Shown: one piece after another, positions 1 through 64,000 of the stretch
How the letters are laid out: every line of letters begins with the position of its first letter
Position numbering within the stretch: position 1 is the stretch's first letter
Translations under genes and position numbers: made by a program
Assembly (NCBI GenBank): GCA_963835125.1
Contig: CAWIEG010000011.1
Location: 16,769-80,768, forward strand
From: an uncultured Acidobacteriaceae bacterium
GTDB lineage: Bacteria; Acidobacteriota; Terriglobia; Terriglobales; Acidobacteriaceae
Length of the DNA stretch: 64,000 nt
Direction: 5' to 3'
Notes under the pieces: generated by a model
What the model was told of the DNA's origin: nothing
What the model saw: only the letters and a program-made list of their open reading frames with translations
Databases searched by the model: none

Positions 1-46
1 TCTGGACCAGTCCTGCCTTGGGCCGGCACCTTTACAATAGAAGTCT

Positions 47-2055
47 GTGATCCCAGCTGCGGTGAGACCGGATACGCGAAACTTGAAACTCATTATTTCC
101 GCAATCATTCTTCTTATGACGACCAATGCCCTCGCCCAAGAACCGCTTGCTTCCCCACAAGCCATCACCGACCCCACCAAACTTGAGAGCAAAACAGTTG
201 CCGACATGCAGACGTTCTCCATCGAGAAGCTCTACATGACGCGCCAGATGGGCGGCTCGACGTGGTCGCCCGACGGCAAGCAGGTGGCCTTCATCTCCAA
301 CATCAGCGGGCGGAATAACTTGTGGCTGGTGCCGGCGAGCGGCGGCTGGCCGACGCAGCTGACCATCAGCGACCAGCGGCAAGCGCAGCCGGTGTGGTCG
401 CCCGACGGCACGTGGATCGCCTACATCTCCGACCATGACGGCGACGAGCAGTGGGACATCTTCCTGGTTTCGCCCAAGACCGGCGACGTGGTGAACCTGA
501 CCATCTCGCCGGAGTCGGCCGAGATTGATCCGGCGTGGTCGCCCGACGGCAGCCAGCTCGCCTACACCACCAAGCCGAAGACCGGATCGAGCTACGAGAT
601 CGACCTGATGGATGTGACCACGCGCCACCTTCGGCATCTGACGAAGAACACGCCCAAGGAGCTGAGCAACCACCACCCGATCTTCTCGCGCGACGGCAAG
701 TTCATTGTCTACACGCAGTCGCACGCCACCGGGAAAGACGCCAACGTCTTCGTGCTCGATTTGGCCAGCGGGCAGAGCACGAACCTGACGCCGCACGAAG
801 GCCAGCACAATTACCACGCCGCCGATATCTCGCCGGATGGCAAGACGGTGCTCATTACTTCGGACGCGCACAACGGTTACGAGAATGTGGGACTCGTCGA
901 TATCGCGACCAAAAAGATCGACTGGCTGACCGATGAGAAATGGGAGCTCAACGCGGGCGGATTCTCTCCCGATGGCAAGTCGCTTACATGGACTGCGAAC
1001 GTTGACGGCACGACGAATATTTATTCTTACGACATCGCCGGCAAGCAAGCCGACTGCATTGCCGATCACCTCGGGAGTGAATTCGCTGGGCGGCGATCCG
1101 ACTGCTTACACGCGCGATGGATCGCGGCTGTTGTACTACCACAACGGCGCCAACGCGCCCAGCGATCTTTGGGTGTATGACATCGCGTCGAAGCAGTCGC
1201 AGCAGATTACGCATGCGCTGGTCGGCGGCCTGCGCAGCGCAGACATGGTGCAGCCATACCTGGTGCACTATCCCAGCCGCGATGGCAAGTGGACGATCTC
1301 CGCGTTCGCTTACGTCCCCAACAACATTCAACGCAACGGCAAGTTTCCGGCGATCGTCTACATCCACGGCGGCCCGGCGGTCGCAGTCGGTAGACTCGTT
1401 CAATCGCTTCATTCAGTACATCGTGAACCAGGGTTACCTCGTGATTGCGCCGAACTATCGCGGCTCGACCGGCTACGGCAAGCAGTTCACCGACGCCAAT
1501 ATGGGCGATGCCGGCGGTCAGGAGCTGAACGACGTGCTGGACGCGGGGGAGTGGATCAAGAAGAGCGGCTTCGTCGATCCCAAGAAGCTGATCGTGATGG
1601 GCGGCAGCTACGGCGGCTACCTCAGCATGATGGCCGTCACAAAGGCTCCGGACATGTGGGCCGCGGCAGTGCCGATTGTGCCGTTCGTGAACTGGTTTAC
1701 CGAGATCGCGAACGAAGATCCCAGCCTGCGCGAATATGATCTGGCCACCATGGGCGACCCGGTGAAGAACAAGGCGCTGTATGAAGACCGCTCGCCGATC
1801 AACTTTGTCGATCAGATCAAGGCGCCGTTGCTGCTGCTGGCGGGAGCCAACGATCCGCGCTGTCCGGCGTCAGAAGCGCAGCAGGTGGCCGATGCGGTGA
1901 AGAAGCACGGCGGTATCGCGCAGTTGAAGATCTACACGGATGAAGGCCACGGCTTTGCGCGCGTAGAGAACCAGATTGATGCGTATCAGCGTGTGTCGGA
2001 TTTCCTGAAGGTGCATGTGCCGTCGCCAGGATGCGGGTGCTCGGTGTATGAGTAG
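47..2055 (+). pseudogene. S9 family serine peptidase (TolB-like beta-propeller plus prolyl-oligopeptidase/acylaminoacyl-peptidase hydrolase domain); reading frame broken twice
   Basis: ORFs 47..1180, 933..1739 and 1117..2055 carry consecutive parts of one protein. Part 1: signal peptide plus repeated WSPDG blades. Part 2: LLYYHNGANAPSDLWVYD...IVYIHGGP. Part 3: APNYRGSTGYG...GGSYGG nucleophile elbow...DPRCP...EGHGF. Frame changes lie near 1047-1052 and 1378-1388. The identity is confident; pseudogene versus assembly error is unresolved. Confidence 0.85.
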
Positions 2056-2057
2056 CC

Positions 2058-2085
2058 GCTCTTCGCTGTTCGCTTCTGGCGCTTA
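2058..2085. repeat. Heptad (7-nt periodic) array, GCTNTTC type
   Basis: gctcttc gctgttc gcttctg gcgctta, immediately after the peptidase stop codon. Same unit type as the arrays at 29841-29976. Confidence 0.6.
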
Positions 2086-2162
2086 ACGACCATCTGGGTG
2101 TCGCAAAAACTAAGGCGCGCAGAAGAACCCTGCGCGCCGAACAGATTCGTGATTTAGAACTC

Positions 2163-3158
2163 CTAGCGCGTGGCCGCTGCTTCCTGCACTCCGTAGATGC
2201 TGAACCACGATGTCGCAGCCTTCAGCGCGTTGTTCACGTTGTTGATGTTCTTCACGCCTTCGTCCTGGAGCCAGGCTTCGAAGGCCTTGCCACCCTGCTG
2301 CGCGTAAATGGGGATGCCGTCCTTCCACGTTGCCCGTCCGCAGAGCACACCGTTGAACTTCACGCCCGACTCGGCAGCAAACTCCAGGTCCTCGATGAAC
2401 TCGGGATTGCTGACGCCTGCCGACAGATAGATGAACGGCTTGCTGGTCGTGCCCGCGGCTGCGCGATAGTGATCGAGCGCTTCCTTCTTGCTGTAAACCT
2501 TCGTTCCCTTGAACGAGCGCGAGCCCTCGACAAACTGCATGTTGATGGGAATCTCGACCTTCAGCACGTCGACGTTATAACGGTCCTTGGAGAATTCCTC
2601 CATCGACTTGGCGACGACCTCGGGCTTCAGCTTGGCGAAGTCAGCGCCCTTCTCGTCCATGCCCTCTTTGTAGCCGACGAGCTCCAGGAAGAATGGAATG
2701 TCGTTGGCGCGGCACTCGTCGCCGATGCGCTCCGTCCAGGCGTGCTTCAGTTCGTTGACCTTCTGGTCGTCGTAGGGCGTGTAGTAGAGCAGGATCTTGA
2801 CGCAATCTGCGCCGGCTTCTTTCAGGCGCTTCGAGGACCAGTCGTCCAGCAGGTCAGGCAGGCGGCCGGGCAACTGCTTGTCGTAACCGGTCTTCTCGTA
2901 GGCCAGCAGCAGGCCGGAACCTTTGGCGCGGCGCTTCGCGGCCGGCAGTCCCCACTCGGGATCGAGCAGGATGGCGCTGGCGTGCTTGGTCAGGACTTCG
3001 GTGACGTAAATCTTGAACTCTTCCAGTTCTTTGTCGCCGGCATCGGCGCCCAGGGCTTTCTTCAGCGAGCCGCGCTGGTCCATGGCGGCGGCGGCAATGA
3101 CGCCGCGATCGTTGGAAACATTCTTCATGCCCGCGAGTTTTCCAGGAGTCAGTTTCAT
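2163..3158 (-). CDS. Tagatose-1,6-bisphosphate aldolase family protein (LacD-like class I aldolase)
   Basis: MKLTPGKLAGMKNVSNDRGVIAAAAMDQRGSLKKAL... then ...VDVLKVEIP...IYLSAGV... matches the LacD/sulfofructosephosphate aldolase family over its full length. ATG at 3158 is preceded by GGAGGT. The upstream part of ORF 2163..3332 looks non-coding. Confidence 0.8.
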   Translation of the reverse strand: MKLTPGKLAGMKNVSNDRGVIAAAAMDQRGSLKKALGADAGDKELEEFKIYVTEVLTKHASAILLDPEWGLPAAKRRAKGSGLLLAYEKTGYDKQLPGRLPDLLDDWSSKRLKEAGADCVKILLYYTPYDDQKVNELKHAWTERIGDECRANDIPFFLELVGYKEGMDEKGADFAKLKPEVVAKSMEEFSKDRYNVDVLKVEIPINMQFVEGSRSFKGTKVYSKKEALDHYRAAAGTTSKPFIYLSAGVSNPEFIEDLEFAAESGVKFNGVLCGRATWKDGIPIYAQQGGKAFEAWLQDEGVKNINNVNNALKAATSWFSIYGVQEAAATR

Positions 3159-3309
3159 GATGAGACCTCCACGGGCAGATCGCCCGGTTCGATAGAAAGG
3201 ATTGAGTGCAGTCCCGCAGAGAGCGGCTGGGCCCGAGAAGTGCGGGACAGGAAATTCTAAACGAATACGGAGATGCACGCGAGGGATCGGGCGAGTAATT
3301 CGGGCCAAC

Positions 3310-3624
3310 TCAGGGCTTTCGCATGTCCGCAAGCATTTGCTGACGAAGGAGATGATTCGCTCGGGTCTGATATCCCTTACCAGGCCTTTTTAACCAAGCC
3401 ACCACATCGGTATCGAGACGTAGCGAGACAGCTTGTTTGACCGGACGATAGAACCTGCCCCGTACGGCATCCTTCCACGCGCGGAGAGGCAGTTCCGGAA
3501 TGGCAGATGTGTCGATTTGGTGATCCGGCAAAGCAGCCAAAGCCGCCAGGTCACGCTTCTGTTTCGCGGTGAGCGGCTGCCTGTTTCCAGCAGTGCTGTC
3601 CGTCGGCTCACTCGTCCTGCGCAT
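3310..3624 (-). CDS. brnA: BrnA-family antitoxin
   Basis: The C-terminal ...FYRPVKQAVSLRLDTDVVAWLKRPGKGYQTRANHLLRQ is typical of BrnA. It lies directly downstream of, and overlaps, the BrnT gene. ATG at 3624 was chosen over the longer ORF start at 3699. Confidence 0.75.
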   Translation of the reverse strand: MRRTSEPTDSTAGNRQPLTAKQKRDLAALAALPDHQIDTSAIPELPLRAWKDAVRGRFYRPVKQAVSLRLDTDVVAWLKRPGKGYQTRANHLLRQQMLADMRKP

Positions 3625-3928
3625 AGACTCGCCGCTCCTGCGGTGTGGCCTTTCGCGCTGAGATGATGCGGATATTCTCTTCTTCTGCAATGTCTTCATT
3701 GTCGGAATCCGGACTTGTATGTACCACCAGGAGGATATGACTACCTTTTACCATGCCGATCGTATGCCATCTCAATTCTCCTGCGACTTCGCAGTCGAGG
3801 TGAGAGAAATGGTGAGGATCGTCAAAGACCAAGGCTGCGGTTTCAAAACTGACGCGGTGCTTTCGTCGGTTGGTTCGATTTTTTCGTTCGTCCCAACCGA
3901 ACCGCAATGAGCCTCCTAGCCATGACAA
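3608..3928 (-). CDS. brnT: BrnT-family ribonuclease toxin (DUF497)
   Basis: FGWDERKNRTNRRKHRVSFETAALVFDDPHH...IRIISARKATPQERRVY matches the BrnT pattern. The more likely start is TTG at 3907 (MRFGWDE...), preceded by GGAGG. Confidence 0.8.
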   Translation of the reverse strand: MSWLGGSLRFGWDERKNRTNRRKHRVSFETAALVFDDPHHFSHLDCEVAGELRWHTIGMVKGSHILLVVHTSPDSDNEDIAEEENIRIISARKATPQERRVYAQDE

Positions 3929-3965
3929 TTATGTATATACGTCGGGCAAAAGTCCAGGTCCGCGA

Positions 3966-4703
3966 TCACTGCCGCAACGGCAACCCGCTCAGCACCGCCT
4001 GCTGCCGCGCGATCAGCGATTCGATGCCCTGCCGCGCCAGTGCGAGCATCCTGGCAAACTGCGCATCGTCGAACGGGCGACGCTCGGCTGTGGCCTGCAC
4101 CTCGATGAGCTTCTTGCTGCCGGTGGCGACGACGTTCATGTCGACTTCGGCGCGCGCGTCTTCTTCGTAGCAGAGGTCGAGCATGATTTCGCCATCGACG
4201 ATGCCGATGCTAGTGGCGGCAACGTAGTCGCGAATAGGCGCGACCGTCATCGAGCCGGTCTCGACCATGCGGCGCATTGCCAGCCCCATGGCGACGAATG
4301 CTCCGGTGATGGACGCGGTGCGCGTGCCGCCGTCGGCCTGGATGACGTCGCAATCGAGAAAGATGGTGCGCTCGCCCAGCTTCTGCATGTCGGTGACGGC
4401 GCGCAGCGAGCGGCCAATCAGCCGCTGGATTTCGTGGGTGCGACCGCCGGCGCGACCCTTGGTGACCTCGCGCGGCGTGCGGGTCAGCGTGGAGCGCGGC
4501 AACATGCCGTACTCGCTGGTGACCCAGCCTTTGCCGCTGTTGCGCAGGAACTGCGGCACCGAGTCTTCGATGGTCGCGGTGCAGATGACGCGCGTGTTGC
4601 CGAGCTCGATGAGGCAGGAGCCTTCGGCGGTGGAGATGAAGTCGGGAATGATGTTCACCGGCCGCATCTGGTCAGGCGAGCGATTGTCGGAGCGGAAGAT
4701 CAT
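3966..4703 (-). CDS. rph: Ribonuclease PH
   Basis: Full-length match by eye: DQMRPV...AEGSCLIELGNTRVICTA...GWVTSEYGMLP...GRTHEIQRLIGRSLR...DCDVIQADGGTRTASITGAFVA. Confidence 0.95.
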   Translation of the reverse strand: MIFRSDNRSPDQMRPVNIIPDFISTAEGSCLIELGNTRVICTATIEDSVPQFLRNSGKGWVTSEYGMLPRSTLTRTPREVTKGRAGGRTHEIQRLIGRSLRAVTDMQKLGERTIFLDCDVIQADGGTRTASITGAFVAMGLAMRRMVETGSMTVAPIRDYVAATSIGIVDGEIMLDLCYEEDARAEVDMNVVATGSKKLIEVQATAERRPFDDAQFARMLALARQGIESLIARQQAVLSGLPLRQ

Positions 4704-4705
4704 AA

Positions 4706-4755
4706 GGTCAGTTGGTTGTCAGTTGCCAGTTGTCAGAAGGCTGTTAGCTCTTAGC
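4706..4755. repeat. Heptad array, CAGTTGN type
   Basis: ggtcagt tggttgt cagttgc cagttgt cagaagg ctgttag ctcttag, between the murI stop and the rph start. Confidence 0.65.
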
Positions 4756-4943
4756 AATCCTGTTGTGACGCCCAGCCGCGAGGCGTAGTCAGGTCAGCGT
4801 CACGTCATCCACCTAAGTCTACATGCTCGACATTATCTACCTGTCGGCCGAGGAAGCGAGTGGCCAGGCGCTTGAACTTGTCTGTCGAATCGGTGACGTA
4901 GAAGCGGAAGGTGCGATGGGCAGCGGCGATCCTGCGGCTATAG

Positions 4944-4978
4944 GGGTCCCTCGACTCGCTTCGCTCGCTCGGGATGAC
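4944..4978. repeat. REP-like palindromic element, family 1 (TGTCATCCCGAGC...GAGTCGAGGGACC)
   Basis: The minus strand reads tgtcatcccgagcgagcgaagcgagtcgagggaccc. Related copies lie at 12098-12133 and 42213-42264. Confidence 0.7.
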
Positions 4979-5001
4979 ACATCATTGGAAATGGTTTCGT
5001 T

Positions 5002-5037
5002 CCGAGCTCGCAGCTCGGAGCTCGCGGCTCGCGGCTC
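5002..5037. repeat. Heptad array, GAGCNNC type, inside murI
   Basis: The minus strand reads gagccgc gagccgc gagctcc gagctgc gagctcg. It is adjacent to the family-1 REP copy, and together they form the murI insert. Confidence 0.6.
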
Positions 5038-5757
5038 CCGGCCATCCTCGATCATCCTCTTCACCACGCGCGCGGTCGATTCGGCCGAATCTACGATCTG
5101 CATTTCCGGCGGGCACGATCCTGCGCAGCAGTGGCGCGATCAGCGGATAGTGGGTGCAGGCCAGCACCAGAACGTCGGCTCCGTCGGGAGCCTGGGCCGT
5201 GGCCTCGTCTAGATAAATTCGTGCCACCTGCTCGGTCACGGGATGCTCAATCCATCCCTCCTCGACCAGCGGCACAAACAGCGGACAGGCTTTCTCCAAC
5301 GCTTGCAGACCGTGGCGTTGCAGGGCGTCGCGATAGGCATGGCTGCTGACGGTGGCTTCCGTCGCAATCACAATGGCCGCGCGCTTCTTGCTGACCTCGG
5401 CTGCCATCGCCGCTCCCGGTTCAACCACGCCGACCACCGGCACATGAGCAGCCTGCTTTGATTTGCGGCAGCGCCAGCGCGGTCGCGGTGTTGCAAGCGA
5501 TCACCAGCAGATCGATGTTCTGCTTCTCCAGAAAGCGGGTTGCGCCGATAGCGTAGCGCGCGACGGTTTCGGCCGACTTGGTTCCATACGGCAGGCGTGC
5601 GGTGTCTCCGAAATAGAGATAGTGCGCGGGCAATTGCTCGGCCATGGCCTTCAGGACGGTGAGGCCGCCGACGCCCGAGTCGAATACTCCAATGCGAGGT
5701 AATGTCACTGCATGTCCTTTACTACCTGGCCGATGTTGCTGGCCTCGTAGAAGCGCT

Positions 5758-6341
5758 TCAGTCGGCATGTCCGGCGAGGGTTTCGCGCTCCTGCCCATTC
5801 ACCAGGATTTTCACGCGCGCGATTTTGCTGTCGTTCGCGTTCAGCGTCAACACCAGCGACGCGACGGTCAGCTCCTCAGCCAGCACGCCGGAAGGATGCG
5901 CGTCGGCGAACGCCGAGTTGGTGTCCACCACGGCTGTGTCCTCACTCAGCAGAGTAGACCGAGCGCACATCGGAAGCCGGGCCGATAGGATGCGGCGAGG
6001 GCGGCTTCAGGTATTGTGCCAGCAGCGTCCGCAGCACGGCGCGGGCGCGTTCGCTGCGTTCGGCGGGCAAGGCGACGTTAACCTGCGTCTTGCGCAAGGT
6101 GCCGTCGCTGTCGTTGGCAATGTACAAAATGCACCGGCTCGGGAGGCCCATTCACCGGAGGCGTCACGATCAGTTGCTGCTCGGCAGCAGCCTGCGCGTC
6201 ACGCGCGACCTTGCGCTTCAGATGCAGAGCATACGAGCCCAACCCGACCGCAACGATCGCCAACACGGCAAACATGACCAGGATGTGCCGGGGTCCCCGA
6301 GACGCCTTGGTTTCGGGCGGATCGGGCTGGGGCAGCGTCAT
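5758..6341 (-). pseudogene. GerMN-domain (GerM-like) membrane-anchored protein, frame broken twice
   Basis: Three ORFs (6078..6341, 5942..6151, 5758..5970) join into one protein. It has an N-terminal TM anchor, then ILYIANDSDGTLRKTQVNVALP...ARAVLRTLL... then LLSEDTAVVDTNSAF...VLTLNAN...[16 protein letters not shown]. Shifts lie near 6126-6134 and 5950-5957. The start overlaps the amidase stop by 4 nt. Confidence 0.65.
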
Positions 6342-7803
6342 GGCCGCACCTCCGGCAGCTTGGAGCGAACGGCGGCAATGCCGGCGGCGATCGACTGGGC
6401 GACTTGCTCCTGGTATTCCGCGCCGGCGATGTTGTCGACGTTGTCGTCGGGAGGAGCAATCTCAACCGCGATCGCGGGCGCGGCAATGTTGTTCATCGGG
6501 CGCAAGGGCGCGACCAGCGTGGTGTTGGGCAGCTTGCGCGACTCCAGCTCAGCGGCCACCGATCCGGCGGCCACACCGCTCAAGTCGAGGAATGCGGCCT
6601 GCGCCGTGTCCCACGGCAGGAATCCATCACGCGACAGATTCGCTGCGGGCAGCATCGAGGTGAAGACGTGCACGCCTCGTCCGGTATTGGCGGCGTGCAG
6701 CGTGATGTACAGCGCCGGGCGCGCGGCGTTGACCGACGCGGCGCGCTGGTCGAGCGCGATGGCCACGTCGGAGTTACGCAGCATTCCGGCAGCAATGCCG
6801 CGGCTGGCCAGCTCGCGTTGCACGCGCCGGGCGAGCGCCAGCACCACGTCCTTCTCCACCAGCGACGCGAGTGATCGACGCGCCGCTGTCGGCGCCGCCG
6901 TGGGCGGGATCGATGATGCACCAGGAAGCGCGGACCGGAAGGCGGCTTCGGCTGTGTGCGCCTGGGTTTGCGCGGGAGCTTGCGGCTGCGGCGTTGGAGG
7001 CGGCGGCGCGGGAGGCGGAGGCGGCACCGGAGTAACGATGATCGTCTTGCCGCCGTCGGCGAAGCTGGCCATCAGCGGAGCGGTACCCATCACGTCGAGC
7101 TCGGCCAGTCCGTCGTGCTCGGCGAAGACTGCGCCGGTGATCACCGGATCGTCGAAGTTAGTAGTGTCCTGGCCGGCGGAGACCACGGGCTCGCGGCGGA
7201 AGGTGAAGCGCACCCGGCCCGGCTCGGTGGCAATCGTAGGGATTGACCGGGCTGGGGAAGCTGACCACCAATTTCGGCGGGGTGCTCTTGTCCAGCTCCA
7301 GGCTGAAGCGAATGGGAACGTCGCCGACGAAAAGGCGTCGGGCTGCGGAGTGCAATTGGACAGGCTTTGCCAGGAGCTTGTTCAAGATCTCAGTCACTGA
7401 ACTCAAGGGAACGTAGCCGCGGTCGTTTTGCAAAACGAAATTCGCCGGCAGCTTGTAGTTTTCGTCCCAGAAGCTTCGCCTTGTCCTTGCCCTCGTTGAA
7501 CTGCGCCTCGACGGCGCGGCCACCTGGCGGAGTGAACTTCACTTTGTATTTCTTGCCGTCGGGACGGGCGTCGATGGAGCCCAGCGGCTCGAGCAGGTCG
7601 ACCAGCCCGGCATAAGGAAGACCCTTCACATCCAACAGTGGAACGGAGTACGAGGTTTGCGCGGAATAGACGGTGAGTTGGTCTGCCGGCTGCGCATGTA
7701 CAGTCGCGAGATGCGCGATGATGGCCGCCAGCGCCAGCGCAGGCAGAATCAGGCCGAGCCAGAGGCGGGAACGGTTATCTGCCAGAGGGAACTTTGAAGT
7801 CAT
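6338..7803 (-). pseudogene. N-acetylmuramoyl-L-alanine amidase (AmiC-like, AMIN-type N-terminal region, Pro-rich linker, Amidase_3 domain), frame broken twice
   Basis: ATG at 7803 gives MTSKFPLADNRSRLWLGLILPALALAA... A shift near 7465-7475 leads to WDENYKLPANFVLQNDRGYVPL...KLVVSFPSPVNP. A shift near 7235-7241 leads to TIATEPGRVRFTFRREPVV...PPPPPAPPPPTPQPQ...VVLALARRVQRELASRGIAAGMLR...ALYITLHAAN...AIAVEIAP. Confidence 0.75.
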
Positions 7804-7913
7804 CCAATCGATCCACGAACGATGTACAGGTTCCCTCAACGATATATGCAATGCAAGGCGGTGGAAAGTCGCTTCGACGGAGCGCCGGAGGATTCCGCGA
7901 ATGAACGAACGCG

Positions 7914-7943
7914 CTTGAACGCGGCGCTGAAGCGCCGCACTAC
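7914..7943. repeat. REP-like element, family 2 (CTTGAACGCGGCGCTGAAGCGCCGC)
   Basis: 30 nt, differing at one position from 12144-12173. Contains the palindrome gcggcgct-gaagcgccgc. Confidence 0.75.
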
Positions 7944-7979
7944 CCGAGCAAGGCACAAGCCAGAAGTTTCGGCACCCTG

Positions 7980-9293
7980 CTAGGTCGCTTCTTCGACCGA
8001 ATAGATGGTGAGGCCGCTCAGCATCTTGGGATAGAAGTCGGTGGATTTCTGCGGCATCACTCCGCCGGCGAAGGCGATATCGCGCATCTGCTCGATGCGC
8101 ACTGGATTCATCAGGAACGCCACTTGTGCGGCGCCGCTGCGCACCGCTTCGATTGCTTCTCTGCCGTCGCGGATGTACTTCAGATGCTTTTGCGCGCGGA
8201 TGTCCTCTTCCGACATGCCGAGGATTTCCTCGAGCACCAGCTTGTGCAACTGCACCACGTCGAGTTCGCCCTGCTGCGCCGGCAGATCCTTTAGTCGCGC
8301 GGGATTCACGTCTTTACGCGCGCGCAGCAGAAATCCGCCGTGCGCCGTTACGGCCAGCAGTGCTGTACGGTCCTTGCCGGCGTCGTGCAGCCGGCGCACG
8401 GCCTCGTGAGCGTCCGTCACGGGGCCCACATCCTCAATCTCAAAATACTCCCGTAGTTTGGAAACCATCTCGAAGATGCTGAAGTTCTCCAGGCCAAAGA
8501 CCACGCGGTGAGTGGGCAGGATCACGAGGCCGGGCGCATCCATATTGACGAAGGTGATGACGACACGTTCATAGGGAGCGTCAAGATTGCCATTCGACTG
8601 CTGCCGCATCTGATTGCGATAGTTGAGAGCGGTTTCGTAGCGATGGTGACCGTCGGCGATGATCAGCTTCTTGTCGGCCATCTTAGCCTTCACTGCCGCG
8701 ACGGTTGCCGGATCGGAGACCTTCCACATCTGGTGCAGCACACCGTATTCGTCGCGCAACTCGATGGTGGGCGGCGTGCCCTGCTTCAGCAGCTTGGCCA
8801 CCTCGTCCGCGGGATCGCTGTAGAGCATGAAGATCTGCTCGCAATGCGCCTGCGTCGCTTGCAGAAGATTCAGGCGGTCGGCCTTGGGCTTGCTCAGCGT
8901 CTGCTCATGACGGAAGACCACTTTGCGATCGTAGTCTTCGACGCGGCCCAGAGCGATAAAGCCGCGCCGTTCCGCCTCGGCTCCGGTCGAATCGCCGGGA
9001 ATCTTGAACCGCTGCACATAAACGTAAATGCTGGGTTCAGGGTCACGATGCAGAACGCCCTCGGCTTGCCATAGTCGCAAGCTGGCCGCGGCCCGGGTGT
9101 ACACGTTCTCGTGATCGTTGTCGCCCGGCTGGGACTTGCCCAGAATGATCCGCACCAGGTTGTAAGGACTGGCGGCGTAATACTGGTCCTGCATCGCTGG
9201 AGTGATTTTGTCGTAGGGCTGAGTCATTACCTCGCCCGCGGTAACTTTCGAAGGATCATAGCGAAGAGCGCGAAAAGGAAGTATGTCTGCCAT
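7980..9293 (-). CDS. DUF1015 domain-containing protein
   Basis: MADILPFRALRYDPSKV...MTQPYDKITP...YNLVRIILGK...IADGHHRYETAL is the DUF1015 signature. ATG at 9293 was chosen; the ORF extension upstream runs through a REP element. Confidence 0.85.
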   Translation of the reverse strand: MADILPFRALRYDPSKVTAGEVMTQPYDKITPAMQDQYYAASPYNLVRIILGKSQPGDNDHENVYTRAAASLRLWQAEGVLHRDPEPSIYVYVQRFKIPGDSTGAEAERRGFIALGRVEDYDRKVVFRHEQTLSKPKADRLNLLQATQAHCEQIFMLYSDPADEVAKLLKQGTPPTIELRDEYGVLHQMWKVSDPATVAAVKAKMADKKLIIADGHHRYETALNYRNQMRQQSNGNLDAPYERVVITFVNMDAPGLVILPTHRVVFGLENFSIFEMVSKLREYFEIEDVGPVTDAHEAVRRLHDAGKDRTALLAVTAHGGFLLRARKDVNPARLKDLPAQQGELDVVQLHKLVLEEILGMSEEDIRAQKHLKYIRDGREAIEAVRSGAAQVAFLMNPVRIEQMRDIAFAGGVMPQKSTDFYPKMLSGLTIYSVEEAT

Positions 9294-9318
9294 AAGGTCC
9301 CCGTTCCTGAGACGCAGA

Positions 9319-9417
9319 GTTGTCGGCCTTGTATTCACCACGGAGGCACCGAGGACACGGAGTGACTGAGACTTGAGAATCCTCCGCGCTCTCCGTGCCT
9401 CCGTGGTGAGCCGACAG
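9319..9417. repeat. REP-like long inverted repeat, family 5 (TCACCACGGAGGCAC...)
   Basis: Left arm tcaccacggaggcaccgaggacacggag (9335-9362). Right arm ctccgcgctctccgtgcctccgtggtga (9382-9409). Flanked by tgtcggc/gccgaca. Confidence 0.7.
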
Positions 9418-9565
9418 GGCCTCGGGAAGGCTGATTGTAGCAACTGGAATCAGGAAACCAGAATGACGTGAATCACATCAAAACGTTCAGCCGGGGGCGG
9501 CGAGAAGGGGCTAATTCGGTGGCCGCAACCTGTGATAACATTCTGCACACGCTCTAAAGGATCCT

Positions 9566-10693
9566 ATGGCCCGCGGAAGCAGTACGGCATTCGGGTCAAG
9601 CGGCTCGGCCATCCAGCCTCGATATCTTAAACGTGCGGCGGGACTTTTTCCCGGCCAGCCCGTCCAAACCACCGTGCGCGTTTCCCGGACCGTGCTTTTC
9701 CTGCTTGGGCTGTGGGTTATCGCCTGCTGGGCGGTGCTGCCCGCGTTTGCCCAGAACGACGACATCCACGTCACGCCGCGCGAAACCAAGAAGGCCGACG
9801 CGACGCTGGCCCCCGACATGCCCGGCGTTTCCGTCGATCCCACGCTACGCACGCACACCAAGCCGCTGAAGAAGGATGTGGAACTGGTGCTGGTTCCGGT
9901 GACCATCACCGATCCGATGAACCGGCTGGTAACCGGCCTGGAAAAAGAGAACTTTGCCCTTACCGACAACGGCCAGCCGCAGACGATCCGGCATTTTTCC
10001 AGTGAAGACGCCCCGATTTCTCTGGGGGTAATCTTTGACATAAGCGGCTCGATGGCCGACAAGATCGACAAATCGCGCCAGGCCGTAGTTGAGTTCTTCC
10101 GCACCGCCAATCCGCAGGACGAATTTTTCCTGATCACCTTTTCGGAAAAGCCGGAAGTGCTGGTGGACTTTACCTCTTCCGTCGAAGACATTCAAAATAA
10201 GCTGGTATATGCCACGCCCAAGGGGCGAACGGCTTTGCTGGACGCGATTTATCTTGGCATGAACCGGATGACCAAGGCGCACTATGAACGCAAGGCGCTA
10301 TTGATCATCTCCGACGGCGGCGACAACCATAGCCGCTACACCGAGGGCGAGATCAAGTCCATGGTGCGGGAAGCGGATGTTCAGATCTACGGCATCGGGC
10401 TCTTTGACCGTGACTTTAAGACTCCGGAGGAACGGGAAGGGCCGGCGCTGCTGAGCGATGTTACCGAAGTAACCGGCGGACGGACGTTTGTCATCGATTC
10501 GCCCAACGAATTGGCCGACGTAGCCACTAAGATAGGCATTGAGCTACGCAACCAATATGTCCTCGGATACCGTCCAACCAATCCGGGACGCGATGGCAAG
10601 TGGCGCAAGATCAAAATTAAGCTGAATCCGCCCCGGGGCTTGCCGCCACTGCACGTGTACGCCAAAACTGGATACTATGCACCAACGGAATAA
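9566..10693 (+). CDS. VWA domain-containing secreted protein (acidobacterial VWFA-related type)
   Basis: Signal/TM segment, then FALTDNGQPQTIRHF...ISLGVIFDISGSM (MIDAS DxSxS)...GRTALLDAI...LLIISDGGDN...IYGIG...TGGRTF...LRNQYVLGYRP...YAKTGYYAP. Confidence 0.85.
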   Translation: MARGSSTAFGSSGSAIQPRYLKRAAGLFPGQPVQTTVRVSRTVLFLLGLWVIACWAVLPAFAQNDDIHVTPRETKKADATLAPDMPGVSVDPTLRTHTKPLKKDVELVLVPVTITDPMNRLVTGLEKENFALTDNGQPQTIRHFSSEDAPISLGVIFDISGSMADKIDKSRQAVVEFFRTANPQDEFFLITFSEKPEVLVDFTSSVEDIQNKLVYATPKGRTALLDAIYLGMNRMTKAHYERKALLIISDGGDNHSRYTEGEIKSMVREADVQIYGIGLFDRDFKTPEEREGPALLSDVTEVTGGRTFVIDSPNELADVATKIGIELRNQYVLGYRPTNPGRDGKWRKIKIKLNPPRGLPPLHVYAKTGYYAPTE

Positions 10694-11799
10694 ACGATAC
10701 CTTCTTCTGGCTACTTTGGTTTTGATAGTGGGCACGTGGTTGGCGGCCCAGAATTCCACCCCTCCGGCTCAGCAATCCAGCGGTGCGACGACTGCGCCGC
10801 AACAGTCGGGGAGTGCTCCCACGCAGACGGGAGCTCAGGATCAGTCACAGGAACCTCCGGCCCCCAAGGCTCCCAACCAACCCGGCGACACTGTGCAGCT
10901 ACCGACGCCACAGGGCCAAGCACCTGCTGCGCAGCATGATGATGTCTACATCTTCAAGAAGGAAGTGGACGAAGTCACGCTGCATGCCACCGTGGTCGAC
11001 GATCGCAATCGTCTGATAACCAATCTGACCAAGGGCGATTTCAATGTTCTGGAAGACGGCAAGCCGCAGAAGATAACTCTCGTTTCACAACGAAGATATC
11101 CCGGTAGCGTTGGGCATTGTCATCGACAATTCCGGTTCCATGCGGGAAAAGCGTCCGCAGGTCAACGCGGCCGCCATCAACCTGGTCCGCTCCAGCAATC
11201 CGCAGGACAAGGTTTTCGTGGTCAACTTCAACGAAGAATATTTCCTCGACCAGGACTACACGGGCAGCATTCCCAAGCTGAAGGACGCACTCGAGCGGAT
11301 CGAGTCGCGCGGTGGGACGGCGCTATACGACGCAGTTGTAGCCTCTGCCGATCACCTGAAGAAAAGCGGCGAGCTGGAGAAAAAAGTCCTGTTGGTGGTG
11401 ACCGACGGCGAAGATAACGCCAGCCGCGAGTCGCTGGAGCAGGCCCTCCGGCGCTTGCAGGAGCAGAACGGCCCGACGATTTACACCATCGGCTTGCTGA
11501 GCGAAGAGCACGGCAAGCGGGCGCGGCGTGCCCTGCGCGAGATGGCCGAGGACACCGGCGGCGTCGCATTTTTCCCCAAGGACCTGAGTGAGGTGGAGGC
11601 GATCACCCAACAGATCGCACACGACATCCGCAACCAGTACACCATCGGCTACAAGCCCTCGACGCCGCAAAGTGCGGGCGGCTATCGCACGGTGAAGGTG
11701 GAAGCCCAAGCCAAAGGCTACAAGAAACTTCAAGTGCGCACGCGCAGCGGCTACTATGCAGGCCAGCAGCGGGCGTCAGCCCAGGCCGGCGGACAGTAG
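10677..11799 (+). pseudogene. Second VWA domain protein, paralogous to 9566..10693, one frameshift
   Basis: ORF 10677..11417 gives a signal peptide, a Q/P-rich linker and FNVLEDGKPQKITL. After a shift near 11074-11080, ORF 11110..11799 continues with (SFHNEDIPVAL)GIVIDNSGSM...GGTALYDAV...LLVVTDGEDN...IYTIGL...TGGVAFF...IRNQYTIGYKP...RSGYYAG. Confidence 0.8.
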
Positions 11800-11849
11800 C
11801 GGCAGCGAGGATCACCCTTAGCCGCTAAGGCGCATTCGAAGTTTTCCCG

Positions 11850-13709
11850 ATGCAACGACTGGCCGAGCTGTGCGAGCGCATCGCCGGAACCACCAAGAAG
11901 ACCGAGAAGGTCGCGCTTCTGGCCGAGTACTTTCGTTCGCGCGAGTTGCCAGACGCGGCGATTTCCGCGGTCTTTCTTTCCGGACGCGCCTTTCCCGCAT
12001 TCGACGAGCGCACGCTGCAAATCGGCGGATCGCTGTTGTGGAAGCTGGTGGTCGAGCTTGCGGCAGCACAAAACGCAGGCGCCGAATCAGAACAGCAGAT
12101 CCCTCGCCGGTTAAAACCGGCTCGTGATGACAAGAAAAAAGAGCTTGAACGCGGCGCTGAAGCGCCGCTCTACCTGAGTGCGACATCTGCGCTGGACGCG
12201 GCTTATCGCCAGCGCGGCGATCTGGGCGCGGCCGCCTATGATGTCCTCCTGGCGAAAGCGCCGGCCTCGCCGACCATCACCCTGCGGGACGTTCGCGCGA
12301 CGTTCGACCAGATCGCCGAGACCCGCACCGCGACCGCGAAGGCCGCCGTCCTTAAGGCGCTGCTGGAACGCGCGACCGCACTCGAAGCCAAGTACATCCT
12401 GAAGATCATTACCGGCGAGCTGCGCATTGGCCTGAAAGAAAGCCTCGTGGAGGAGGCGATCGCCAAGGCCTACGACGAACCTATCGGCCGCGTGCAGCGC
12501 GCCAACATGCTGCTGGGCGATATCGGCAAGACGTTGCAACTGGCGGCCAAGCACCGTCTGGACGAAGCGCGCATGAGGTTGTTTCATCCCATCGGCTTCA
12601 TGCTGGCGAGTCCCGCGGCAGACGCGGAGGAGGCGTTTCAGTATTTCGAGCACGCGCTGGTGGAGGACAAATACGACGGCATTCGCGCCCAGGCGCACTG
12701 CGGCGGCGGACAGGTGCGGCTGTTCTCGCGAACGCTCGACGAGCTGACGCCGTCCTTTCCGGAGCTGGTAGGGCCGTTGAGCGAGTTTGCCGGCGAGGTG
12801 GTGCTTGACGGCGAGATCGTCGCCTGGCGCGATAACCAGAATGGCGGGCGCGGGGTCCCCGGCGCGCCTGCGGTTAGGCCGATGGGGTGGGGGCACGCGA
12901 TGCCTTTCGGCGAACTCCAGAAGCGCCACGGTCGCAAACAGATCAGCAACCAACTGATCGCCGAAGTGCCGGTCGCCTATGTCGTTTTCGACGTGATTTA
13001 TGCGGGCGGCGAACTCATGCTCGACAGGCCGCTTTCAGACCGCGCTCGGGTCCTGGACCGCGTGTTTGCTGGCGCGAATCGGATCGCGCCTCGTGCCGCG
13101 GTCAACCCGCAAGGCAAGCTGTTCGACTCGCCGATGGACGAAGCCGTGTCGGGATGGGTGTTGCGCGCGCTGTCGCTGCGAGCGGACTCGGCGGAGCAAC
13201 TCGAGCGTTACTTCGAGCAGGCGATGGCTCGCGGCAACGAAGGCCTGATGATCAAGGACCTCGAGTCGCCCTACATGCCGGGACGGCGTGGCCGGTGGTG
13301 GCTGAAGCTGAAGCGCGAACTGGCGACGCTGGACGTCGTGGTCACCGCCGCAGAATTCGGACACGGCAAGCGCATCCACGTGCTTAGCGATTACACCTTC
13401 GCAGTGCGCCAGGGCGAGGAACTGGTCAATATCGGCAAGGCGTATTCAGGCTTGACGGACAAGGAAATTGCCGAGTTGACCGAGTGGTTTCTGGCGCACA
13501 CCACGGCCGATCACGGGCATCTGCGCGAGGTGGAACCGAGAATTGTGCTGGAGGTGGCGTTCAATGCCATCATGCGCTCCGACCGGCACGATAGCGGGTT
13601 TGCCCTGCGATTTCCCCGCATCGTGCGCGTGCGGCAAGACAAGCTGCCGGAAGATATCGACACCGTGGAGGCGGTGGAGCAGATATACAGGCGGCAGCAT
13701 GGAAGATGA
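11850..13709 (+). CDS. ATP-dependent DNA ligase (Lig1/Cdc9-like, with N-terminal DNA-binding domain)
   Basis: EDKYDGIRAQAH (adenylation Lys motif), LDGEIVAW, EGLMIKD, WLKLKRE, and an OB-fold C-terminus ...LRFPRIVRVRQDK. Intact ORF of 619 aa, longer than usual because of internal repeat-derived segments. Confidence 0.9.
   Translation: MQRLAELCERIAGTTKKTEKVALLAEYFRSRELPDAAISAVFLSGRAFPAFDERTLQIGGSLLWKLVVELAAAQNAGAESEQQIPRRLKPARDDKKKELERGAEAPLYLSATSALDAAYRQRGDLGAAAYDVLLAKAPASPTITLRDVRATFDQIAETRTATAKAAVLKALLERATALEAKYILKIITGELRIGLKESLVEEAIAKAYDEPIGRVQRANMLLGDIGKTLQLAAKHRLDEARMRLFHPIGFMLASPAADAEEAFQYFEHALVEDKYDGIRAQAHCGGGQVRLFSRTLDELTPSFPELVGPLSEFAGEVVLDGEIVAWRDNQNGGRGVPGAPAVRPMGWGHAMPFGELQKRHGRKQISNQLIAEVPVAYVVFDVIYAGGELMLDRPLSDRARVLDRVFAGANRIAPRAAVNPQGKLFDSPMDEAVSGWVLRALSLRADSAEQLERYFEQAMARGNEGLMIKDLESPYMPGRRGRWWLKLKRELATLDVVVTAAEFGHGKRIHVLSDYTFAVRQGEELVNIGKAYSGLTDKEIAELTEWFLAHTTADHGHLREVEPRIVLEVAFNAIMRSDRHDSGFALRFPRIVRVRQDKLPEDIDTVEAVEQIYRRQHGR
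12098..12173. repeat. Composite REP insertion inside the ligase ORF (family 1 copy 12098-12133 plus family 2 copy 12144-12173)
   Basis: gatccctcgccggttaaaaccggctcgtgatgacaa followed by cttgaacgcggcgctgaagcgccgctctac. Translated in frame as IPRRLKPARDDKKKELERGAEAPLY. Confidence 0.7.
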
Positions 13710-13811
13710 AGCGGCTGTCAGCCATCAGGTCTAAGATGACCATCTCGAGAAGTCCGCTCGGAAGCCGAAGCCGCAGCCTTCCGAGCAGGACGTCAAAAGG
13801 GCCGAAGCTTT

Positions 13812-13860
13812 AGCTGAAAGCTGACGGCTGAAAGCCGATAGCTGATAGCTGATAGCTCTA
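13812..13860. repeat. Heptad array, AGCTGAN type
   Basis: agctgaa agctgac ggctgaa agccgat agctgat agctgat agctcta, between the ligase stop and the HTH gene stop. Confidence 0.7.
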
Positions 13861-14079
13861 CGCCTCGCTCGATTCGTACTGAAACACTTCTTCCAGCGGC
13901 ACGCCGAAGGCATGAGCGATTCGAAACGCGACATCCAGAGATGGCGAATACTTGTCGCCCTCAATGGCGATGACCGTTTGCCGGGTGACGCCGACCTTCT
14001 CCGCCAGCTCCTGCTGCGTCATCTCCGACGCATTGAAGCGCAGCTTGCGGACATTGTTGGTGATCCGTCCCTTCGCCAT
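13858..14079 (-). CDS. XRE-family helix-turn-helix transcriptional regulator
   Basis: MAKGRITNNVRKLRFNASEMTQQELAEKVGVTRQTVIAIEGDKYSPSLDVAFRIAHAFGVPLEEVF. ATG at 14079 lies 1 nt after the upstream gene's stop. Confidence 0.85.
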   Translation of the reverse strand: MAKGRITNNVRKLRFNASEMTQQELAEKVGVTRQTVIAIEGDKYSPSLDVAFRIAHAFGVPLEEVFQYESSEA

Positions 14080-14080
14080 G

Positions 14081-14533
14081 TCAGAAGCCCTTCCGGTAAT
14101 AGAGCAGCTGAGTGGCAAACTTCATCAGCTCGGCCAGCACCATGAACAGCAGCATGGAGTTCACCAGGAGGAACGGGGTGGCCACGATCCGCGTGGGAGC
14201 GGCATCTCGCACCAGCGACGCCACGACGACATAGCCAATCACCAGCGCGGCCCCGGTCGCCACAACAAAGTAGGCGTTCCGGTATGCCTTGCCCTCGATC
14301 AGGAGATCGCGCTCGTCCTTGGGTTCAGGCTTGGATTCGATGGCCAGAATGATGTGGTACACGATTTCGATCGCGATGATGGCGATCACGGTGAACATCA
14401 GGCGCCCAATGCTGGCGCCGTCAAATGCCGCGTGGTCGACGTGCTGTAAGGCGTTCGCGAAGTAGTATCCGTAGACGATGACCATGGCCAGCAGCGATCC
14501 GAGTATGCTTTTTTCCTGATAGGACAGATCCAT
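14081..14533 (-). CDS. Small integral membrane protein (DUF2178-like), upstream partner of the XRE regulator
   Basis: 150 aa with four hydrophobic segments. Tightly coupled to the HTH gene, an arrangement I recall as common for DUF2178 proteins. Confidence 0.6.
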   Translation of the reverse strand: MDLSYQEKSILGSLLAMVIVYGYYFANALQHVDHAAFDGASIGRLMFTVIAIIAIEIVYHIILAIESKPEPKDERDLLIEGKAYRNAYFVVATGAALVIGYVVVASLVRDAAPTRIVATPFLLVNSMLLFMVLAELMKFATQLLYYRKGF

Positions 14534-14690
14534 GATGACTTTTCTCCTTGGATGTAATGCCTGACGGACAAAATGTAAGTTAATTAGTACTTAATGTCAA
14601 GTTTATTTTACATATACCTGTGGGAAACCTTCGTTCCCCAGAGCTGGCGTAAGATAAGCCTCTGATTTCAGAGAGGATAATCGGCTTACT

Positions 14691-15878
14691 GTGATGCAGA
14701 CGATTGTGGTGAATCAGCGGGGTGCGGCGCGTTTGCGGGGTGGACATCTATGGATATACCGCTCCGACCTGGTGTCGGCAGAGGCCCCGGCTGGCGCGCT
14801 GGTCGAGGTACGGGATGAGCGCGGCAAAGGGCTCGGAACGGCGCTCTATAGCAGCGCGTCGCAGATTGCCATCCGGCTGCTGAGCGCTGAGGACATTACC
14901 GAAGACGCGCTGCCCGGACTTCTACGGGCGCGCATCGCCAGCGCCGTCGAGTTTCGCCGGCAGACCGCGCGCGACACCGATTCCTACCGTGTCATCTTCA
15001 GCGAAGCCGATCTGCTGCCTGGCCTGATCGTCGACAAGTACAACGACGTCGTCGCAATGCAGGCGCTGACGCAGGCGTTTGATCGCGACGATCTGCGCCA
15101 AGTGGTGCTGGAGAAGTTGGCCGAACATTTCCCCGATGCCAGCCTGGTCGAGCGCGTGGACCCGCACATTCGCAAGCTTGAGGAGTTGCCGGCGCGCGAT
15201 TCGCAACTGCAGCGGGGCGACCGGTCGAGCACCGTCTTCACGCTGAACGGCGTGCGTTTTCATTACGACGCGCTCAGCGGGCAGAAGACCGGCGCCTTTC
15301 TCGACCAGCGCGAAAACTACGCGGCCGCGGCGCGGTACGCTCACGGTGAGGCGCTGGATGTCTTCACCTATCAGGGTGGTTTTGCGCTGCATCTGGCGCG
15401 GGTGTGCCAGAGCGTTGCCGCAGTTGATTCTTCGCGCCCGGCGCTCGAAGTCGCCGAGCAGAACGAGCAACTCAATCGCGCCCAACATCGTTGCGGTGAG
15501 ATCGAATGGATTGAAGCCAACGCCTTTGACCTGCTAAAAGACTATGCAACGGCCGGACGGCAGTACGACACCATCGTCCTGGATCCGCCGGCCTTCGCCA
15601 AAACCAAGCGCGCCGTGCCGACGGCGTTGCGCGGCTACAAGGAGCTGAACCTGCGGGCGTTGAAGATGCTTCGTCCTGGAGGCATTCTGGTCACGTGCTC
15701 CTGCTCGTTTCACGTCAGCGAAGCGGAGTTTCTGGAGATGCTAGGGACTGCGGCGGCCGACGTAGGCCGCCGAATCCGCGTACTGGAAAAGCGTGGGGCG
15801 TCGCGCGACCATCCCGTCCTGCTGAATGTTCCGGAAACGGCTTACCTGAAGTGCGTAATCTGCCAGGCGGAACCCTAA
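14691..15878 (+). CDS. Class I SAM-dependent rRNA methyltransferase (RlmI/YccW-like, PUA-like N-terminus)
   Basis: GHLWIYRSDL...YRVIFSEADLLPGLIVDKY...QKTGAFLDQREN...VLDVFTYQGGFAL...DPPAFAK...GYKELN...GGILVTCSCS. Confidence 0.85.
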   Translation: MMQTIVVNQRGAARLRGGHLWIYRSDLVSAEAPAGALVEVRDERGKGLGTALYSSASQIAIRLLSAEDITEDALPGLLRARIASAVEFRRQTARDTDSYRVIFSEADLLPGLIVDKYNDVVAMQALTQAFDRDDLRQVVLEKLAEHFPDASLVERVDPHIRKLEELPARDSQLQRGDRSSTVFTLNGVRFHYDALSGQKTGAFLDQRENYAAAARYAHGEALDVFTYQGGFALHLARVCQSVAAVDSSRPALEVAEQNEQLNRAQHRCGEIEWIEANAFDLLKDYATAGRQYDTIVLDPPAFAKTKRAVPTALRGYKELNLRALKMLRPGGILVTCSCSFHVSEAEFLEMLGTAAADVGRRIRVLEKRGASRDHPVLLNVPETAYLKCVICQAEP

Positions 15879-15916
15879 ACCGCCCACGCCTGTCGGACAG
15901 CCGTCGCGAGCGGCCT

Positions 15917-15948
15917 AAAAACACAAAACCCAGCCGCTTTCGGCTGGG
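15917..15948 (-). terminator. Hairpin with a U-tract on the minus strand (possible bidirectional terminator)
   Basis: cccagccg-ctttc-ggctggg at 15929-15948, preceded on the plus strand by aaaaacacaaaa. That run gives a U-rich tail only for a leftward transcript. Confidence 0.4.
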
Positions 15949-16329
15949 GCAGCTGAGGATCTCTCAACTTCAGTTCTAATCTCATTGTATCACGCTGGAG
16001 GGGGATTTGTTCCGCGTTTGTCGAACTTATATCTGCCGCAGAATCATGGGATTGCGGCTTATTGTTGCGTTTCTAAGTATTGACATATAAGAGTTACCTG
16101 CCTGCCTTGTAGAGTAAATGTAAATTCCTATTAAGTCATTTTATATAAGTAACATACTAACTATTACAAAGTAGGATAGTCCAGTCCGTCAATAACTTTA
16201 CAATAGTTTACTCATATTTCATGATTCTATTACGCTGATATGAGCGTCTAATTACCAGCGAGCAGGAACGTACAGACCCACGTGCCTTGCGAACCGCAAA
16301 CTAGTTATTGAGTGGAGGAGAAACGAATC

Positions 16330-16836
16330 ATGACTGTTTTGACCCGCTGGGCTCCTTACCGTGAACTGAGTGCTTTGCAGAATCGTATGAGCCGGCTGTT
16401 CGACGAGCAGTACGCTGGTCGCGAGGAATCGCTGACCGCTGGGGCGTTCGTGCCCGCAGTCGATATCTACGAGGACGAGCACAGCATCCAGTTGAAGTTG
16501 GAAGTGCCCGGCATCGACGAAAAAGACCTTGACATCAAGGTCGAGAACAACACCCTGACTGTCAGCGGCGAGCGCAAACTCGAAGTGGAAGAGAAGGAAG
16601 AGAACTTCCACCGCGTGGAGCGCCGTTACGGCAGCTTTACTCGCTCGTTTACCTTGCCGAGCACGGTCTCGACCGACGACATCCAGGCTGACTACGATCA
16701 CGGCGTGCTGAAGATCCGCTTGGCGAAGCGGGCCGAAGCCAAGCCGAAGCAGATCAAGGTCACCGTCGGCGGCCAGAAGACTGTCGAAGGCAAGAAAGTT
16801 GAAGGTCAGGCGCAGAGCAAGACGCAGGCCGCCTGA
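16330..16836 (+). CDS. Hsp20/alpha-crystallin family small heat-shock protein
   Basis: PAVDIYEDEHSIQLKLEVPGIDEKDLDIKVENNTLTVSGERK...ERRYGSFTRSFTLP...ADYDHGVLKIRL. ATG at 16330 with GGAGGAG upstream. Confidence 0.9.
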   Translation: MTVLTRWAPYRELSALQNRMSRLFDEQYAGREESLTAGAFVPAVDIYEDEHSIQLKLEVPGIDEKDLDIKVENNTLTVSGERKLEVEEKEENFHRVERRYGSFTRSFTLPSTVSTDDIQADYDHGVLKIRLAKRAEAKPKQIKVTVGGQKTVEGKKVEGQAQSKTQAA

Positions 16837-16895
16837 CGCAAGTTTCGCCCCTCGGGGAGAGTTTTTCTGGAGGGAGACGAACTGGGGAGTTCAAG

Positions 16896-16930
16896 GGGAG
16901 GCGGGTGTAAATCCACCTCCCTTTTGTTTA
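16896..16930 (+). terminator. Putative intrinsic terminator of hsp20
   Basis: gggaggcgg...ccacctccc stem with one mismatch, followed by ttttgttt. Confidence 0.45.
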
Positions 16931-16971
16931 CCAAAGGGAACTCTCCGGGGGGCGAGAGCTAGAAGACATTC

Positions 16972-17027
16972 GTCAGTGGCCAGTTGTCAGCTGTCGGCCG
17001 TCAGCCGCCAGTGCTCAGCCGTCGGCA
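16972..17027. repeat. Heptad array, GTCAGCN type (8 units)
   Basis: gtcagtg gccagtt gtcagct gtcggcc gtcagcc gccagtg ctcagcc gtcggca. Confidence 0.7.
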
Positions 17028-17191
17028 AACCTGGCGAGCGGGCGACTTAATTTTGGGACGCGCGGGCGTTTAGAAACATTCGCAAAGTGCGAAATCTGTC
17101 GCATTCGGCCGGAACGAACTAGCGCCTTTGGATTTTTTTCTCCGGAACGGGATGCTTGTTTTCGGCTGGAGCTGCGCATGGCAAGGGTCAA

Positions 17192-17283
17192 GCGCCGGCT
17201 GGCGCGGCGTTAGCTTGGCCCAGGACGAAGCGTAGCGCAGTCCTGGGCAGGCGGAAAAAGACTCCGAGTCCCGCTAGGGACGG
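17192..17283. repeat. Tripartite REP-like element, family 3
   Basis: gcgccggctggcgcggcg, then gcccaggac...gtcctgggc hairpin, then ccgagtcccgctagggacgg. The same three-part layout occurs at 28128-28218. Confidence 0.7.
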
Positions 17284-17425
17284 CGGAAGTCAGCAGTCGA
17301 TCGTGGCCAGTGGAATCTTCCTGGCCGAAGAGGGAGGCACAGGGACCAGCCTCGATTCGTGGTTTTTTTGCGAGCCGCAACGTGCTCCCGCGAATCAAAA
17401 CCACTGGCCACGATCCGCTGAAAAG

Positions 17426-17612
17426 CAGTTGTCAGTTGCCGGTTGTCAGTTGTCAGTTTCTTCCGACGACTGGTGAGCGGCAATTGCCGCGTTTAGCATG
17501 ACTGTAGGGACCGTCTGCGCAAGGTTAACTTGAGCGGAGTTGGGGCTGCGATTTCCGTTGGCAGCGCCAGCCCTTTACCGACAACTGACAACTGATAACT
17601 GACAACTGAGGT
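17426..17612. repeat. Inverted pair of CAGTTGT heptad arrays flanking about 115 nt, directly upstream of clpB
   Basis: Arm 17426-17460: cagttgt cagttgc cggttgt cagttgt cagtttc. Arm 17578-17612: ccgacaa ctgacaa ctgataa ctgacaa ctgaggt. The last unit contains the clpB GAGG Shine-Dalgarno. Confidence 0.75.
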
Positions 17613-17617
17613 ACGAC

Positions 17618-20260
17618 ATGGCAATCCGTTGGGACAAATTAACCGTTAAAGCGCAGGAGGCGATGCAGCGGGCGAACGATCTCGCCAGCGAGCATGGCAA
17701 TCCTGAAGTGCAGCCAGTACACATTCTGGCGGCGCTGGTCGAAGACCACGAAGGCATCGTCGCGCCTTTGCTGGAGCGCGTGGGCCTTCATGCCAACGCG
17801 GTGCAGTCCGACGCGATGCGCGAGATCGAGAAGCTGCCGAAAGTTTCGGGCAGTGGCGCCACTCAGGCGCATCTCTCCGATGCCGCTTCCAAGATGCTGG
17901 AAAACGCCTTCAAAGAGGCTTCCAACTTTAAGGATGAATACGTCTCCACCGAGCACTTGCTGCTCGCGATGGCCAAGCTGAAGCGCGATCCGGCGCAGGA
18001 AATCCTGGCGCGCGGCGGCGCAAGTTACGACAACATTCTGCGGGCGCTAACCACGGTGCGTGGCAATCAGAAGGTCACCGACCAGAATCCCGAAGCCAAG
18101 TACCAGTCGCTGGAGCGCTATGCGAAAGATCTGACCGAGCTAGCGCGTCAGGGAAAGCTCGATCCCGTCATCGGTCGCGACGAGGAAGTGCGCCGCGTGG
18201 TGCAGGTGCTGTCGCGCCGCACCAAGAACAATCCGGTACTGATTGGCGAGCCCGGCGTTGGCAAGACCGCCATCGTGGAAGGATTGGCGCAGCGCATCAT
18301 CTCCGGCGACGTTCCTGAGCAGCTAAAGAACAAGCGCGTGGTCTCGCTCGATCTGGGAGCGATGTTGGCGGGCGCGAAGTATCGCGGCGAGTTCGAAGAC
18401 CGCCTCAAAGCCGTCTTGAAAGAAATCGAGCAATCGCAGGGGCAAATCATTCTCTTCATCGACGAGCTTCACACGTTGGTAGGAGCAGGCGCGGCCGAAG
18501 GCGCGATCGATGCCTCGAACATGCTGAAGCCGGCCCTGGCCCGCGGCGAACTGCGCGCCATCGGGGCAACCACGCTCAATGAATATCGCAAATACATCGA
18601 GAAAGATGCTGCGCTGGAGCGCCGCTTCCAGCCTGTGTTGGTGGGTGAGCCGACGGTGGAAGACACCATCGCCATCCTGCGCGGTCTGCGCGAAAAATAC
18701 GAAGTCCACCACGGTGTGCGCATCAAGGATTCGGCCATCGTGGCGGCGGCAACGCTGTCGCACCGCTACATCACGGACCGCTTCCTGCCCGACAAGGCCA
18801 TCGACCTGATCGACGAAGCCGCAGCCTCGCTTCGTATTCAGATCGACTCCATGCCGACGGAGATCGACCAGCTCGAGCGGCGCGCCACGCAACTGGAAAT
18901 CGAGCGCCAGGCGCTGAAGCGCGAAGACGATGCCAACTCGCGCGAGCGGCTGGCGATCGTCGAGAAAGAACTGGCGCAGATCAAAGAAAAAGCCAACGCA
19001 CTCAAAGCTCGCTGGAAGCAGGAAAAGGAAGCCATCGCGAAAGTGCGCGAGCTGAAGGAGCGCATCGAACGCCTGAAGACGGAAGAGGTGGAAGTCACGC
19101 GCAAAGGCGACTTCGAGCGCGCGGGCAGGATCAAGTATGGCGAGATACCGCAACTTGAGGCCGAGGTCGCAAAGCTCAGCGCGGCGATGGACACCAAACA
19201 GTCGCGCATGTTGAAGGAAGAAGTTGACGAGGAAGACGTCGCCAAGATCGTCAGCAAGTGGACCGGCATTCCCGTGTCGAAGATGCTGGAAGGCGAAGTG
19301 AAGAAGTTGGTCACCATGGAAGACCGGCTGAAGGAGCGCGTCGTTGGACAGGACGAAGCGATCCAGAGCGTGGCCAATGCCATCCGTCGGTCGCGCGCTG
19401 GACTCAGCGATCCGCGACGGCCGATTGGCTCGTTCATCTTCCTGGGTCCAACTGGCGTTGGCAAGACGGAACTGGCGCGCGCGCTGGCGGAATTTCTCTT
19501 CGACGACGAACATGCCATGATCCGCATCGACATGTCTGAATACATGGAGAAACACGCGGTGTCGCGGCTGATCGGCGCGCCTCCGGGGTACGTGGGCTAC
19601 GAAGAGGGCGGGCAGTTGACGGAAGCGGTGCGGCGCCGGCCGTACTCGGTCATCTTGTTCGACGAGATCGAGAAGGCGCATCCTGACGTCTTCAACGTCT
19701 TTCTACAAATCATGGACGATGGCCGCCTGACCGATGGCAAGGGCCGGGTGGTCGATTTCAAGAACACCATCATCATCATGACCTCGAACATCGGCTCGGT
19801 CTATCTGCAAGACCTGGGAATGCATCACGATGCCGAGCAGGTGGCCGAGGCGCACAAGCAGGTGATGGAAGCGCTGCGGGCGCACTTCAAGCCCGAGTTC
19901 CTTAACCGCGTGGATGACATCGTTATCTTCAATCCCTTGGGCAAGGAGCAGTTAACGAAGATCGTCGATCTGCGGCTGGAGGATTTGCGCAAGCTGCTGG
20001 CCGAGCGCAAGATCTCGCTGGACCTGACGCCGGCGGCGAAGGAGTTGGTCTTTACCGAAGGCTACGATCCAAACTATGGCGCGCGTCCGCTGAAACGGGC
20101 GATCCAACGCGTGGTCCAGGACCCGCTGGCCATGAAGATCCTTGATGGCGAAGTGTTGCTCGGCGATCACGTCACGGTCGACGTGGACAAGAAGCAGCAC
20201 AAGCTGACGTTCAAGGTGGCCAAGCGCGTCGGGGTGGCGGCCGCAACGGTAAAGAAATAA
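17618..20260 (+). CDS. clpB: ATP-dependent chaperone ClpB
   Basis: 880 aa. Clp_N, two AAA+ modules ([15 protein letters not shown]; [15 protein letters not shown]), a coiled-coil middle domain, and [12 protein letters not shown]. Confidence 0.97.
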
Positions 20261-20282
20261 AGCACCTAACCGGGCGAGCGAA

Positions 20283-20317
20283 ACGGCACAAACGCGAAGT
20301 TGTGCCGTTTTCTTTTG
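20283..20317 (+). terminator. Intrinsic terminator of clpB
   Basis: acggcacaa-N8-ttgtgccgt followed by tttcttttg. Confidence 0.75.
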
Positions 20318-20436
20318 GCGCAGAGATTGGGTGGGGGACTCAAATTGCCGCATTTCCCTTAACGGCACGTTACAGTTCGCTACTGCCGTCGATTCTTCTT
20401 GACCACTCGACCAAGCCCTCATAAAATTTCGCCGAC

Positions 20437-21732
20437 ATGCAGTTCAAGACTTTGAAGTCAATCAGCATTGGAGGAAGTTTCGTGGGGACCCTAAGACAAT
20501 CTCGCAGCTTGACGTCCAGGCCAAGCCTGGGAGCTATAACTGCTGTGCTGGCGGTGGCGATCGTGTTTGTGCTGACAGTCGTCACAATTCCGGCGGCGCA
20601 GGCACAAACCTACCAGCTTATCCACACCTTCACCGGACCTGACGGGGCGCACCCGATTTCCGGCTTGACGCTGGACAGGGGAGGAAAGCTCAACGGAACC
20701 GTACGCACCGGCCATTCAGGCAGTAACTGGGGCGGGGTCTACCAGATGCGGCGCGCCGGAACAGGCTGGATCTTCACCACTCTCCACATCTTCGACGGTA
20801 CTTTGTTGGGCGGAGTAACCTTCGGTCCGGAAGGTCTTATCTACGGTACCAGTCCGAATAACCTGACCGGCTATCCCACTGGCTATCTTTACAACCTGAG
20901 TCCAGGGATAAACCCTTGCCTGACCTCGCTCTGCAGCTGGAATATGGCCCTGATCTACGGCTTCCTGGGAGGGAGTGACGGCGGGGTTCCTCTCTATGGC
21001 AACCTGATATTCGACCAGTCCGGCAACATGTACGGCACTACCTCCAAAGGCGGCAACGGCAATGGTGTGGTTTTCGAAGCGACAGGTTCGGGTAACAACT
21101 GGACGGAGCAGCCTATCTACACGTTTGCAGGCACTCCTGACGGCGCAACTCCTGACAACGGGTTGATCTTCGACAACGCCGGCAACATGTACGGCACCAC
21201 AACGGCGGGCGGCGCATCCGGGAACGGCACGGTTTTTGAACTGTCACCCTCGGGGAGCGGCTGGACGGAGAAGATTCTCTACAATTTCCAAGGCGGCAAC
21301 GACGGAAGCGATCCCGTCGGCGGGCTCATCTTTGACGCCTCGGGCAACCTCTACGGCGATACCGCGAGCGGCGGATCGGCCGGCGGCGGTACGGTTTTCG
21401 AGCTGTCGCCCAATGGTGGCAGCTGGACGCATAACGTGCTTTACAACTTCACCGGAGCCGCCCAGTGCGGGCCGTGGAGCAGCGTTTACCTGCTCTCGGG
21501 TAACCTCTACGGCACAACGTTGTGCGATGGGGTGAATAACTTCGGCAACGTTTGGGAGCTGACATCGTCAGGCAGCGGCTGGACGTACAGCTCGCTGTAC
21601 GACTTTACTGGCGGCAACGATGGAGGAAATCCGTACGGCGGCGTGGTATCGGACGCGTCAGGGAGCCTGTACGGCTCTGCCTCCAATTTCGGCGCGAAAT
21701 TTGCCGGTGTCATCTGGGAGATCACGCCGTAA
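20437..21732 (+). CDS. Secreted beta-propeller-type repeat protein (GloVer-like choice-of-anchor tandem repeats)
   Basis: Signal peptide, then about 7 repeats of the pattern GG..G.GTVFEL.P.G.GWTE..LY.F.GG.DG..P.GGLIFD..GNLYGTT. Confidence 0.7.
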   Translation: MQFKTLKSISIGGSFVGTLRQSRSLTSRPSLGAITAVLAVAIVFVLTVVTIPAAQAQTYQLIHTFTGPDGAHPISGLTLDRGGKLNGTVRTGHSGSNWGGVYQMRRAGTGWIFTTLHIFDGTLLGGVTFGPEGLIYGTSPNNLTGYPTGYLYNLSPGINPCLTSLCSWNMALIYGFLGGSDGGVPLYGNLIFDQSGNMYGTTSKGGNGNGVVFEATGSGNNWTEQPIYTFAGTPDGATPDNGLIFDNAGNMYGTTTAGGASGNGTVFELSPSGSGWTEKILYNFQGGNDGSDPVGGLIFDASGNLYGDTASGGSAGGGTVFELSPNGGSWTHNVLYNFTGAAQCGPWSSVYLLSGNLYGTTLCDGVNNFGNVWELTSSGSGWTYSSLYDFTGGNDGGNPYGGVVSDASGSLYGSASNFGAKFAGVIWEITP

Positions 21733-22056
21733 GACGGTCCATAGTGGTTAGTGGCCAGTTTGTTGCGTTCGCGCCGCTGGCCATGCGCCAATCTCTTACT
21801 TCGCCCTCGCGTGGTATCTCGCGCGAGGGCTTTTCTTCAGGATGGACGTATGCCGCGAAGCTTGCCCGATCGTTGTCGGACAGCGCAACTGCCGCGCCAT
21901 TCTTGAAGGCTCGCAGTGCCGCGCTGTGTCCGTCGTCCGGGTTAACCTCAATGACAACTGAAAACCTTGTGTAGAATGCTGTTGCCTTGTAGCAGGGTCG
22001 ACAGACGCTCTGCCGAGGCCAATTTCCGAATTGCGATTAGGAGAGTACTCAGCCTT

Positions 22057-22458
22057 ATGCCGCAGACGAGTCAGAATGGAAGTAACACTGGCTGGAATAT
22101 TCCTGACATAATCACACACCTTGAGCAACGGTGGGCGTCAGCCGCAAAGGAGAACAATGCCACTGAGGTCGCGCAATTGCTGGCCGACGCTTTTGTGGAG
22201 ATGGACGCCGACGGAACAATTTATAACAGACCCCAAGTCCTCGACAGAATCAAGGCAGCGAAGTGGCAGGTAAACGAGGTCAGCGACATTAAGGTCGTGG
22301 TGAACGGCAATATGGCGGTTGCGACGGGCGTATGGCATGGCAAGGGCACTCGGGCGAACGGCAAGCCAATCGACGCGCGCGAGCAGTGGCTTGACACGTG
22401 GCACAAGAATGGCAAGTGGCAATGCATCGCCAGCGCCAGCGCCCCGATCACCCACTAG
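22057..22458 (+). CDS. SnoaL-like / DUF4440 (NTF2 superfamily) protein
   Basis: IITHLEQRWASAAKENNATEVAQLLADAFVEMDADGTIYNRPQVLDRI...ATGVWHGKG...REQWLDTWHKNGKWQCIAS. ATG at 22057 with AGGAGAG upstream. Confidence 0.7.
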   Translation: MPQTSQNGSNTGWNIPDIITHLEQRWASAAKENNATEVAQLLADAFVEMDADGTIYNRPQVLDRIKAAKWQVNEVSDIKVVVNGNMAVATGVWHGKGTRANGKPIDAREQWLDTWHKNGKWQCIASASAPITH

Positions 22459-22844
22459 CGGCTGTCAGCGCGGTCAGACGCCGGCTGCCTCGCTTTTGGC
22501 CGCTGCCCCGGCTGTCTCACTTTGCCCGCGGGGGGCACTATTGCGTTATGGCATGAAAATGGTCTTGACAACTCAGGTTGTTGCACTCAGTATGTCGGAT
22601 ACGCGGGCGAGGAAGATTCACTGCAGCATGTCGGCGGAATATCTGGTTTCCCACTCTTCTCCTTGTCTTCGTTGATCGCTAAATAGTTGATCGCTGTCCG
22701 TTGCTAGTTCAATCGTTCGCAGGCTTCTCGGTGGACTACTGAAGGCGCGGTAGTTGGGAATTCGCGGTCCAGCGTGACTTCTCATCAGCCTTACCAGTTC
22801 TCCCGGTCAGCCTGCGGGCGTTAACCATTTGAAGGGAGAGCTTC

Positions 22845-24689
22845 ATGAAAGATCCACAGGATAGTTCTGACCAGGCCACGCCTGTCCAGGGCGCGGCCAC
22901 TCACAACGATAAACACAAAGCAGCAAAGGAGAGCCCAACCGATCCGGCTACCACCAGCCGGCGATCCTTCCTGGGTAAAGTCGGTGTCGGGGGCGCCGCA
23001 GCCGTGGCGCTAGCTGCCATCCCATTTAAGGCCGAGGCCTCGGTCGTGCCCTATAGCTCCCGTTCTCGCGCCGCAGCCAGCTACGGCTACCGCGCGGAGA
23101 CCGCCGAGAACGAGGACATCAACATCGGCGAACTGCCGGACAACGGCGACGCGGAGCGATTTAGCGACTTCAGCGGCAGTTGGAGCAAGTGCCTGCCGCA
23201 TACCGCTCTTGGCATCGTGAATCCGAGTGCCTGGCGCAGCCTCACCTACGCACTTCAGACCGGGCGTTTCCAGGACTTCCAAAACATTATCGTAGGAAAT
23301 CCTGGTGGGCCGGGTTTCACTGGTACCCTCAACGGCCCCATGGGATCGCTGGCATTTGATCTGGAAGGGCGGGACTCCCACGCCACCAACATTCCGCCAG
23401 CACCGTCAATCACCAGCAACCAGACAGCCGCGGAGATGGTCGAACACTATTGGGCATCGCAGATTCGCGATGTGAACTTCACCGACTATGGAAGCAGCTC
23501 GATCGTTGCCCAGGCCTGCGCCGACATGAACAATTTGTCCTACGTCCGCAGCCATGGCAGCCAGTTCCCGTACCCGATCACACCGCAGAACCTGTTCCGC
23601 GGCGCGATTAACTCCAATGACGGAGCTCTACAAGGTCCATACATATCGCAGTTCATGCTCCAGGCGACCATGCTCGGCGTGCAACCCCTGACCCAGATGT
23701 ACCAGAGAATCCTCTCGGTCAGCGAAGGCGGGGCCGACTACTGCACCGATCCGACAGAGTATCTCGCCATCGAAAGCGGCTTCCAGCCGAATGCCAGCTT
23801 GCAGTTCGACTCCACCTACCGCTTCGTGCGCATGGGTCGGGACCTGGCCTCTTACACCCACGTGGACGCGCTCCATCAGGCCTACTTTATCGCCGGGTTA
23901 GTCCTTGCGGGCATCGGTGCCCCAATCAACCCTGGCAACCCGTATATCGGCTCGCTCAGCGAACACGGCTTCGGCACCTTTGGTAGCGCTAGCTCGCAGG
24001 CTGGTCCGGTGGACGCTGTAGGGACCATCCCCGAAATGGCCACGCGGGCATTAAAGGCGGCGTGGTTCCACAAGTGGATTGTCAATTTGCGGCAACGCCC
24101 GGAAGAAATGGGCGCATTGATCCAGGCCCTGATGACCCACCAGCACCCCATGCCACAGGCGTCAAACTACCTGCACCATGATGTGCTGAATTCCGCGGCT
24201 CTACCCCTCATCTTCTCGAAGTACGGCACCTATATGTTGCCGCTGGCCTTCCCCGAAGGCGCACCGTCACATCCTTGCTACCCGACCGGACACGGTACCG
24301 TGGGCGGCGCCTGCATTGCCGCGATCAAGTTCTTCTTCGACGGAAGCCAAAAGATCCGGCCGCTGCTGGTTGCCGCAGGGTCGGACGTCATGGTGCCGAG
24401 CGAGGACGGTCTCTCGCTGGTTCCTTACACCGGCTCCGATCGCGACAGCCTGACGGTCAACGGTGAGCTGTCAAAGCTGGCGTGGAACGTCACCATTGGA
24501 CACGGCATCCACGCTGGTATCCACTTCCGCAGCTCCAGCTACTATTCGATGCTGCTGGGCGAAGCGGTCGGCATCAGCATTCTGACCGATCGCGCCAACT
24601 CCTACGCTGAGCCGTTCAACATTCAAATCACGAAGTTCGACGGCACAACCGCCACCATCAGTAACCAGGGAGGCGGGCGAGGGCGATAA
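22845..24689 (+). CDS. Tat-exported vanadium-dependent haloperoxidase / PAP2-superfamily protein
   Basis: Twin-arginine motif SRRSFLGKVGVGGAAAVALAA. C-terminal acid-phosphatase/vanadate-binding motifs AWFHKW, PSHPCYPTGHGTVGGA, HAGIHFRSS. Confidence 0.75.
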   Translation: MKDPQDSSDQATPVQGAATHNDKHKAAKESPTDPATTSRRSFLGKVGVGGAAAVALAAIPFKAEASVVPYSSRSRAAASYGYRAETAENEDINIGELPDNGDAERFSDFSGSWSKCLPHTALGIVNPSAWRSLTYALQTGRFQDFQNIIVGNPGGPGFTGTLNGPMGSLAFDLEGRDSHATNIPPAPSITSNQTAAEMVEHYWASQIRDVNFTDYGSSSIVAQACADMNNLSYVRSHGSQFPYPITPQNLFRGAINSNDGALQGPYISQFMLQATMLGVQPLTQMYQRILSVSEGGADYCTDPTEYLAIESGFQPNASLQFDSTYRFVRMGRDLASYTHVDALHQAYFIAGLVLAGIGAPINPGNPYIGSLSEHGFGTFGSASSQAGPVDAVGTIPEMATRALKAAWFHKWIVNLRQRPEEMGALIQALMTHQHPMPQASNYLHHDVLNSAALPLIFSKYGTYMLPLAFPEGAPSHPCYPTGHGTVGGACIAAIKFFFDGSQKIRPLLVAAGSDVMVPSEDGLSLVPYTGSDRDSLTVNGELSKLAWNVTIGHGIHAGIHFRSSSYYSMLLGEAVGISILTDRANSYAEPFNIQITKFDGTTATISNQGGGRGR

Positions 24690-24766
24690 AAAACCAGCGC
24701 CTCACCCTATCGCCAAACCAGGCGGTCAGGGTGAGGCACTCTCTTCGAGCAACAATCGGTTTCCGT

Positions 24767-24801
24767 GGCGGGCGGCCTCGTTTGGGCCGCCCGTTTTATT
24801 T
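24767..24801 (+). terminator. Intrinsic terminator downstream of the haloperoxidase gene
   Basis: ggcgggcggcc-tcgtttg-ggccgcccg followed by ttttatttc. Confidence 0.65.
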
Positions 24802-24966
24802 CGCCCATTTACTTCAACGTTGATGCCAGCGGGCGCGAATTTCCCCGATAGCCTCCAGTACGGCATTCCATCTCCTGGACTGCATTCGTTGCCCCCGCCT
24901 TTGTCGTTCCCTGCGACGGCCTGTAGACTGACTTGCACCCTTTCATCATTGCCCACGGTTCCATCC

Positions 24967-27151
24967 ATGTTCTGGTTTGCCATATTTTTCTTTCTATCCG
25001 GGCTATGCAGCATTGTTTACGAGCTGGTGTGGCTGCGCCTGGCCATGGCAAAGTTCGGCGTGACGACAGCGCTGGTGTCGATCGTGCTTTCGGTCTTCAT
25101 GGCAGGACTGGGAGCCGGCTCGTGGATGGCCGGACTGGCGACCCGGCGCTATGGCGAACGGATTAAATTCCCCGCGCTTCGCCTCTACGGCGTTATCGAG
25201 CTTCTCATCGGCGTTTCGGCCCTGATAGTGCCGCTGGAATTGGCTTGGGGTAGCCACTTGCTGGAACTTGTGGCAGGCCGGGTTTCGGTCTCCTCCGGCA
25301 TTTTCTATTTGATGTCGGGGGCGTGGCTGGCGCTCACCTTGATCCCCTGGTGCGCCTGCATGGGCGCCACTATTCCGGTGGCGATGTTCGCCATTCGAAA
25401 CAGGGCACGAACCGGATCGGAGCGCTCCTTCAGCTTTCTCTACCTCGCCAACGTGATCGGAGCGGTTGCCGGCGCATCCATTGCGCCTTTCCTCATCGAG
25501 CTCTATGGCTTTCATGGCACTCTGCGAACCGGGGCCATCCTGAATGCCCTGATCTTTCGTTCTGGCTGTAATCCTGAGCCTGGGATCTGCACGCACCCAG
25601 GCGAATGCGCCGCGCGAGACAGCAGCCAACTCGGTAGGAAGGCTCGACAGTGACCGGGCCGTCTTGCTGCTTCTATTCACCACCGGCCTCGCCACCATGG
25701 GCATGGAAGTGATCTGGATCCGGCTCTATACCTACTTCATCGGTCCGGTGGTGTATTCCTTCGCGATGATACTGGCGGCATATCTCGCGGCTACGTTCGC
25801 TGGTTCCACGGTCTATCGCGTCTGGAGCCGTCGTCAGCGCGGGCACGAGAGCCGGCTGCTTTGGATTTCACTGAGCTTTTTCGGCTTGCTGCCCCTTCTG
25901 ACCGCCGATACCCGGATAGCAATGAATCCCAACCTCCGCGTTTTCGTCGGCGTGGTCCCCTTTGCCGCGATCATTGGGTTTCTGACGCCGATGCTGGTGG
26001 ATCGTTGGTCGGGCGGCGATCCAGATCGCGCCGGCCGCGCCTATGCGGTGAACGTAGTGGGCTGCATCATGGGACCGCTGCTGGCGGGATTTGTCTTGCT
26101 GCCGCATTTTGGCGAGCACAAGTCGATGCTGTTGCTGGTCCTGCCCTGGTTCTGGATGGCTCTGTTTGGCGGCGAGAAAGAACGAACAGGACTCCAATAC
26201 GCCTCGGCGGCCGCCTTTGTGATCGCCGCGCTCACACTGTTTTTCTTCACCAAAGGCTACGAATCCCGGTACAACAATCGCATCGTATTGCGGGACAGCA
26301 CAGCCACCGTTCTGGCCTCGGGGCAAGGCATGGGCAAAACTCTTCTCGTCAACGGCATCGGTATGACTACACTTTCGCCGATTACCAAGATGATGGCTCA
26401 TTTTACGGCGACTCATCTTCCCCAATCGCCCCGCAATGCACTGATTATTTGTTTCGGAATGGGGACCACGTTCCGCTCGGCAATGTCATGGGGAATTCCA
26501 GTGACGGTGGTGGAACTGGTGCCAAGTGTTCCCAGGCTGTTCAAGTTCTATCACCCTGATGGTGGGCCATTGCTGAAATCGCCGCGGGCACATATCGTGA
26601 TCGACGATGGCAGGCGTTTCCTGGACCGTTCGGCGGAGAAGTTCGACGTCATCATTGTCGACCCGCCACCGCCGATTGAATCTGCCGGCTCCAGCCTGCT
26701 GTACTCGCGGGAGTTCTATACGTTAGCCCGAGAACACCTGGCGCCGGGCGGCATCCTTCAACAGTGGCTGTACGGGGGCGACAGTGCCGACAAGGCTTCC
26801 GCAACCCGTGCCTTGATGGAAACCTTCCCCTACGTCCGAGTCTACGGAGCGGTTTGGGACGTGACAGGGTATCACTACCTGGCCAGCATGAGTCCCATCC
26901 CCGAAGCTACCGCAAGCGAACTGGTGGCCCGTATGCCGCCCAGCGCCGTCGCAGATATGATGGAATGGGGACCGGCGGCAACACCGCAGGAGCAGTTTGA
27001 TCTTATGCTGTCGCGCCAGATCTCGCCGAACCAGTTGATCGCCCTCTCGCCGCAAACGCCGGCGCTTCAGGATGACCGACCCATCAACGAATACTACCGT
27101 CTGCGCCAGATGTTTCCGGGAAAAGTGTTCGGGGCAGTGCCTGCACCGTAG
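24967..27151 (+). pseudogene. Fused polytopic-membrane / spermidine-synthase-like (class I methyltransferase fold) protein, one frameshift
   Basis: MFWFAIFFFLSGLCSIVYELVWLR... (TM bundle) runs to ...GAILNALIF. After a shift near 25553-25560 the 25664 frame continues upstream-open as VLAVILSLGSA...LLLLFTTGLATMGMEVIWIR..., ending with a spermidine-synthase-like domain (ALIICFGMGTTF...VELVP...FDVIIVDPPPP...SREFY). Confidence 0.75.
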
Positions 27152-27342
27152 GATTTTGAAACGGCGAGTGGCGATGCCCGGTTTTTTAGTTGCAAGCTAT
27201 TCGCCAGGCTTGGTAGTGTCAAAGTCACAGCTCTTGCCTGATCGACGAGGCCCAGCACGCGGTCGTTGATCATAAATACGATAAACAGCAGTAGTTTTTG
27301 TCAGCTCCCGCTTAACCGCGTTCAAATTTTTCAAGGAGACGA

Positions 27343-27510
27343 ATGGCCAAGGTAACGCTATTTCCGCCCACCCAAGAACCTGTGAATTTCGAAGATGCCA
27401 CCGAGTTAACTCTGAATCAGGGAACATTGATGTTTCACGCCCGCAAGGATAGCGAAGATCCCGTCGTCCGCGCCTACGTCACGAATATACCGTTCCTGTG
27501 GGTCGAATAG
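27343..27510 (+). CDS. Small hypothetical protein (55 aa)
   Basis: ATG preceded by AAGGAGA at good spacing: MAKVTLFPPTQEPVNFEDATELTLNQGTLMFHARKDSEDPVVRAYVTNIPFLWVE. Falls below the ORF-track length cutoff. Confidence 0.4.
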   Translation: MAKVTLFPPTQEPVNFEDATELTLNQGTLMFHARKDSEDPVVRAYVTNIPFLWVE

Positions 27511-27543
27511 GGCCCCTCAACGCGCTGTTGGGACAGCGTTTCA

Positions 27544-27573
27544 TTGACATTGCAGGCTGTTATCGGCTATCCT
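27544..27573 (+). promoter_or_regulatory. Possible sigma70-type promoter for rplM-rpsI
   Basis: TTGACA (27544-27549), 18-nt spacer, TATCCT (27568-27573). About 110 nt upstream of rplM. Confidence 0.3.
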
Positions 27574-27680
27574 TACATCTTTCGCAGTCCTGCGTTTGCC
27601 CGCCTGAAGGTATCTGCGCGTCCAGCGCCTGAACCGAGCGGCTCTTTCGCGGTTTTTTCAAATTCTGGGAGAGTTTAGAG

Positions 27681-28121
27681 ATGTCAACGTATTTCCCCAA
27701 GGGGGAAATCGCGCGCAAGTGGTTCGTCATTGATGCCGAAGACCAGACACTGGGTCGGCTGGCGACACGTGTAGCGCGCATCCTCTCTGGCAAAGACAAC
27801 CCTAAGTACACGCCGTTCCTCGACATGGGCGATCACGTTATCGTGATCAACGCGGCCAAGATTCGCATCTCGGGGCTTAAAGCCGATAGCAAGCTTTACC
27901 ATCATTACTCGGGATACCCCGGCGGCATGAAGTCGGAAGAGTACAAGAAGCGGCTGCAGCGCAAGCCAGAGCAGATTGTGGAAGACGCGATCACTGGCAT
28001 GTTGCCGCACACCAAGTTGGGACGCGCCATGGCAGGCAAGCTGAAGGTCTATCGCGGCGACACGCATCCGCACGTGGCGCAGAAGCCCGAAGCCCTGGCT
28101 GCCGCTGCAAAGCGCGCATAA
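27681..28121 (+). CDS. rplM: 50S ribosomal protein L13
   Basis: [46 protein letters not shown]...[10 protein letters not shown]. Confidence 0.97.
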
Positions 28122-28127
28122 CGAAGT

Positions 28128-28218
28128 CAGCGCCGCTGGCGCGGAATAGTCTAGCCCAGCACGCAGCGAAGCGGAGTGCTGGGTAGGTTCGATAACGAAT
28201 CCGAGTCCCGTAGGGACG
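28128..28218. repeat. Tripartite REP-like element, family 3, inside the rplM-rpsI spacer
   Basis: cagcgccgctggcgcgg, then agcccagcac...gtgctgggt hairpin, then ccgagtcccgtagggacgg. Parallels 17192-17283. Confidence 0.7.
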
Positions 28219-28271
28219 GCATAAATTTCTGGGAAGGACCAAATGGGAGCGCAGCTCCCAATGGATAACGA

Positions 28272-28667
28272 ATGGCAGAACTGATCCAGTATTACGGTAC
28301 GGGGCGCCGCAAGTCGAGCGTGGCCCGCGTTTTCCTTCGTCCCGGCAGCGGCGAACTCATGGTGAACGGCAAACCGTTCGACCAACACTTCGTGACCGCA
28401 GCTCAGCGCATTATGGCGAAATCGGCGTTCATGGTTACGGAGACTGCCGGCACCTTCAACATGATTTGCACGGTGAATGGCGGCGGTGTCAACGGCCAGG
28501 CTGGCGCGGTACGCATGGGCGTGGCCCGCGCGCTCCAGGAGTTCAATCCTGAACTGCGCCCCAAGCTGAAAGCCGAAGGCTTTCTGCGTCGCGATGCCCG
28601 CGGCAAGGAACGCAAGAAGTACGGTCAGAAGGGCGCACGTAAGCGCTTCCAGTTTAGCAAGCGGTAA
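28272..28667 (+). CDS. rpsI: 30S ribosomal protein S9
   Basis: [21 protein letters not shown]...[19 protein letters not shown]...[26 protein letters not shown]. Confidence 0.97.
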
Positions 28668-28672
28668 AGCGC

Positions 28673-28754
28673 GTTGTCGGTTGTCTGTTGTCGGTTGTCA
28701 GTCAGACAGCCGCAACGGGTTAACTGACAACTGAGAACCGACAACTGACAACTC
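28673..28754. repeat. Inverted pair of GTTGTCN heptad arrays downstream of rpsI
   Basis: Arm gttgtcg gttgtct gttgtcg gttgtca gt (28673-28704). Arm taactgacaactgagaaccgacaactgacaac (28721-28754). Predicted long imperfect hairpin. Confidence 0.75.
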
Positions 28755-28899
28755 GCTTCATGGTTCCGGGGGCGAGTTGACCAAGCATTAACCGGAACGA
28801 AATCTTCCCGCACTCGCAATTGGGGCGGGCCGACGGGAAAAGCAATCCGGAGCCGGGCGAAAGCCACTGCGAAGGATGCAAGCCAACCGAGGAGGTAGC

Positions 28900-29772
<873 letters not shown>

Positions 29773-29800
29773 CCGATTTGGATTGACGAGTGGTTCCATG

Positions 29801-29834
29801 GCCCGCGCGTTGATCGAGCGCGGGCGGTTTTTTA
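29801..29834 (+). terminator. Hairpin plus T-tract after rpsB (attenuator or terminator)
   Basis: gcccgcgc-N9-gcgcgggc followed by gg tttttt. Confidence 0.6.
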
Positions 29835-29840
29835 GCAATC

Positions 29841-29976
29841 GCTTTTCGCTGCTCGCCATTCGCTCTTCGCCAGAAGGGCCAGTTGGCGACAACGAAGAGC
29901 TTGGATTTTTGTAATGATGTATACATGATTGCTTTTCTGGCGAAAAGCGAACAGCGAAAGGCGAATAGCGAGAAGC
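29841..29976. repeat. Inverted pair of GCTNTTC heptad arrays between rpsB and tsf
   Basis: Arm 29841-29875: gcttttc gctgctc gccattc gctcttc gccagaa. Arm 29935-29976: ttctggc gaaaagc gaacagc gaaaggc gaatagc gagaagc, ending 1 nt before the tsf ATG. Confidence 0.75.
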
Positions 29977-29977
29977 T

Positions 29978-30634
29978 ATGGGTACTACAACCGTGAACAT
30001 TTCTGCCGCACAAGTAAAAGAACTTCGCGACAAAACCAACGCCCCCATGATGGATTGCAAGAATGCCCTGACCGAAGCCAAGGGCGACGTCGAGGGCGCG
30101 ATTGTCATTCTGCGCAAGAAGGGTATTGCCACCGCCGCTAAAAAGGCCACCCGTGCTACCAGCGAAGGCTCGGTGTCGAGCTACATTCATGCTGGAGGCA
30201 AGATCGGCGTGCTGGTCGAGGTCAACTGCGAGAGCGACTTTGTCGCCCGTACCGACGACTTCAAGGGCCTGGTGCACGACATTGCCATGCACATCGCGGC
30301 CACCGATCCGCGTTTCATCCGCAAGGAGGATGTGACGGCTGAGGCCTTCGAAAAAGAGAAGGACATTTACCGCGCTCAGGCGGCCGCCACCGGCAAGCCC
30401 GCTCCGGTAATCGAGAAGATTGTCGAAGGCAAGATGGCCAAGTTCTACGAGGAGGTCTGCCTCTACGAGCAGCCCTTCATCAAGGAGCAGACCGTCACCG
30501 TCGCGCAACTGATCGCCACTGTGATCGGCAAGCTGGGCGAGAACATCTCTGTCCGCCGCTTCGCCCGCTTCAAGGTCGGCGACATCGCCGAGACCATCGC
30601 CGTCAGCAAGGCCGGAGATCAAGCCAGCGAGTAA
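29978..30634 (+). CDS. tsf: Translation elongation factor Ts (short form)
   Basis: [42 protein letters not shown]...[17 protein letters not shown]. Confidence 0.95.
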
Positions 30635-30661
30635 GGCATTCGCCATAACGGAACAAGACCA

Positions 30662-30692
30662 GGGCGGGAGAGATCCCGCCCTTTGTTTATTT
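30662..30692 (+). terminator. Intrinsic terminator of tsf
   Basis: gggcggga-gaga-tcccgccc followed by tttgtttattt. Confidence 0.8.
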
Positions 30693-30709
30693 AGTCTGGA
30701 ATTAGCTTC

Positions 30710-31135
30710 TTACAGGATTGTGGCATCCAAGCCGGAGATGAAGTGAATGCCGTCGATTACCAACTTCTTGAGATCGCCGTCGTTCGAGAGGTAAAGATCT
30801 ACTTGCGCAACCGAAGCGCACGCAAGATGAATGGCGTCAGCTGGAGATACCTTCCATTGCGCGCGAATGCGGGCATAGCGATCGGCAGCCTCACTATTGA
30901 AAGGAAGCAGACGGACAGCCCGACTTTCGAAGTAATCACGTATCTTACGGGCTTCAGCAGTGCGCGCAGCCTTGTAGGCGCCGGTCAGGATCTCGCCTAC
31001 GGTGAAGACGCTGGTGCAAAGTTGGTCGCCGCGTTCGGCCATACGCAAGTGGATCTTCTCCACTTGCTTTGCATGCTGGGGATGGGCTTCCAGCCAATAG
31101 ATGAACAACATCGTGTCCCAGTAGACCAGGCTCAC
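30710..31135 (-). CDS. vapC: PIN-domain ribonuclease toxin (VapC family)
   Basis: MSLVYWDTMLFIYWLE...FTVGEILTG...DAIHLACA...LYLSNDGDL shows the conserved acidic PIN positions. The start overlaps the upstream gene's stop by 4 nt. Confidence 0.8.
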   Translation of the reverse strand: MSLVYWDTMLFIYWLEAHPQHAKQVEKIHLRMAERGDQLCTSVFTVGEILTGAYKAARTAEARKIRDYFESRAVRLLPFNSEAADRYARIRAQWKVSPADAIHLACASVAQVDLYLSNDGDLKKLVIDGIHFISGLDATIL

Positions 31136-31551
31136 TTGTGGTCTCCGCGATCAGGCTGGTAGAACTGCTCGCGCTCTCCCCGCAGGAACGACTCGCCTCC
31201 ACCCAAGGATTGAAACGCCTCTTTGAGCAAGCCGCGCAATTTCCCGAAGTCGAGTTCTGCACTGGATTGATCGGTCGCTCCCTTGTCTTCTGCGAACCGG
31301 TATGTGTACGCGACGCGCGTGCCCATGCCGGAAGGAGGTCCGGAGACTTCTTCAATGACGAGACCATTCTTTTCTAGAAACGTTCGTGATCCCAGCACAC
31401 TGCATACGTTCGGAACACGATTTCTCAGGCGCATGCCGCGGTGCACATCGCCCGCAATAATCTGAACTCGTTTCTCGCCCTTCCTTCGCGCGGGCTCAAC
31501 GTATTCCTTCTGGGCATACGTCCGAATGGCATCTGCAGACGTGGTTTCCAT
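31132..31551 (-). CDS. Putative cognate antitoxin with a non-canonical N-terminal domain
   Basis: 139 aa, translationally coupled to vapC. The C-terminal tail DFGKLRGLLKEAFQSLGGGESFLRGEREQFY resembles VapB-type toxin-binding tails. I cannot place the N-terminal roughly 90 aa in RHH, AbrB, Phd or HTH classes. Confidence 0.5.
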   Translation of the reverse strand: METTSADAIRTYAQKEYVEPARRKGEKRVQIIAGDVHRGMRLRNRVPNVCSVLGSRTFLEKNGLVIEEVSGPPSGMGTRVAYTYRFAEDKGATDQSSAELDFGKLRGLLKEAFQSLGGGESFLRGEREQFYQPDRGDHK

Positions 31552-31707
31552 TGGTGTCTCCTCTCGCGCAACTCATGCTGCAGCACAAAAAAATAACACA
31601 AAATACACAACATAAACAAGCATAACACTCATAACAGGCATGCTTATCTACGATTGGTCATTCACGCTAAGTCTTTTATTTCAATGGGATGCGTCACGAA
31701 AATGCGG

Positions 31708-33258
31708 TCACCTATCCTTCACTGCTTCCAAAAATGCCGCTCCATACTTGTCCAGCTTTGCCGGGCCAATGCCTTTAATCTCCGACAGCGCGACCATATT
31801 GGCGGGCGCAGCGCGAGCGATAGCCTGAAGCACGGAGTCATGAGCGACGCAAAACGCCGGCACGTCCTGCGCCTCGGCCAACTTCAATCGTAGCTTCTTC
31901 AGGCGCTCAAAGCGGCCGAGGCCAGTGTGGTCCAGCTCGGGAGATTTCATGCCCTGCGCCTTGCGGTTGCCGGAACGCCGCCGCGAGGTGACGGCATCCG
32001 CCTGAGGTGGTTTACTCATGCGGACCTGGCCACGACAAACGTCACAGACACATCGGGTAACAGCGGTGCTGTCGCCAAAATAGTCGAGAATGGCGCGGCG
32101 GCGGCAGCGCGACCGGTACGCATAGTTGAATACCTGATCAAGTTTCCGGCGAGCGTGAGCTTGCAGCGTTTCCACTTGCGCCTCCGAAAGCGCAGTGTTG
32201 TTCTCGCCAATCTTGTCGATGAAGAATTCCTGGGTAAAGCGGTCACGGGGGCTGCAATACAAAATGCATTGCGCCGGTTTGCCGTCACGTCCGGCCCGGC
32301 CCGCTTCCTGGTAGTACGCTTCCAGGCTGGCGGGAATGTTGTAATGGACCACAAAGCGGATGTCGGCTTTGTTGATTCCCATTCCAAAAGCGTTGGTTGC
32401 CACCACCACCGCTCCGGCGTTCGACATGAAGTCTTCCTGGCTTTTCTTGCGCTGCTCCGTGTCCATCCCGGCGTGATAAGCGCGAATCGTGCGTTGCGGA
32501 AAGCTGGCTTGAAATCGCGAGGCCAACTGCTCCACCACTCGACGGGTTGCGCAGTACACAATGCCGCTGCCCGCCTGCTTGGTCAGCCCATGCAGCAAGG
32601 CTTCGTCTTTCTCGAACTCCATGTCCATGCGCCGGCACGCATACGTGAGATTTGGCCGATCGAAACCGGTGACGTGCAGCCTGGGGCTGCGCAGCTTAAG
32701 CATTTTTACGATGTCATCCCGCACGTTCGGAGTTGCCGTCGCAGTCAAGGCCATCGTGACCGGCGATCCCAGTCGCTCCCGCACCTCGGCCAGACGCATA
32801 TATTCAGGCCGGAAATCGTGTCCCCAGAAGCTTAGACAGTGGGCCTCATCCACTACAAAAAGTCGTGTCTTTAGCTCCGGGACTATCCGCTGGAACGACG
32901 CCGCGGAGAATCGTTCCGGCGCGACGTAGAGCAGTCCCGCAAACCCTTGCTTGAGCTCGGCGAAGACCTCGCGCTGCTCCTGATGGCTCTGCGAACTGTT
33001 CATAAACAACACAGGAACATTCAGCCGTTGCAGCTGTTTCACCTGATCCGCCATCAGCGAAATTAGCGGAGAGACGACGACAGTCAGGCCTTGCAACATC
33101 AGGGCAGGAAGCTGGAAGCATAGGCTCTTGCCCGCGCCGGTGGGCATGACGCATACCACGTCGTTTCCTGCCACGATATCCTGAATAACCTCCCGCTGAT
33201 ACGGGCGAAACTCCGAGAGTTGGAAGACCTGTTGCAGAAGATCGTCAATGCTATTCAT
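31708..33258 (-). CDS. recQ: ATP-dependent DNA helicase RecQ
   Basis: FRPYQREVI...VCVMPTGAGKSLCFQLP...DEAHCLSFWGHDFRPEY...MALTATA...GIVYC...AFGMGINK...HYNIPASLEAYYQEAGRAGRDG, followed by RQC-type Zn-binding Cys residues and an HRDC-like C-terminus. ATG at 33258. Confidence 0.93.
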   Translation of the reverse strand: MNSIDDLLQQVFQLSEFRPYQREVIQDIVAGNDVVCVMPTGAGKSLCFQLPALMLQGLTVVVSPLISLMADQVKQLQRLNVPVLFMNSSQSHQEQREVFAELKQGFAGLLYVAPERFSAASFQRIVPELKTRLFVVDEAHCLSFWGHDFRPEYMRLAEVRERLGSPVTMALTATATPNVRDDIVKMLKLRSPRLHVTGFDRPNLTYACRRMDMEFEKDEALLHGLTKQAGSGIVYCATRRVVEQLASRFQASFPQRTIRAYHAGMDTEQRKKSQEDFMSNAGAVVVATNAFGMGINKADIRFVVHYNIPASLEAYYQEAGRAGRDGKPAQCILYCSPRDRFTQEFFIDKIGENNTALSEAQVETLQAHARRKLDQVFNYAYRSRCRRRAILDYFGDSTAVTRCVCDVCRGQVRMSKPPQADAVTSRRRSGNRKAQGMKSPELDHTGLGRFERLKKLRLKLAEAQDVPAFCVAHDSVLQAIARAAPANMVALSEIKGIGPAKLDKYGAAFLEAVKDR

Positions 33259-33420
33259 GAGATTGGCGTCGAGATCTACTGTACCGCGGATGCGCCCGAG
33301 GTGGCAGTGACAAACCGGCTCAAGCGTTGACGCGATTCCAGCCGAGCCTCGCACCATTGCTGACCCTTTCAGTCTTGGTCAGTCCCGCAATGCTGATAAA
33401 CTGGATCGTCAATTTTTCTT

Positions 33421-34149
33421 ATGGAAAGCATGAACGCTCCCGCTTACAAACGCATTCTGCTCAAAATTTCCGGTGAGGCCCTGGCCGCCGGACAAGGTTT
33501 TGGCGTGGACAACACCCGCGTCCACGAAATTGCCAGCGAACTCGCCGAGGTCCACAGCCTGGGGACCGAGATCGCCATCGTGGTCGGGGGCGGCAATTTC
33601 TTCCGCGGAGTTGCCGAACAAGCCAAGCTCATGGATCGCGTCTCGGCCGATCACATGGGCATGCTGGCGACTGTGATTAATGCGCTGGCGTTGCAAGATG
33701 CGCTGGAAAAACAGCATGTGTTTACGCGCGTGATGAGCGCCATCGAGATTTACCAGGTGGCTGAGCCCTTCATCCGTCGCCGCGCCATTCGCCATCTGGA
33801 GAAGGGCCGCATCGTGGTCTTTGCCGGTGGCACCGGCAACCCGTATTTCTCCACAGACACGGCAGCCTCCTTGCGCGCCATGGAGATCAAAGCCGACATC
33901 ATCCTTAAAGCCACCAAGGTCGATGGCATCTACACCGACGATCCCGTGCTGGTCAAAGACGCCACCATGTTCGACGAGATCAGCTACATGGACGTGCTGC
34001 GCCTGGGCTTGCGGGTGATGGATGCAACTGCCATCGCGCTTTGCCGCGAGAACAACCTTCCCATCGTTATCTTCAACCTCAACAAACGTGGCAACATTCA
34101 CCGCGTGGTGATGGGTGAGAGGGTGGGCTCCGTCGTGAATCGCGGATAA
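33421..34149 (+). CDS. pyrH: UMP kinase
   Basis: [13 protein letters not shown]...GFGVD...[13 protein letters not shown]...[19 protein letters not shown]...[18 protein letters not shown]. Confidence 0.96.
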
Positions 34150-34304
34150 CGTTATTCAACATGTGCGATTTCCAAGAGCTTCCTCCCATTTCCTGAGCGG
34201 TTGCTTCCGGCAAGACAGCATGAAATTTCCGGACCTGGGTTCCATCCGCGACAAACTGGCCCGCGGAGAATGCAGTCGTTGTACTATTCGGAAACAACAG
34301 CACT

Positions 34305-35864
34305 ATGGCCGAAATCGACAATGACGACAGCGACGCCGCTCCACCGGCTGGCGACGCCAACGCATCTGTGATCGCTGATAGTCCAGTCTCCGCATCCGAT
34401 TCCAGCTACCGCCTGGATCTTCCTCCTCTGCGCAGCCCCACTGCCGCGCAGGCCATTCTGCTCGGAGGTACGCTGGCGCAGCTGGGTCTGGCTCTACTGA
34501 TTACGATCTACCTGGCGCGCGTGCTGTCGGCGGCGGATTTCGGATTCTTTTCGCTGGTCGCCACCATCTTCATTCTCGCCCGCAAGTTTCTGGATCTCGG
34601 CCTAAGCAATGTAGCGGCACGGGACATTGCGGGCGACACCCGCCGCGAGCGGCCGATTCTGGAAGGCATGATGGCCTATCGCCGCGCGGCCGGAGTCGTG
34701 CTGGCCCTGGCGCTGTGCGTCGTTGCCTTCATGCAGAAGTCGGTCCCGGAGCGCGCTGTCTTGCTGGGTGTAGCTTGGGTTCTTCTCTTCACCGAACCGG
34801 CGGCGCTCGATCCTGTGTTCCAGGTGCGGCAGGCGCAGGGCGCCCCGGTGCTGCTCAATGTCTTTGGCGGTTTGCTGGTGCTCGGCGGCAGTGTGGTGTT
34901 CAAGCAACTCGGCATCGCCGGAGCGGCCTTCGGCTGGCTGCTGATTGTGCGCGAGTCAGTGACGCTGGTGGGTACCAAGTTTCTGGGGGAACATTTACTT
35001 GGTTATCGTCCTAAGCCGGGTTTTCGCGGGCGTGCCCTGGAAGCATTCGTCGGACCGGCGCTGATCTTCGGTCTCGCCAGCCTGGTTTATACAATCTATT
35101 TCAATTGCGATGTGTTCTTTGTTTACGCGCTGCGCGGCAGGGATGAGCTCGGCGCATACGCGGCTGCGTTTCGTCCCATCAATCCTCTGTTGCTTCTGCC
35201 GTGGTTGCTAATGGTGCCGTTAGTGCCGGTGCTGACCGTGGCCGCCCATGACCGCCAGCGGTTCGTGCATCAGGTGAGAGAGGTATGCGGATTTGCTTTG
35301 GGGCTTGGCGCGTGCGCCTCGGTTGCGGGCGTCCTGCTCGCCCATGATCTCGTTACCCTGCTCTATCGCGGACGTTATCTGGATGGACCACTCTCTTGTG
35401 TGAACGCCTTTCGATGGCTCGCTGTCGCTCTCGGACTGGTGTGCATTACCACCGTACTGACCGCGGCCATGCTGGCCGACCGCAAAGAGAAGCTGCTGCT
35501 GGCCATCGGCACTGCGGCTCTGGTAATCAATGCAGCCATGAATGTGGTGCTGCTGAGCATGTACAACTTCACCGCAGCGGGATTTGCTACCGCGGTTACG
35601 GAGTTATTGTTCCTGGCCGGGGCGTTGGCCGCCTTTCAGTCCGTTACGGGTAAGCGTGCTCTCACGTCGGACTGCTGGCGTTATTTATCGCCCGCAGCAG
35701 TGATGGCTGTGGTCCTTTACTTCATGGGAGGCGGATCGGTAATTCGCGTGGCGACCGGGATTGTGCTCGGGCTGCTGTCGGCTGTGGCGATACTATCGTC
35801 AGAAAGGGCGCGAGCTTTTCGCAAGGAGATAGCAGCCGAGGGAAAGCCTGTACCGTGGCTGTGA
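34305..35864 (+). CDS. Polysaccharide biosynthesis / oligosaccharide flippase family membrane protein (MOP/Wzx-like)
   Basis: 519 aa with 12 or more hydrophobic segments. The N-terminal ...LARVLSAADFGFFSLVATIF...LGLSNVAARDIA pattern is typical of Wzx/PST flippases. Confidence 0.7.
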   Translation: MAEIDNDDSDAAPPAGDANASVIADSPVSASDSSYRLDLPPLRSPTAAQAILLGGTLAQLGLALLITIYLARVLSAADFGFFSLVATIFILARKFLDLGLSNVAARDIAGDTRRERPILEGMMAYRRAAGVVLALALCVVAFMQKSVPERAVLLGVAWVLLFTEPAALDPVFQVRQAQGAPVLLNVFGGLLVLGGSVVFKQLGIAGAAFGWLLIVRESVTLVGTKFLGEHLLGYRPKPGFRGRALEAFVGPALIFGLASLVYTIYFNCDVFFVYALRGRDELGAYAAAFRPINPLLLLPWLLMVPLVPVLTVAAHDRQRFVHQVREVCGFALGLGACASVAGVLLAHDLVTLLYRGRYLDGPLSCVNAFRWLAVALGLVCITTVLTAAMLADRKEKLLLAIGTAALVINAAMNVVLLSMYNFTAAGFATAVTELLFLAGALAAFQSVTGKRALTSDCWRYLSPAAVMAVVLYFMGGGSVIRVATGIVLGLLSAVAILSSERARAFRKEIAAEGKPVPWL

Positions 35865-35948
35865 TGCGGCAGGTTGAGGTCGAATTGCTGCGCAACGGTA
35901 CTGAATGCGGGGGGAGGCCGTCGCCATCCCCGCAGACTAATGTGAGCC

Positions 35949-36212
35949 TTATGGGCGAGCATTCTTCGTTTTCGCGCGTGCCTCGCTCACAACAAGCGTG
36001 CTACCCCCAACCACCGAACCATTCAGGCCCAGCACCGCTTCCTGAGCGTCTTTGTCGGCAGTCATTTCCACGAAGCCAAATCCGCGAGGAAGGCCCGACG
36101 TTTGGTCCTTTATGATGGTTACTACCTCAACCGGGCCGTAGGTTGCGAACGCTGTCCTAATATCCTGCTCGGTTGTATTTTTTTCCATGTTTCCGACGTA
36201 GAGATTTTTCAT
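35949..36212 (-). CDS. RRM-type RNA-binding protein
   Basis: MKNLYVGNM (RNP2)...RGFGFVEM (RNP1)...LNGSVVGGSTLVVSEA. Confidence 0.9.
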   Translation of the reverse strand: MKNLYVGNMEKNTTEQDIRTAFATYGPVEVVTIIKDQTSGLPRGFGFVEMTADKDAQEAVLGLNGSVVGGSTLVVSEARAKTKNARP

Positions 36213-36387
36213 TGTTTCCTCATGACTTTCGAGGATGCGATGGCCGAACCCAGCCGTATCTTCCAGAAGACCACGACAATCACAGCCTTGGAATTAGCAA
36301 TTGTGAGGGGATTGAAAGGTGGATCGTCCCCGGGGTTGCCCGGAAGGACGAGACAGGTGAGATCTGATGTTGCCTGTGCCGCGCGCG

Positions 36388-36579
36388 TTAATTGCGGATT
36401 GGCCGGGCCTGCGCGACTTGCTGTAAGTCTGCCCGGGTAAAGCTCCCGCCACATACTCCGCATTTCCACTGGGAATGAGGAACGTGGGAAGCGGCGTTGC
36501 TACTGGGGTGCCATACTTTCGAAAGCTCACTGCTGCATATGGGGCATTTCATCCTGTGATCATGCTTTCTCCAACTCAC
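36388..36579 (-). CDS. Small zinc-ribbon protein (hypothetical)
   Basis: CPIC...(27 aa)...CGVC. The start could be the internal MKCPIC at 36552. Confidence 0.4.
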   Translation of the reverse strand: MSWRKHDHRMKCPICSSELSKVWHPSSNAASHVPHSQWKCGVCGGSFTRADLQQVAQARPIRN

Positions 36580-36635
36580 TTGCCAAGACTGGTTGTAACT
36601 ATGCCGGCCTGCTAGCTCCGGCTCGAGACGCCCAC

Positions 36636-36812
36636 TTAAATTGGGGTTCCGTTTTTACTGATAGCGACGATGGCGACTTTAGAAACCAAACCGCTGTCGT
36701 CAGCCAGGCCAAGAACCCGCCTGGCATGCTTCCTGGCATTTTCCTGAGTAAGGAACTTTTTGACTGGCCGAACCGTGTCCGACGTCAGAAATTCAACTCG
36801 GTAATAGGTCAT
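36636..36812 (-). CDS. Small hypothetical protein (58 aa)
   Basis: MTYYRVEFLTSDTVRPVKKFLTQENARKHARRVLGLADDSGLVSKVAIVAISKNGTPI. Same strand as the flanking small genes and below the ORF-track cutoff. Confidence 0.3.
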   Translation of the reverse strand: MTYYRVEFLTSDTVRPVKKFLTQENARKHARRVLGLADDSGLVSKVAIVAISKNGTPI

Positions 36813-36873
36813 GGCGTTATCCCTTCACTTGCGATTTGCCCGATATTATGCAGGCTCTAAAATGTCTTCCGTC

Positions 36874-37065
36874 TTATCGCCACGAGTTGGGCAGAGCCGT
36901 CCACCGCTGAAATGTCGGCAGATATCGCCGTTTGTGACAAACCACACACCGTCCGGGGCAGAGGAACAATCGTGGCAAAAGGACTCGCTCGATCCAGTCC
37001 TCCGGAGGTTCAGCTCTGAACTGGTCACTTTTGCACACGCGGCAGTGGGCGGACAGGAACTGCAT
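36874..37065 (-). CDS. Small zinc-ribbon protein (hypothetical)
   Basis: CRVC...WIERVLLPRLFLCPGRCVVC... resembles the CxxC...W.E......RP.RC..C small-protein family as I recall it. Confidence 0.4.
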   Translation of the reverse strand: MQFLSAHCRVCKSDQFRAEPPEDWIERVLLPRLFLCPGRCVVCHKRRYLPTFQRWTALPNSWR

Positions 37066-37289
37066 AGTTGCACTGGTTCTCAGTGCGATCCGTCAAGTTA
37101 CGCGGATTTAGGCTTGATTATCAGCCAATAGAGCTGAAGAAAGCTGTTCAACATTGCTCAGCGAGCAATCTTGCTTCCGGTAACTATGATTTTACCACTT
37201 TAACGTGGATTACTCCGATATTTCGCGGTTAGGACGGACTTCACTATCCATGCTCTGGTTTGAAGAAGTCAGCCCCACCCGCAGGCGTG

Positions 37290-39671
37290 TCACTGCGGCC
37301 AGAGGCCGTAAATGTCCAACTCGCTCGCTGTTCCCACGAAAACATGTCCATCAGCGGCGGTTGGAAGCGTGAATTTCACGGCAGGGCCGGCGGTGTCGCG
37401 ACCGCCCGCCTGATCGCTGGTATATAGCTCGTCGCTGAGGTTGGCTGCGTCATAGGCGTGCAGCACGGCTGCTCCGCCGCTGCCCGCGTTCGTGCTGTCA
37501 ATCTCCCACAAGATTCCAGCCGATGAGCCGTTGGAAGACAACGATGCAGTCGCTCCGTGGCCGCCGAATACATCCGAACCCTTCATCACCGGACTGGTCG
37601 AGATTAAGCCAGTGTTGGTATCCCAGATATAGGCCTTCACCACATCCTGAGCGTCGTGGTAATAGAGAGTGTTGTTCCATAGAACAGGAGTAGAGAAAAT
37701 ATTGTCATACTGCTGTGTGCCGGTTTGGACCTCTTGAATAACATGGTCCGTCTGCTGATACTGACCCATGTTGTCGCGATTGATGACGAAGATGCGGCCA
37801 TCCTTGCCGCCGCCAATCAACTCGTGCGGATAGGGTGAGGGATTGTCGGGCATGAAGACAGGCGATCCGCTGCCCAGATCGGCATCGTTATCGCGCAGGA
37901 TTTGCTCGTTAGAAGGCTTGAAGTAATCGAGGATGGAGAGATCGCTGGCCCGCAGGCGCAGCGCGGAGTCATTATAGTCGGGCGCGGGATCGTCAAGGTC
38001 AACACCGGCCAGAAGGTAGAGGTCTCCCGTGCTGTCATCGATGGCTGGCGTTCCTCCCCAGAGCCCGCCGCCCGCGCCATCAGGCGTGACATTCATAATC
38101 GCGATTTGTTGCAGCGACGCTTTGTCGTAAGCCAGCACCCAGCCGTGATTGCAATGTCCGAAACTGATGTAGACCGCATTGGTAGCCGGGTCGAGCGCCA
38201 GCCCATTGCGCTGATAGCAGTTGTCCTCCAGGGTGATCTGACCGTTCTGGCTATCCCAGCCATTACCGGGCACCGTTCCTGTTACTATCACCGGGCCGCC
38301 GAATTCCTCCGCTCCTGTGGCGACGTTGAGCGCGTGCAAGCGGTACACCTTCTGTCCGTTTTCGCTGCCGTCTGTCAGCACATACATCGTGCCGGTAGAG
38401 GTATCGATGACCGGCGTGGAAGTAATCCCCAGCAAAGGCTTGATACCTTCATCGTCGTTAATCTGTAGCGGCGTCGCGAGGTGTTTTTGCCAAAGCGGCG
38501 AGCCGGACAAACCATCGGCGTCGAAGGCGTAGACGGTGTCGTTTTCGGTTTCGACGAACACCACGTTATGCAAGACTCCTGCGACCGACAGATTCGGCAC
38601 GTAAAGCGGTTGGGCGTAAATCTGTCCGTCCACCGGAAACACAAACAACTTGCCAAACTGTTGCTGATTGACGTTGGAAGTATTCAAGGCAGTCTCGTTG
38701 GCATTTACGCCGTCGCGCGCATCGTCGTTGTGAAAGGTAAGAACCGAGGCCGATCCGCGCGGCGCGTTGATTACCGTCACGGAAGCATTCACCGCGTAGG
38801 ACGGTAACGCAGCACTCGTCGCAGTGACGGTATACGAACCAAGTGTGCTTGGCGCGCTGTAGAGGCCCCGGCTGGTGATTGTGCCAACCGTCTTGTTGCC
38901 GCCGGCAACGCCATCGACCGACCATGTCACCCCGTCATTTCCCGTTCCCTGGATGGTCGCCGTAAACTGCTGCGTCCCCAGGGACGTTAACGACGTACTT
39001 GGCGGAGAAACGCTGAGGCTGATGACGCTGGCGGCAGCGTTTGCGCTCGCGTTGCTGTCGGCCACGCTGGTCGCCGTCACCGTATGTCCGCCCGCCGTCG
39101 CTGGCGCCGTGTACAGGCCGCTCGTGCTGATGGCGCCCACTGTCATGTTCCCGCCGATCACGCCGTCTACTGACCACGTGACGGCGGTATTGGTCGTGCC
39201 GGTTACGGTTGCCGCGAACTGCTGGTTGGTGCTGACAGCCACTATGGCTGTCGTGGGCGAGATGGTCACGGAGATGACCGGCTGCGAGATGGGATTGACT
39301 GTCACGTTTGCGTTTGCGGTTTTGGTGGGATCAGCAGCGGCCACAGCAGTCACGGTTACCTGCAGCGCAATCGTGGTCGCCGGCGCGGTATAGAGACCCG
39401 TAGTGGAAATGGTGCCTGCTTGCGCATTCCCCCCTGCGACCTGATTCACTTCCCACTCGACGGTAGTATTGCTGGAACCCGTAACAGTAGCTTGGAACTG
39501 GGCTGTGCCTCCGGCGGAAACCGTGGCCGAAGTCGGCGACATGGTAATGGCAATAGTCGGTGACGGCGAAGAATTGCTACCTTGCGACCCTCCTCCTCCA
39601 CAAGCAACGATCGAGAGAAGCAGGCAGTTTGACATCAAGATACTTAGTATTGCGGTGGAGTGGCGACGCAT
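37290..39671 (-). CDS. Lipoprotein with four Big_2-type Ig-like domains and a C-terminal PQQ/BamB-like beta-propeller
   Basis: Lipobox LLLSIVAC. Four repeats of ...TQQFTATVTG..NT.VTWSV....GGN..VGTIS..GLYTAP. Then about 480 aa of propeller-like sequence (VFVETENDTVYAFDA..., GTMYVLTDG, AVYISFGH). Confidence 0.75.
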   Translation of the reverse strand: MRRHSTAILSILMSNCLLLSIVACGGGGSQGSNSSPSPTIAITMSPTSATVSAGGTAQFQATVTGSSNTTVEWEVNQVAGGNAQAGTISTTGLYTAPATTIALQVTVTAVAAADPTKTANANVTVNPISQPVISVTISPTTAIVAVSTNQQFAATVTGTTNTAVTWSVDGVIGGNMTVGAISTSGLYTAPATAGGHTVTATSVADSNASANAAASVISLSVSPPSTSLTSLGTQQFTATIQGTGNDGVTWSVDGVAGGNKTVGTITSRGLYSAPSTLGSYTVTATSAALPSYAVNASVTVINAPRGSASVLTFHNDDARDGVNANETALNTSNVNQQQFGKLFVFPVDGQIYAQPLYVPNLSVAGVLHNVVFVETENDTVYAFDADGLSGSPLWQKHLATPLQINDDEGIKPLLGITSTPVIDTSTGTMYVLTDGSENGQKVYRLHALNVATGAEEFGGPVIVTGTVPGNGWDSQNGQITLEDNCYQRNGLALDPATNAVYISFGHCNHGWVLAYDKASLQQIAIMNVTPDGAGGGLWGGTPAIDDSTGDLYLLAGVDLDDPAPDYNDSALRLRASDLSILDYFKPSNEQILRDNDADLGSGSPVFMPDNPSPYPHELIGGGKDGRIFVINRDNMGQYQQTDHVIQEVQTGTQQYDNIFSTPVLWNNTLYYHDAQDVVKAYIWDTNTGLISTSPVMKGSDVFGGHGATASLSSNGSSAGILWEIDSTNAGSGGAAVLHAYDAANLSDELYTSDQAGGRDTAGPAVKFTLPTAADGHVFVGTASELDIYGLWPQ

Positions 39672-39922
39672 CAGACCCTCAGGTGGGATAGTGACTTTTG
39701 TCGCCCTGATAGATGAGCCGTTGCCCGGTTGAGTTGGCTAACGCTTCGAAACCACGCGGATTCACTTTGTTTTCACGGGTCTTACCGAAGACTCTAACCG
39801 CTCATAGAATCCTTTCGACTCTGAAACCAAGAGGAGGCATCTTGCGGACAAGAGATCACCATCCAACGTAGTAAGTAAGCGGAACAGAGAAGTAGAACTA
39901 CTAACTACAAGGAGACTCACTA

Positions 39923-40108
39923 ATGGAAGATCAGAACCGTAAGCAGAATCAGCAAGACTGGAATCAGAAGGACCAGGGCCAGCACAAACAGCCTGGACAG
40001 GGCCAGCACGAAAATCAGGGAGGCCAGCAGCAGAAACAGCAAGGCCAAAAGGGCCCTCACTCAGATACTGGGGACCAGAACCAGGAAAAGACCCGCAAGC
40101 AAGCCTAG
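39923..40108 (+). CDS. Small Gln/Asn/Lys/Gly-rich hydrophilic protein
   Basis: ATG behind AAGGAGA. 61 aa of low-complexity sequence: MEDQNRKQNQQDWNQKDQGQHKQPGQGQHENQGGQQQKQQGQKG... Confidence 0.5.
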   Translation: MEDQNRKQNQQDWNQKDQGQHKQPGQGQHENQGGQQQKQQGQKGPHSDTGDQNQEKTRKQA

Positions 40109-40222
40109 ATATTCCTGATAACGTGATGTTCCGGGCCCTGAAGGTAGGATGGAAAGTGAAGGCCTAATTCAGGGCCTTCTTAAGTTACAGGCGGCAGTTG
40201 TGACGTAGGCACGGCCAGACGC

Positions 40223-40984
40223 TTAGTCGTATCGCTCAAAGATGACACGTTTGCGGTCCCAGCCCATTTCTTCCAAGAGCAGTTTCCGGTTGGCGTCCAC
40301 CATCGGGTGCAGGCCGCAGATGTAGGCTTGCATGTCCGGGCGGCCGGCAACGATTCCACGCACGTGATCCTGGACATATCCCCGGCGCCCCTCCCAATCA
40401 TCGCCGCCACGGCTAAGGGTGGGCACGTAGTGAAAGTTGCGATTCTCTTTCTCGATGCGTTGAAATTCCTCGCGGTAGTAGATACTTTCCTCGCGACGTG
40501 TGCCGAACACCAGCCAATATTCACGGCTGCGATTGCGGTCGGGCGGTTCGAATAGCCATTGGATTATGCTGCGAATGGGTGCGATGCCAGTGCCGGTGGC
40601 AATAAATACTGCGTCCTGTTTCGGCTCTCGCAGCGTGAACAGCCCGTGCGGCCCGTGGAATTGCACGCTGGCTCCCACTTCCAGATCGCACAGCCAGTTC
40701 GACAGGAAGCCGTCCTCCACACGATTCAGGCAGAGGTCGAAGCTAGCACCCGGGCGCGGCGCGGAAGCGATCGAATATGCACGAGTATGAACCTTCCCAT
40801 CCAATTTTGGCTGCCTGATGGATACAAACTGGCCAGGAGTAAAACGGAATTCGTCAGCGCCGCGGATTCTGAGCTCTAAATGCTTGGTCTGTGGCGACAA
40901 CCATGCGGACTGAGTTACCTCCGCCGTTAACAGCGGACGCTCAACGGAAATGCGCTCCTGGACTTGGGTGCTCATCGGGTTCAC
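40223..40984 (-). CDS. Ferredoxin-NADP reductase-like FAD/NAD(P)-binding oxidoreductase
   Basis: FTPGQFVSI...RAYSIAS (FAD motif)...FIATGTGIAPIRS (NAD(P) motif)...YICGLHPMV. Confidence 0.85.
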   Translation of the reverse strand: MNPMSTQVQERISVERPLLTAEVTQSAWLSPQTKHLELRIRGADEFRFTPGQFVSIRQPKLDGKVHTRAYSIASAPRPGASFDLCLNRVEDGFLSNWLCDLEVGASVQFHGPHGLFTLREPKQDAVFIATGTGIAPIRSIIQWLFEPPDRNRSREYWLVFGTRREESIYYREEFQRIEKENRNFHYVPTLSRGGDDWEGRRGYVQDHVRGIVAGRPDMQAYICGLHPMVDANRKLLLEEMGWDRKRVIFERYD

Positions 40985-41064
40985 TATTTAGATGACGCGT
41001 AGAAGGCGGGCGACGCGGATGCGCAGCTTCTGACGGCGTTGGAAGATGCCCGAGATGGCCGTCG

Positions 41065-43257
41065 CTAGGCGCGCAGCACGCCGCCCAAGGCTTCCAACCC
41101 GGCGATGATCTGCGCGGACCACGCTGCCACCGCAAGGTCGAGCAACGTGCGCTCCTGGGATTGGAACTCGGCATGAAGTAGGACGGAATATTTCCCGGCG
41201 CCGACTTTCTCGCCCCGATAGATTTCTGCAGGAACGAAGCTCTGCAATTCAGCCAGGCCTAACTCCCCGATAGCTGACTGGATCCGCTCGAAGGTAATCG
41301 CGTCATCGAAGACGAAAGAGAAATCCCGCTCGACAGCCGGGAACTTCGAGATGCGCTGATAGCGCGGTTCGTGCAGCGGATGACGGTAGAGCCGGTCGAG
41401 CATCACCTCAGCGATATAGACTTGCTGCCGAAGCTTGCGCGTTGCAGCTTGCTCGGGATGCAACTGGCCGAAAACCGCAACCGTCTCCCCATTCATCACG
41501 GCTCGCGCCGAACGCCCAGGATGAAAGTAAGACGGCGTGTTGGAATCGAACTCAAGCGAACTGTGTTGAAACGCCCCGAGCAGTTTATCGAGGTCGCCCT
41601 TCATGTGAAAAAAGGTGTACGGCTGCGCGGCGCTGTGCATGCTCTTGGGGATGAGGTCGCCGGTAGCTGCGAAGCCAAGATGCCGCCGTTCGTCGTGACC
41701 GTCGCCTAGCTTCTGAAAAACTTCGCCGGCTTCGAATAGGCGGACGTTCGTTGTCCCACGGTTCAAGTTGTAGCTCACCATGTTGATGAGGCCGGGCAGC
41801 AGCGACGTGCGCATGTAGGCCGACTCTTCGTTCAGCGGATTGGCCACCGCGAGAGGCGCGGGCGCAGGCATTCGGGCTGGGCTTCCTGATTCGGGTGCCC
41901 CACTCAAGCCGGTTTTGCTTGAGTGGGGGTTTTCGTCGAACATTAGGAAAGCCTTCGCTTCTTCTTTCGAGACGAACGTAATCGAGATTGCCTCGTCGTA
42001 TCCCAGCGCCAGCATAATTCCGCGAACTCTCGCGTTCTTCGGCTCATCCGGCAGGTCGATTACGGCACCGGAGAATCCGGGCAAGGTGTTGGGAAAGTTG
42101 TTGTAGCCGTAAATCCGCGCCAGCTCTTCCAGCAAATCGACCTCACGCTCGATGTCAAGCCGCCAGGTGGGCACTTGCACGCTGAAGTCGGCGTTCGTTG
42201 CTACAGAAGAATTGTCATCCCGAGCGGACCCCGAGCTTGCCGAGGGGGGAGTCGAGGGACCTGCTTTTTCGTTTTCCCCGGCGCAATGGTGTAACCCGAA
42301 GCCAAGTCTTCGCAGGATGCGTTCGATCTCGCCTTCTGAAATCTCGATGCCGAGATTGCGCTTAATCTCCGAACGGTGTAGCGGAATGGGTGGCCGATCC
42401 AGCTCGCGGGCTACGGCGTCGATGCGCCCGCCATGCAACTCGCCGCCGGCACTAGCCAGAATCAGCTCGGCCACGCGATCGCTAGCCAGCGGAGTGATGC
42501 CGTAGTCGGCGCCGCGCTCAAAACGATGCGAGGCGTCGGTGTGCATACCATGGCGCTTGGCCATGCTCCGGACCGTCGCCGGATCGAACCACGCCGACTC
42601 AATCAGGACGTTCTTCGTCCGCTCGGTGATCATGGTGTCGAAGCCGCCCATTACGCCCGCTAGGGCGACCGGCTTCCTGGCGTCGGCGATGACGAGGTCT
42701 TCGGTTGTGAGCTTGCGGTCGACGCCGTCGAGCGTCTTTAGCACTTCGCCTTGGCGGGCGCGGCGGACGATGATCGTATGGCCCTCCAGCAGATCGAGAT
42801 CGAAAGCGTGCGTGGGATGGCCGAGCTCGTTCAAGGCGTAGTTGGTTGCGTCGGCGACATTGTTGATGGAGCGCGAGCCCACTAGCTCAAGGCGCTTGGC
42901 GATGTTCTCCGGCGAAGGGCCGATCTTGACATTGCGCACGATGCGGGCCGTATACCGCGCACAACCTTGCGCGTCTTCGATCACGATAGGGAAGTGTGCG
43001 TCGCCCTTGATTGCGGGCAGCTTCGGGTCAACGTTTTTCAGCTCGAGATCGTAGATGGCCGACGCCTCACGCGCCACGCCATAATGATTCATGGCGTCGA
43101 CACGGTTGGTGGTCAGGTCCATTTCGTACACGGTCGAGCCATTTTCTTCCTGGACAGACTCCACCGCGATCCCCGCCGAAGTCAGGTCTTCGGCGAGTTG
43201 GCGGTCGTCAGCCGCAACGTCAACGAACTCACGCAGCCATGCGGGAATGATCCTCAC
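41065..43257 (-). CDS. pheT: Phenylalanine--tRNA ligase beta subunit
   Basis: [14 protein letters not shown]..., B3/4 and B5 domains, ...[28 protein letters not shown]..., and a FDX-ACB-like C-terminus. Intact 730-aa ORF containing a repeat-derived segment. Confidence 0.93.
42213..42264. repeat. REP-like element, family 1, inside the pheT ORF
   Basis: tgtcatcccgagcggaccccgagcttgccgaggggggagtcgagggacctgc. Translated on the coding strand as [18 protein letters not shown]. Confidence 0.7.
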
Positions 43258-44367
43258 GCGAACTGCTCCAGGAAGCGCACATCGCCTTCATAGAACAACT
43301 GGATCCCTTCGACCTCGTACTTCAGCATCGTAATCCGCTCCACGCCCATACCGAAGGCGAAACCGCTGATCTTCGACGAGTCGTAACCGTTGTCCTTCAC
43401 GAACTCGAAGACGTTCGGATCGACCATGCCGCAGCCCAGGAGCTCGATCCAGCCGCTGTTTTTGCACTTGCGGCAGCCTTTGCCGCTGCAGAAAATGCAG
43501 CTCACCTGCATGTCGGCGCTGGGCTCAGTGAAAGGGAAGAACGAAGGATAGAACCGCGTCTTTACCGACGAGCCGAACAGCGCCTTCATAGCGTGGTCGA
43601 GCGTCCCCTTCAGATCGCAGAAGGTGATGTTGGTGTCGACCGCGAGGCCTTCCACCTGATGGAAGATGGGCGAATGCGTTGCATCCAGCGGATCGTTGCG
43701 ATGCACTTTGCCGGGGATAACGATGCGCAGCGGCGGAGGTTGCTTCTCCATGGTGCGAATCTGCACCGGCGAAGTGTGCGTGCGCAACAGCAAGCGGTCG
43801 CGCGCCGGCTTGTGCTCCTGTCCGGCGATGAGCAGCGTGTCCTGGGTGTCGCGCGCGGGATGGTTCGGCGGAAAGTTGAGCGATTCGAAATTGTAGTAGT
43901 CGGTCTCGACCTCGGGACCTTCGCCGACGGAATATCCCATCGCCTTGAAGACGGCTACGATTTCGTCCATCACGCGTAGCACCGGATGTTTGACGCCGAT
44001 GGGACGCTGAATGCCGGGAAGAGTAATGTCGAGGCGCTCGGCAACCAGTAGTGCGTCGGCGGAAGAGGTATGGATTTTGTCGTGGCGCGCCTTCAATTGT
44101 TTCCGCTCCTCGGCCTTGGCCTTCAATTCATTGATGCGGCGTCCGACCTCACGCTTCGCCGGGCGGGCGCGGCTTTCAGCCAGATGTCATTGAGCTGAGT
44201 CAGAATACCGTTCTTGCGCGCCAGCCAGCGATCGCGAAAGATCTTCCACTCTGGCCTCGCTCTTGAAGTGCAGCCGTTTCAGAGTCGAGCGCCGAGAGCA
44301 GTAACTCAGCGACCGCGCGGTCCAACGCCTCCGGCGAGTAATCCTCGAGTTTGGGAACGGTGTACAT
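43254..44367 (-). pseudogene. pheS: Phenylalanine--tRNA ligase alpha subunit, N-terminal region broken by two frameshifts
   Basis: ORF 43254..44126 holds the catalytic core (HPARD...[12 protein letters not shown]...FHQVEGL...FPFTEPS...[11 protein letters not shown]). The N-terminal helical arm is split. ATG at 44367 gives MYTVPKLEDYSPEALDRAVAELL... A shift near 44255-44275 leads to [31 protein letters not shown] shift near 44160-44175 leads to [19 protein letters not shown]... Confidence 0.85.
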
Positions 44368-44460
44368 GCCTGTCTCTATCGCGCGACTGCAGCCGCGCGG
44401 AGGGATCGGTTCAATGCCGCCGCCGCCTGAAGGGGGCTCAGAGTTCTACATACCCGTCTA

Positions 44461-44677
44461 CCCAGCGCTGAAGCGTTGGGCTATCATCTTCCGTCTCGCT
44501 GCGCGAGACTGGTTCCAGCTCAGTTCAAATGCGCCGCGCCATTCCAAGGTTCTTTGTATCGGGCGCGTTCTGGAAGGGCACGGCTTCAGCGGTGCCGCGG
44601 GTTTCACCCCGAGTCTCCTCAGGGGCTAAAGCCCAACTCGTTTTAATGTCGATGCGGCACGGCTAAAGCCGTGCCCT
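44461..44677. repeat. Cluster of REP-like hairpin elements (families 7 and 4) in the rplT-pheS spacer
   Basis: cccagcgctgaagcgttggg-ctatcatcttccgtc (44461-44495). gggcacggcttcagcggtgccgc (44576-44598). gcggcacggctaaagccgtgccc (44654-44677). Confidence 0.65.
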
Positions 44678-44727
44678 TTCAAAGCCAAGTCTATAAACAC
44701 GACAACCCGAAGGCGCATCCTCGAATC

Positions 44728-44761
44728 AATAAAACACAACGGGCGGCCTTGCGGGCCGCCC
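44728..44761 (-). terminator. Intrinsic terminator of rplT
   Basis: The minus strand reads gggcggccc-gcaa-ggccgccc followed by gttgtgttttatt. Confidence 0.7.
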
Positions 44762-44792
44762 ATTCCTGACTGCGAATTCCCGGGACGAGTGG

Positions 44793-45149
44793 CTATGCCG
44801 TGGCGGCTTGCGCCTGCTTGCACAGCGTCGTAAACCCAGCGGCATCGTTGACCGCCAGATCGGCCAGGATCTTGCGATCCAGATCAATGCCGGCCTTCTT
44901 CAGGCCGTTGATGAACACACTGTAGCTGATGCCGTTCAGCTTGGCGGCGGCGCCGATGCGCACAATCCAGATGGAGCGGTACTGCCGCTTTTTCTGCTTG
45001 CGGCCGCTGTAGGCGAACTTCAGCCCGCGCTCCACCGACTCTTTTGCCGAACGGTAGAGCTTTGATTTTGTTAAGTAATAGCCGCTTGCGCGATCCAGTA
45101 TCTTCTTGCGGCGCGCGCGGCGCTTAGTACCACGTTTTACGCGAGGCAT
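44793..45149 (-). CDS. rplT: 50S ribosomal protein L20
   Basis: [25 protein letters not shown]...[14 protein letters not shown]. Confidence 0.97.
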
Positions 45150-45357
45150 TGCATCTCCTTTTGCACATCATCTAGCGGCTGGAGGCAGGATGTTGACCAC
45201 GCTCTTAACCCGGTTTCCCCGGGCGTTAGAGGGGCCGGAATAGCCTCTTCACACACTGTTGGCCGTCGTGACCTGGTGGCCGACGCCGGTTTCCGCATCA
45301 TGCGGCTGATACAAGATCGTTAACGAATGCCTCTATCGGGCGGGCTCGTCGGGACCT

Positions 45358-45552
45358 TTAATATGGGATCATGCGCTTGATCTTAGGCACATCGGCCTTG
45401 TCAAGCATCACGTCCTTGTCGAGCTGGCGCTTGCGCTTCGTCTTCTTTGAAGTCAGGATATGGCGCTTGAACGCGTGACCGCGCTTGATCTTGCCCGTGC
45501 CTGTCTTCTTGAAGCGCTTGGCCGCTCCGCTATGTGTCTTCAGCTTTGGCAT
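45358..45552 (-). CDS. rpmI: 50S ribosomal protein L35
   Basis: [36 protein letters not shown]. Confidence 0.97.
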
Positions 45553-45648
45553 AGTGATGTTTCTATTACAACATAAGTCAGGCTATTCCAGCTACAGGAG
45601 GCAGGCGATAATCGGCGGGGATGGCAGACGTTTGTTAAGCTGCGCTGC

Positions 45649-46542
45649 ATGGCTACGAGCTCAAAATATGCCCGGCAAAAGGGATTATTCGTTGGTCTGT
45701 CGACCGTCGACATCAGCTATGTGGTTGACGAAATTCCGCGGCGCAATCAGAAAATCTCGGTCGAGGGCCAGTGCACCGACGCCGGAGGGCCGGCCATGAA
45801 CGCTGCCGTAACGTTCGGCTTTCTGGGCGGACCTGCAGTGCTGGTGACGGCTGTGGGCTCGCATCCGTTGGGGACGGTAATCCGCAGCGACTTGGAGAAA
45901 TTCGATGTCGTGCTGCACGACCTGGCGCGACGCCGCAAGGAACCACCGCCGGTTTCGTCCATCATGGTCCATCGTGGCACTGGTGATCGTACAGTCATTT
46001 CGGCGAATGCTGCGGTGTTTTCGCCGATTTCTGCAGAGTTCAACCCGCGATGGCTGAGTGGTGCTTCGGTCGTGCTGGTCGATGGACACTATATGCGGCT
46101 GTGCATCGCTGTTGCCCGTGCGGCTCACCAGCTCGCAATTCCTGTCGTTCTCGACAGCGGAAGCTGGAAGGAGGGAATGGACGAACTCTTGCCATTCATT
46201 GACATTGTCATCTGCTCTGACGACTACCGTCCGCCCGGCTGTCGCGACATTGACGATGTGATGGAATTCTTCGCGGGACGCCGGATTCGCAAGGTCGCGA
46301 TCACGCGCGGCGCTGGGTCCATCCGCTTTGTCGACGATCGTGAGAGTGGCACGATTGCAGTCGCGAAAATCCGCCCGGTTGATACGCTCGGGGCTGGCGA
46401 CATCTTTCACGGAGCTTTTTGCCATTACGCCTGCCAGTCAGGTTACAGCTTTCGAGATGCGCTGGCGGCGGCCGCGCGCGTCGCGACGCTGTCGTGCCGG
46501 TATCAGGGCACGCGGTTGTGGATGGCGAAATTTCGCAGATAA
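45649..46542 (+). CDS. PfkB-family carbohydrate kinase
   Basis: VGLSTVDISYVV...GGPAMNAAV...VLVDGH...VLDSGSWK...ITRGAGS...VDTLGAGDIFHGAF (anion-hole/GAGD motif). Confidence 0.85.
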   Translation: MATSSKYARQKGLFVGLSTVDISYVVDEIPRRNQKISVEGQCTDAGGPAMNAAVTFGFLGGPAVLVTAVGSHPLGTVIRSDLEKFDVVLHDLARRRKEPPPVSSIMVHRGTGDRTVISANAAVFSPISAEFNPRWLSGASVVLVDGHYMRLCIAVARAAHQLAIPVVLDSGSWKEGMDELLPFIDIVICSDDYRPPGCRDIDDVMEFFAGRRIRKVAITRGAGSIRFVDDRESGTIAVAKIRPVDTLGAGDIFHGAFCHYACQSGYSFRDALAAAARVATLSCRYQGTRLWMAKFRR

Positions 46543-46591
46543 CAGAAAAGAGTGTCGCCGGCGGAAGCCGGCTCAGATGTTTGTATGGCGC

Positions 46592-46640
46592 TAACCCAGG
46601 GCTTCCGCCCTGGGCTAACTGCGCTTCCGCCCTGCGGGCT
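46592..46640. repeat. REP-like element, family 6
   Basis: taacccagggcttccgccctgggctaa followed by gcgcttccgccctgcgggc. Confidence 0.6.
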
Positions 46641-46767
46641 GGTGCGTCAGCAACGCCCGCACTCATGGGAAATCGAACATCACAGGCAGTGAGTCAAGGA
46701 CGGACGTGGTCGAAGTAGCAGGCAGCCTTACCGTCCTCGCGAAGCATCTCACTCTTCGCGGACCGCC

Positions 46768-47763
46768 ATGCGTATTCCTCGGATCGTCGCTTCGACAATT
46801 CTGCTTTGCGTCTCGCTGCTCGCGGACGCCTCCGATCTCCGCCAGGTTGGGATGATTAATCTGCCTGGCCCGCCCGGCTTTGGCGAGTTGGCGTTTGCCG
46901 ACGGAATGCTGCTATTGGCCCACACGGGTGCCGCGGCCGTCGATGTCTTCGACCCGGCCCGCCGCCGTGTCGTCGCGCAGATTACGGGCCTGCAGTCACC
47001 TCGCGCTGTCGCGGCTGATGACCAGGCAGGCAAGGTTTACGTTGCCGACCATGGCAGCAATTCCATCGCGGTAGTTTCAACTGACGGATGGAAGGTTGTT
47101 GACTCAATTGCTTTGCCCGGCTCGCCCGACGCTCTACTGCTTGACGGTGCAGGCAAGTTGTACTGGAGCGACGCCGCGAATGGCAGCGTTTCTCTCCTGG
47201 ATTTGCGCACGAAACAGAACATGGCAACCGTTGACGTTGGCGGCGCGGTACGCGATCTGGCGTTCGACGGCACGCGTCATCTCGTTTTTGCCACGGTGCA
47301 AGACCTGCACCAGGTCGTAGCCCTCGATCCCCAACTCAAGATTGTCAATCGCTTCGAAGTAAACGGATCGCAGCCGACAGGGCTGGTTTACGACCCGCAA
47401 TATCAAGAACTGTATGTGTCGGTTCGTTCCGCGGTGCTGGCGATCAACCCAGATACCGGCGCAGAAGCCAGCCGGGTTACGGCTCCCGCGGGAGTGGACG
47501 CGCTCTGGCTCGATCCCGACTCAGGCACACTCTATGCCGCCAGTGAAGGCTCGCTACTGGTGATTGCAGCCAAGGGACACCTTGCCGCTCTCGACAACAT
47601 CAACACCGAAGTGAAGGGGCACACTGTTGCTTACGACCCGGCAAAGCGATTAGTGCTGGTGCCTGGTGGACGCGAAGGCAAGTCAAAGCTGCAGATTTTC
47701 CGCCCCATGACGCCTGCTGTGCAGCCTGGAGCATCGCCAGATACCGAGGCGTCGGTTAAGTAG
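46768..47763 (+). CDS. YVTN/YncE-like beta-propeller repeat protein, secreted
   Basis: Signal peptide. Repeats of the type GKVYVADHGSNSIAVVST..., GKLYWSDAANGSVSLLDL..., ELYVSVRSAVLAINPDTG... Confidence 0.7.
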   Translation: MRIPRIVASTILLCVSLLADASDLRQVGMINLPGPPGFGELAFADGMLLLAHTGAAAVDVFDPARRRVVAQITGLQSPRAVAADDQAGKVYVADHGSNSIAVVSTDGWKVVDSIALPGSPDALLLDGAGKLYWSDAANGSVSLLDLRTKQNMATVDVGGAVRDLAFDGTRHLVFATVQDLHQVVALDPQLKIVNRFEVNGSQPTGLVYDPQYQELYVSVRSAVLAINPDTGAEASRVTAPAGVDALWLDPDSGTLYAASEGSLLVIAAKGHLAALDNINTEVKGHTVAYDPAKRLVLVPGGREGKSKLQIFRPMTPAVQPGASPDTEASVK

Positions 47764-47779
47764 GCGGATTTTCTGCCCG

Positions 47780-48427
47780 CTACTTCGGCTCCTCTGCTTT
47801 GCAAGGAGCGATTGCAGGACTTGGTGTTTCGCCGTCCTTGGCCGGCGGCCAGGTTGCCGTGTAACAGCCGGCGTCAACATACTTGCCGTCAGCGTAGTTG
47901 TATAGAGTCAGACGACTGTCGCTGGCGGAGTTGCGGCGTGCCAGCACAATGTCTGAGAATCCATTTGTGCTGGTGAGTTGAATCGTGTAGCTGGCGGCCA
48001 CCGCGTCCAGCAGCGAGACGTAGCCCTCTTCGCTGTGACGGAATATCCAGAACGGACAGTTCACGTGCGCATCGCAACCACCCTCCAATCCGAGCGAAGT
48101 CGCGAACAGCAGCGCCTTGCCATCCCCTCCTAAGTCAATGAAGCGAATGCGAGTGGTGGAGGCGACCTCGCGAATGCGGTCGTCGCTGTAGCCCTGGTCG
48201 CTCATCGGCTTCTGTAGCCGCAAAACAATGGCCGCAATCAGCGCGGCGCGGTCTGGCTCTGTCAACTTTGAAGTATTGCCCACGCTGGGATCGTTGCGTC
48301 CAATGACTTCCTGGCTGCGCCAGCTCCAGTCAAAATCTGCCCCGACGGCGAGGGCACAAGCGGCTACAACAGCAAGCCAGACGCCGACGATCCTCCGCGA
48401 AGAACCCATAGCCCGCTTGTACGCCAT
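47780..48427 (-). CDS. Hypothetical secreted protein
   Basis: MAYKRAMGSSRRIVGVWLAVVAACALAVGA (signal), then about 185 aa with no recognised family. The long upstream part of ORF 47780..48964 is antisense to rapZ and was rejected. Confidence 0.5.
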   Translation of the reverse strand: MAYKRAMGSSRRIVGVWLAVVAACALAVGADFDWSWRSQEVIGRNDPSVGNTSKLTEPDRAALIAAIVLRLQKPMSDQGYSDDRIREVASTTRIRFIDLGGDGKALLFATSLGLEGGCDAHVNCPFWIFRHSEEGYVSLLDAVAASYTIQLTSTNGFSDIVLARRNSASDSRLTLYNYADGKYVDAGCYTATWPPAKDGETPSPAIAPCKAEEPK

Positions 48428-48556
48428 TCCGATGGCCGGTGTCCAGAGGTTCAGTGCGGAAGCGAGTCTTGCGACCCTCCAGCGGCATCCTTTAACGGCG
48501 TGGGCTGACGCCAGGCAAGCAAGTCTGGTACTCTCGCCCCAAAGGAAGACTGCGCC

Positions 48557-49507
48557 ATGACACCACCGTCCCAAAGCGGTTCCCGACGAACTCGCAAGCG
48601 AGCCCCGGTTTCGACGGCGAAGCCTGCTGCGCAGTCCCACGCCCATGACCAGCACGAGCTGGTCATCATCTCCGGCATGAGCGGCGCCGGCAAGGCTTCG
48701 GCGCTGAATGCCTTCGAAGACCTCGGCTATTACTGTGTGGACAACCTTCCCGTAGGGCTGATCTCCAACTTCGCTGAGCTGGTACTGGACTCCCTGGAGA
48801 TCCAGCGTGCCGCCTTGGTGGTCGACATTCGTGAGGGTGCGAGGCTGGACAAGCTGCCGCAGATTCTGGGCTCTTTGCGGAGAATGCTGAAGACTACGGT
48901 GTTGTTCCTGGAGGCCGACGAGGAAGCATTGTTGCGCCGCTACAGTGAGACGCGCCGGCCACATCCGCTGGGACGCAATGTGTCCGTGCGAGCATCGCTG
49001 GCGTCAGAACGCCGGAGGTTACGGCCCGTAAAGGCTTTGGCTGATCTGGTGGTGGACACCACGAAGTTCAATGTCCATGAATTGCGCGCAATGCTGACCG
49101 AACGCTTCCAGGGCGGCAAGAGCGAGAAGAACCTTCTGATCTCCTGCGTGAGCTTCGGTTATCGCGAAGGCGTGCCCGAAGACGCTGACCTGGTCTTCGA
49201 CGTGCGCTTTCTGCCCAATCCGCACTTCATTCCTAAGTTCCGCCCATTCACGGGCCGGCATCCGGCAGTGGCGAGGTACATTCGCTCGTTTCCCCAGACG
49301 AAAGAATTTATCCGGCGCATCTCCGAGCTGCTGATTTACCTGATCCCACACTACATCCGCGAAGGCAAGAGCTATCTGACCATCGCCTTCGGATGCACCG
49401 GCGGCAAACATCGCTCGGTAATGATTGCCGAAGATGTGCAGAAGCGGCTGCTCAAGGCGGGATATAACGTGAAGGTGGCCCATCGGGATTCGCCGGTGGA
49501 AAGCTGA
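48557..49507 (+). CDS. rapZ: RNase adapter protein RapZ (P-loop NTPase)
   Basis: ELVIISGMSGAGKASALNAFEDLGYYCVDNLP...DIREG...SFGYREGVPEDADLVFDVRFLPNPHF...IAFGCTGGKHRSV. Confidence 0.92.
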   Translation: MTPPSQSGSRRTRKRAPVSTAKPAAQSHAHDQHELVIISGMSGAGKASALNAFEDLGYYCVDNLPVGLISNFAELVLDSLEIQRAALVVDIREGARLDKLPQILGSLRRMLKTTVLFLEADEEALLRRYSETRRPHPLGRNVSVRASLASERRRLRPVKALADLVVDTTKFNVHELRAMLTERFQGGKSEKNLLISCVSFGYREGVPEDADLVFDVRFLPNPHFIPKFRPFTGRHPAVARYIRSFPQTKEFIRRISELLIYLIPHYIREGKSYLTIAFGCTGGKHRSVMIAEDVQKRLLKAGYNVKVAHRDSPVES

Positions 49508-49589
49508 CGTAGAAATTCGCAGCAACGGTTTCGCCCTCCTTTGGTAAACTGGAGGAAGCTGGCAACTCCGGCCAGTGGCAACCGCGCGC

Positions 49590-49679
49590 GGAGAGGTGCG
49601 TGAGTGGTTGAAACGAGCCGCCTCGAAAGCGGCCATACCTTGACGGGTATCGGGGGTTCGAATCCCTCCCTCTCCGCCA
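49590..49679 (+). tRNA. tRNA-Ser (anticodon CGA), CCA encoded
   Basis: GGAGAGG acceptor pairs with CCTCTCC. Anticodon arm GCCGC-CTCGAAA-GCGGC. Long variable arm. GGTTCGAATCC T-loop. G discriminator plus CCA. Confidence 0.93.
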
Positions 49680-49824
49680 TGTCTCTTGTTTTGTGCAATT
49701 TGCCGGGCATGACATGAGGAATTTTTGTGACATGCTGGCTCGAAACCGCGCAAAGTCTGGTTCTGCGAAATCGAAGTTCCATTTGTGACTACCGGTGTCT
49801 GCCTGTGATTAAATTCAGCACAGC

Positions 49825-51261
49825 ATGACAGCTCTCGAACTCTCCACCCAGGATTTCCGCCGTTTAGCTGCCGACATCGTCAACCTCTGCGCGGAATATT
49901 TGTCCACCTTAGACCAACGTTCCACGTTTCCCCAGACAACCGGTGCAGATAGCCAGCGCCTCTTCGACCTCGACCTGCCGGAGCGCGGCATGGGCGATCA
50001 GGCCTTTGCCGCGCTTACGGATGTTATCGGGAACTCGCGTGTTCAAAACGGCCGCTTTTTCGGATACGTCCATGGATCGGGAGAGCCAATTGCCGCGCTC
50101 GGCGATCTCCTGGCTTCAGTTCTGAACCAGAACATCACGGCCTGGCGTTCTTCGCCGGCAGGTGTAACCATCGAGCGCACTGTGGTTCGCTGGTTGTCAG
50201 AAGCAGTCGGCTGCCGTGGTTTCGTCGGGACGCTGACCAGTGGAGGCTCCGCTGCCAACCTTATGGGTCTGGCTATGGCACGCGAGAGGAAAACTCCGGC
50301 CAACGAACGAGGTCTTTACAATGCGAGGACGGGCATAATCTACGCCTCAGAGCAAGTACACATGGCCGTGCCCAAAGCCGTGGCCATGCTCGGAATTGGG
50401 CGTGAAAATCTGCATTACATCCCATGCGACGATTCTTACCGCATGGTGCCGTCGCTACTGGAGCGAGCGATCCGCCAGGACGAAGCGCAAGGGCGGGCGC
50501 CAATTGCAGTGGTTGCATCGGCGGGAACCGTAAACACCGGCTCTATCGACCCGCTGCGAGAAATCGCAGCTATTGCCCGCTCCCATGATCTCTGGATGCA
50601 CGTAGATGGCGCCTACGGGGCCCTGGCTGCGATGGCTGCGCCTGAAAAATTCGATGGTCTGGCTCTGGCCGATTCACTTTCCCTCGATCCCCATAAATGG
50701 CTGTACCAACCCCTCGATTGCGGGTGCCTGCTTTATCGAGATGCCGCGTCGGCGCAGAGTACCTTCACTTATACCGGCAACTATGCCAAACAACTTAGTT
50801 CCGATCCAGTTGAGGGCTTTGCATTTTTCGAGGAGTCTATCGAGCTTTCGCGCCGCTTCCGCGCCTTGAAACTATGGCTCTCGCTACGCTACCACGGGCT
50901 GGCCGCCTTCCGCGCCGCCATCCAGCAGGACCTCGATCATGCTCAACACCTGGCGGCGGCAATCAAAGATTCTGCTCTGCTTGAGCTTCTTGGTCCGGTT
51001 GAGCTAAGCGCAGTTTGCTTCCGCCACGTGCTGGACAAGGACGCCTCCGAAGACATGCGCAATCGCTTCAATCTGGCCTTGTTGAAACGCATTGTTGCGC
51101 GCGGGAAGGTGTATCTCTCGAACGCAGAATTGAAGGGCAAGTTCTGTCTTCGTGCCTGCATTGTGAATCACCGTACACGGGAAGGAGATATCTCTGCGGT
51201 GGTTCGCGAGGTTCTAGAGGTTGCGCATGACGTAATCTCAGAGGTCGGCAATATGGTCTAG
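49825..51261 (+). CDS. PLP-dependent group II decarboxylase (aromatic-L-amino-acid/glutamate decarboxylase family)
   Basis: TSGGSAANL...HVDGAYGA...SLSLDPHKWLYQPLDCG (PLP-Lys motif). Confidence 0.85.
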   Translation: MTALELSTQDFRRLAADIVNLCAEYLSTLDQRSTFPQTTGADSQRLFDLDLPERGMGDQAFAALTDVIGNSRVQNGRFFGYVHGSGEPIAALGDLLASVLNQNITAWRSSPAGVTIERTVVRWLSEAVGCRGFVGTLTSGGSAANLMGLAMARERKTPANERGLYNARTGIIYASEQVHMAVPKAVAMLGIGRENLHYIPCDDSYRMVPSLLERAIRQDEAQGRAPIAVVASAGTVNTGSIDPLREIAAIARSHDLWMHVDGAYGALAAMAAPEKFDGLALADSLSLDPHKWLYQPLDCGCLLYRDAASAQSTFTYTGNYAKQLSSDPVEGFAFFEESIELSRRFRALKLWLSLRYHGLAAFRAAIQQDLDHAQHLAAAIKDSALLELLGPVELSAVCFRHVLDKDASEDMRNRFNLALLKRIVARGKVYLSNAELKGKFCLRACIVNHRTREGDISAVVREVLEVAHDVISEVGNMV

Positions 51262-51441
51262 CGGTCAGATGGCGATTCGTTACTGCCGCCACTATTGCTG
51301 GTGCGAAAAGGGGACTCGCCCATTAAGATCAAGGAGAGCTAAAGGTGAGACCATCATCCCAGTCGTCAGCAGTTGGGCGATCGACCGTGTAGAGGTCACG
51401 CGGTCGCGGCTCCGATTCGACCAGAAAGGGCCTTCTGCAAT

Positions 51442-52371
51442 ATGAAGTACGACGTCTTCATCTCCTTCAAAGACTCTGGCAAGGATGGTTTGCCAACACC
51501 GGATTCCACGCACGCGCGCGCCGTTTACGAAGCGCTCATGGCAATCGGGTTGAAGGTGTTCTTCAGTGAAGAGTCGCTCGCCGAGGCGGGACAGGGCAAT
51601 TTCTCCAGGAGCATCGAGACTGCGCTCGAATCGGCCCGCATTTTAATTCTCGTGGCCTCCTGCCGCGAACACATCGAGTCGCGCTGGGTCGAAGCTGAGT
51701 GGGATTCCTTCCTGGAGGACCTGCGCAGCGGCAACAAGCAGGGCGAACTGTTCATTCTCAGCTGCGGCAAACTGAGCCCAGCCGACCTGCCTCTCTTTCT
51801 CCGCCGTCAGCAAATGTTTCCTGCGGATGGCCTCGACAAATTGCTCAAGTTTGTTGTCAATGCCATGCCGCGGCGTAGCTCGCTCCGTGATTTCATACGG
51901 GGATCACTGCACTGTTTCCACCCCGAGAAGGACGAAGACAAAGTCTATCTGCTGACCGTTCACCCAGGCAGCAATGCAGATACCTACCACGTCACGGCCT
52001 ATTGGGGTGCGCGAACCGCGAAGAGGCTGAACAGCCAGATGAAAGTCCGCGATGTCCCGGCAGGGCGGGCCCAGTTGGAGGTGGAGAGGGATAAGAAGGA
52101 AAAGCTCCGCAACGGCTACGTCGAAAAACCCTTTGCCAGGATCCTGACACCCGAAGCCCGGTCGCTCATGTCGGCATCGCTGGGCTTGTACGAGGCTCCA
52201 GGAAAGGCCGGCCCGGCGCGTGCAGCCGGCTCGAAGGCGGGCCGATCCAGCAAGTCGCAGCAGGCTGCCGAAGAGACGGCCGGAACAGCGGCAAAGCGCA
52301 AGGTGGAATCGCGCGTGTCTGGGGCGGCCGCCAGAGGAAAGACAGTCAGGGCGGCGCGCAAGCAACAGTAG
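51442..52371 (+). CDS. TIR-domain protein fused to a WGR domain and a Lys/Arg/Ala-rich tail
   Basis: N-terminus MKYDVFISFKDSGKD...KVFFSEESL...ILILVASCREHIESRWVEAEWDSFL is a TIR fold with the conserved Glu region. Residues about 155-235, KVYLLTVHPGSNADTYHVTAYWGARTAKRLNSQMKVRDVPAGRAQLEVERDKKEKLRNGYVE, fit the WGR pattern (KFY..., WGRIG, eK..kGY). The C-terminal 70 aa are basic and low-complexity. Confidence 0.75.
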   Translation: MKYDVFISFKDSGKDGLPTPDSTHARAVYEALMAIGLKVFFSEESLAEAGQGNFSRSIETALESARILILVASCREHIESRWVEAEWDSFLEDLRSGNKQGELFILSCGKLSPADLPLFLRRQQMFPADGLDKLLKFVVNAMPRRSSLRDFIRGSLHCFHPEKDEDKVYLLTVHPGSNADTYHVTAYWGARTAKRLNSQMKVRDVPAGRAQLEVERDKKEKLRNGYVEKPFARILTPEARSLMSASLGLYEAPGKAGPARAAGSKAGRSSKSQQAAEETAGTAAKRKVESRVSGAAARGKTVRAARKQQ

Positions 52372-52579
52372 GGTCAAGGACTGGCGCGGCGGATCGGACG
52401 ACCACTCCGTTTCCAGCCCTCACTGCGGCCGGCGGCCTGGATCAGTCCATCAGCTAAGAGACGCCTTCGAAGCTCATATCCACGCCAAGCTCTGGCTGAG
52501 GTGGTGGACCTTATCTGAGTTCACCGGTCCCAAGTGCGAGCGCTAACGAAGCCGTCGAGAACCAACGCTCCGACTGCCA

Positions 52580-53791
52580 CTAACTCAGGAACGGCCCGAA
52601 GTGCGATGTCTGCACTGCGCCCCCGGCGGCCTTGCCGATCTTAAATAAGGTCGTCATATTTTCCACGGCATCCATCTTCTGGATGTTGCTCGGCTGCACG
52701 TCCGGGAATCCCAAATTGCGGAGACCCGTGTCGCTGAGATCGGCGTTATAACGCGCGTACAAAAAACGACGTCCCAAGTCTGTTGAAAGTGGAATGGTTG
52801 GAGCCTGGTATTGCTCGGCCGTGGTCATCCCTTCGTGCACCTGTCGCGGCACCAGATCGAGGATTTCGCTGTCGAGCGGAGCGCCATACGTGCAGCGTCC
52901 CACGGTACGGCAGTTGATGTCCTGGTCGATCAACATTCCGTACATGAGTTCACCCGGAAGCCCTGCGACGGTGGACACCATGTTTTGGTTCGGCGCGGCA
53001 GCCGTAGCTCCTTTCGACTCGGCAGCTCCCGTGCCCACGGATATTAGCAGCAGGTTGTTCTCCCCGGTCTTCCAGTTCAACCGGTATGCGGGCTCGGTGG
53101 CCATGCGGTACAGCAGGAATGCTGGATCGTTGTAGGGAGTCACGCCCCCATCGGCAAAAACGAATGTCTCCGAAGCGTCGTTCGGGTTCCACTGCAGAAT
53201 TTCGGGAGGGAAATACACCGGGGCGGCAGTGCTGGCCCGAACCAACTGCCAGAGTGGAATCTTCAGGTTGTTGTTGTCTGTAGTCGGATCATTGTATTTG
53301 GCGTCCGGGTTACTGCTGATCGGCCACGGGGAGTCCGTCGTAACGTTCTTGGTGACCACCAGAAGCAGGCACTTCAGCCCTTGGTCTGCGGTACTCTGCG
53401 GCGCCGCCAAGGTTGTGTTCTCGCCAAACACATCCCTCAGTTTTGCCCGCAGCGGATCCGCGGTGTAGAGACACTTGAGTCTTTGCAGCAGCCTTGACGG
53501 CTCAAACATTTCTTCTCCGGCGGAGTTATAGAAGTCGACCAGTTCTGCCGTGGTTTTCCCGAGCGACAGGCCTGCGGCGATGATCGCCCCCGTACTGGTC
53601 CCGGCGATGTAGTCGAAATACTCGTGGAGCTTCTGGCCTGTCTTTTGGTGTATCAATTCCTCGATCTGGCTCAATATGCCGAGCGTGATCAGACCGCGTA
53701 TCCCACCTCCGTCAAGCGCCAGCATTCGGTGAGGTCTATCTTCTTCATAACGGCTACGCAGCGATTTCCATTCGATGGGACGCAGGAGCAT
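52580..53791 (-). CDS. Patatin-like phospholipase
   Basis: LALDGGGIRGLITLG (oxyanion hole), YIAGTSTGAIIA (GxSxG nucleophile), FADGGVTPYNDP (catalytic Asp). Full-length patatin architecture of 403 aa. Confidence 0.88.
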   Translation of the reverse strand: MLLRPIEWKSLRSRYEEDRPHRMLALDGGGIRGLITLGILSQIEELIHQKTGQKLHEYFDYIAGTSTGAIIAAGLSLGKTTAELVDFYNSAGEEMFEPSRLLQRLKCLYTADPLRAKLRDVFGENTTLAAPQSTADQGLKCLLLVVTKNVTTDSPWPISSNPDAKYNDPTTDNNNLKIPLWQLVRASTAAPVYFPPEILQWNPNDASETFVFADGGVTPYNDPAFLLYRMATEPAYRLNWKTGENNLLLISVGTGAAESKGATAAAPNQNMVSTVAGLPGELMYGMLIDQDINCRTVGRCTYGAPLDSEILDLVPRQVHEGMTTAEQYQAPTIPLSTDLGRRFLYARYNADLSDTGLRNLGFPDVQPSNIQKMDAVENMTTLFKIGKAAGGAVQTSHFGPFLS

Positions 53792-54018
53792 GGAATCCCC
53801 TTTTCATTTACGACAGTGCATAATACGGTTCGTGTGAGACTCGTTGAGGAGGCCACCGGATCATAACTCTCTTCCGCGCCTGCAGTCGATGTCATTGATG
53901 GGTTGCGGGAACAGCCGCGCCCCGGGAACAGCGCAGCAGTTCCAAGGGGGGTGTCGAACCAGGGGATGATGGTGTCCGTGAATCGCAGAGAGTTCTTCGT
54001 CGAATTGGGGTATCGGCA

Positions 54019-54594
54019 GTGACTAGCAAAGCGTCAGTCTTAGAAGCCCGCGGGAAATCCGCTGGACGCACCGTCATCATCGAAGCCGGACGGCGTGTCG
54101 ACGCACCGGACGCGCAGAGTCCACGCTTTCGGCCGTCCAAAGTCTCCGAGGTAAGCCGCCGCATAAGGGAATTGCTACATAAGCAGAATCCGTTGGCGGT
54201 CGTTTGTTCCGCTGCTTGCGGCGCCGATCTCCTCCTGCTGCAAGCTGCTGGGGAAATGCACATCGAGCAGGTCGTGCTCTTGCCCTCGGAACCGGAAGCC
54301 TTTCGAAAGTCCTCCGTGACGGATCATCCAGGAAACTGGGGCGAACTCTATGACCAGGTATTGAAAACGGCACGAGTGGAGATCCTGGGACTTCCTGAAG
54401 GTCAGGAGGGGTACCTGGAAACCAATCGCAAGCTACTCGATCGCGGTCAGCAACTGGCGCGCGAGAACAGCGTGCCTGCCGAAGCCCTGGTGATATGGAA
54501 CGGAATCTCGCGCGGCCCCGACGACGTTACGGCTCACTTCCTGCATGAGGCCAAGTCACGCAAGATGACGGTGCTGGAAATCTCCACTGTGTGA
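54019..54594 (+). CDS. Uncharacterised alpha/beta protein, possibly SLOG-superfamily (YpsA/MoCo-carrier/LOG-like)
   Basis: 191 aa: RTVIIEAGRRVDAPDAQSPRFRP...LAVVCSAACGADLLLLQAAGEMHIEQVVLLP...FRKSSV...WGELYDQVL. The Gly-rich loop plus helix after a beta-strand recalls SLOG nucleotide-binding motifs. Assignment is from memory only. GTG start. Confidence 0.4.
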   Translation: MTSKASVLEARGKSAGRTVIIEAGRRVDAPDAQSPRFRPSKVSEVSRRIRELLHKQNPLAVVCSAACGADLLLLQAAGEMHIEQVVLLPSEPEAFRKSSVTDHPGNWGELYDQVLKTARVEILGLPEGQEGYLETNRKLLDRGQQLARENSVPAEALVIWNGISRGPDDVTAHFLHEAKSRKMTVLEISTV

Positions 54595-54734
54595 ACACGG
54601 CTGTAAGGGCGGAAAAGTAGAATCTTTGCCGAGGACACCATGCCACCCATCTGCTTTATGGCATACCTGACCCCTGACCAACGGATTTCGTGCCTAACAG
54701 TTGCTGTCGCCAGCTGGTTGAGAGTTAGCAGACT

Positions 54735-55847
54735 TTATTGGAACTCAAGCATCACGATTTCGGGATTCGATCCGAGGCGGAGCGGCGGTCCCCAAGTTCC
54801 TGCTCCGCTCGACGTGAAAACCTGCATTTTTCCAATCCGGCTCAGGCCGTAAACAAACTGCCGGTAAGCCCGCCGCGCCATCCAACTCCAGGGTATGAAC
54901 TGCCCCAAATGAGTGTGCCCCGAGAGTTGCAGGGAAATACCCGCAGCTTCCGCGATCTCCGGATGGTCAGGCGCGTGCGTCAACAGAATGCTGGGGCGGT
55001 CGCGATCCAAACGGATCTCGTGTAACGCCGACGCAAGGTGTGCTTTTTGCGTTGCATTCCGGTACGGCACGCCAACAATCTGCAAGCCATCCAGTTCCAC
55101 CTTCTCATTGCTGAGCACGCGCACTCCGGCAGCGGCAATGGCGCGCAGATATTTGCTGTCGTCCCCAAATTGCTCATGATTGCCGGCCACGAAATACACT
55201 CCGTGGGGGGCGACCAATTGGTTCAGTGGCTCCGCCGCTCTCTGCGCGTCGATGGCCGTCCCGTCATAGAGGTCTCCGGCGATAAAAATCGCGTCTGGCT
55301 CCTGTTTCAAGATCGTCGCCACTATCCGCCTCAGGAAACTGCCGTTCCGCACAGGTCCGAGGTGTAAATCGCTGATCAACGCCGCGCGTCGTCCGCGCCA
55401 CGCCGCCGGTAGGTTCGCGAGCCGCACTGTTGTTCGCGTGATCCGCGTCCAGCTTGCGTTGAAAACCCCGTAGAGTCCGGCGAAGACTGCTACACCAAAC
55501 AAGAACTCAACGGTCCGATGAAAGTTCATGTCCAGCCCGGCCACTCGCCCAATCCCGAAAAGAATCCAGGAGGCAGTCGCTGCGAGCAGGAGAAAGCTGA
55601 ACAGGCCTGTCCAAACCGCAGCAACCCGGTAAATCGCGCTCACAACTGCGTTCGTATAGCGATAGGCGAGTAGCGAGGCAGCCACAAAGCTTACCGACAA
55701 GATGCCCAGGACGAGTTTGATCCAGAACGCTCCCGGTGTATTGCTCTGGGCGGATGAAAATGTCCACGTTTTGTAGAGCAGCCAATGCGTCGACCAGAGA
55801 ACGAACTGAATCACTGCAATAAAACCAATTAAGCTTCTTCGTGTCAT
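54735..55847 (-). CDS. Membrane-anchored metallophosphoesterase (YkuE-like calcineurin-type)
   Basis: Four or five N-terminal TM segments, then ISDLHLG, IAGDLYDG, GNHE, LTHAP, SGHTHLGQ. Confidence 0.85.
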   Translation of the reverse strand: MTRRSLIGFIAVIQFVLWSTHWLLYKTWTFSSAQSNTPGAFWIKLVLGILSVSFVAASLLAYRYTNAVVSAIYRVAAVWTGLFSFLLLAATASWILFGIGRVAGLDMNFHRTVEFLFGVAVFAGLYGVFNASWTRITRTTVRLANLPAAWRGRRAALISDLHLGPVRNGSFLRRIVATILKQEPDAIFIAGDLYDGTAIDAQRAAEPLNQLVAPHGVYFVAGNHEQFGDDSKYLRAIAAAGVRVLSNEKVELDGLQIVGVPYRNATQKAHLASALHEIRLDRDRPSILLTHAPDHPEIAEAAGISLQLSGHTHLGQFIPWSWMARRAYRQFVYGLSRIGKMQVFTSSGAGTWGPPLRLGSNPEIVMLEFQ

Positions 55848-55940
55848 TGATTCCTCAACCTGTCATCAACCACTACTGGCCCCGCCGTATGAGCTAGAGC
55901 TTCGCTTCAGCTATCGGGAAAGCAACAATCGTTCCGCTTG

Positions 55941-56849
55941 TTAGTCGGCCACGGCAATCTTTTCCGTCTCGAAATAGTGGCCTTGGTCCAGATCGGCGAT
56001 GAGGCCGGGCTGGACCGGGCGCCAACCCAGCTCCTCCCGAGTCTTCGCGCTTGATGCCGGCCCGTCCATCGCAAAAAACATCGCCATCCAGCCAAAGTGG
56101 CCGGCTGCTTCTTCGCCCGACTTGGACACGACCGGCACGTTCAGGCTTCGTCCAATGACCTCGGCAATCTCTTTCGTTGGGACGCCCTCGTCAGCTATGG
56201 CGTGATAGCGAGCTCCCGCCACTCCTTTCTCCAGCGCCAGCCTGTACAGGTGAGCAGCATCGAGCCGATGAACCGCAGGCCAGCGGTTGAGTCCATCACC
56301 CACATACGCCGAAACGCCCTTTTCACGGGCGATGGCGATAAGCCGCGGAACAAATCCATGATCACCGTTGCCATGCACCGAGGGCGGCAGCCGCAGCACC
56401 ATCCCACGCCCACCAAGCGCGGCCATCGCCAGCGTTGCCTGCTCCGATTTGCGGGGGAAGTTGCTGTCGGCCGCATCCCCTTCCGTTACGAATGCGCCGC
56501 GGGCCTGAGCGACCAGGCTCCCGGAAGTGACGACCAGTGGGCGATCTGAGCCGGCGAGCGCACTGCCCAGCGTCTCTATTGCGCGCTGGTCCGCCTCGGC
56601 AGCTGGGCCGTAATTGTTGAAGTCGTGAATGAAGGCGCAGTGGATCACGCCATCCGAACCCGCCGCCGCAGAACGCAGGCTATCGAGATCCTCGAGCGAT
56701 CCGAGATGTACTTGAGCTCCGGCCGCAGCAAGGGACTGGGCGCCCGCATCTGACCGAGCCAGACCCATAACCTGATGTCCCGCATTGATCAGCTCTCGGA
56801 CAACCGCGGAGCCGATGAAGCCTGTAGAACCTGTCACGAAAACGCGCAT
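55941..56849 (-). CDS. NAD(P)-binding atypical SDR / epimerase-family oxidoreductase
   Basis: [33 protein letters not shown]... Rossmann TGxxGxxG motif. Confidence 0.8.
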
Positions 56850-56861
56850 AAGTATTGCCTC

Positions 56862-57164
56862 CTAGTAATTGGCCGGTTCGAGTTCGGCACTAGCCGGGAC
56901 CGGAGTTGTCTGGCTGCGACGGCTGGCAAGCCGTGTCGAAGCGCTAAAGGTGATGAGTCGCCAGTCGCACGTTGAAGCCGGCAGAGTCTTGGTTGCCAGG
57001 AATTCGTCCAACCACTCCTCTGCCGAGAGTTCGGCCTGTTCCGACCCGAACAACTCCGTGACTGCCGCAAAGAACGCGGCCAACTCATGCTCTGCCATGC
57101 CTAAGAGCTCGGAACAAGTGGGATTGTGGTCCTGCGATACGTTGTCAGGCGCGAGTTCATTCAT
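56862..57164 (-). CDS. Hypothetical protein
   Basis: MNELAPDNVSQDHNPTCSELLGMAEHELAAFFAAV... ATG at 57164 behind GGAGG. No family recognised. Confidence 0.4.
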   Translation of the reverse strand: MNELAPDNVSQDHNPTCSELLGMAEHELAAFFAAVTELFGSEQAELSAEEWLDEFLATKTLPASTCDWRLITFSASTRLASRRSQTTPVPASAELEPANY

Positions 57165-57196
57165 ATTCTTGACCTCCAGCATGAAGGAAGAGCGGT

Positions 57197-58087
57197 TTAC
57201 GTTTGCACTACGCGGCCTCGGCCGATGGCATCGAGGTCGGCAAGCACGTTGGCGGGAATCCGCAGCGTTGCGGCCTTGAGATTCTCGCGAAGATGCGCAC
57301 GCGAAGATGTCCCCGGTATCAGCAGGATGTTGGGCGAGCGCTGGAGAAGCCAGGCAAGCGCGACCTGCATCGGAGTCGCTTCCAGTGAAGCTGCGACGGT
57401 GTCGAGTTCCGACGACTGCAGCGGGGTAAATCCACCTAACGGAAAAAACGGAACGTACGCGATACCCTCGGTCGCGAGGTCATCGATAAAGCCGTCGTCA
57501 TTTCTGTGTGCAAGGTTGTAAAAGTTCTGGACACATACGATTTCGGTGATTTGCTGACCCTCTGCGAACTGCGCAGGAGTGACGTTGCTCAAGCCGATGT
57601 GACGGACCAGTCCCTGGCGCTTGAGTTCAGCAAGCACAGTCAGGGGCTCTTCGATCGATCCCTCCGACGGCTCCAGAATTCCTCCTACGCGAAGGTTGAC
57701 GACATCGAGGTAATCGCGGCCGAGATTTCTAAGGTTGTCATGCACTCCGGCAATCAGTTCCTGGGGGGAATGCGCCGGGATCCAGGACGCGTCGTCACCT
57801 CTACGGGCGCCAAGTTTCGTGACGATCACGAGACCGTCCGGATAGGGATGGAGGGCACGCTTGATAAGCTGATTGGTTACGTGCGGGCCGTAATAGTCGC
57901 TAGTGTCGATGTGGTTCACGCCGGCCCCGACTGCCTCGCGCAAGACCGCAATAGCTTCGTCAACGTCGCGTGGCGGCCCGAAGACGCCCGGCCCCGTAAG
58001 TTGCATGGCGCCGTAGCCCATGCGGTCCACGCTGATCTCTGTGTCATGCAACGGGAAGCTGCCCGCGAGATCTGTCTTTTCAACCAT
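57197..58087 (-). CDS. Aldo/keto reductase
   Basis: MGYGAMQLTG...INHIDTSDYYG...VIVTKLG...IGLSNV...VQNFYNL...PFFPLG. ATG at 58087 behind AGGAGG. Confidence 0.88.
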   Translation of the reverse strand: MVEKTDLAGSFPLHDTEISVDRMGYGAMQLTGPGVFGPPRDVDEAIAVLREAVGAGVNHIDTSDYYGPHVTNQLIKRALHPYPDGLVIVTKLGARRGDDASWIPAHSPQELIAGVHDNLRNLGRDYLDVVNLRVGGILEPSEGSIEEPLTVLAELKRQGLVRHIGLSNVTPAQFAEGQQITEIVCVQNFYNLAHRNDDGFIDDLATEGIAYVPFFPLGGFTPLQSSELDTVAASLEATPMQVALAWLLQRSPNILLIPGTSSRAHLRENLKAATLRIPANVLADLDAIGRGRVVQT

Positions 58088-58126
58088 TTCGTTCCTCCTG
58101 CTTCCGTTCATTACTTGTAGAGAAAG

Positions 58127-59131
58127 TTAAAATCGCTCTCCCACCAGCGCTTCGCTTTTCTTCCAGAGCGCCTCAGCCGTCGTTGGATCGAGCGCGTAAC
58201 CGCGTACCCCTTCGCTCATGACCGTGACGGTTACGTCATCCGGAATAACCTGGCCGACATGACAGTTCTCGCAATATCTGCCGCCGATCTCGTCAGCGCT
58301 TGCCACAACAGCGGCCCACACCGAAGTTGCGGCTCCCTGCGGAATGGTTTTCCATTGGAAAGGTCCCTGGCCTTCAGCTGCGAGCTGTTGGTTGATTTGC
58401 TCGAGTAATTTCTCTAATGCGCTGGGATCCATGTGCCGCCCTAGCTCCGTCTGAATGCCTCCTGGGTGCACCGCCGCGGCACGTATGCCCCGGCTCCGGT
58501 GCCGTGCGTCGAAGGCAACGGCGAAAAGAATGTTCGCTGTTTTCGATCGGCCATAGGCAACGAACGGATCGTAGGGCGTGCGCTCGAAATTGGGATCCTC
58601 GAGATCGACATTCGAGAAGCGATGTCCCGAGGAGGAGAGATTGATTAGCCGGCCACCGTCTCGGAGAAGAGGGGCTATCCGGTTGACCAGGACAAAGTGG
58701 CCCAGGTGATTGGTTCCGAACTGCGTCTCGAATCCATCAGCCGTTTTGCCGAATGGTGTGGCCATGACCCCGGCGTTAGTGATGATTACGTCGAAGGGCT
58801 CGCCTTTCTGCAGCAGTCGATCGGCACAAGCCCGCACGCTTTTCAGATTGGCGAGATCGAGTTCGATCAGCTCCAAGCCGCCGCCGTTCGCGGCGGCGTC
58901 CTTTCGCACTTGCGTGGTCGCGCGTTCGGCTTTGTCCAAGTCGCGCGCCGCCCCGAGGACATACGCGCCATGCGCGGCAAGAGACCGCGCCGTTTCAACT
59001 CCCAGCCCGGCTGAGACGCCGGTAACCAGAATGCGTTTGCCGCGCAGATCGACGCCGGCCAAAACCTGGTCGGTGCTCGATGTCGCTCCCAATGATTGCT
59101 CCGTGGTTACTGCTTGTAATGAGTCCGCCAT
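58127..59131 (-). CDS. Short-chain dehydrogenase/reductase (classical SDR)
   Basis: ILVTGVSAGLGVETARSL (TGxxxGxG), NAGVMA, SSSGH...YGRSKTAN (YxxxK). Confidence 0.88.
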   Translation of the reverse strand: MADSLQAVTTEQSLGATSSTDQVLAGVDLRGKRILVTGVSAGLGVETARSLAAHGAYVLGAARDLDKAERATTQVRKDAAANGGGLELIELDLANLKSVRACADRLLQKGEPFDVIITNAGVMATPFGKTADGFETQFGTNHLGHFVLVNRIAPLLRDGGRLINLSSSGHRFSNVDLEDPNFERTPYDPFVAYGRSKTANILFAVAFDARHRSRGIRAAAVHPGGIQTELGRHMDPSALEKLLEQINQQLAAEGQGPFQWKTIPQGAATSVWAAVVASADEIGGRYCENCHVGQVIPDDVTVTVMSEGVRGYALDPTTAEALWKKSEALVGERF

Positions 59132-59264
59132 TTGTTTCTCCTTCTATAGTCCGGCCTGTGACAGGTGCGATATTGACTAGCCTCCGATGCTTCAGATAAA
59201 ACGGAGACTATCTCCGAAATATGAGATAATCGGAGGCAGTCTCCGGTTGCATAATTTTTTTGCC

Positions 59265-59846
59265 ATGGTTAGGAAAGCTTCTAAGGCTCCTTCGCGAAAG
59301 CCCCGTAGCGACGCTCAACGTAATCGTGAGCGCATTCTGGAAGTTGCGAAGGAGGCATTCACGCGGTCTGGAGCCAACACCAGCCTGGATGACGTGGCGA
59401 AAGACGCAGGAGTTGGAGCAGGAACGCTGTACCGCCATTTTCCTACGCGGGATATGCTGCTCGAAGCGGTGTATCGCACCGAGGTAGAGAAGCTGGCAGC
59501 CGCCCAGCAGAGGTTCGCCGAGACCATGCCGCCGGTCGAGGCATTGCGCGCTTGGATGCTGCTGTTCGTGGACTACATCGCGACCAAGCAGATTATCGCG
59601 CCGGCACTGAACACACTCGTCGGTGGTCCGTCAAAGCTGTATGAAGGTACGCGCGCTCACATCCAGGGCGCCATAGAAGCGCTAGTGAAGCGCGCCATTA
59701 AAAGCGGCGACATCCGCAAGGATCTCGAGCCATTCGATCTGCTGCGCGCCCTCATCGGCGTGTCGAATGTGGCGTCGAGCCCAGACTGGAAGCAAAGTGC
59801 CCGTAGGCTTGTGGATATCCTCATTTCCGGTTCGCGGGCTATCTAG
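59265..59846 (+). CDS. TetR/AcrR-family transcriptional regulator
   Basis: RNRERILEVAKEAFTRSGANTSLDDVAKDAGVGAGTLYRHFPTRDMLLEAV. Divergent from the SDR/AKR genes. Confidence 0.9.
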   Translation: MVRKASKAPSRKPRSDAQRNRERILEVAKEAFTRSGANTSLDDVAKDAGVGAGTLYRHFPTRDMLLEAVYRTEVEKLAAAQQRFAETMPPVEALRAWMLLFVDYIATKQIIAPALNTLVGGPSKLYEGTRAHIQGAIEALVKRAIKSGDIRKDLEPFDLLRALIGVSNVASSPDWKQSARRLVDILISGSRAI

Positions 59847-59910
59847 CAGGTACGCCGGGTGACCTGCAAAAACAATGGATCGGTCACTCGTCTAATAACG
59901 GACAGTTATT

Positions 59911-59995
59911 TGGTGCGAAAGGGGGGACTCGAACCCCCACGGTTTTACCCGCCAGATCCTAAGTCTGGTGCGTCTGCCAATTCCGCCACTTTCGC
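59911..59995 (-). tRNA. tRNA-Leu (anticodon TAG), CCA encoded
   Basis: The minus strand reads GCGAAAG-TG-GCGGAATTGGCAGACGC...CCAGA-CTTAGGA-TCTGG, then a long variable arm, GGGGGTTCGAGTCCCCC, then CTTTCGC-A-CCA. Confidence 0.92.
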
Positions 59996-60017
59996 ACGAT
60001 AGGTAACATCTCTACAA

Positions 60018-61190
60018 TCAAGCAGTTGCGAGGGTTGTCGTTTCCGATCTGACGACGAATAAACCGCCGGTGGCAGTTCTGGTGGCGCTTTCGTTTTCCA
60101 TATCCCCGGTTTTCGCGTCCTCAGTCTTCACCATCGGAACCAGCCGCGCAACTGCGTCCTGGCGGTGACTGGGGGCCAAATGGGAATAGCGCCACGTCAT
60201 AGCCGGTGAACGATGGCCCAACAGGTCCCCGACTGTTCGCAGGGGAACCCCGGCCATTACTAGCCTACTGGCAAAGGTGTGACGGTTGCAATGCCAAGTG
60301 TAGTCAGTCAGCCCGGCGGTTTCCACAACGGCATTGAACCAGTCCCGATACCGCGTCAGACTCTCGCCCTTTTCGTTGACGTGGACCAATGGCGAGTTCC
60401 CCGCCCAGACTTTCAGGGTTGTGAGTGCGCCCAGGGCGACCGCGTTTAGGTCAATGTCCCGCGCCGTGCCGTTCTTCGTCTTGTACAGTTGCAGCTTGCG
60501 CCCTTGCCAACGGATTTGATTCCACTGCAACGAGAACTGCTCCCCGGCCCGCATCCCTGTATGCAGACTGAGCAGGAATGCCGGGACACATTCCGGGTGC
60601 TCCTCTTGCAGTTTGGCGCAGATCGCCTTTTCCTCAGCTTCGGACAGGAACCGGGTGCGCCCGTTGTCCTCGTCCACCTTGCGCTTCTTGAACATTCGCG
60701 CAACCGGGTTCTTCTCAATGCGAGCGTTCGCCATGCCTTGACTGTATGCAAGACTGATGGCCGCGTGCCATCGCATCATGGTTGCGCGCTTCCAATTCTC
60801 TTGCGCGGCCCTGGCGACAAGCCACCGGCGGACTTCTTGCTTTTCGATGTCCCCTGCTGGCCGCGTACCGAACACCGGACGCAAGATGTCGTACTTGATG
60901 CGGATCTCCGTTGTCGTGCGCGCGCCGTTTTCGGATTTGCTGTATTCCAAGGCATCGTCCAGCAGCTCGCCAAACGTGACCGGCTTGGCGCGCAAGGTTT
61001 CTGGCAGTTTCTTGCCTTGCAAGGTTTCGGTGTGTCGCTTGTCTAGCAACTTCTCGGCACTGCTGTACGGGCCTGCTTTCTCGCGGCGTCTGCGGCCCTG
61101 GGCATCCGTGTATTGAATCCACCACACGCCACTTCCGGGTACTCTCTCATAGATTCCCCGGCGCTTGCTGGTGCTCTTTTCGCCGTTCAT
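60018..61190 (-). CDS. int: Tyrosine-type site-specific integrase
   Basis: MNGEKSTSKRRGIYERVPGSGVWWIQYTDAQGRRRREKAG... The C-terminal catalytic region has LLSLHTGMRAGE...HCNRHTFASRLVMAGVPLRTVGDLLGHRSPAMTWRYSHL (R...HxxR...Y). ATG at 61190. Confidence 0.9.
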   Translation of the reverse strand: MNGEKSTSKRRGIYERVPGSGVWWIQYTDAQGRRRREKAGPYSSAEKLLDKRHTETLQGKKLPETLRAKPVTFGELLDDALEYSKSENGARTTTEIRIKYDILRPVFGTRPAGDIEKQEVRRWLVARAAQENWKRATMMRWHAAISLAYSQGMANARIEKNPVARMFKKRKVDEDNGRTRFLSEAEEKAICAKLQEEHPECVPAFLLSLHTGMRAGEQFSLQWNQIRWQGRKLQLYKTKNGTARDIDLNAVALGALTTLKVWAGNSPLVHVNEKGESLTRYRDWFNAVVETAGLTDYTWHCNRHTFASRLVMAGVPLRTVGDLLGHRSPAMTWRYSHLAPSHRQDAVARLVPMVKTEDAKTGDMENESATRTATGGLFVVRSETTTLATA

Positions 61191-61882
61191 TTCCGCTGTC
61201 CTTTCTTGGCTAGTTCTCTCTTGGCTTGTTCTCTTGCGCGTAACTCCTGCCGTTTTTCGTTTTGCCGGTAGTGGTGCATATACAGCTTGCGGTTTTCCTT
61301 GAAAACCTCGCTCTGGGCTGCTTCGCGCTGCCGACAGTTCCGTGAGCAGTATTTTTGCCATTCTGTTCCTGCGTAGAACCATCGTCGGCATTCGTTCCGC
61401 TGGCAACGACGAAGCCGATGCAGATTCCCGGATTCCAGCAGTTCGAGCACGAAACCCAGCCAAAGGGTTTCGCAAAAGTGCGTTGGCTCTATCGGGTGCC
61501 AGCGTTTCAGCCGCATCCCGCGGGCATCTGCGAGCAGAATGATGGCTTCGCGCGTGCGCAGGAATTTCAGTTGTGCGTTAATCCGCTCCAGGAGGCGCTT
61601 TCCGCTGGCACTCAATTCCGCCGCTGCCGGGTTCTTCAGTTGCAAGTTGGGCCATGCCCACGTACGTCCGGTAATGGGGTTAACCGTGCTTACCGGATCG
61701 GTTGCGTGCGGTTCGAGTTGTGCTATTGCTGCTCGAACCCGCTCCAGTTCTTCGAGATCACCGCAGAGTTGCTGGAGTCGGTTAACAAGTTTTTCCGGGA
61801 GCACCACAGCCTTATTCTCGCCGTTTAGCACTTTCACCAATTCATCAATCCCCGGTTGTAACCTACGCATGCGTGCATTCAT
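61187..61882 (-). CDS. CGNR-type zinc-finger protein (ABATE-like)
   Basis: The C-terminus LHRLRRCQRNECRRWFYAGTEWQKYCSRNCRQRE fits the CGNR zinc-finger pattern. The stop overlaps the integrase start by 4 nt. Confidence 0.6.
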   Translation of the reverse strand: MNARMRRLQPGIDELVKVLNGENKAVVLPEKLVNRLQQLCGDLEELERVRAAIAQLEPHATDPVSTVNPITGRTWAWPNLQLKNPAAAELSASGKRLLERINAQLKFLRTREAIILLADARGMRLKRWHPIEPTHFCETLWLGFVLELLESGNLHRLRRCQRNECRRWFYAGTEWQKYCSRNCRQREAAQSEVFKENRKLYMHHYRQNEKRQELRAREQAKRELAKKGQRK

Positions 61883-61963
61883 ACAATGTCATTCATAACA
61901 CTTGCCGGACGTGCCGTCAAATGCGAACCTATGCGCGTAAGTATGTAAAAGGAGACCGCAACG

Positions 61964-62218
61964 ATGGACGTTACAGCGGCAGCAACAGTACCGACACAGC
62001 GCAAGACACGACGCGGATGGGAGTCACACCAGCAGACGCCGCTACTCGTGAGCAAGGGGGATGCGGCTGCTATGCTCTCTCTCTGCGTTCGAACCATTGA
62101 CAAGCTAATTGCGACTAAAGAGCTACCGGCCCGCCGGGTAGGAAAGCGAATTTTGATTCCGTTTTCCGCGCTGCAGCAGTTTGCCCGCCGCGATCACATT
62201 GGCCCAGTGTCGCAATGA
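61964..62218 (+). CDS. Excisionase-family / MerR-like helix-turn-helix protein
   Basis: LLVSKGDAAAMLSLCVRTIDKLIATKELPARRVGKRILIPFSALQQFARRD. The start is uncertain; an internal MLSL... start is possible. Confidence 0.6.
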   Translation: MDVTAAATVPTQRKTRRGWESHQQTPLLVSKGDAAAMLSLCVRTIDKLIATKELPARRVGKRILIPFSALQQFARRDHIGPVSQ

Positions 62219-62543
62219 GCACACGGTAGCATCACCACAGCCAGATGCCCGTAACTTTCGGGCGCATGTTGGGCGTACCCCGGATGCTGCGGGCATCTCG
62301 GGTGGCGCGTGGGACCCTGCGGCGCAGAAAAACTTTGAAAGAGAGCGAGCTACAAAAGGTGATTGATGACGGGAGCAAATCGCCCGCGCCACATCGCCAG
62401 GGCGATACGGTGTGACGTGCTGCGGGATGCGGTTCTGGAGCGCGAGTAAGCACGCTTGGAGTCGGAATGTGCCCCCAAAGCCTACCGATGTGGTCAGAGG
62501 CGCACACAGAGCCGCCCAGAGCCATTTACGGGGTATTGCTTGA

Positions 62544-62984
62544 ATGACGGTGATGATTGATTCGTTCTTCGGCATCCATCCGTTCGTCGTGCGTTCAGGA
62601 TTATGGGCGAAGATGAAGCCGTCAGAACAGAGCTTCTACGTTTTCCTAATGGAGCGATCTGAGTGCCATTGCAGCCATGAAATCCAGGTGAAGGACAGTG
62701 ATCTGAAGCCGAGTGTCGGCGTATCTTCCCGTGCCGCTTGCAACGCCCGCAAGAAGCTCAGGGAGTACGGTCTCATCCAGTACAAAGCCGGGCAGGGAAA
62801 TCGCTATACCTATAGGATCTGTGACCCGAAAACTAAACAACCGTATCCCGTCGATGCAAAGATGCCAATGCGGCCGCCCAAAAGCCCTCGCGGTGCTGGC
62901 CAAGACCCGGTGCCTTCGCGCCGCCAAGAGCCGAAAAAGGCAGCGCCGGAGTCATACGGCGTCCCTCTGAGATTCGACAGCTAA
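62544..62984 (+). CDS. Hypothetical protein, probable winged-helix DNA-binding protein of the element
   Basis: ...LKPSVGVSSRAACNARKKLREYGLIQYKAGQGNRYTYRICDP... followed by a basic, Pro-rich tail. Confidence 0.45.
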   Translation: MTVMIDSFFGIHPFVVRSGLWAKMKPSEQSFYVFLMERSECHCSHEIQVKDSDLKPSVGVSSRAACNARKKLREYGLIQYKAGQGNRYTYRICDPKTKQPYPVDAKMPMRPPKSPRGAGQDPVPSRRQEPKKAAPESYGVPLRFDS

Positions 62985-63187
62985 CCGGCGTATATTTCAA
63001 TCCTGAGTTCGTTCGCCCTTGCGTCACCCGTGACCTCCGATTGTGGAGTGACAGTAAGGCGGAGCGGGGAAGGCGATGCCCCACGCCTCATCGGCGTCAA
63101 CAAGGCAGAAGGAGAATTCCCTACTCGCGGACGGGCGGATTCGGATACTATCATCGTTTACAGAGAAAGAAATCGGTTAGAGGGCGC

Positions 63188-63967
63188 TTGAAAGACACAG
63201 AATTATCCAACGAAGGGGAAACGACTGCCTATTCCTCGATTCCGGCGAAGGATTTAGAGGAGATTTTTCCCCGGCCTGCCGTCAAAGAAGTCGCGTTTGA
63301 AATCAGGTTTTCCCCTAGGCTGCGCATTCGAGAGCAGCTCTGGCAATTTCAGGACCTGATCGCCAATGATTACCCTGACGCCTCGGAAGATCAGATGTTG
63401 ATTCATCCTGAGCGGCTCACCCCTGCACACGTATTTTCAAATCCGGCAGAATTGCGCTCCATCAAGATTTCACAAGAGAACTTCGTTGTGAGTGTCCTTC
63501 GTTACACGACGTACGAGGAGTTCAAAGAACTGGCACTAAGTCGTGCAGGCGAGTTTTGCAAGACCTTCTCAATAGAGAGATTCGTCCGCGTCGGATTACG
63601 CTATATCAACCATATCGAAGTTGGAGCACAGCAACCCCTCATAATGCTGCAACGCTATGTGAATGCTCCGCTGCGATTTGACCGCTTTGAAGCGAGTACA
63701 GTCACCCAGTTACTATCTGAGTTCCGCTTGCGCTTTCAAAAGCATCAAATGACCCTGCGCGGTGCATTATTACAGGTTCCTGATCCGGGCGGAAGCTACG
63801 CTCAGCCGAGTCCATACATTTATGTGCTCGATCTTGACTGCTATGCGGAGAACGAGACGTTGTCTTCGCTGAGCTCTCTGCTCGATGTCTTTCATGAGGC
63901 GATCCAGATCGAGTTCCTGCGTCACGTGACCGAAGAATATAAGCGGACCATGAGGTCGGAAAAATGA
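63188..63967 (+). CDS. TIGR04255-like family protein (function unknown)
   Basis: The N-terminus ...FPRPAVKEVAFEIRFSPRLRI...W.FQDLI..DYPD and the later GLRYINHIE recall the TIGR04255 family. TTG at 63188 was chosen; the upstream part of ORF 63041 is Arg-rich and unlikely to be coding. Confidence 0.5.
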   Translation: MKDTELSNEGETTAYSSIPAKDLEEIFPRPAVKEVAFEIRFSPRLRIREQLWQFQDLIANDYPDASEDQMLIHPERLTPAHVFSNPAELRSIKISQENFVVSVLRYTTYEEFKELALSRAGEFCKTFSIERFVRVGLRYINHIEVGAQQPLIMLQRYVNAPLRFDRFEASTVTQLLSEFRLRFQKHQMTLRGALLQVPDPGGSYAQPSPYIYVLDLDCYAENETLSSLSSLLDVFHEAIQIEFLRHVTEEYKRTMRSEK

Positions 63968-64000
63968 ACACAACAGTTACGAAATTAGATTCGAAAGAGA
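63964..64000 (+). CDS. Start of a further cargo gene (truncated by the window end)
   Basis: The ATG overlaps the TGA of the previous gene (ATGA): MNTTVTKLDSKE... Confidence 0.3.
   Translation, partial: MNTTVTKLDSKE

Follow-up and report, generated by a model that had tools for sequence, protein, structure and literature searches.

The DNA ligase gene of this locus raises the question of how two different palindromic repeats come to lie within one intact reading frame, and whether they reached it separately or together. A sequence-only reading of the window (the whole stretch of 64,000 nt analysed here) had placed REP-like elements of two families at 12098–12133 and 12144–12173, inside an intact 619-aa ORF, and both repeats are found there as quoted. 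The explanation that we favour, with a probability of roughly 0.8, is that the gene holds one in-frame repeat composite (12075–12185), made of a lone arm of a GIY-YIG element and of a GTAG REP located 17 nt downstream. It draws on observed repeat identity, absence from orthologues, an intact frame, RAYT and GIY-YIG genes flanked by the repeats, and covariation of the hairpins. The features are listed in table 1.

Table 1. Coordinates of the ligase gene, its inserts and related repeat copies within the window
Feature	Position	Strand	Basis or remark
ATP-dependent DNA ligase gene, Lig1/archaeal type, three domains, 619 aa	11850..13709	+	ORF intact
In-frame insert, 111 nt, 37 codons (residues 76–112), AGAESEQQIPRRLKPARDDKKKELERGAEAPLYLSAT	12075..12185	+	Missing in most orthologues
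Module A (family 1), single terminal-inverted-repeat arm from a GIY-YIG mini-element	12090..12133	+	Repeat match, covariation
A-rich 17-nt spacer between the hairpins	12134..12150	+	Genome-wide modal spacing
Module B3 (family 2), GTAG-tagged REP	12144..12177	+	Stem-loop, GTAG tag, copies, RAYT
Second in-frame insert, adenylation domain, 15 codons (residues 333–347), GRGVPGAPAVRPMGW	12846..12890	+	Degenerate GGGGTCCCC...GGGGTGGGG hairpin copy
Intergenic B3 copy	7914..7943	+	29/30 positions identical to the ligase copy
Module A variant inside pheT, in the translated frame (20 residues)	42211..42270	-	Reads ...GSARDDN...

The Ligase Gene and Its Inserts

The host gene is a Lig1-type ligase by its DNA-binding, adenylation and OB domains (Pfam matches to DNA_ligase_A_N, PF04675; DNA_ligase_A_M, PF01068; and DNA_ligase_A_C, PF04679) and by its KxDG active-site motif, present as EDKYDG, in which K274, D276 and G277 are invariant. 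The best solved homologue of its translation, which includes ...QQIPRRLKPARDDKKKELERGAEAPLY..., is the archaeal ligase 3GDE (E = 5.6e-82). The alignment with 3GDE is broken at query residues 76/113, and the residues of the 3GDE chain on either side of the break adjoin; the segment is likewise missing in archaeal ligases of solved structure, and both archaeal and eukaryotic homologues lack it. An insert-sized gap of this kind had been expected among orthologous ligases, and it is present in 18 of 21 orthologues from the same genus and in 45 of 59 distinct orthologues from Korobacteraceae, leaving 14 species that carry an insert. The segment absent from orthologues corresponds to the whole insert of table 1, with junction peptides ...QNAGAESEQQIPR and GAEAPLYLSATSALDAAYR, and the repeat similarity spans 12084–12177, slightly wider than the coordinates first quoted. 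We found neither a target-site duplication nor a clean empty-site junction at the ligase insert, and the residues that flank it have diverged too (ELAAAQN vs ELTGARD).

The ligase stays intact despite the insert. Because the composite comprises a whole number of codons and the ligase frame coincides with its sole stop-free sense frame, an intact ligase with an extra loop is what would be expected. The 111-nt composite is open in just two of six frames, and family 1 copies have one or two open sense frames, never three, along with two or three open antisense frames per copy; these figures fit the proposal, made from the sequence, that only stop-free frames survive. In an AlphaFold model, residues 77–102 have a pLDDT of about 30 (below 50) between helices 60–79 and 104–122, and the remainder of the DNA-binding domain reaches about 90. 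The low value of the insert is partly an effect of alignment gaps at that position, and the model is poor beyond the DNA-binding domain (mean pLDDT 57). As had been anticipated, the insert, whose peptide is strongly charged, is probably made as a hydrophilic, disordered surface loop of 37 residues between two helices of this domain. The open frame kept in 14 species suggests that it is translated, and the loop may be neutral.

At the level of nucleic acid structure, only two local hairpins stand out in the folds of the insert, the folding energy of the whole being ordinary when compared with shuffles (z = -0.7 as RNA, -1.3 as DNA). No Rfam family scored above threshold on the insert; SNORD44 and other weak Rfam matches in 12000–12300 were attributed to chance, and two matches to Acido-Lenti-1 in the window belong to another repeat.

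The ligase gene contains a second in-frame insert, located in the adenylation domain. It is found in 10 of the 59 distinct orthologues, including two (L084 and L039) in which it is not clearly the same peptide, and corresponds to a gap in 3GDE and to residues 329–350 of the model, with pLDDT below 50. A blastn search of the genome with 12798–12954 returned this segment itself only, and a pattern search recovered four genomic copies of its hairpin family.

Two Hairpin Modules and Their Associated Genes

Both repeat families had been taken for REP-like elements; this holds for family 2 but not for family 1. The inner hairpin of the family 1 repeat, hereafter module A, pairs 12106–12111 with 12116–12121 and is enclosed by the outer arms ATCCC and GTGAT. 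The whole genome holds 212 copies of module A (pattern ATCCCTC-N(8-40)-TCGTGATGACAA), and the exact family 1 32-mer is unique in the window even though the family is large. Stems covary in 8 of 11 pairs, with 44 cells changed on both sides, a result reached by 0 of 500 shuffles and for which slid controls gave low values. The same signature forms a terminal inverted repeat of ~45 bp around small GIY-YIG nuclease genes. At C4:82098-82519, for instance, a GIY-YIG ORF (C4:82147-82458) lies between two perfect 45-bp arms, and inverted repeats flank all five small GIY-YIG genes of this genome (G000) and 29 of 30 GIY-YIG loci in 22 genomes of the genus, most of these repeats showing the signature of module A or a variant form. 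Module A is thus not a classical REP but a GIY-YIG element's terminal inverted repeat, and no other repeat in the genus is as common as the one that bounds these tiny nuclease elements.

These mini-elements measure 430–460 bp and encode a GIY-YIG nuclease of ~100 aa, a class of small proteins for which NCBIfam has no model. One orthologous intergenic site, 3' of the same upstream gene, contains a full element in G000, G008 and G010; in G005 only a remnant is left, and G003, G014, G009 and G002 have an empty site. Comparison of two element junctions gave no clear target-site duplication, and the palindrome may extend to GAATTGTCA...TGACAATTC. The ligase has one arm only (12090–12133), not the two of a MITE; back-to-back pairs of module A occur at other positions, such as C7:87891/87995 and C12:60494/60564.

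Family 2, or module B3, has the short palindrome (20–40 bp) and the stem-loop that characterize REPs, with a 7-bp stem (12151–12157 with 12162–12168) and a TGAA loop seen in both RNA and DNA folds. The CTAC at 12170–12173 is GTAG on the minus strand, and all close copies terminate in [AT]CTAC. The intergenic copy at 7914–7943 differs from the ligase copy by one mismatch, as first reported, and no such match occurred in 100 dinucleotide shuffles; its intergenic position, between the stop of the gene at 7980–9443 (-) and the probable start of its neighbour, was confirmed. Genome-wide, 20 copies of B3 are found at three or fewer mismatches of a 24-mer, mostly between genes. Three real genes contain B3, namely the ligase and the Lhr helicase genes (both among the 20, the Lhr copy being identical to that of the ligase over 29/29 positions) and the gene of a Type ISP enzyme, whose copy is more diverged; remaining copies are intergenic or inside doubtful ORFs. 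Elsewhere in the genome, a RAYT gene (C2:1335631-1336242, minus strand) lies between inverted B3 copies at C2:1335687-1335698 (-) and C2:1336235-1336246 (+), and its protein reaches 114 bits with NF047646 (REP-associated tyrosine transposase), for which the cut-off is 80. B3 is a genuine REP of the GTAG type, and this RAYT is its cognate transposase.

The view that these are two separate elements did not hold up. The 17-nt spacer that separates the hairpins in the ligase is the modal spacing of the genome from module A to the next hairpin (16–18 nt), and 70 of the 212 module A copies are followed, in the next 90 nt of the same strand, by a B-type core whose distance is mostly constant. Perfect hairpins occur 15–21 nt downstream of 23% of module A copies, compared with 5% in random 60-mers and 2% upstream of module A. 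One genomic position, C2:1815423-1815482, can be aligned with the ligase through both modules (60 nt at 88%), and a pair made of an A-like repeat and B3 is also present, in identical frames, in Lhr and in the Type ISP enzyme. Given the modal spacing and the fixed A-to-B order and orientation throughout the genome, the two families are parts of a single recurring composite and not independent insertions.

A census of ORFs, as called for by the sequence-only reading, found the repeats in frame in about ten further bona fide genes, including those of Der, RNase R, RNR, QueA, PheT, CopA and Lhr. In pheT, Pfam domains of PheT are found on both sides of the repeat copy, whose ARDD reading is common to the ligase, as had been pointed out. 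In-gene candidates in HolB, AhcY and an M16 peptidase were discarded, the copies being upstream of the true start, as were others located in spurious antisense ORFs; this sorting was done by visual inspection of the translated open frames.

History of the Insertion Site

All 14 carriers have their insert at the identical ligase site, in the same orientation and frame. In 13 of them module A keeps its orientation, its frame and a core length of 38 nt, the copy of L074 being degenerate. Carriers are patchily distributed on the ligase tree, and the nearest relative, L003/G005, has no insert (support 97/95). The insert needs at least 3 changes on the ligase tree and 10 on the ML topology, many inner branches of this gene tree being weakly supported, and an AU test rejects a single clade of the first three carriers (p-AU 0.0004). 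From these changes and the AU rejection it follows that a single old insertion must invoke losses or recombination. The inserts themselves vary in their stem (six variants, which differ by compensatory changes), in the type of their second hairpin and in length (25 to 74 aa), and the peptide 3' of module A varies freely in both length and sequence. L001 and L047 have in common a rare stem, GCCGGT/ACCGGC, which in this genome is confined to the ligase copy among the 42 listed copies of that length class. In L040 the stem is half-compensated, with a C·A pair that places it between two other stem variants. At the aligned position of B3 the 13 other carriers already have a hairpin, and this genome is the only carrier in which it is a GTAG REP, which suggests that the second hairpin was swapped here.

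In the scenario that we propose, the composite would be tolerated between two helices of the N-terminal DNA-binding domain. Module A and a downstream hairpin would have occupied this exact site in several Korobacteraceae lineages. Later remodelling may have altered stems without breaking their pairing, added hairpins and tandem repeats, and removed the composite or replaced it with another allele. In the present lineage, the genome's own GTAG REP would then have replaced the second hairpin, via gene conversion or transposition. We infer this order of events, as we do the assignment of an enzyme to each module. Much more tentatively, family 1 may be the footprint of undescribed, very small mobile elements, whose single arms would form, with RAYT-type REP hairpins, modular composites that spread through Korobacteraceae into permissive loops of essential proteins. 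To this speculative extension belongs the possibility that the ligase-site hairpin remained paired through six compensatory variants, its partner module being exchanged; such a combination would imply that in-gene and intergenic copies still exchange sequence by gene conversion, or that selection acts on the structure of DNA or RNA within a coding sequence.

The patchiness of the carriers could alternatively reflect an insertion hot spot, where independent composites landed at the same codon boundary and where the copy of this genome is its own recent event, not an inherited one. The insert-free L003/G005 and the rejection of a single clade speak for this, as do the diversity of stems, second hairpins and lengths and the near identity of the B3 part to other copies in the same genome. 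We nevertheless find it doubtful, if possible, since module A is so uniform in orientation, frame and core length, the rare stem is shared by L001 and L047, and the L040 intermediate fits a change made in place; many inner branches of the gene tree are, besides, weakly supported. That two unrelated elements became neighbours by chance, through separate transpositions, seems improbable. The two modules do differ in sequence and in associated gene (GIY-YIG for A, RAYT for B3), and their pairing at the ligase is limited to this genome, so that the B3 part at least came, or was swapped in, later. However, their order, orientation and spacing are the genome norm, the pair recurs in Lhr and in the Type ISP enzyme in the same frames, and, as the 13 other carriers already have a hairpin at the aligned position, a swap inside an existing composite is a better fit than a second hit by chance.

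We give slightly less credit still to a co-option of the loop, whereby the charged peptide or the mRNA hairpins would serve the ligase (for instance by binding DNA or a partner, or by controlling translation or the stability of the mRNA) and be kept by selection. The persistence of an open in-frame insert in 14 species, the compensatory changes that keep the hairpin at the orthologous site and the strong charge of the peptide are compatible with such a role. On the other hand, the majority of orthologues do without the insert, the peptide 3' of module A is free to change, and the same repeats are found in about ten unrelated proteins; moreover, templated mutation in quasi-palindromes can maintain perfect hairpins, selection not being required. 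As for the segment being ancestral ligase sequence lost by most orthologues, or its likeness to repeats being fortuitous, solely its presence in 14 species points that way. Its absence from archaeal and eukaryotic homologues, and DNA matches to intergenic and in-gene repeats of the same genome that shuffles never produced, refute this idea, whose probability is negligible; the hairpins also belong to families with nuclease or transposase genes of their own.

With the composite in the ligase, as we read it, Korobacteraceae (Acidobacteriota), a free-living soil lineage, join the few bacteria known to carry palindromic repeats in essential proteins, and following a single insertion site through 59 orthologues shows gain, remodelling and loss of such inserts. 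Inserts of this sort inflate protein lengths, split domain matches and yield spurious "hypothetical proteins" in soil MAGs; peptide signatures like QIPRxLKPARDDK, GAEAPLY and ENPHSSKxGLSGAP may help annotators to recognize them. The GIY-YIG elements, if mobile, would make up a novel type of transposable or homing element in bacteria and could be what drives the intragenic inserts. Their link to the repeats is the more novel lead: a literature search of limited scope, which cannot prove novelty, found no published description and nothing relevant on GIY-YIG genes with inverted repeats or MITEs.

Comparison with Known Systems

Rickettsia palindromic elements (RPEs), as reportedly described by Ogata and co-workers in 2000, are located in frame in many housekeeping genes, which stay intact. 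These inserts are thought to be translated and to lie on protein surfaces. The ligase insert is similar in that a palindromic repeat lies in an open ORF and is missing in orthologues, but it belongs to another phylum and to a free-living soil lineage, is probably unrelated in sequence, combines two types of hairpin in a modular structure, and has candidate mobilising genes (RAYT and GIY-YIG) in its genome. We therefore claim a likeness in behaviour and not membership of RPE-1 to RPE-8, given the different host phylum and associated genes. MITEs are also known in frame inside genes, with enterobacterial, Coxiella and cyanobacterial examples, as non-autonomous derivatives with terminal inverted repeats that keep ORFs open and add peptide. 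The ligase copy is likewise a terminal-repeat derivative that adds a peptide segment to an open ORF, but it is single-armed and the associated gene encodes a GIY-YIG nuclease instead of a DDE transposase.

The BIMEs of enterobacteria are mosaics of REP-type hairpins with characteristic spacers that recur in the genome; they are extragenic and their REPs alternate in orientation (PMC2817692). The composite shares with them its mosaic of hairpins, its characteristic spacer and its genome-wide recurrence. Its order, however, is fixed (A then B, on the same strand), one of its modules is a transposon-like terminal repeat, and instead of alternating in orientation the B-type cores share the strand of module A, hairpins being enriched downstream and not upstream.

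Intragenic GTAG/CGTC REPs were described by Di Nocera, De Gregorio and Rocco (2013, BMC Genomics 14:522; PMC3733652). According to the relevant parts of that article, these are short GTAG-tagged stem-loops, mostly intergenic, some of which lie wholly within ORFs, where they add 20–30 residues; they often form dimers or groups, are over-represented in replication and repair genes, and have among their hosts tRNA synthetases and the DNA ligase of Opitutus terrae, and RAYT genes are flanked by REP. For Koribacter versatilis, the same parts report tyrosine-transposase genes with long inverted repeats ("TIRYT"), one of them with a matching repeat family, and make no mention of intragenic copies. 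The suggestion that an RPE-like process operates in a different phylum is borne out as regards an in-frame insert in Korobacteraceae, but intragenic REPs outside Rickettsia had already been published, and the ligase insert adds to a kind known since 2013, DNA ligase included. With the REPs described there it has in common GTAG stem-loops in ORFs, a REP-flanked RAYT and a ligase as host. It differs from what those parts describe in that the host is a member of Korobacteraceae (Acidobacteriota), that the insert has here been traced over 59 orthologues, and that the REP has as its partner a terminal repeat from a GIY-YIG element, which is not a REP.

Ligase insert and its absence from orthologs

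The window (C11:16769-80768) belongs to a genome of 4.87 Mb in 13 contigs, whose named relatives are Candidatus Korobacteraceae/Terriglobales MAGs from peat and soil. The sequences and peptide quoted in the sequence-only reading were found inside its ATP-dependent DNA ligase ORF, which encodes a three-domain protein of the Lig1/archaeal type (PF04675, PF01068, and PF04679 all matched) with an invariant KxDG lysine and an archaeal ligase, 3GDE, as best solved relative (E = 5.6e-82). In six-frame searches of 40 relatives, almost every genome of the same genus gave a ligase alignment split between query residues 76 and 113, where the DNA on either side of the split is adjoining. Protein and DNA alignments identified 18 of 21 same-genus orthologs without the intervening segment. 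Once 80 further loci had been added, it was missing from 45 of the 59 distinct orthologs; 3GDE has no counterpart either, its alignment breaking at 76/113 between adjoining chain residues. The segment is an insert, and the insert-sized gap anticipated by the sequence-only reading exists. In an AlphaFold2 model computed from an alignment of 42 orthologs (weak past the DNA-binding domain; mean pLDDT 57), insert residues 77–102, for which a surface loop had been expected, form a low-confidence stretch (pLDDT about 30, vs about 90 for the remaining DNA-binding domain) between helices 60–79 and 104–122.

The same ligase contains a second in-frame insert, found at this site in 10 of the 59 distinct orthologs, two of which (L084 and L039) do not clearly carry this peptide; in other species, very similar peptides occur at two further ligase positions (around aa 209 in L017/L072 and aa 286 in L114). 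Elsewhere in the window, the Rfam model Acido-Lenti-1 (gathering cut-off 37 bits) matched at 28129-28183 (minus strand, 40.1 bits) and 44461-44510 (plus strand, 37.5 bits); at the former, what the "sRNA" model picks up may be a dispersed repeat.

Features of the ligase, its repeat modules and related loci (bare positions, window; C-prefixed, contigs of the same genome)
Feature	Position	Strand	Description
ATP-dependent DNA ligase ORF	11850-13709	+	619 aa
In-frame insert AGAESEQQIPRRLKPARDDKKKELERGAEAPLYLSAT	12075-12185	+	37 codons, missing from most orthologs
Module A	12090-12133	+	212-copy genomic family
Module B3	12144-12177	+	GTAG-tagged REP, 7-bp stem, TGAA loop, CTAC end
Second in-frame insert GRGVPGAPAVRPMGW	12846-12890	+	15 codons, GGGGTCCCC...GGGGTGGGG hairpin family
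Tyrosine transposase gene	C2:1335631-1336242		inverted B3 copies on both flanks
Y1 tyrosine-transposase genes	C1:269263-269841, C1:572237-572857, C2:75932-76483, C2:1593897-1594379		plus seven IS200-like genes
A-like hairpin + B3 composite	C2:1425896-1425919	-	Lhr-type helicase, 1521-codon ORF; reads SRRLKPAQNDFAMLGRGAEAPLY
In-frame module A	C1:263337		Der/EngA
In-frame module A	C1:319865		RNase R
In-frame module A	C2:374922		LarC
In-frame module A	C2:1325944		NuoM C-terminal tail
In-frame module A	C2:1592396		Type ISP restriction enzyme
In-frame module A	C3:248712		class II ribonucleotide reductase
In-frame module A	C9:118323		QueA
In-frame module A	C13:24126		copper P-type ATPase
In-frame module A			PheT, among the ~10 host genes

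Two repeat modules forming one composite

The insert holds two repeats, modules A and B3, both labeled REP-like in the sequence-only reading. The label is appropriate for B3, a GTAG REP, and not for module A, which is a GIY-YIG-flanking inverted repeat rather than a classical REP. The 212 genomic copies of module A follow the pattern AAAAGCAG-ATCCCTC-hairpin-TCG(T/G)GATGACAA. Among 39 copies of equal length, the proposed pairing is satisfied in 90% of cells (vs 78% in shuffles) and both sides have changed in 8 of 11 pairs; none of 500 shuffles attains the score observed, and slid controls are low. All five small GIY-YIG genes of this genome lie between inverted repeats of the module A sequence or a variant, one of them (C4:82098-82519, locus L119:1452-1873) being a 104-aa ORF between two perfect 45-bp arms. 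When the genus was surveyed in 22 genomes, 29 of the 30 small GIY-YIG genes (L120-L148 besides L119) had flanking inverted repeats, mostly with the module A signature, which is that of the genome's most abundant repeat, or a variant. The units measure 430–460 bp, with a nuclease of about 100 aa between inverted repeats each about 45 bp long. One orthologous intergenic site has the full element in three genomes, only a right-arm remnant with a hairpin in another, and no element in four more. We found no description of GIY-YIG genes flanked by such repeats in the literature searched.

Module B3 has 20 close copies in the genome; as claimed, the copy at 7914-7943 is intergenic and differs from 12144-12173 at one position (no matches in shuffles). 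The product of the transposase gene flanked by inverted B3 copies scores 114 bits against the NCBIfam REP-associated tyrosine transposase model (cut-off 80). Several of the 12 Y1-transposase matches in this genome have distinct flanking hairpin families of their own, and many REP or TIR systems therefore coexist in one genome.

The modules are indeed of two different types, as had been noted, but with recurrent order, strand, and spacing they are one composite in the ligase, not two separate hits. In 70 of the 212 module A copies, a B-type hairpin core (B1, B2, or B3) lies within 90 nt downstream on the same strand; perfect hairpins start 15–21 nt downstream of 23% of copies (vs 5% of random 60-mers) and are found upstream of 2%. 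The spacing in the ligase is 17 nt, and C2:1815423-1815482 aligns over both modules (60 nt, 88%).

Repeat copies inside genes

The genome-wide census called for by the sequence-only reading placed about 10 of the 212 module A copies in frame inside genes, ligase included, in both orientations. The Pfam domains of these genes either flank the copy or lie shortly upstream of it, and are stretched or split around the inserts. This share is far below expectation, taking typical bacterial coding density rather than that of this genome as reference, as would be the case if most in-gene hits were lethal or if insertion favored intergenic sites. Module A copies have one or two open sense frames, never three, and two or three antisense ones; the ligase composite has two of six frames open, just one of them in the sense direction, and this is the frame the ligase uses. 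These counts support the proposal that only stop-free frames survive. The composite in the Lhr-type ORF uses the same frames (SRRLKPAQND...GRGAEAPLY), its B3 part being identical to the ligase copy at 29 of 29 positions, and two DNA-repair genes therefore share it; a related A-like + B3 pair lies inside the Type ISP restriction enzyme gene. PheT also contains a second in-frame repeat of another family (41893-41934, minus strand; a 14-residue peptide from CCCCACTCAAGCAAAACCGGCTTGAGTGGGGCACCC), of the hairpin type flanking the transposase gene C1:572237-572857; RNase R carries a peptide of this type as well.

History of the ligase site

An insert of 25 to 74 aa is present at the same codon boundary in 14 of the 59 orthologs. 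Thirteen begin with module A in identical orientation, frame, and 38-nt core (L074 is degenerate), followed by a hairpin and sometimes more hairpins or tandem repeats. In L048, L107, L086, and L044, it is enlarged by tandem repeats reading AEEVTAANRRR/AEEETG, which suggests that the heptad-type tandem arrays present elsewhere in this genome also expand within coding sequence.

Carriers are scattered over the ligase tree, the nearest relative, L003/G005 (support 97/95), having no insert. At least three insert changes follow from well-supported branches, and 10 from the ML tree; that the first three carriers form one clade was rejected (p-AU 0.0004). Such a distribution might reflect recurrent insertion at a hot spot, which, with orientation, frame, and core shared among carriers, we regard as possible but rather unlikely. 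From these sequences, we read the insert as old and inherited, remodeled, and sometimes lost or replaced via recombination. The stems show six fully paired variants and, in L040, a half-compensated C·A state; the stem GCCGGT/ACCGGC is common to this ligase and L047 and occurs in none of the other same-length copies listed for this genome. Templated mutation in quasi-palindromes could keep stems perfect without selection. B3 was probably swapped into the site from the genome's own REP family because, among the 14 carriers, this genome alone has B3 as second hairpin, the other 13 having a GGCACGCC-TGAA-GGCGTGCC-CTTTCAA type at the aligned position.

The sequence-only reading took in-frame palindromes to be extending here beyond Rickettsia. 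They do occur in this acidobacterial lineage, but it is not the first: GTAG and CGTC REPs lying wholly within ORFs were reported from several phyla, with enrichment in genes for replication and repair and with the Opitutus terrae DNA ligase and several tRNA synthetases among the named hosts (Di Nocera et al. 2013, PMC3733652). In the parts of that study considered here, Koribacter versatilis is treated only for tyrosine-transposase genes between long inverted repeats. Because intragenic REPs, including one in a DNA ligase, were described there, the phenomenon is already known, and what is new here is the lineage.

Follow-up and report, generated by a model that had tools for sequence, protein, structure and literature searches.

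A conserved patatin–SLOG gene pair next to a TIR-WGR gene in an acidobacterial genome: two adjoining cassettes of putative conflict systems

The characterised SLOG of a defence system, ThsA, is a sensor, and soil bacteria are barely represented in the catalogues of defence systems. Conflict systems that signal with nucleotides and are centred on TPR-S are said to have been described by Burroughs et al. in 2015. Among the putative Thoeris types given by Yirmiya et al. (2025; 10.64898/2025.12.03.692087, Tables S1 and S2) is the combination "TIR + SLOG Patatin". In the same work, SLOG–patatin and SLOG–4TM proteins beside TIR genes appear as putative Thoeris effectors (Table S2), and two TIR + "SLOG Patatin" operons that were tested in E. 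coli gave no phage defence. Since this combination had already been predicted, the original prediction for the locus described here, that its gene set matches nothing known, is outdated.

We analysed a stretch of 64,000 nucleotides (the window) from an uncultured Acidobacteriaceae bacterium, in which three open reading frames were confirmed: a TIR-WGR gene (51442-52371, plus strand, 309 aa), a gene of a patatin-like phospholipase (52580-53791, minus strand, 403 aa) and a gene of a small SLOG-like protein (54019-54594, plus strand, 191 aa). A tRNA-Ser gene does lie upstream of the trio, at 49590-49679, and the strands of the genes agree with the early caveat that they are convergent or divergent and form no operon. 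According to the Pfam matches of the window ORFs, the three genes are surrounded by metabolic genes, so that the region is not a defence island.

Judged by DNA homology, the region consists of two cassettes, which are independent of each other and meet at about 52555. The first one (51326-52557) contains the TIR-WGR gene and is matched by the closest TIR-WGR locus, L004, from a Terriglobales MAG (blastn, 93% identity over 51326-52354 and 86.5% over 52346-52557); there, the neighbours are MacB and AraC, and neither a patatin nor a SLOG-like gene stands beside TIR-WGR. The second one (52553-54661) contains the patatin and the SLOG-like gene. Three loci, L011, L012 and L013, align to the window with 88-89% identity only from 52553 or 52555 to 54622 or 54661, and a tblastn search of these loci with the other neighbours from the window, TIR-WGR included, found none of them. 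It is because the homology to L004 covers only the first interval, and the homology to L011-13 only the second, that we see two separate cassettes here.

The larger samples give the same picture. TIR-WGR was present in none of 80 SLOG-like loci, and a patatin or SLOG-like gene was near a full-length TIR-WGR gene in none of 40 loci. The nearest TIR-WGR homologues (92%, 78%, 70% and 66%) sit in four other acidobacterial contexts, which are unrelated and from which both partner genes are missing. The juxtaposition was seen in one lineage only, as the two loci in question, L091 and L177, come from the same organism or population. The three genes are thus not a conserved triad, and the three-gene module that had been proposed did not survive the check for co-localisation. 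All of this, together with the missing operon and the lack of TIR-WGR at the nearest patatin–SLOG loci (L011-13), argues against one dedicated Thoeris-like system, in which TIR-WGR would sense infection by means of its WGR domain and produce a signal of the cADPR type, which the neighbouring SLOG-like protein would receive in order to activate the neighbouring patatin. On the other hand, the ends of the two cassettes are only a few bases apart in the window, and several family-level observations given below also favour such a system.

The patatin and the SLOG-like gene are, as far as sequence comparison goes, a genuine conserved functional unit of two genes, which are sometimes fused. A patatin adjoins the SLOG-like gene in 28 of the 80 SLOG-anchored loci; the two genes are divergent in 19 of these, co-directional with the patatin upstream in four and downstream in three, convergent in one and 2 kb apart in one. 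The 28 loci span Acidobacteriota, Nitrospirota and Bacteroidota, with a patatin identity from 35% to 93%. Starting from the patatin instead, we found a divergent, 178-aa SLOG-like gene 30-75 bp upstream in four out of four loci. Finally, the protein P0383 is a fusion of full-length orthologues of both, with the patatin first and the SLOG-like part second: its patatin half is 47% identical to the window patatin over 403 aa (the full length), and its C-terminal half is 43% identical to the window SLOG-like protein over 178 aa. Since the adjacency is conserved across different arrangements and there is a fusion, the two proteins belong together, and this part of the initial grouping holds. A putative signal-binding domain and a killing domain are thereby combined in the pair, as in effectors of the Thoeris type. 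The intergenic region between the two genes (53792-54018), which presumably contains the promoters of both, is kept within the homology of the cassette; the one sigma-70-like site in it (53889-53860, minus strand) is no more than expected by chance.

The patatin was expected to be full-length with intact catalytic motifs, and we can confirm this: the Pfam Patatin match is clear (E = 6.4e-27, 95.4 bits against a cutoff of 27.7), and the translation contains DGGGIRG (the glycine-rich oxyanion motif), GTSTG with the nucleophile and ADGG with the aspartate. In addition, the C-terminus is extended by about 140 aa that are specific to the family. The best matches among PADLOC and NCBIfam models are CBASS phospholipases (E = 4.5e-43 and 3e-34, respectively). 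We considered whether the protein is a CapV of CBASS and rejected this, since its score with the NCBIfam equivalog CBASS_lipase (NF041079) is 118.7 bits, below the cutoff of 200, and the window ORFs near the locus include no CD-NTase or cyclase. The patatin has at least 8000 homologues, hundreds of them more than 70% identical in Terriglobales. For a defence gene, such a widespread and highly conserved family is unusual.

The SLOG-like protein had no match among Pfam, NCBIfam and PADLOC models. Models of the SLOG clan did not match it at E-values up to 10 (Pfam) or 0.1 (NCBIfam), and a profile of its family found nothing among PDB sequences. Its AF2 model (pLDDT 89.3) has a beta-alpha-beta fold, and all top Foldseek matches in the PDB belong to the SLOG superfamily, namely DprA, ShosA, the Moco carrier protein (MCP) and LOG, with E-values from 1e-5 to 1e-2, probabilities of 0.9-1.0 and modest TM-scores of 0.4-0.46; ShosA (8zva) is the second-best match (E = 2.9e-5). 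Going by the predicted fold, the protein is a SLOG-superfamily domain, and the early guess from the sequence was right. It is not an orphan, as it was first labelled, since the family to which it belongs comprises 2,495 representatives at 50% identity. In the alignment of the family (A1) we see the motifs GRRVD after strand 1, SAACGADLL after strand 2, SVTDRPGNW and WN..SRGPDDVTAHF; the invariant charged residues listed are R25, R26, D28, R36, D70, R96, D102, R103, N136, R165, D169 and H173.

In the closest relatives, the SLOG-like gene has 14-16 additional codons at its 5' end. Compared with the locus L001, a deletion of one nucleotide near 54010-54013 removes this leader in the window; its remnant (53969-54022, plus strand, MVSVNRREFFVELGYRQ) is out of frame and ends in a stop codon that overlaps the GTG start at 54019. 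An identical deletion is carried by the independent metagenome contig L177. Because the leader is frameshifted, the window gene may be decaying. The leader is limited to the nearest clade and missing from most of the family; it shows M(N/D)RRxF(L/V), a hydrophobic stretch and AxA. Being twin-arginine-like, it would place the protein of this clade outside the cytoplasm, although neither the Pfam TAT_signal model nor NCBIfam matched it.

This leader is one of the reasons to ask whether we see a housekeeping pair, that is, a lipid-remodelling lipase typical for the lineage with an accessory, possibly exported, protein that binds a cofactor or nucleotide, and a TIR gene that is a neighbour by coincidence. 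The Moco carrier protein among the fold matches, the metabolic neighbours in the window and the abundance of the patatin, which is more than 70% identical over hundreds of Terriglobales clusters, would fit this as well, and conflict-type neighbours are missing at 33 of 84 loci. However, the cassette has sharp homology boundaries and its flanks differ in close relatives, TIR, TPR-S and SLATT are strongly enriched among the neighbours of the family, and the cassette or its family is also found on plasmids beside restriction-modification, toxin-antitoxin and transposase genes. We therefore consider a housekeeping pair improbable.

To describe the neighbours of the SLOG-like family, we used HMMs that were purpose-built for this analysis and checked against Pfam scans. 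Four types dominate: among the 80 loci there were 28 with a patatin, 27 with TPR-S, 17 with a TIR gene within 10 kb and five with SLATT. On one plasmid, an MmeI restriction-modification system is accompanied by an operon of the form TIR–SLOG-like–TIR, and a second plasmid carries a cluster of SLOG-like, DUF4231, patatin and DUF4071 genes. By these gene neighbourhoods, the family is set in contexts of nucleotide-signalling conflict, often with TIR genes, in line with what had been supposed for the SLOG-like protein. Of the 32 patatin-positive loci, eight have a TIR gene within 10 kb and 24 do not; a TPR-S partner is present in 18, and 11 have neither nearby. The common TPR-S partner has an N-terminal domain without a Pfam match, so that an equivalence to the CMP-hydrolase domain of ThsI would be hypothetical. 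We also observed fusions of the SLOG-like domain with TPR-S (the association includes P0402 and C1 in its long form), as well as fusions of TPR-S with patatin.

Potentially, the SLOG-like protein is not a receptor at all. It could be an enzyme, for example a LOG-like N-glycosidase or nucleotide processor, which makes or destroys a signal that TPR-S reads, or an antitoxin that restrains the patatin in the manner of ShosA, in both cases independently of TIR. Many invariant charged residues, ShosA and LOG enzymes among the fold matches, the tight association and fusion with TPR-S, and the 24 patatin–SLOG loci that have no TIR gene within 10 kb are all in keeping with this. Furthermore, Aravind's group has argued that signals derived from ADPR are the products of some SLOG clades (PMC9503650), and YpsA-Tpr and Patatin-Tpr assemblies have been reported to replace Tir-Tpr (10.1101/2023.05.26.542521). 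Yet no TPR-S gene is present in the window, the 11 patatin-positive loci mentioned above have neither TPR-S nor TIR nearby, and the LOG catalytic motif PGGxGTxxE has no match in the protein. ThsA, as a characterised defence SLOG, senses. Such an enzyme or restraint seems rather unlikely to us.

Turning to the TIR-WGR protein, the predicted TIR N-terminus is borne out by the Pfam match to TIR_2 (aa 5-109, E = 1.1e-10, 42.5 bits against a cutoff of 28) and by the AF2 model (pLDDT 79.9), whose best Foldseek matches are the TIR domains of SARM1, RUN1, AbTir, TIR-STING and SPARTA; for the NADases SARM1, RUN1 and AbTir the E-values are 3e-5 to 2e-4. In the segment SRWVEAEW, the residues S80, W82 and E86 are conserved among 40 homologues, all of which start at the same ATG, and E86, the glutamate of the SxWxxxE motif, is invariant (alignment A5). 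Taken together, the alignment and the model suggest that the protein is probably an NAD-cleaving TIR with E86 as the candidate catalytic glutamate. The TIR domain (aa 1 to about 145) is followed by a WGR-like beta-sheet with a helix (aa about 150-235; in the model, four strands and one helix at aa 152-223) and by a disordered, basic tail rich in Lys, Ala and Pro (aa about 250-309). The proposal of a WGR sensor holds in so far as a WGR-like region is present, but its score with PF05406 is below the cutoff (14.4 bits against 22, E = 0.042, model positions 10-76 of 79). In the homologues P0198 and P0232 this region has a precomputed PF05406 match and there is no additional domain; several homologues have been named "WGR domain protein" by JGI.

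In 15 loci, a gene of a SLOG-like–SLATT protein lies directly upstream of TIR-WGR; the two genes are 13-68 bp apart in 14 of these loci and 139 bp apart in one. When the N-terminal domain of these proteins was compared by hhalign with a broad profile of the SLOG-like family, the probability was 91% (E = 1.1e-6), against at most 0.5% for control profiles; by this profile comparison it is homologous to the window SLOG-like protein. As TIR-WGR is operonic with a homologous SLOG in other bacteria, the two families may credibly be related as producer and receptor, and a relay from TIR to SLOG to patatin in this genome is plausible. Hence, of the scheme of producer, receptor and effector, the local triad is not conserved, whereas the link between the TIR and SLOG families has gained credibility. 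A TIR gene adjacent to the effector was found in two cases only, where TIR-WGR stands beside SLOG-like–SLATT and where the SLOG-like family is accompanied by other types of TIR, but not for TIR-WGR with patatin–SLOG (0/80 and 0/40). The 15 operons, the TIR genes within 10 kb in 17 of 80 SLOG-like and eight of 32 patatin-positive loci, the plasmid operon and the Thoeris type predicted elsewhere (10.64898/2025.12.03.692087) all count for one dedicated system of the three genes; given the counts against it, we find such a system possible but doubtful. With similar reserve, one may speculate that TIR-WGR generates the signal in a Thoeris-like family that has not been described before. A PARP-type WGR and a histone-like tail might make the activity of the TIR depend on a DNA or nucleic-acid cue, a new SLOG clade, separate or fused, might read the product, and the killers might be interchangeable, the Acidobacteriota using a patatin and freshwater Betaproteobacteria using SLATT pores; in that case, the window would be the first to unite the producer with the split patatin effector.

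The reading that we prefer, and hold to be fairly probable, is that two conflict-system cassettes lie end to end: a patatin–SLOG effector unit and a separate TIR-WGR gene, which is a possible source of signal in trans. We infer by analogy with ThsA (SLOG and SIR2) and CapV that the SLOG-like protein would bind a nucleotide-derived signal, such as an NAD or ADPR derivative, and would then turn on the patatin via a protein complex, and that the patatin would degrade membrane phospholipid and so stop the infected cell; the role in defence and the relay from TIR to SLOG in this genome are put forward in the same sense. In TIR-WGR, the WGR-like domain and the basic tail may tie NAD cleavage to a nucleic-acid cue. 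Among the local candidates for the source of the signal, this protein would be the most plausible one, though not a fixed partner, and the coupling could act in trans. Several observations point away from a conflict effector: the modest TM-scores, no match to a SLOG-clan model in Pfam, the 33 of 84 loci without conflict neighbours, the broken leader, the missing TPR-S, the widespread patatin, the negative E. coli operons and the metabolic flanks.

In summary, we were able to define a large family of the SLOG clade, with about 2,500 representatives at 50% identity, for which Pfam, NCBIfam and PADLOC have no model and which has no solved structure related by sequence. A patatin that is very common in Acidobacteriota has this family as its obligate partner, and the family also has links to signalling modules with TIR, TPR-S and SLATT. 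The patatin–SLOG pair is a new split variant of the predicted TIR + SLOG-patatin kind and offers a version of the Thoeris logic with a split effector that can be tested in soil bacteria. The WGR-bearing TIR is a candidate for connecting the sensing of nucleic acids with NAD-derived signals. Should the pair have no role in defence, it would instead represent a lipase under nucleotide control that is common throughout Terriglobia.

How does the locus compare with the known systems? With "TIR + SLOG-Patatin" Thoeris, compared by description, it shares the TIR, SLOG and patatin domains and the idea that a TIR signal is read by a SLOG attached to a phospholipase, and the fusion P0383 exists in the window's own family. 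However, SLOG and patatin are two divergent genes in the window, the order in P0383 is patatin then SLOG, and the window TIR, which bears a WGR-like domain as well as a basic tail, is no conserved neighbour. Type I Thoeris (ThsB, a TIR, and ThsA, a SIR2-SLOG) likewise has a TIR with a predicted catalytic Glu and a SLOG fold partnered with a cell-killing enzyme, whereas the window has no SIR2, its effector is a patatin from a separate gene, its SLOG-like protein has no Pfam, NCBIfam or PADLOC match, and TIR and effector are not operonic. The patatin fold and catalytic motifs recall CapV of CBASS, but the window has no CD-NTase, its patatin has a distinct extension of about 140 aa and a score under the cutoff, and it is paired with a SLOG-like protein in place of direct cGAMP sensing. 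Systems centred on TPR-S, including BcTir/Tpr and ThsI of Type VIII Thoeris, resemble the locus in that SLOG-like relatives adjoin or fuse with TPR-S and occur near TPR-S–patatin fusions, TIR–TPR-S and LSDAT–SLATT proteins; the window itself differs in having no TPR-S gene. Shosta (ShosT and the DprA-like ShosA) differs in the partner, which is a phosphoribosyltransferase and not a patatin, the sequence identity is only 12% and PADLOC gave no Shosta match, yet it too is a two-gene unit of a toxic enzyme and a partner with a SLOG/DprA fold.

The reading that we favour, with moderate confidence, is that a two-subunit patatin/SLOG-like effector of a nucleotide-signalling conflict system adjoins a separately mobile TIR-WGR gene. 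Gene calls on the window place all three ORFs where the original prediction had put them, in a region with a flat GC content of about 0.58. A tRNA-Ser gene lies at 49590-49679.

The TIR-WGR gene (51442-52371, plus strand) starts with the ATG at 51442 in all homologues, and not with an upstream TTG. Its assignment as a TIR protein holds: the Pfam model TIR_2 matches with E = 1.1e-10, the alignment-based AF2 model (pLDDT 79.9) resembles in Foldseek the NAD-cleaving TIR domains of SARM1, RUN1, AbTir, TIR-STING and SPARTA, and in an alignment of 40 homologues S80 and W82 of the motif SRWVEAEW are kept and E86 is invariant. E86 occupies the catalytic Glu position of SxWxxxE-type TIRs. The WGR assignment is less secure, as residues 150-235 stay below the Pfam threshold (E = 0.042); it is supported by the homologues P0198 and P0232, in which the equivalent region carries PF05406 and no other domain, and by the AF2 model, with four strands and one helix. 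The C-terminal 60 residues or so form a disordered tail rich in Lys, Ala and Pro, and some homologues have an additional canonical WGR or BRCT domain.

The patatin gene (52580-53791, minus strand) encodes a full-length protein (Pfam E = 6.4e-27) with the motifs DGGGIRG, GTSTG and ADGG intact in the translation, as had been predicted. The 191-aa SLOG-like protein (54019-54594, plus strand) is matched by none of the Pfam, NCBIfam and PADLOC models, and a search of PDB sequences with its family profile gave no match. Its structure model is confident (pLDDT 89.3). Since the best PDB matches, namely DprA, ShosA, the Moco carrier protein and LOG, are without exception members of the SLOG superfamily, the guess that the protein is SLOG-like is supported at the level of the fold, with modest TM-scores of 0.4-0.46. 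We found 343 close homologues; the family comprises 2,495 representatives at 50% identity, mostly stand-alone proteins of about 180 aa. One relative, P0481 (396 aa), is an ECF-type sigma-70 factor (regions 2 and 4) fused to a C-terminal SLOG-like domain, which suggests transcription under ligand control in some lineages. A phage origin or an anti-defence role was dropped, because no relatives of the TIR-WGR or SLOG-like families were found in viral contigs.

Next, we asked which of the three genes belong together. We retrieved 80 genomic loci encoding SLOG-like relatives and queried them with the window proteins using tblastn. A patatin gene was present in 28 of them. In 27 it immediately adjoined the SLOG-like gene, divergently in 19, convergently in 1, and co-directionally upstream in 4 and downstream in 3; in the remaining locus it lay two kb away. 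These loci come from Acidobacteriota, Nitrospirota and Bacteroidota, with patatin identities from 35% to 93%. Look-ups anchored on patatin found a divergent 178-aa SLOG-like gene 30-75 bp upstream in all four cases. Furthermore, P0383 (583 aa) unites both orthologues in one polypeptide, with 47% identity to the window patatin over its full length (403 aa) and 43% to the SLOG-like protein over 178 aa. Adjacency conserved across several orientations, together with a gene fusion, strongly indicates a joint function of the two proteins, and we regard it as very probable that they constitute one unit.

Neither the metallophosphoesterase nor the PLP-dependent decarboxylase of the window was found in any of the 80 SLOG-like loci. 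The former, a membrane protein of the calcineurin-like type (54735-55847, minus strand), adjoins the SLOG-like gene and matches the PADLOC candidate PDC-S10 (E = 1.2e-9); the BcTir/Tpr preprint (10.1101/2023.05.26.542521) mentions partners of that type. Because of its absence from the related loci we left it out of the system, to which it is probably unrelated.

That the three genes form a conserved syntenic set was not borne out. TIR-WGR occurs in 0 of the 80 SLOG-like loci. A metagenome scan for TIR-WGR gave 80 further loci, of which 37 with a full-length protein were combined with L004, L007 and L008, the loci of other relatives; tblastn of these 40 loci (364 kb) found no patatin and no close SLOG-like relative. 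The closest TIR-WGR homologue (92% identity) is flanked by MacB and AraC genes, the one at 78% adjoins DsbB and a transglutaminase, those at 70-72% adjoin dihydrodipicolinate synthase and apurinic/apyrimidinic endonuclease genes, and the one at 66% adjoins esterase and Rnf genes; no patatin or SLOG-like gene is near any of them. In two apparent cases of TIR-WGR and patatin on a shared contig (7943 bp and 6966 bp), the contigs turned out to be unrelated. The DNA match between the window and L004 is confined to 51326-52557, and that to L011, L012 and L013, the nearest patatin–SLOG-like loci, to 52553-54661. Judged from these match ends, the genes belong to two independently distributed cassettes that abut within a few bases of 52555. 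L091 and L177 are 99.4% and 98-99% identical to the window, respectively; they represent the same organism or population and thus add no independent instance.

The decarboxylase gene (49825-51261) adjoins TIR-WGR on the same strand. In L007/L008 (TIR-WGR 70% identical), a 34% identical PLP-dependent decarboxylase (5470-6867) lies 3 kb from TIR-WGR on the opposite strand, a recurrence that may be due to chance. Just upstream of the TIR-WGR cassette, the 15 nt TGGTGCGAAAAGGGG (51299-51313) match the 3' end (59911-59925) of tRNA-Leu (59911-59995) at 14 of 15 positions and might be what is left of an att site delimiting an 8.6-kb insert. We rejected a tRNA-bounded integrative island, since this match is the sole evidence for it, an integrase gene is missing, and chance alone yields comparable matches in this part of the window.

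A different association of TIR-WGR was seen in 15 freshwater loci, where a SLOG-like–SLATT protein, T0 (570-627 aa), is encoded upstream of it with a gap of 13-68 bp in 14 loci and 139 bp in one. A paralogue, T1, usually precedes T0. Downstream follow a LigA-type NAD-dependent ligase (BRCT and WGR), a MoxR ATPase, a DUF2201 VWA-metallopeptidase and an ankyrin–DUF4132 protein. In the freshwater metagenome contigs L096-L116 (e.g. L097:6469-18217) the co-directional order T1, T0, TIR-WGR, ligase (BRCT-WGR-BRCT), MoxR AAA, DUF2201, ankyrin–DUF4132 is conserved, and the cluster has the look of a conflict or repair system, so far undescribed, that centres on WGR and NAD. The N-terminal motifs of T0 parallel those of the window protein (TGHRD/GRRVD, SGLAEGADRL/SAACGADLL, WDG…GGTAEV/WNG…GPDDVT). 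A SLOG-like profile built from 131 diverse representatives matched this domain with an hhalign probability of 91% (E = 1.1e-6, 154 columns), against at most 0.5% for control profiles (TIR, patatin and others); T1 matched more weakly (11.6%), a PDB profile search with the T0 domain gave no match, and SLATT matches in the membrane halves of T0 and T1 are sub-threshold. The close spacing and the motif and profile matches thus indicate that in another phylum TIR-WGR shares an operon with a SLOG-like–SLATT gene whose SLOG domain belongs to the clade of the window protein. This pattern is expected if the clade reads a TIR-WGR signal and the killing module has been swapped; it raises the prior, without proving it, that the juxtaposition in the window is functional.

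Among the immediate neighbours of the SLOG-like family in 75 loci, Pfam recognised patatin (22), TPR-S (PF20308; 11), TIR_2 (10), SLATT/DUF4231 (6) and LSDAT_prok (4). When every ORF within 10 kb in the 80 SLOG-anchored loci was screened with HMMs, patatin was found in 28, TPR-S in 27, TIR in 17 (within 3 kb in 10 of these) and SLATT in 5. Once the four loci anchored on patatin are added to the set, 33 of the 84 have none of these domains. One recurrent partner is a TPR-S protein of 445 aa, which also occurs in a 680-aa form with a SLOG-like domain at the C-terminus. Its N-terminal domain has no Pfam match, and 'ThsI-like' is a guess. TPR-S–patatin fusions, TIR–TPR-S, TIR–FGE-sulfatase and LSDAT–SLATT proteins recur as well. 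Relatives also occur on annotated plasmids: in Rhizobium in a run SLOG-like…DUF4231…patatin…DUF4071, in Streptomyces after MoxR and a CHAT–TPR protein, and in Lichenicola cladoniae (L178, NZ_CP053711.1, 4596-6954) between two TIR genes in one compact operon, next to which are encoded a type IIL MmeI restriction-modification enzyme, a methyltransferase and an addiction-module antidote. A patatin–SLOG-like pair in a metagenome contig from an acidobacterium (L173:7621-12202) has, 400 bp away, genes for an nSTAND/AAA_16–phosphoesterase protein and a 503-aa TIR protein; a Tc-toxin gene is on the opposite flank, and the region resembles a defence or toxin island.

In the closest SLOG-like clade (at least 51% identity) the N-terminus reads M(N/D)RRxF(L/V), followed by a hydrophobic stretch and AxA. 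It looks like a twin-arginine leader, and no model searched recognised a Tat signal in it; the rest of the family begins directly at MIIALAGRRVD. The leader is limited to an Acidobacteriaceae clade (L011-L023, L026-L028, L031 and L036), most members of which lack a patatin neighbour, and no explanation offered fits the export of a sensor that is presumed to be cytoplasmic. The window gene carries a 1-nt deletion (near 54010-54013) that has left a remnant of 17 codons (53969-54022), whose stop codon overlaps the GTG start at 54019; the 191-aa product retains the whole SLOG-like domain. The independent contig L177 shares the deletion, which is therefore real and not a sequencing error. The broken leader may reflect either decay or a return to the cytoplasmic form. 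The patatin/SLOG-like intergenic region of L177 (1119-1419; window 53880-53940) has an extra 34-bp tandem copy of the CGGGAACAGCCGCGCC… type.

By analogy with ThsA and CapV, the SLOG-like protein would bind a ligand, and the patatin would then be activated and attack the membrane. A conflict or defence role is quite probable. That TIR-WGR feeds the pair is possible, and we lean against it. The SLOG-like protein may instead act without a TIR, working as an enzyme with TPR-S sensors or restraining the patatin like an antitoxin; TPR-S genes lie near it in 27 of the 80 loci, and none was found in the window. Potentially, the pair could also be a housekeeping lipase module. The missing TPR-S partner, the frameshifted leader, the metabolic neighbours and the lack of defence by the related 'SLOG Patatin' and 'SLOG and 4TM' systems in E. 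coli (10.64898/2025.12.03.692087) weaken the case of the window. On the side of the conflict reading, the same domain set as around the SLOG-like genes appears in the nucleotide-signalling conflict systems of the Aravind group (PMC9503650) and in the Thoeris catalogue as expanded by Yirmiya et al. (10.64898/2025.12.03.692087), and the BcTir/Tpr preprint (10.1101/2023.05.26.542521) lists YpsA-Tpr, Patatin-Tpr and LSDAT assemblies.

In summary, besides the patatin–SLOG-like pair, the comparison brought to light a SLOG clade that is not in the catalogues and an operon with a WGR-bearing TIR gene. The statement that the genes match neither canonical Thoeris nor CBASS stands as far as identity is concerned. 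The absence of a SIR2 domain rules out a canonical ThsA. The patatin is similar to CBASS lipases, yet its 118.7 bits fall short of the NCBI equivalog cutoff of 200, which together with the absence of a cyclase rules out CBASS/CapV. The L178 operon is similar to the reported multi-TIR and SLOG layout of type III Thoeris. The statement needs qualifying as to novelty, since 'SLOG Patatin' and 'SLOG and 4TM' beside TIR genes are already listed as putative effectors (10.64898/2025.12.03.692087): the split SLOG-like/patatin form is new, and the underlying kind of system had already been predicted.

Follow-up and report, generated by a model that had tools for sequence, protein, structure and literature searches.

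The WGR domain of PARP1, PARP2 and PARP3 recognises DNA breaks. In bacteria the same domain is found in E. coli MolR, in Deinococcus radiodurans DR2173, in B. fragilis 2ra8 and in small proteins of about 125 aa, and none of the bacterial WGR proteins that we inspected carries a TIR domain or another NAD-consuming enzyme. DR2173 and MolR have been reported in DNA-damage regulons (PMC8533742), and elsewhere bacterial WGR domains have been interpreted as simple DNA-binding domains of MolR-like transcription factors (PMC7824862). TIR enzymes have a central role in bacterial, plant and animal immunity, and for each of them the trigger of activation is a key question. Activation normally proceeds by oligomerisation and not by relief of an inhibitory helical domain; in SPARTA (short pAgo with TIR-APAZ), recognition of target DNA induces TIR assembly and NAD+ loss (PMC10899771). 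The pairing of a TIR protein with a SLATT effector, ThsH, constitutes type VII Thoeris, in which cADPR is the signal (bioRxiv 10.64898/2025.12.03.692087). No TIR-WGR protein is described in the literature that we searched. Here we report on such a protein, encoded in a 64-kb stretch of DNA from a soil bacterium of the Acidobacteriota that was analysed as a whole (the window). The features of the gene and of its flanks, the latter compared with the loci of its closest orthologues (L013 and L015), are as follows.

51442..52371, + strand: gene for a protein with TIR domain, WGR domain and basic tail, 309 aa plus stop (ORF and translation, 204 homologues, dN/dS)
51442..51864, + strand: TIR domain, residues 1-141 (Pfam TIR_2, AlphaFold2 secondary structure, Foldseek)
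51697..51699, + strand: codon of Glu86, the predicted catalytic glutamate, in the motif W82-V-E-A-E86-W (translation, conservation)
51895..52125, + strand: divergent WGR domain, residues 152-228, comprising four long strands, one helix and one short strand (Pfam, model, family comparison)
52003..52014, + strand: W188-G189-A190-R191, the family version of the W-G-R motif (translation, invariance, alignments)
52126..52188, + strand: conserved helical segment that follows the WGR domain, residues 229-249, LTxEARSxLSASLGL (family-wide conservation; model helices 231-234 and 237-246)
52189..52368, + strand: disordered basic tail, residues 250-309 (pLDDT below 50, charge, dN/dS)
51324..51441, + strand: non-coding 5' leader or promoter region, conserved and moving together with the gene (93% identity to L013 and L015)
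52372..52545, + strand: 3' flank, conserved and moving together with the gene; right end of the cassette (89-92% identity to L013 and L015)

The region 51442-52371 is a real gene. The open reading frame of 309 codons runs from the ATG at 51442 to the TAG at 52369-52371, exactly where a preliminary description made from the sequence had placed it, and public gene calls give an identical 309-aa product on the + strand. A longer frame from the TTG at 51373, which would add an N-terminal extension, was rejected, as the homologues all begin with MxYDVFISFK and the orthologous upstream regions differ by indels of 1-2 nt, which mark the 5' leader as non-coding. The dN/dS ratio of the whole gene (0.17-0.28) indicates purifying selection, and this selection acts on the TIR domain (0.11-0.31), the WGR domain (0.12-0.19) and the tail (0.38-0.51) alike. 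The AlphaFold2 model is confident for residues 1-250 of the 309-aa protein. A total of 204 homologues was found, and all 120 that were listed align across both the TIR and the middle domain; the TIR-WGR architecture is not a chance juxtaposition. The reading of the protein as TIR, WGR and basic tail, proposed at the outset, is correct according to Pfam, the structural model and the family comparison.

The TIR domain had been placed at residues 1 to about 135 and extends to residue 141. Residues 5-109 match Pfam TIR_2 (PF13676) well above threshold (E 1.1e-10, 42.5 bits against a cut-off of 28), and 25 of 25 aligned homologues also match. The flavodoxin-like TIR fold is present in the model, in which the pLDDT is about 90 across the domain, and Foldseek returned SARM1, AbTir, TIR-STING and SPARTA with probability 1.0 and E-values from 3e-5 to 6e-4. 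Glu86 and the WVxxEW motif around it do not vary in 54 sequences and are also present in the wider TIR clade. In a BLASTP alignment WVEAE sits on WVHKE of the SARM1 TIR domain. The last glutamate of the SARM1 motif is the catalytic E642, located in the alpha-C helix. On these motif comparisons the domain is a predicted NAD-cleaving enzyme with its catalytic glutamate intact. PADLOC and NCBIfam models recovered generic TIR similarity only (PDC-S66, retron-TIR, ThcB4), the two NCBIfam models being far below their cut-offs. In Firmicutes and Planctomycetes, members of the same TIR clade, at 35-48% identity, have many different modules at the C-terminus, a pattern in keeping with a modular sensor.

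The second domain, announced as a WGR domain at residues 155 to about 235, lies at residues 152-228. The segment was thus rightly chosen, and the search against Pfam WGR (PF05406) gives a divided answer: the window protein itself scores 11.9 bits (E 0.25; residues 161-230 on profile positions 10-76 of 79), below the cut-off of 22, whereas 21 of 26 orthologous middle domains match at E of 0.01 or better, the best at 1.1e-6. Precomputed WGR matches exist for P0078 and P0112, in which the middle domain is the sole candidate WGR region. When a profile of the middle domain was searched against 1.84 billion proteins it reached small proteins, and all ten of those tested match Pfam WGR (E of 0.01 or better), six of them above the cut-off. 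Small bacterial WGR proteins of about 125 aa have the signature LHC...DKVY...WG(R)R...SQxK...GY in common with the TIR-WGR family. Modelled separately, the domain has a pLDDT of 91.8 and folds into the antiparallel sheet with helix of WGR domains, and not into a different fold; its top 27 PDB matches are all WGR domains of PARP1 or PARP2, with probabilities of 0.77-1.0, a TM-score of about 0.5 and weak E-values (0.04-0.5). Canonical bacterial WGR domains can also be aligned with it over the full length. Because the family-level Pfam matches, the reach of the profile, the structural matches and the end-to-end alignment agree, the middle domain is to be classed as a divergent WGR domain, by family-level sequence and model evidence.

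The divergence concerns the motif itself. W188, G189, R191, K221, G225 and Y226 are invariant in the family; the motif arginine is replaced by Ala190 here, and across the family by A, P, S or G, and the invariant R191 follows one position later. In alignments, W188-G189-A190-R191 falls on WGRR/FGRIG in canonical WGR domains and on WGRVG in PARP2 and PARP3. A PDB sequence search gave no match for the protein alone or for the family middle-domain profile alone; PARP1-3 were reached only by a bridging profile that already held canonical WGR domains, which constitutes a mapping and not an independent proof. In hhalign the middle domain matched five canonical WGR domains in its C-terminal half only, weakly, with a probability of 64%.

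The tail (residues 250-309) has a net charge of +10, a pI of 11.4 and 53% A, P, K and R, and its pLDDT is below 50. Among homologues, tails of 15-288 residues are net positive in 120 of the 120 listed of 204, with a median charge of +20. Their sequences are not alignable, and only the charge and the richness in A/P/K/R are kept. As residues 250-309 have no Pfam match, homology of the H1 or HU type is not seen. The term histone-like, under which the tail was introduced, is therefore true of its basic, A/P/K/R-rich composition and does not extend to homology with histone H1- or HU-type domains.

How far does the resemblance to PARPs go? As in PARP1, PARP2 and PARP3, a WGR fold and an NAD+-consuming enzyme are on one polypeptide, and the protein retains the motif's W and G as well as the C-terminal KxxGY. 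Some family members or paralogues append a BRCT domain, as in PARP1, or a second, canonical WGR domain. However, the WGR domain follows the enzyme here but precedes it in PARPs, the motif arginine is shifted by one residue, and no ART/PARP catalytic domain, helical regulatory domain or zinc finger is seen by Pfam; searches for the PARP catalytic and PARP_reg domains gave neither a Pfam match nor such a fold among the structural matches. The PARP-like logic suggested in the preliminary description thus holds for the placing of a WGR domain beside an NAD-consuming enzyme, and the resemblance is one of logic, without the PARP catalytic or helical parts. Since TIR enzymes are normally activated by oligomerisation and not by relief of an inhibitory helical domain (PMC10899771), the WGR domain likely acts in a manner that differs from PARP1 in detail, and unfolding of a helical domain would not be expected. 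With SPARTA and SARM1, whose TIR structures match its own TIR domain among the best, the protein has the catalytic glutamate in common; it lacks their Argonaute, APAZ, ARM and SAM parts. The putative sensor, unlike that of SPARTA, is a WGR domain with a basic tail within one 309-aa protein, and there is no guide.

TIR-WGR genes are rare: they occur in about 11 of 185,579 species genomes, and none was found in phage, plasmid or viral collections. Their genetic context is richest in Burkholderiales, where the operon comprises two SLATT genes, TIR-WGR, an NAD-dependent DNA ligase with BRCT and WGR domains, DUF4132, MoxR and DUF2201. A SLATT gene, by matches below the NCBIfam cut-offs, lies directly upstream of TIR-WGR in 24 loci, usually with a second SLATT gene before it. 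The BRCT- and WGR-bearing ligase is next downstream in most Burkholderiales loci with enough flank (15 loci) and is usually accompanied by the MoxR and DUF2201 genes; several longer loci have an ATP-ligase-like gene upstream. The MoxR and DUF2201 partners occur in two phyla, and the multi-gene form in Burkholderiales and Verrucomicrobia. At least one cultured isolate, Limnohabitans sp. 2KL-1, has the operon, at about 182-203 kb of NZ_NESL01000002.1. The operon is a candidate for a new conflict or DNA-damage system. The adjacent SLATT genes are as in type VII Thoeris, but these operons are much larger, with ligases, DUF4132, MoxR and DUF2201, and TIR-WGR has a putative module for sensing DNA, which ThsB-type proteins are not reported to have.

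This partner context comes from relatives that are 55-68% identical to the window copy. A TIR gene beside a signal-activated effector is met only in relatives at 59-68% identity, and the 64 kb of the window hold no SLATT gene and no homologue of any other operon partner (ligase, MoxR etc.). In Acidobacteriota, the window included, the gene is instead a solo cassette of 1.23 kb that has no partner gene and is found in at least three different contexts. In L013 and L015 the upstream genes differ, yet the region corresponding to 51324..51441 is 93% identical. To the right, synteny with a locus that lacks TIR-WGR (L096) starts at 52555. A riboswitch, sRNA or integron attC site was considered for the flanks and rejected: neither the 5' nor the 3' flank has an Rfam match, their folding is within that of shuffled sequences and there are no terminal repeats. 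The 3' flank has no ORF that is conserved in frame. An origin from a mobile element was likewise rejected, with no relatives in plasmid, phage and IMG/VR collections and no compositional anomaly.

From these data the gene probably links the breakdown of NAD to the state of DNA. Our preferred reading, which we put forward tentatively, is that of a self-contained, cytoplasmic, DNA-bound TIR NADase for which DNA ends, nicks or its own clustering on DNA would be the trigger. The WGR domain (pI 9.4) and the tail would keep the protein attached to DNA. Several copies would then come together at DNA ends or nicks, or where accessible DNA, for example damaged or invading DNA, is abnormally dense, and the acidic TIR domains (pI 5.1) could assemble into the oligomer needed for activity, with cleavage of NAD+ as a result. 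Because no effector gene is linked in the window, the output in this genome would most likely resemble that of SPARTA or SARM1, with NAD+ depletion that arrests growth or aborts infection. In the Burkholderiales relatives TIR-WGR would probably make a cADPR-type signal for the two SLATT proteins, as in type VII Thoeris, and the WGR-bearing NAD-dependent ligase would seal the triggering nicks. The fused BRCT and extra WGR domains, the adjacent ligases and the presence of WGR proteins in DNA-damage regulons independently suggest a link to DNA breaks. Points against a DNA-bound NADase are the score of the window WGR domain below the Pfam cut-off, the shift of the motif arginine, the interpretation of bacterial WGR domains as simple transcription-factor modules (PMC7824862), the setting of the window copy among ordinary chromosomal genes, and the lack of a linked effector, ligase or MoxR gene at this copy, for which the supporting context is borrowed from relatives.

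A stronger form of this proposal would make the protein a bacterial functional analogue of PARP1 built on another enzyme. Its WGR domain would read nicks or ends and activate a TIR that hydrolyses or cyclises NAD+, and damage or invading DNA would be turned directly into NAD+ loss or a cADPR-type alarm. In its operon form this would be a nick-sensing suicide or immunity system of a kind so far undescribed: TIR-WGR would arm two SLATT membrane pores, the WGR-guided NAD-dependent ligase would compete for the same nicks and NAD+ to keep it off, and MoxR and DUF2201 would add control. Taken with its operon form, we regard this analogy as possible but rather doubtful. If the WGR domain is the switch, the PARP solution of a break-sensing WGR domain that controls an NAD+ consumer would have arisen independently on an unrelated catalytic fold. 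The 309-aa protein would then offer a single-protein model for DNA-triggered TIR activation and a first functional foothold for the widespread bacterial WGR proteins, such as MolR and DR2173.

Among the other explanations, that of an orphaned signal generator survives best, although we consider it unlikely. Here the TIR protein would be part of a multi-gene system and make a cADPR-type messenger, the receptors or effectors would lie elsewhere in the genome or have been lost, and NAD+ depletion would be beside the point. The SLATT gene directly upstream in the 24 loci, the recurrence of MoxR and DUF2201 in two phyla and the type VII Thoeris precedent (bioRxiv 10.64898/2025.12.03.692087) all fit with it, but the Acidobacteriota gene moves as a partnerless cassette, the window has no partner homologue, and the solo copies are under purifying selection, so that they should function alone or with unlinked genes.

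It is less probable still that the TIR domain acts on nucleic acid, as a nuclease or as a 2',3'-cNMP synthetase in the manner reported for plant TIRs on dsDNA, with the WGR domain and the tail delivering it to the substrate. Two modules of DNA-binding type on one TIR domain would suit such an activity, and the flax L7 TIR-dsDNA complex (7x5l, 7vu8) is among the Foldseek matches. The best matches are nevertheless the NADase TIRs of SARM1, AbTir and SPARTA, the SLATT proteins adjacent in relatives fit a signal derived from ADPR, and no sequence feature specific to nuclease activity was seen. Slightly further down, and improbable in our view, is a non-enzymatic DNA-bound adaptor or regulator, nucleoid-associated or resembling the MolR-like transcription factors that bacterial WGR proteins have been called (PMC7824862), in which the TIR domain would be an interaction module only. 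The basic tail does resemble those of nucleoid proteins in composition; against this, the invariance of Glu86 and of the WVxxEW motif and the low dN/dS of the TIR domain point to an enzyme. The least probable is a PARP-like marking, in which ADP-ribose from NAD+ would be transferred onto DNA termini or onto a protein at the break and not released as free product. In its favour, by analogy only, plant TIRs can transfer ADPR to ATP or ADPR, PARP2 and PARP3 ADP-ribosylate DNA ends and a WGR domain could place the enzyme at breaks, but to our knowledge there is no precedent for a TIR that modifies DNA, and the relatives' neighbours scanned against Pfam include no ADP-ribose-removing gene (Macro, ARH).

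The surroundings of the window copy are ordinary chromosomal genes, with no defence island. An island of TIR, effector and sensor genes formed by TIR-WGR with a patatin gene (52580-53791, - strand) and an ORF of 191 aa (54019-54594, + strand) was considered and rejected, because the pair recurs in L096 at 88% identity in the absence of TIR-WGR, with synteny that begins exactly at the right end of the cassette, and because both genes are lacking next to the closest TIR-WGR orthologues in L013 and L015. The 191-aa protein gave no significant BLASTP alignment with the SLOG-like N-terminus of the operon's SLATT protein. A twin-arginine-like signal is present in many of its homologues, which are therefore probably exported.

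The TIR-WGR protein is a TIR-superfamily member with a divergent WGR domain. Its gene in the window is real and functional, and it is under purifying selection. The open reading frame and its translation place it as follows:

51442-52371, forward strand: TIR-WGR gene, 309 codons, protein beginning MKYDVFISFK

The 309-aa product also appears in public gene calls for near-identical contigs. A longer reading frame from TTG 51373, taken from a mechanical ORF list, was rejected: all homologues begin at MxYDVFISFK and the upstream stretch shows 1-2-nt indels among orthologous loci, which establishes ATG 51442 as the start. Comparing the window copy with orthologues at four loci, which represent three distinct gene sequences, gave an overall dN/dS of 0.17-0.28, with the TIR domain at 0.11-0.31, the middle domain at 0.12-0.19 and the tail at 0.38-0.51.

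The TIR domain proposed in the preliminary description was confirmed by a match of residues 5-109 with Pfam TIR_2 (E 1.1e-10, 42.5 bits for a cut-off of 28). An AlphaFold2 model based on 54 sequences of the family shows high confidence over residues 1-250 (mean pLDDT 81.7, with >90 in most blocks) and disorder beginning at residue 253. When compared with the PDB using Foldseek, this model retrieved the TIR domains of SARM1, AbTir, TIR-STING and SPARTA (probability 1.0, E 3e-5 to 6e-4). Within the motif W82-V-E-A-E86-W, residues V83, E86 and W87 are invariant in the 54 sequences, and W82 and E84 nearly so. BLASTP aligned WVEAE with WVHKE of the SARM1 TIR domain; the last glutamate of the latter is the catalytic E642, and the predicted counterpart of E86. 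Judging from the Pfam and Foldseek matches and the conserved E86 motif, this domain appears to possess the requirements of a catalytic TIR.

The middle domain had likewise been read correctly as WGR. Family-level evidence is required for this assignment, since the window copy scores just 11.9 bits against Pfam WGR (E 0.25, residues 161-230), under the cut-off of 22. Pfam WGR is matched by 13 of 25 full-length homologues and, at E <= 0.01, by 21 of 26 excised middle domains (best 1.1e-6). A middle-domain profile run against 1.84 billion representative proteins recovered 24 family representatives at E < 1e-10 and approximately 70 weaker matches, mostly proteins of ~80-250 aa. Ten of the weaker matches were compared with Pfam WGR; all had E <= 0.01, and six exceeded the cut-off. 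They have the common signature LHC...DKVY...WGRR...SQxK...GY. The first 27 PDB matches of the domain-only model (pLDDT 91.8) are all WGR domains of PARP1 and PARP2, with probability 0.77-1.0, TM ~0.5 and modest E-values (0.04-0.5). In a joint alignment, the middle domain and canonical bacterial WGR domains align end to end, pairing DKVY with AKFW, WGAR with FGRIG, SQxK with GQxQxK and EKLRNGY with EKLKNGY. The corresponding profile matches Bacteroides fragilis 2ra8 (2.4e-10), PARP3 (3e-6), PARP2 (7e-4) and PARP1 (0.013) in the PDB; because it includes canonical WGR sequences, these values represent a residue mapping and no proof of homology. At the arginine position of W-G-R the window copy has Ala190 and the family varies between A, P, S and G; the invariant Arg191 follows. 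In PARP1-3 the WGR domain contacts DNA breaks, as in PDB entries among the matches, and the bacterial WGR proteins DR2173 and MolR are members of DNA-damage regulons (PMC8533742).

The TIR domain is acidic (pI 5.1) and the WGR domain basic (pI 9.4). Residues 250-309, predicted to be disordered, have a net charge of +10, a pI of 11.4 and 53% A/P/K/R. Homologue tails, of 15-288 residues, are net positive in 120 of 120 cases (median +20), and their sequences do not align. The term 'histone-like' used earlier for this tail is thus justified for its composition and for nothing beyond it.

A search of 5.8 billion clusters yielded 204 TIR-WGR homologues (53-92% identity), named simply as TIR proteins by NCBI and, for several, 'predicted DNA-binding WGR domain protein' by JGI. 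Some carry a further module after the tail, either a canonical second WGR domain (P0028, P0048, P0054) or a LigA-type BRCT domain (e.g. P0074, P0093, P0103, P0111). Among 185,579 species-representative genomes, only ~11 loci encode a TIR + WGR protein (Acidobacteriaceae, Terriglobales, Bryobacterales, Burkholderiales, Verrucomicrobia, Gemmatimonadetes and Nisaea), and none was found in plasmid, phage or IMG/VR collections. The TIR domain is part of a wider clade (35-48% identity; Firmicutes, Planctomycetes and others) whose members preserve the motifs but differ widely in their C-terminal modules, which include LRR, SEL1 repeats, a second TIR, a methyltransferase, and a transmembrane segment plus repeats. 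Modular immune proteins usually pair one unchanging enzyme with a range of sensors, and TIR domains fused to a sensor are common. The TIR_2 + WGR combination already exists in databases, as precomputed domain matches and JGI names; our literature search found no paper describing such a protein, in keeping with the preliminary description.

Three classes of genomic context were distinguished. Class I comprises Burkholderiales and freshwater metagenomes, with TIR-WGR proteins 59-68% identical to the window copy, and includes a cultured isolate, Limnohabitans sp. 2KL-1 (locus L017):

L017 (from NZ_NESL01000002.1) 2098-18806: class I operon; also present in L016, L018, L104, L105, L110 and L124

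The operon encodes, in order, two small unknown proteins, an ATP-dependent-ligase-like protein, two SLATT membrane proteins, TIR-WGR, LigA-BRCT-WGR(-BRCT) and Ank-DUF4132, to which L018 adds WGR-LRV/HEAT, a MoxR AAA+ ATPase and a DUF2201 metallopeptidase/VWA protein. Directly upstream of TIR-WGR in 24 class I loci is a ~584-aa membrane protein that matches SLATT, usually preceded by a second one of ~599 aa; the NCBIfam matches (SLATT_1 2.5e-8, SLATT_4 4.6e-7, SLATT_3 9e-5) are all under curated cut-offs. Visual inspection of the second SLATT protein pointed to a putative N-terminal LOG/SLOG-like motif, AEGADRL...GPGGTAEVI. The NAD-dependent ligase, whose WGR domain scores 58 bits, is the next gene downstream in most loci with sufficient downstream flank. 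No description of this operon was found in the literature. In class II, of Verrucomicrobia type (~55% identity), the flanks encode MoxR, DUF2201 and large unannotated proteins. One verrucomicrobial locus has a DUF4062-AAA protein (L020, 13467-15821) two genes downstream of TIR-WGR; since a recent preprint proposes that DUF4062 is an NADase domain, 'NIR' (bioRxiv 10.64898/2026.09.04.749371), two NAD-consuming enzymes may occur together there. Class III consists of Acidobacteriota, including the window, where the gene is solo.

Association with modules for DNA ends or nicks (BRCT, extra WGR, two ligases) and with SLATT proteins recurs in the family, whose sequence predicts a sensor-coupled TIR NADase. 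The WGR domain and tail would place the protein on DNA, where breaks or dense binding would bring TIR domains together and NAD+ would be cleaved. TIR enzymes require oligomerisation for activity, induced in SPARTA by target DNA (PMC10899771). We consider this mechanism, taken as a whole, plausible if tentative. For the solo acidobacterial protein the simplest output would be NAD+ depletion. In class I, the TIR-WGR product would probably gate the SLATT proteins, and the nicks that trigger it would be removed by the NAD-dependent ligase, guided by its WGR domain; TIR + SLATT pairs constitute type VII Thoeris, with a cADPR signal (bioRxiv 10.64898/2025.12.03.692087). No homologue of the class I or II partners occurs anywhere in the 64-kb window. 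Among the rival readings, an orphaned signal generator is rather unlikely. That the TIR domain acts on nucleic acid is improbable, and a non-enzymatic adaptor or regulator slightly more so. Least probable is an ADP-ribosyl transferase at breaks. The protein is not a PARP, having neither an ART nor a helical regulatory domain; the resemblance to PARP proposed in the preliminary description lies in the logic and the common WGR fold. Nor is it canonical Thoeris, SPARTA or CBASS, since their defining partner genes are absent from the window. Notable features are the parallel with PARP and the class I operon.

The window shares only 51324-52541/52557 with two other loci, L013 and L015, whose TIR-WGR products are 90-92% identical to that of the window (dS just ~0.18). 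This block consists of a 116-nt leader (93% identical), the CDS and ~175 nt downstream (89-92%):

51324-51441 and 52372-52545: non-coding flanks of the TIR-WGR gene, 89-93% identical to L013/L015

These flanks are somewhat more conserved than synonymous sites (pS 0.16-0.18). Given their conservation despite unrelated surrounding genes, the gene moves as a discrete cassette of ~1.23 kb. L096, a locus without TIR-WGR, is 88% identical to the window from 52555 onward (patatin and 191-aa ORF), so that the synteny break marks the right end of the cassette. No recognisable mobility gene was found in it; searches of the flanks for repeats, Rfam families, unusual folds and conserved small ORFs gave none, and GC content is unremarkable. 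The surroundings are ordinary chromosomal genes: RapZ, PheST and the first four entries below, which are followed by the patatin gene and the 191-aa ORF:

11850-13709, forward strand: ATP-dependent DNA ligase (Lig1-like N, M, C domains)
17618-20260, forward strand: ClpB
31708-33357, reverse strand: RecQ
49825-51261, forward strand: PLP-dependent decarboxylase; same homologue cluster at L001 1470-2867 and L014 5470-6867, both reverse strand
52580-53791, reverse strand: patatin-like phospholipase, resembling the CBASS cGAMP-activated lipase
54019-54594, forward strand: 191-aa ORF, conserved family of 343 proteins, no Pfam match

The ligase (40 kb away), RecQ and ClpB are neither adjacent to TIR-WGR nor homologous to the operon partners. 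The patatin matches a PADLOC effector (E 4.5e-43) and NCBIfam CBASS_lipase (118.7 bits, under the cut-off of 200), and none of its neighbours was recognised as a cyclase. Its gene is convergent with TIR-WGR, the two being unlinked in other genomes, and forms a divergent pair with the 191-aa ORF in the window and L096. The 191-aa protein has the motifs GRRVDAPDA, AACGADLL, PEGQEGYL and WNxxSRGPDDVTxHF. In many homologues the N-terminus is longer by ~16 residues and bears a twin-arginine-like NRRxF signal, which the window copy lacks. The decarboxylase, absent from L013 and L015, adjoins TIR-WGR in the window, and in Bryobacterales-type loci it is on the opposite strand at a distance of ~3 kb; its proximity is probably residual synteny, not a functional link.
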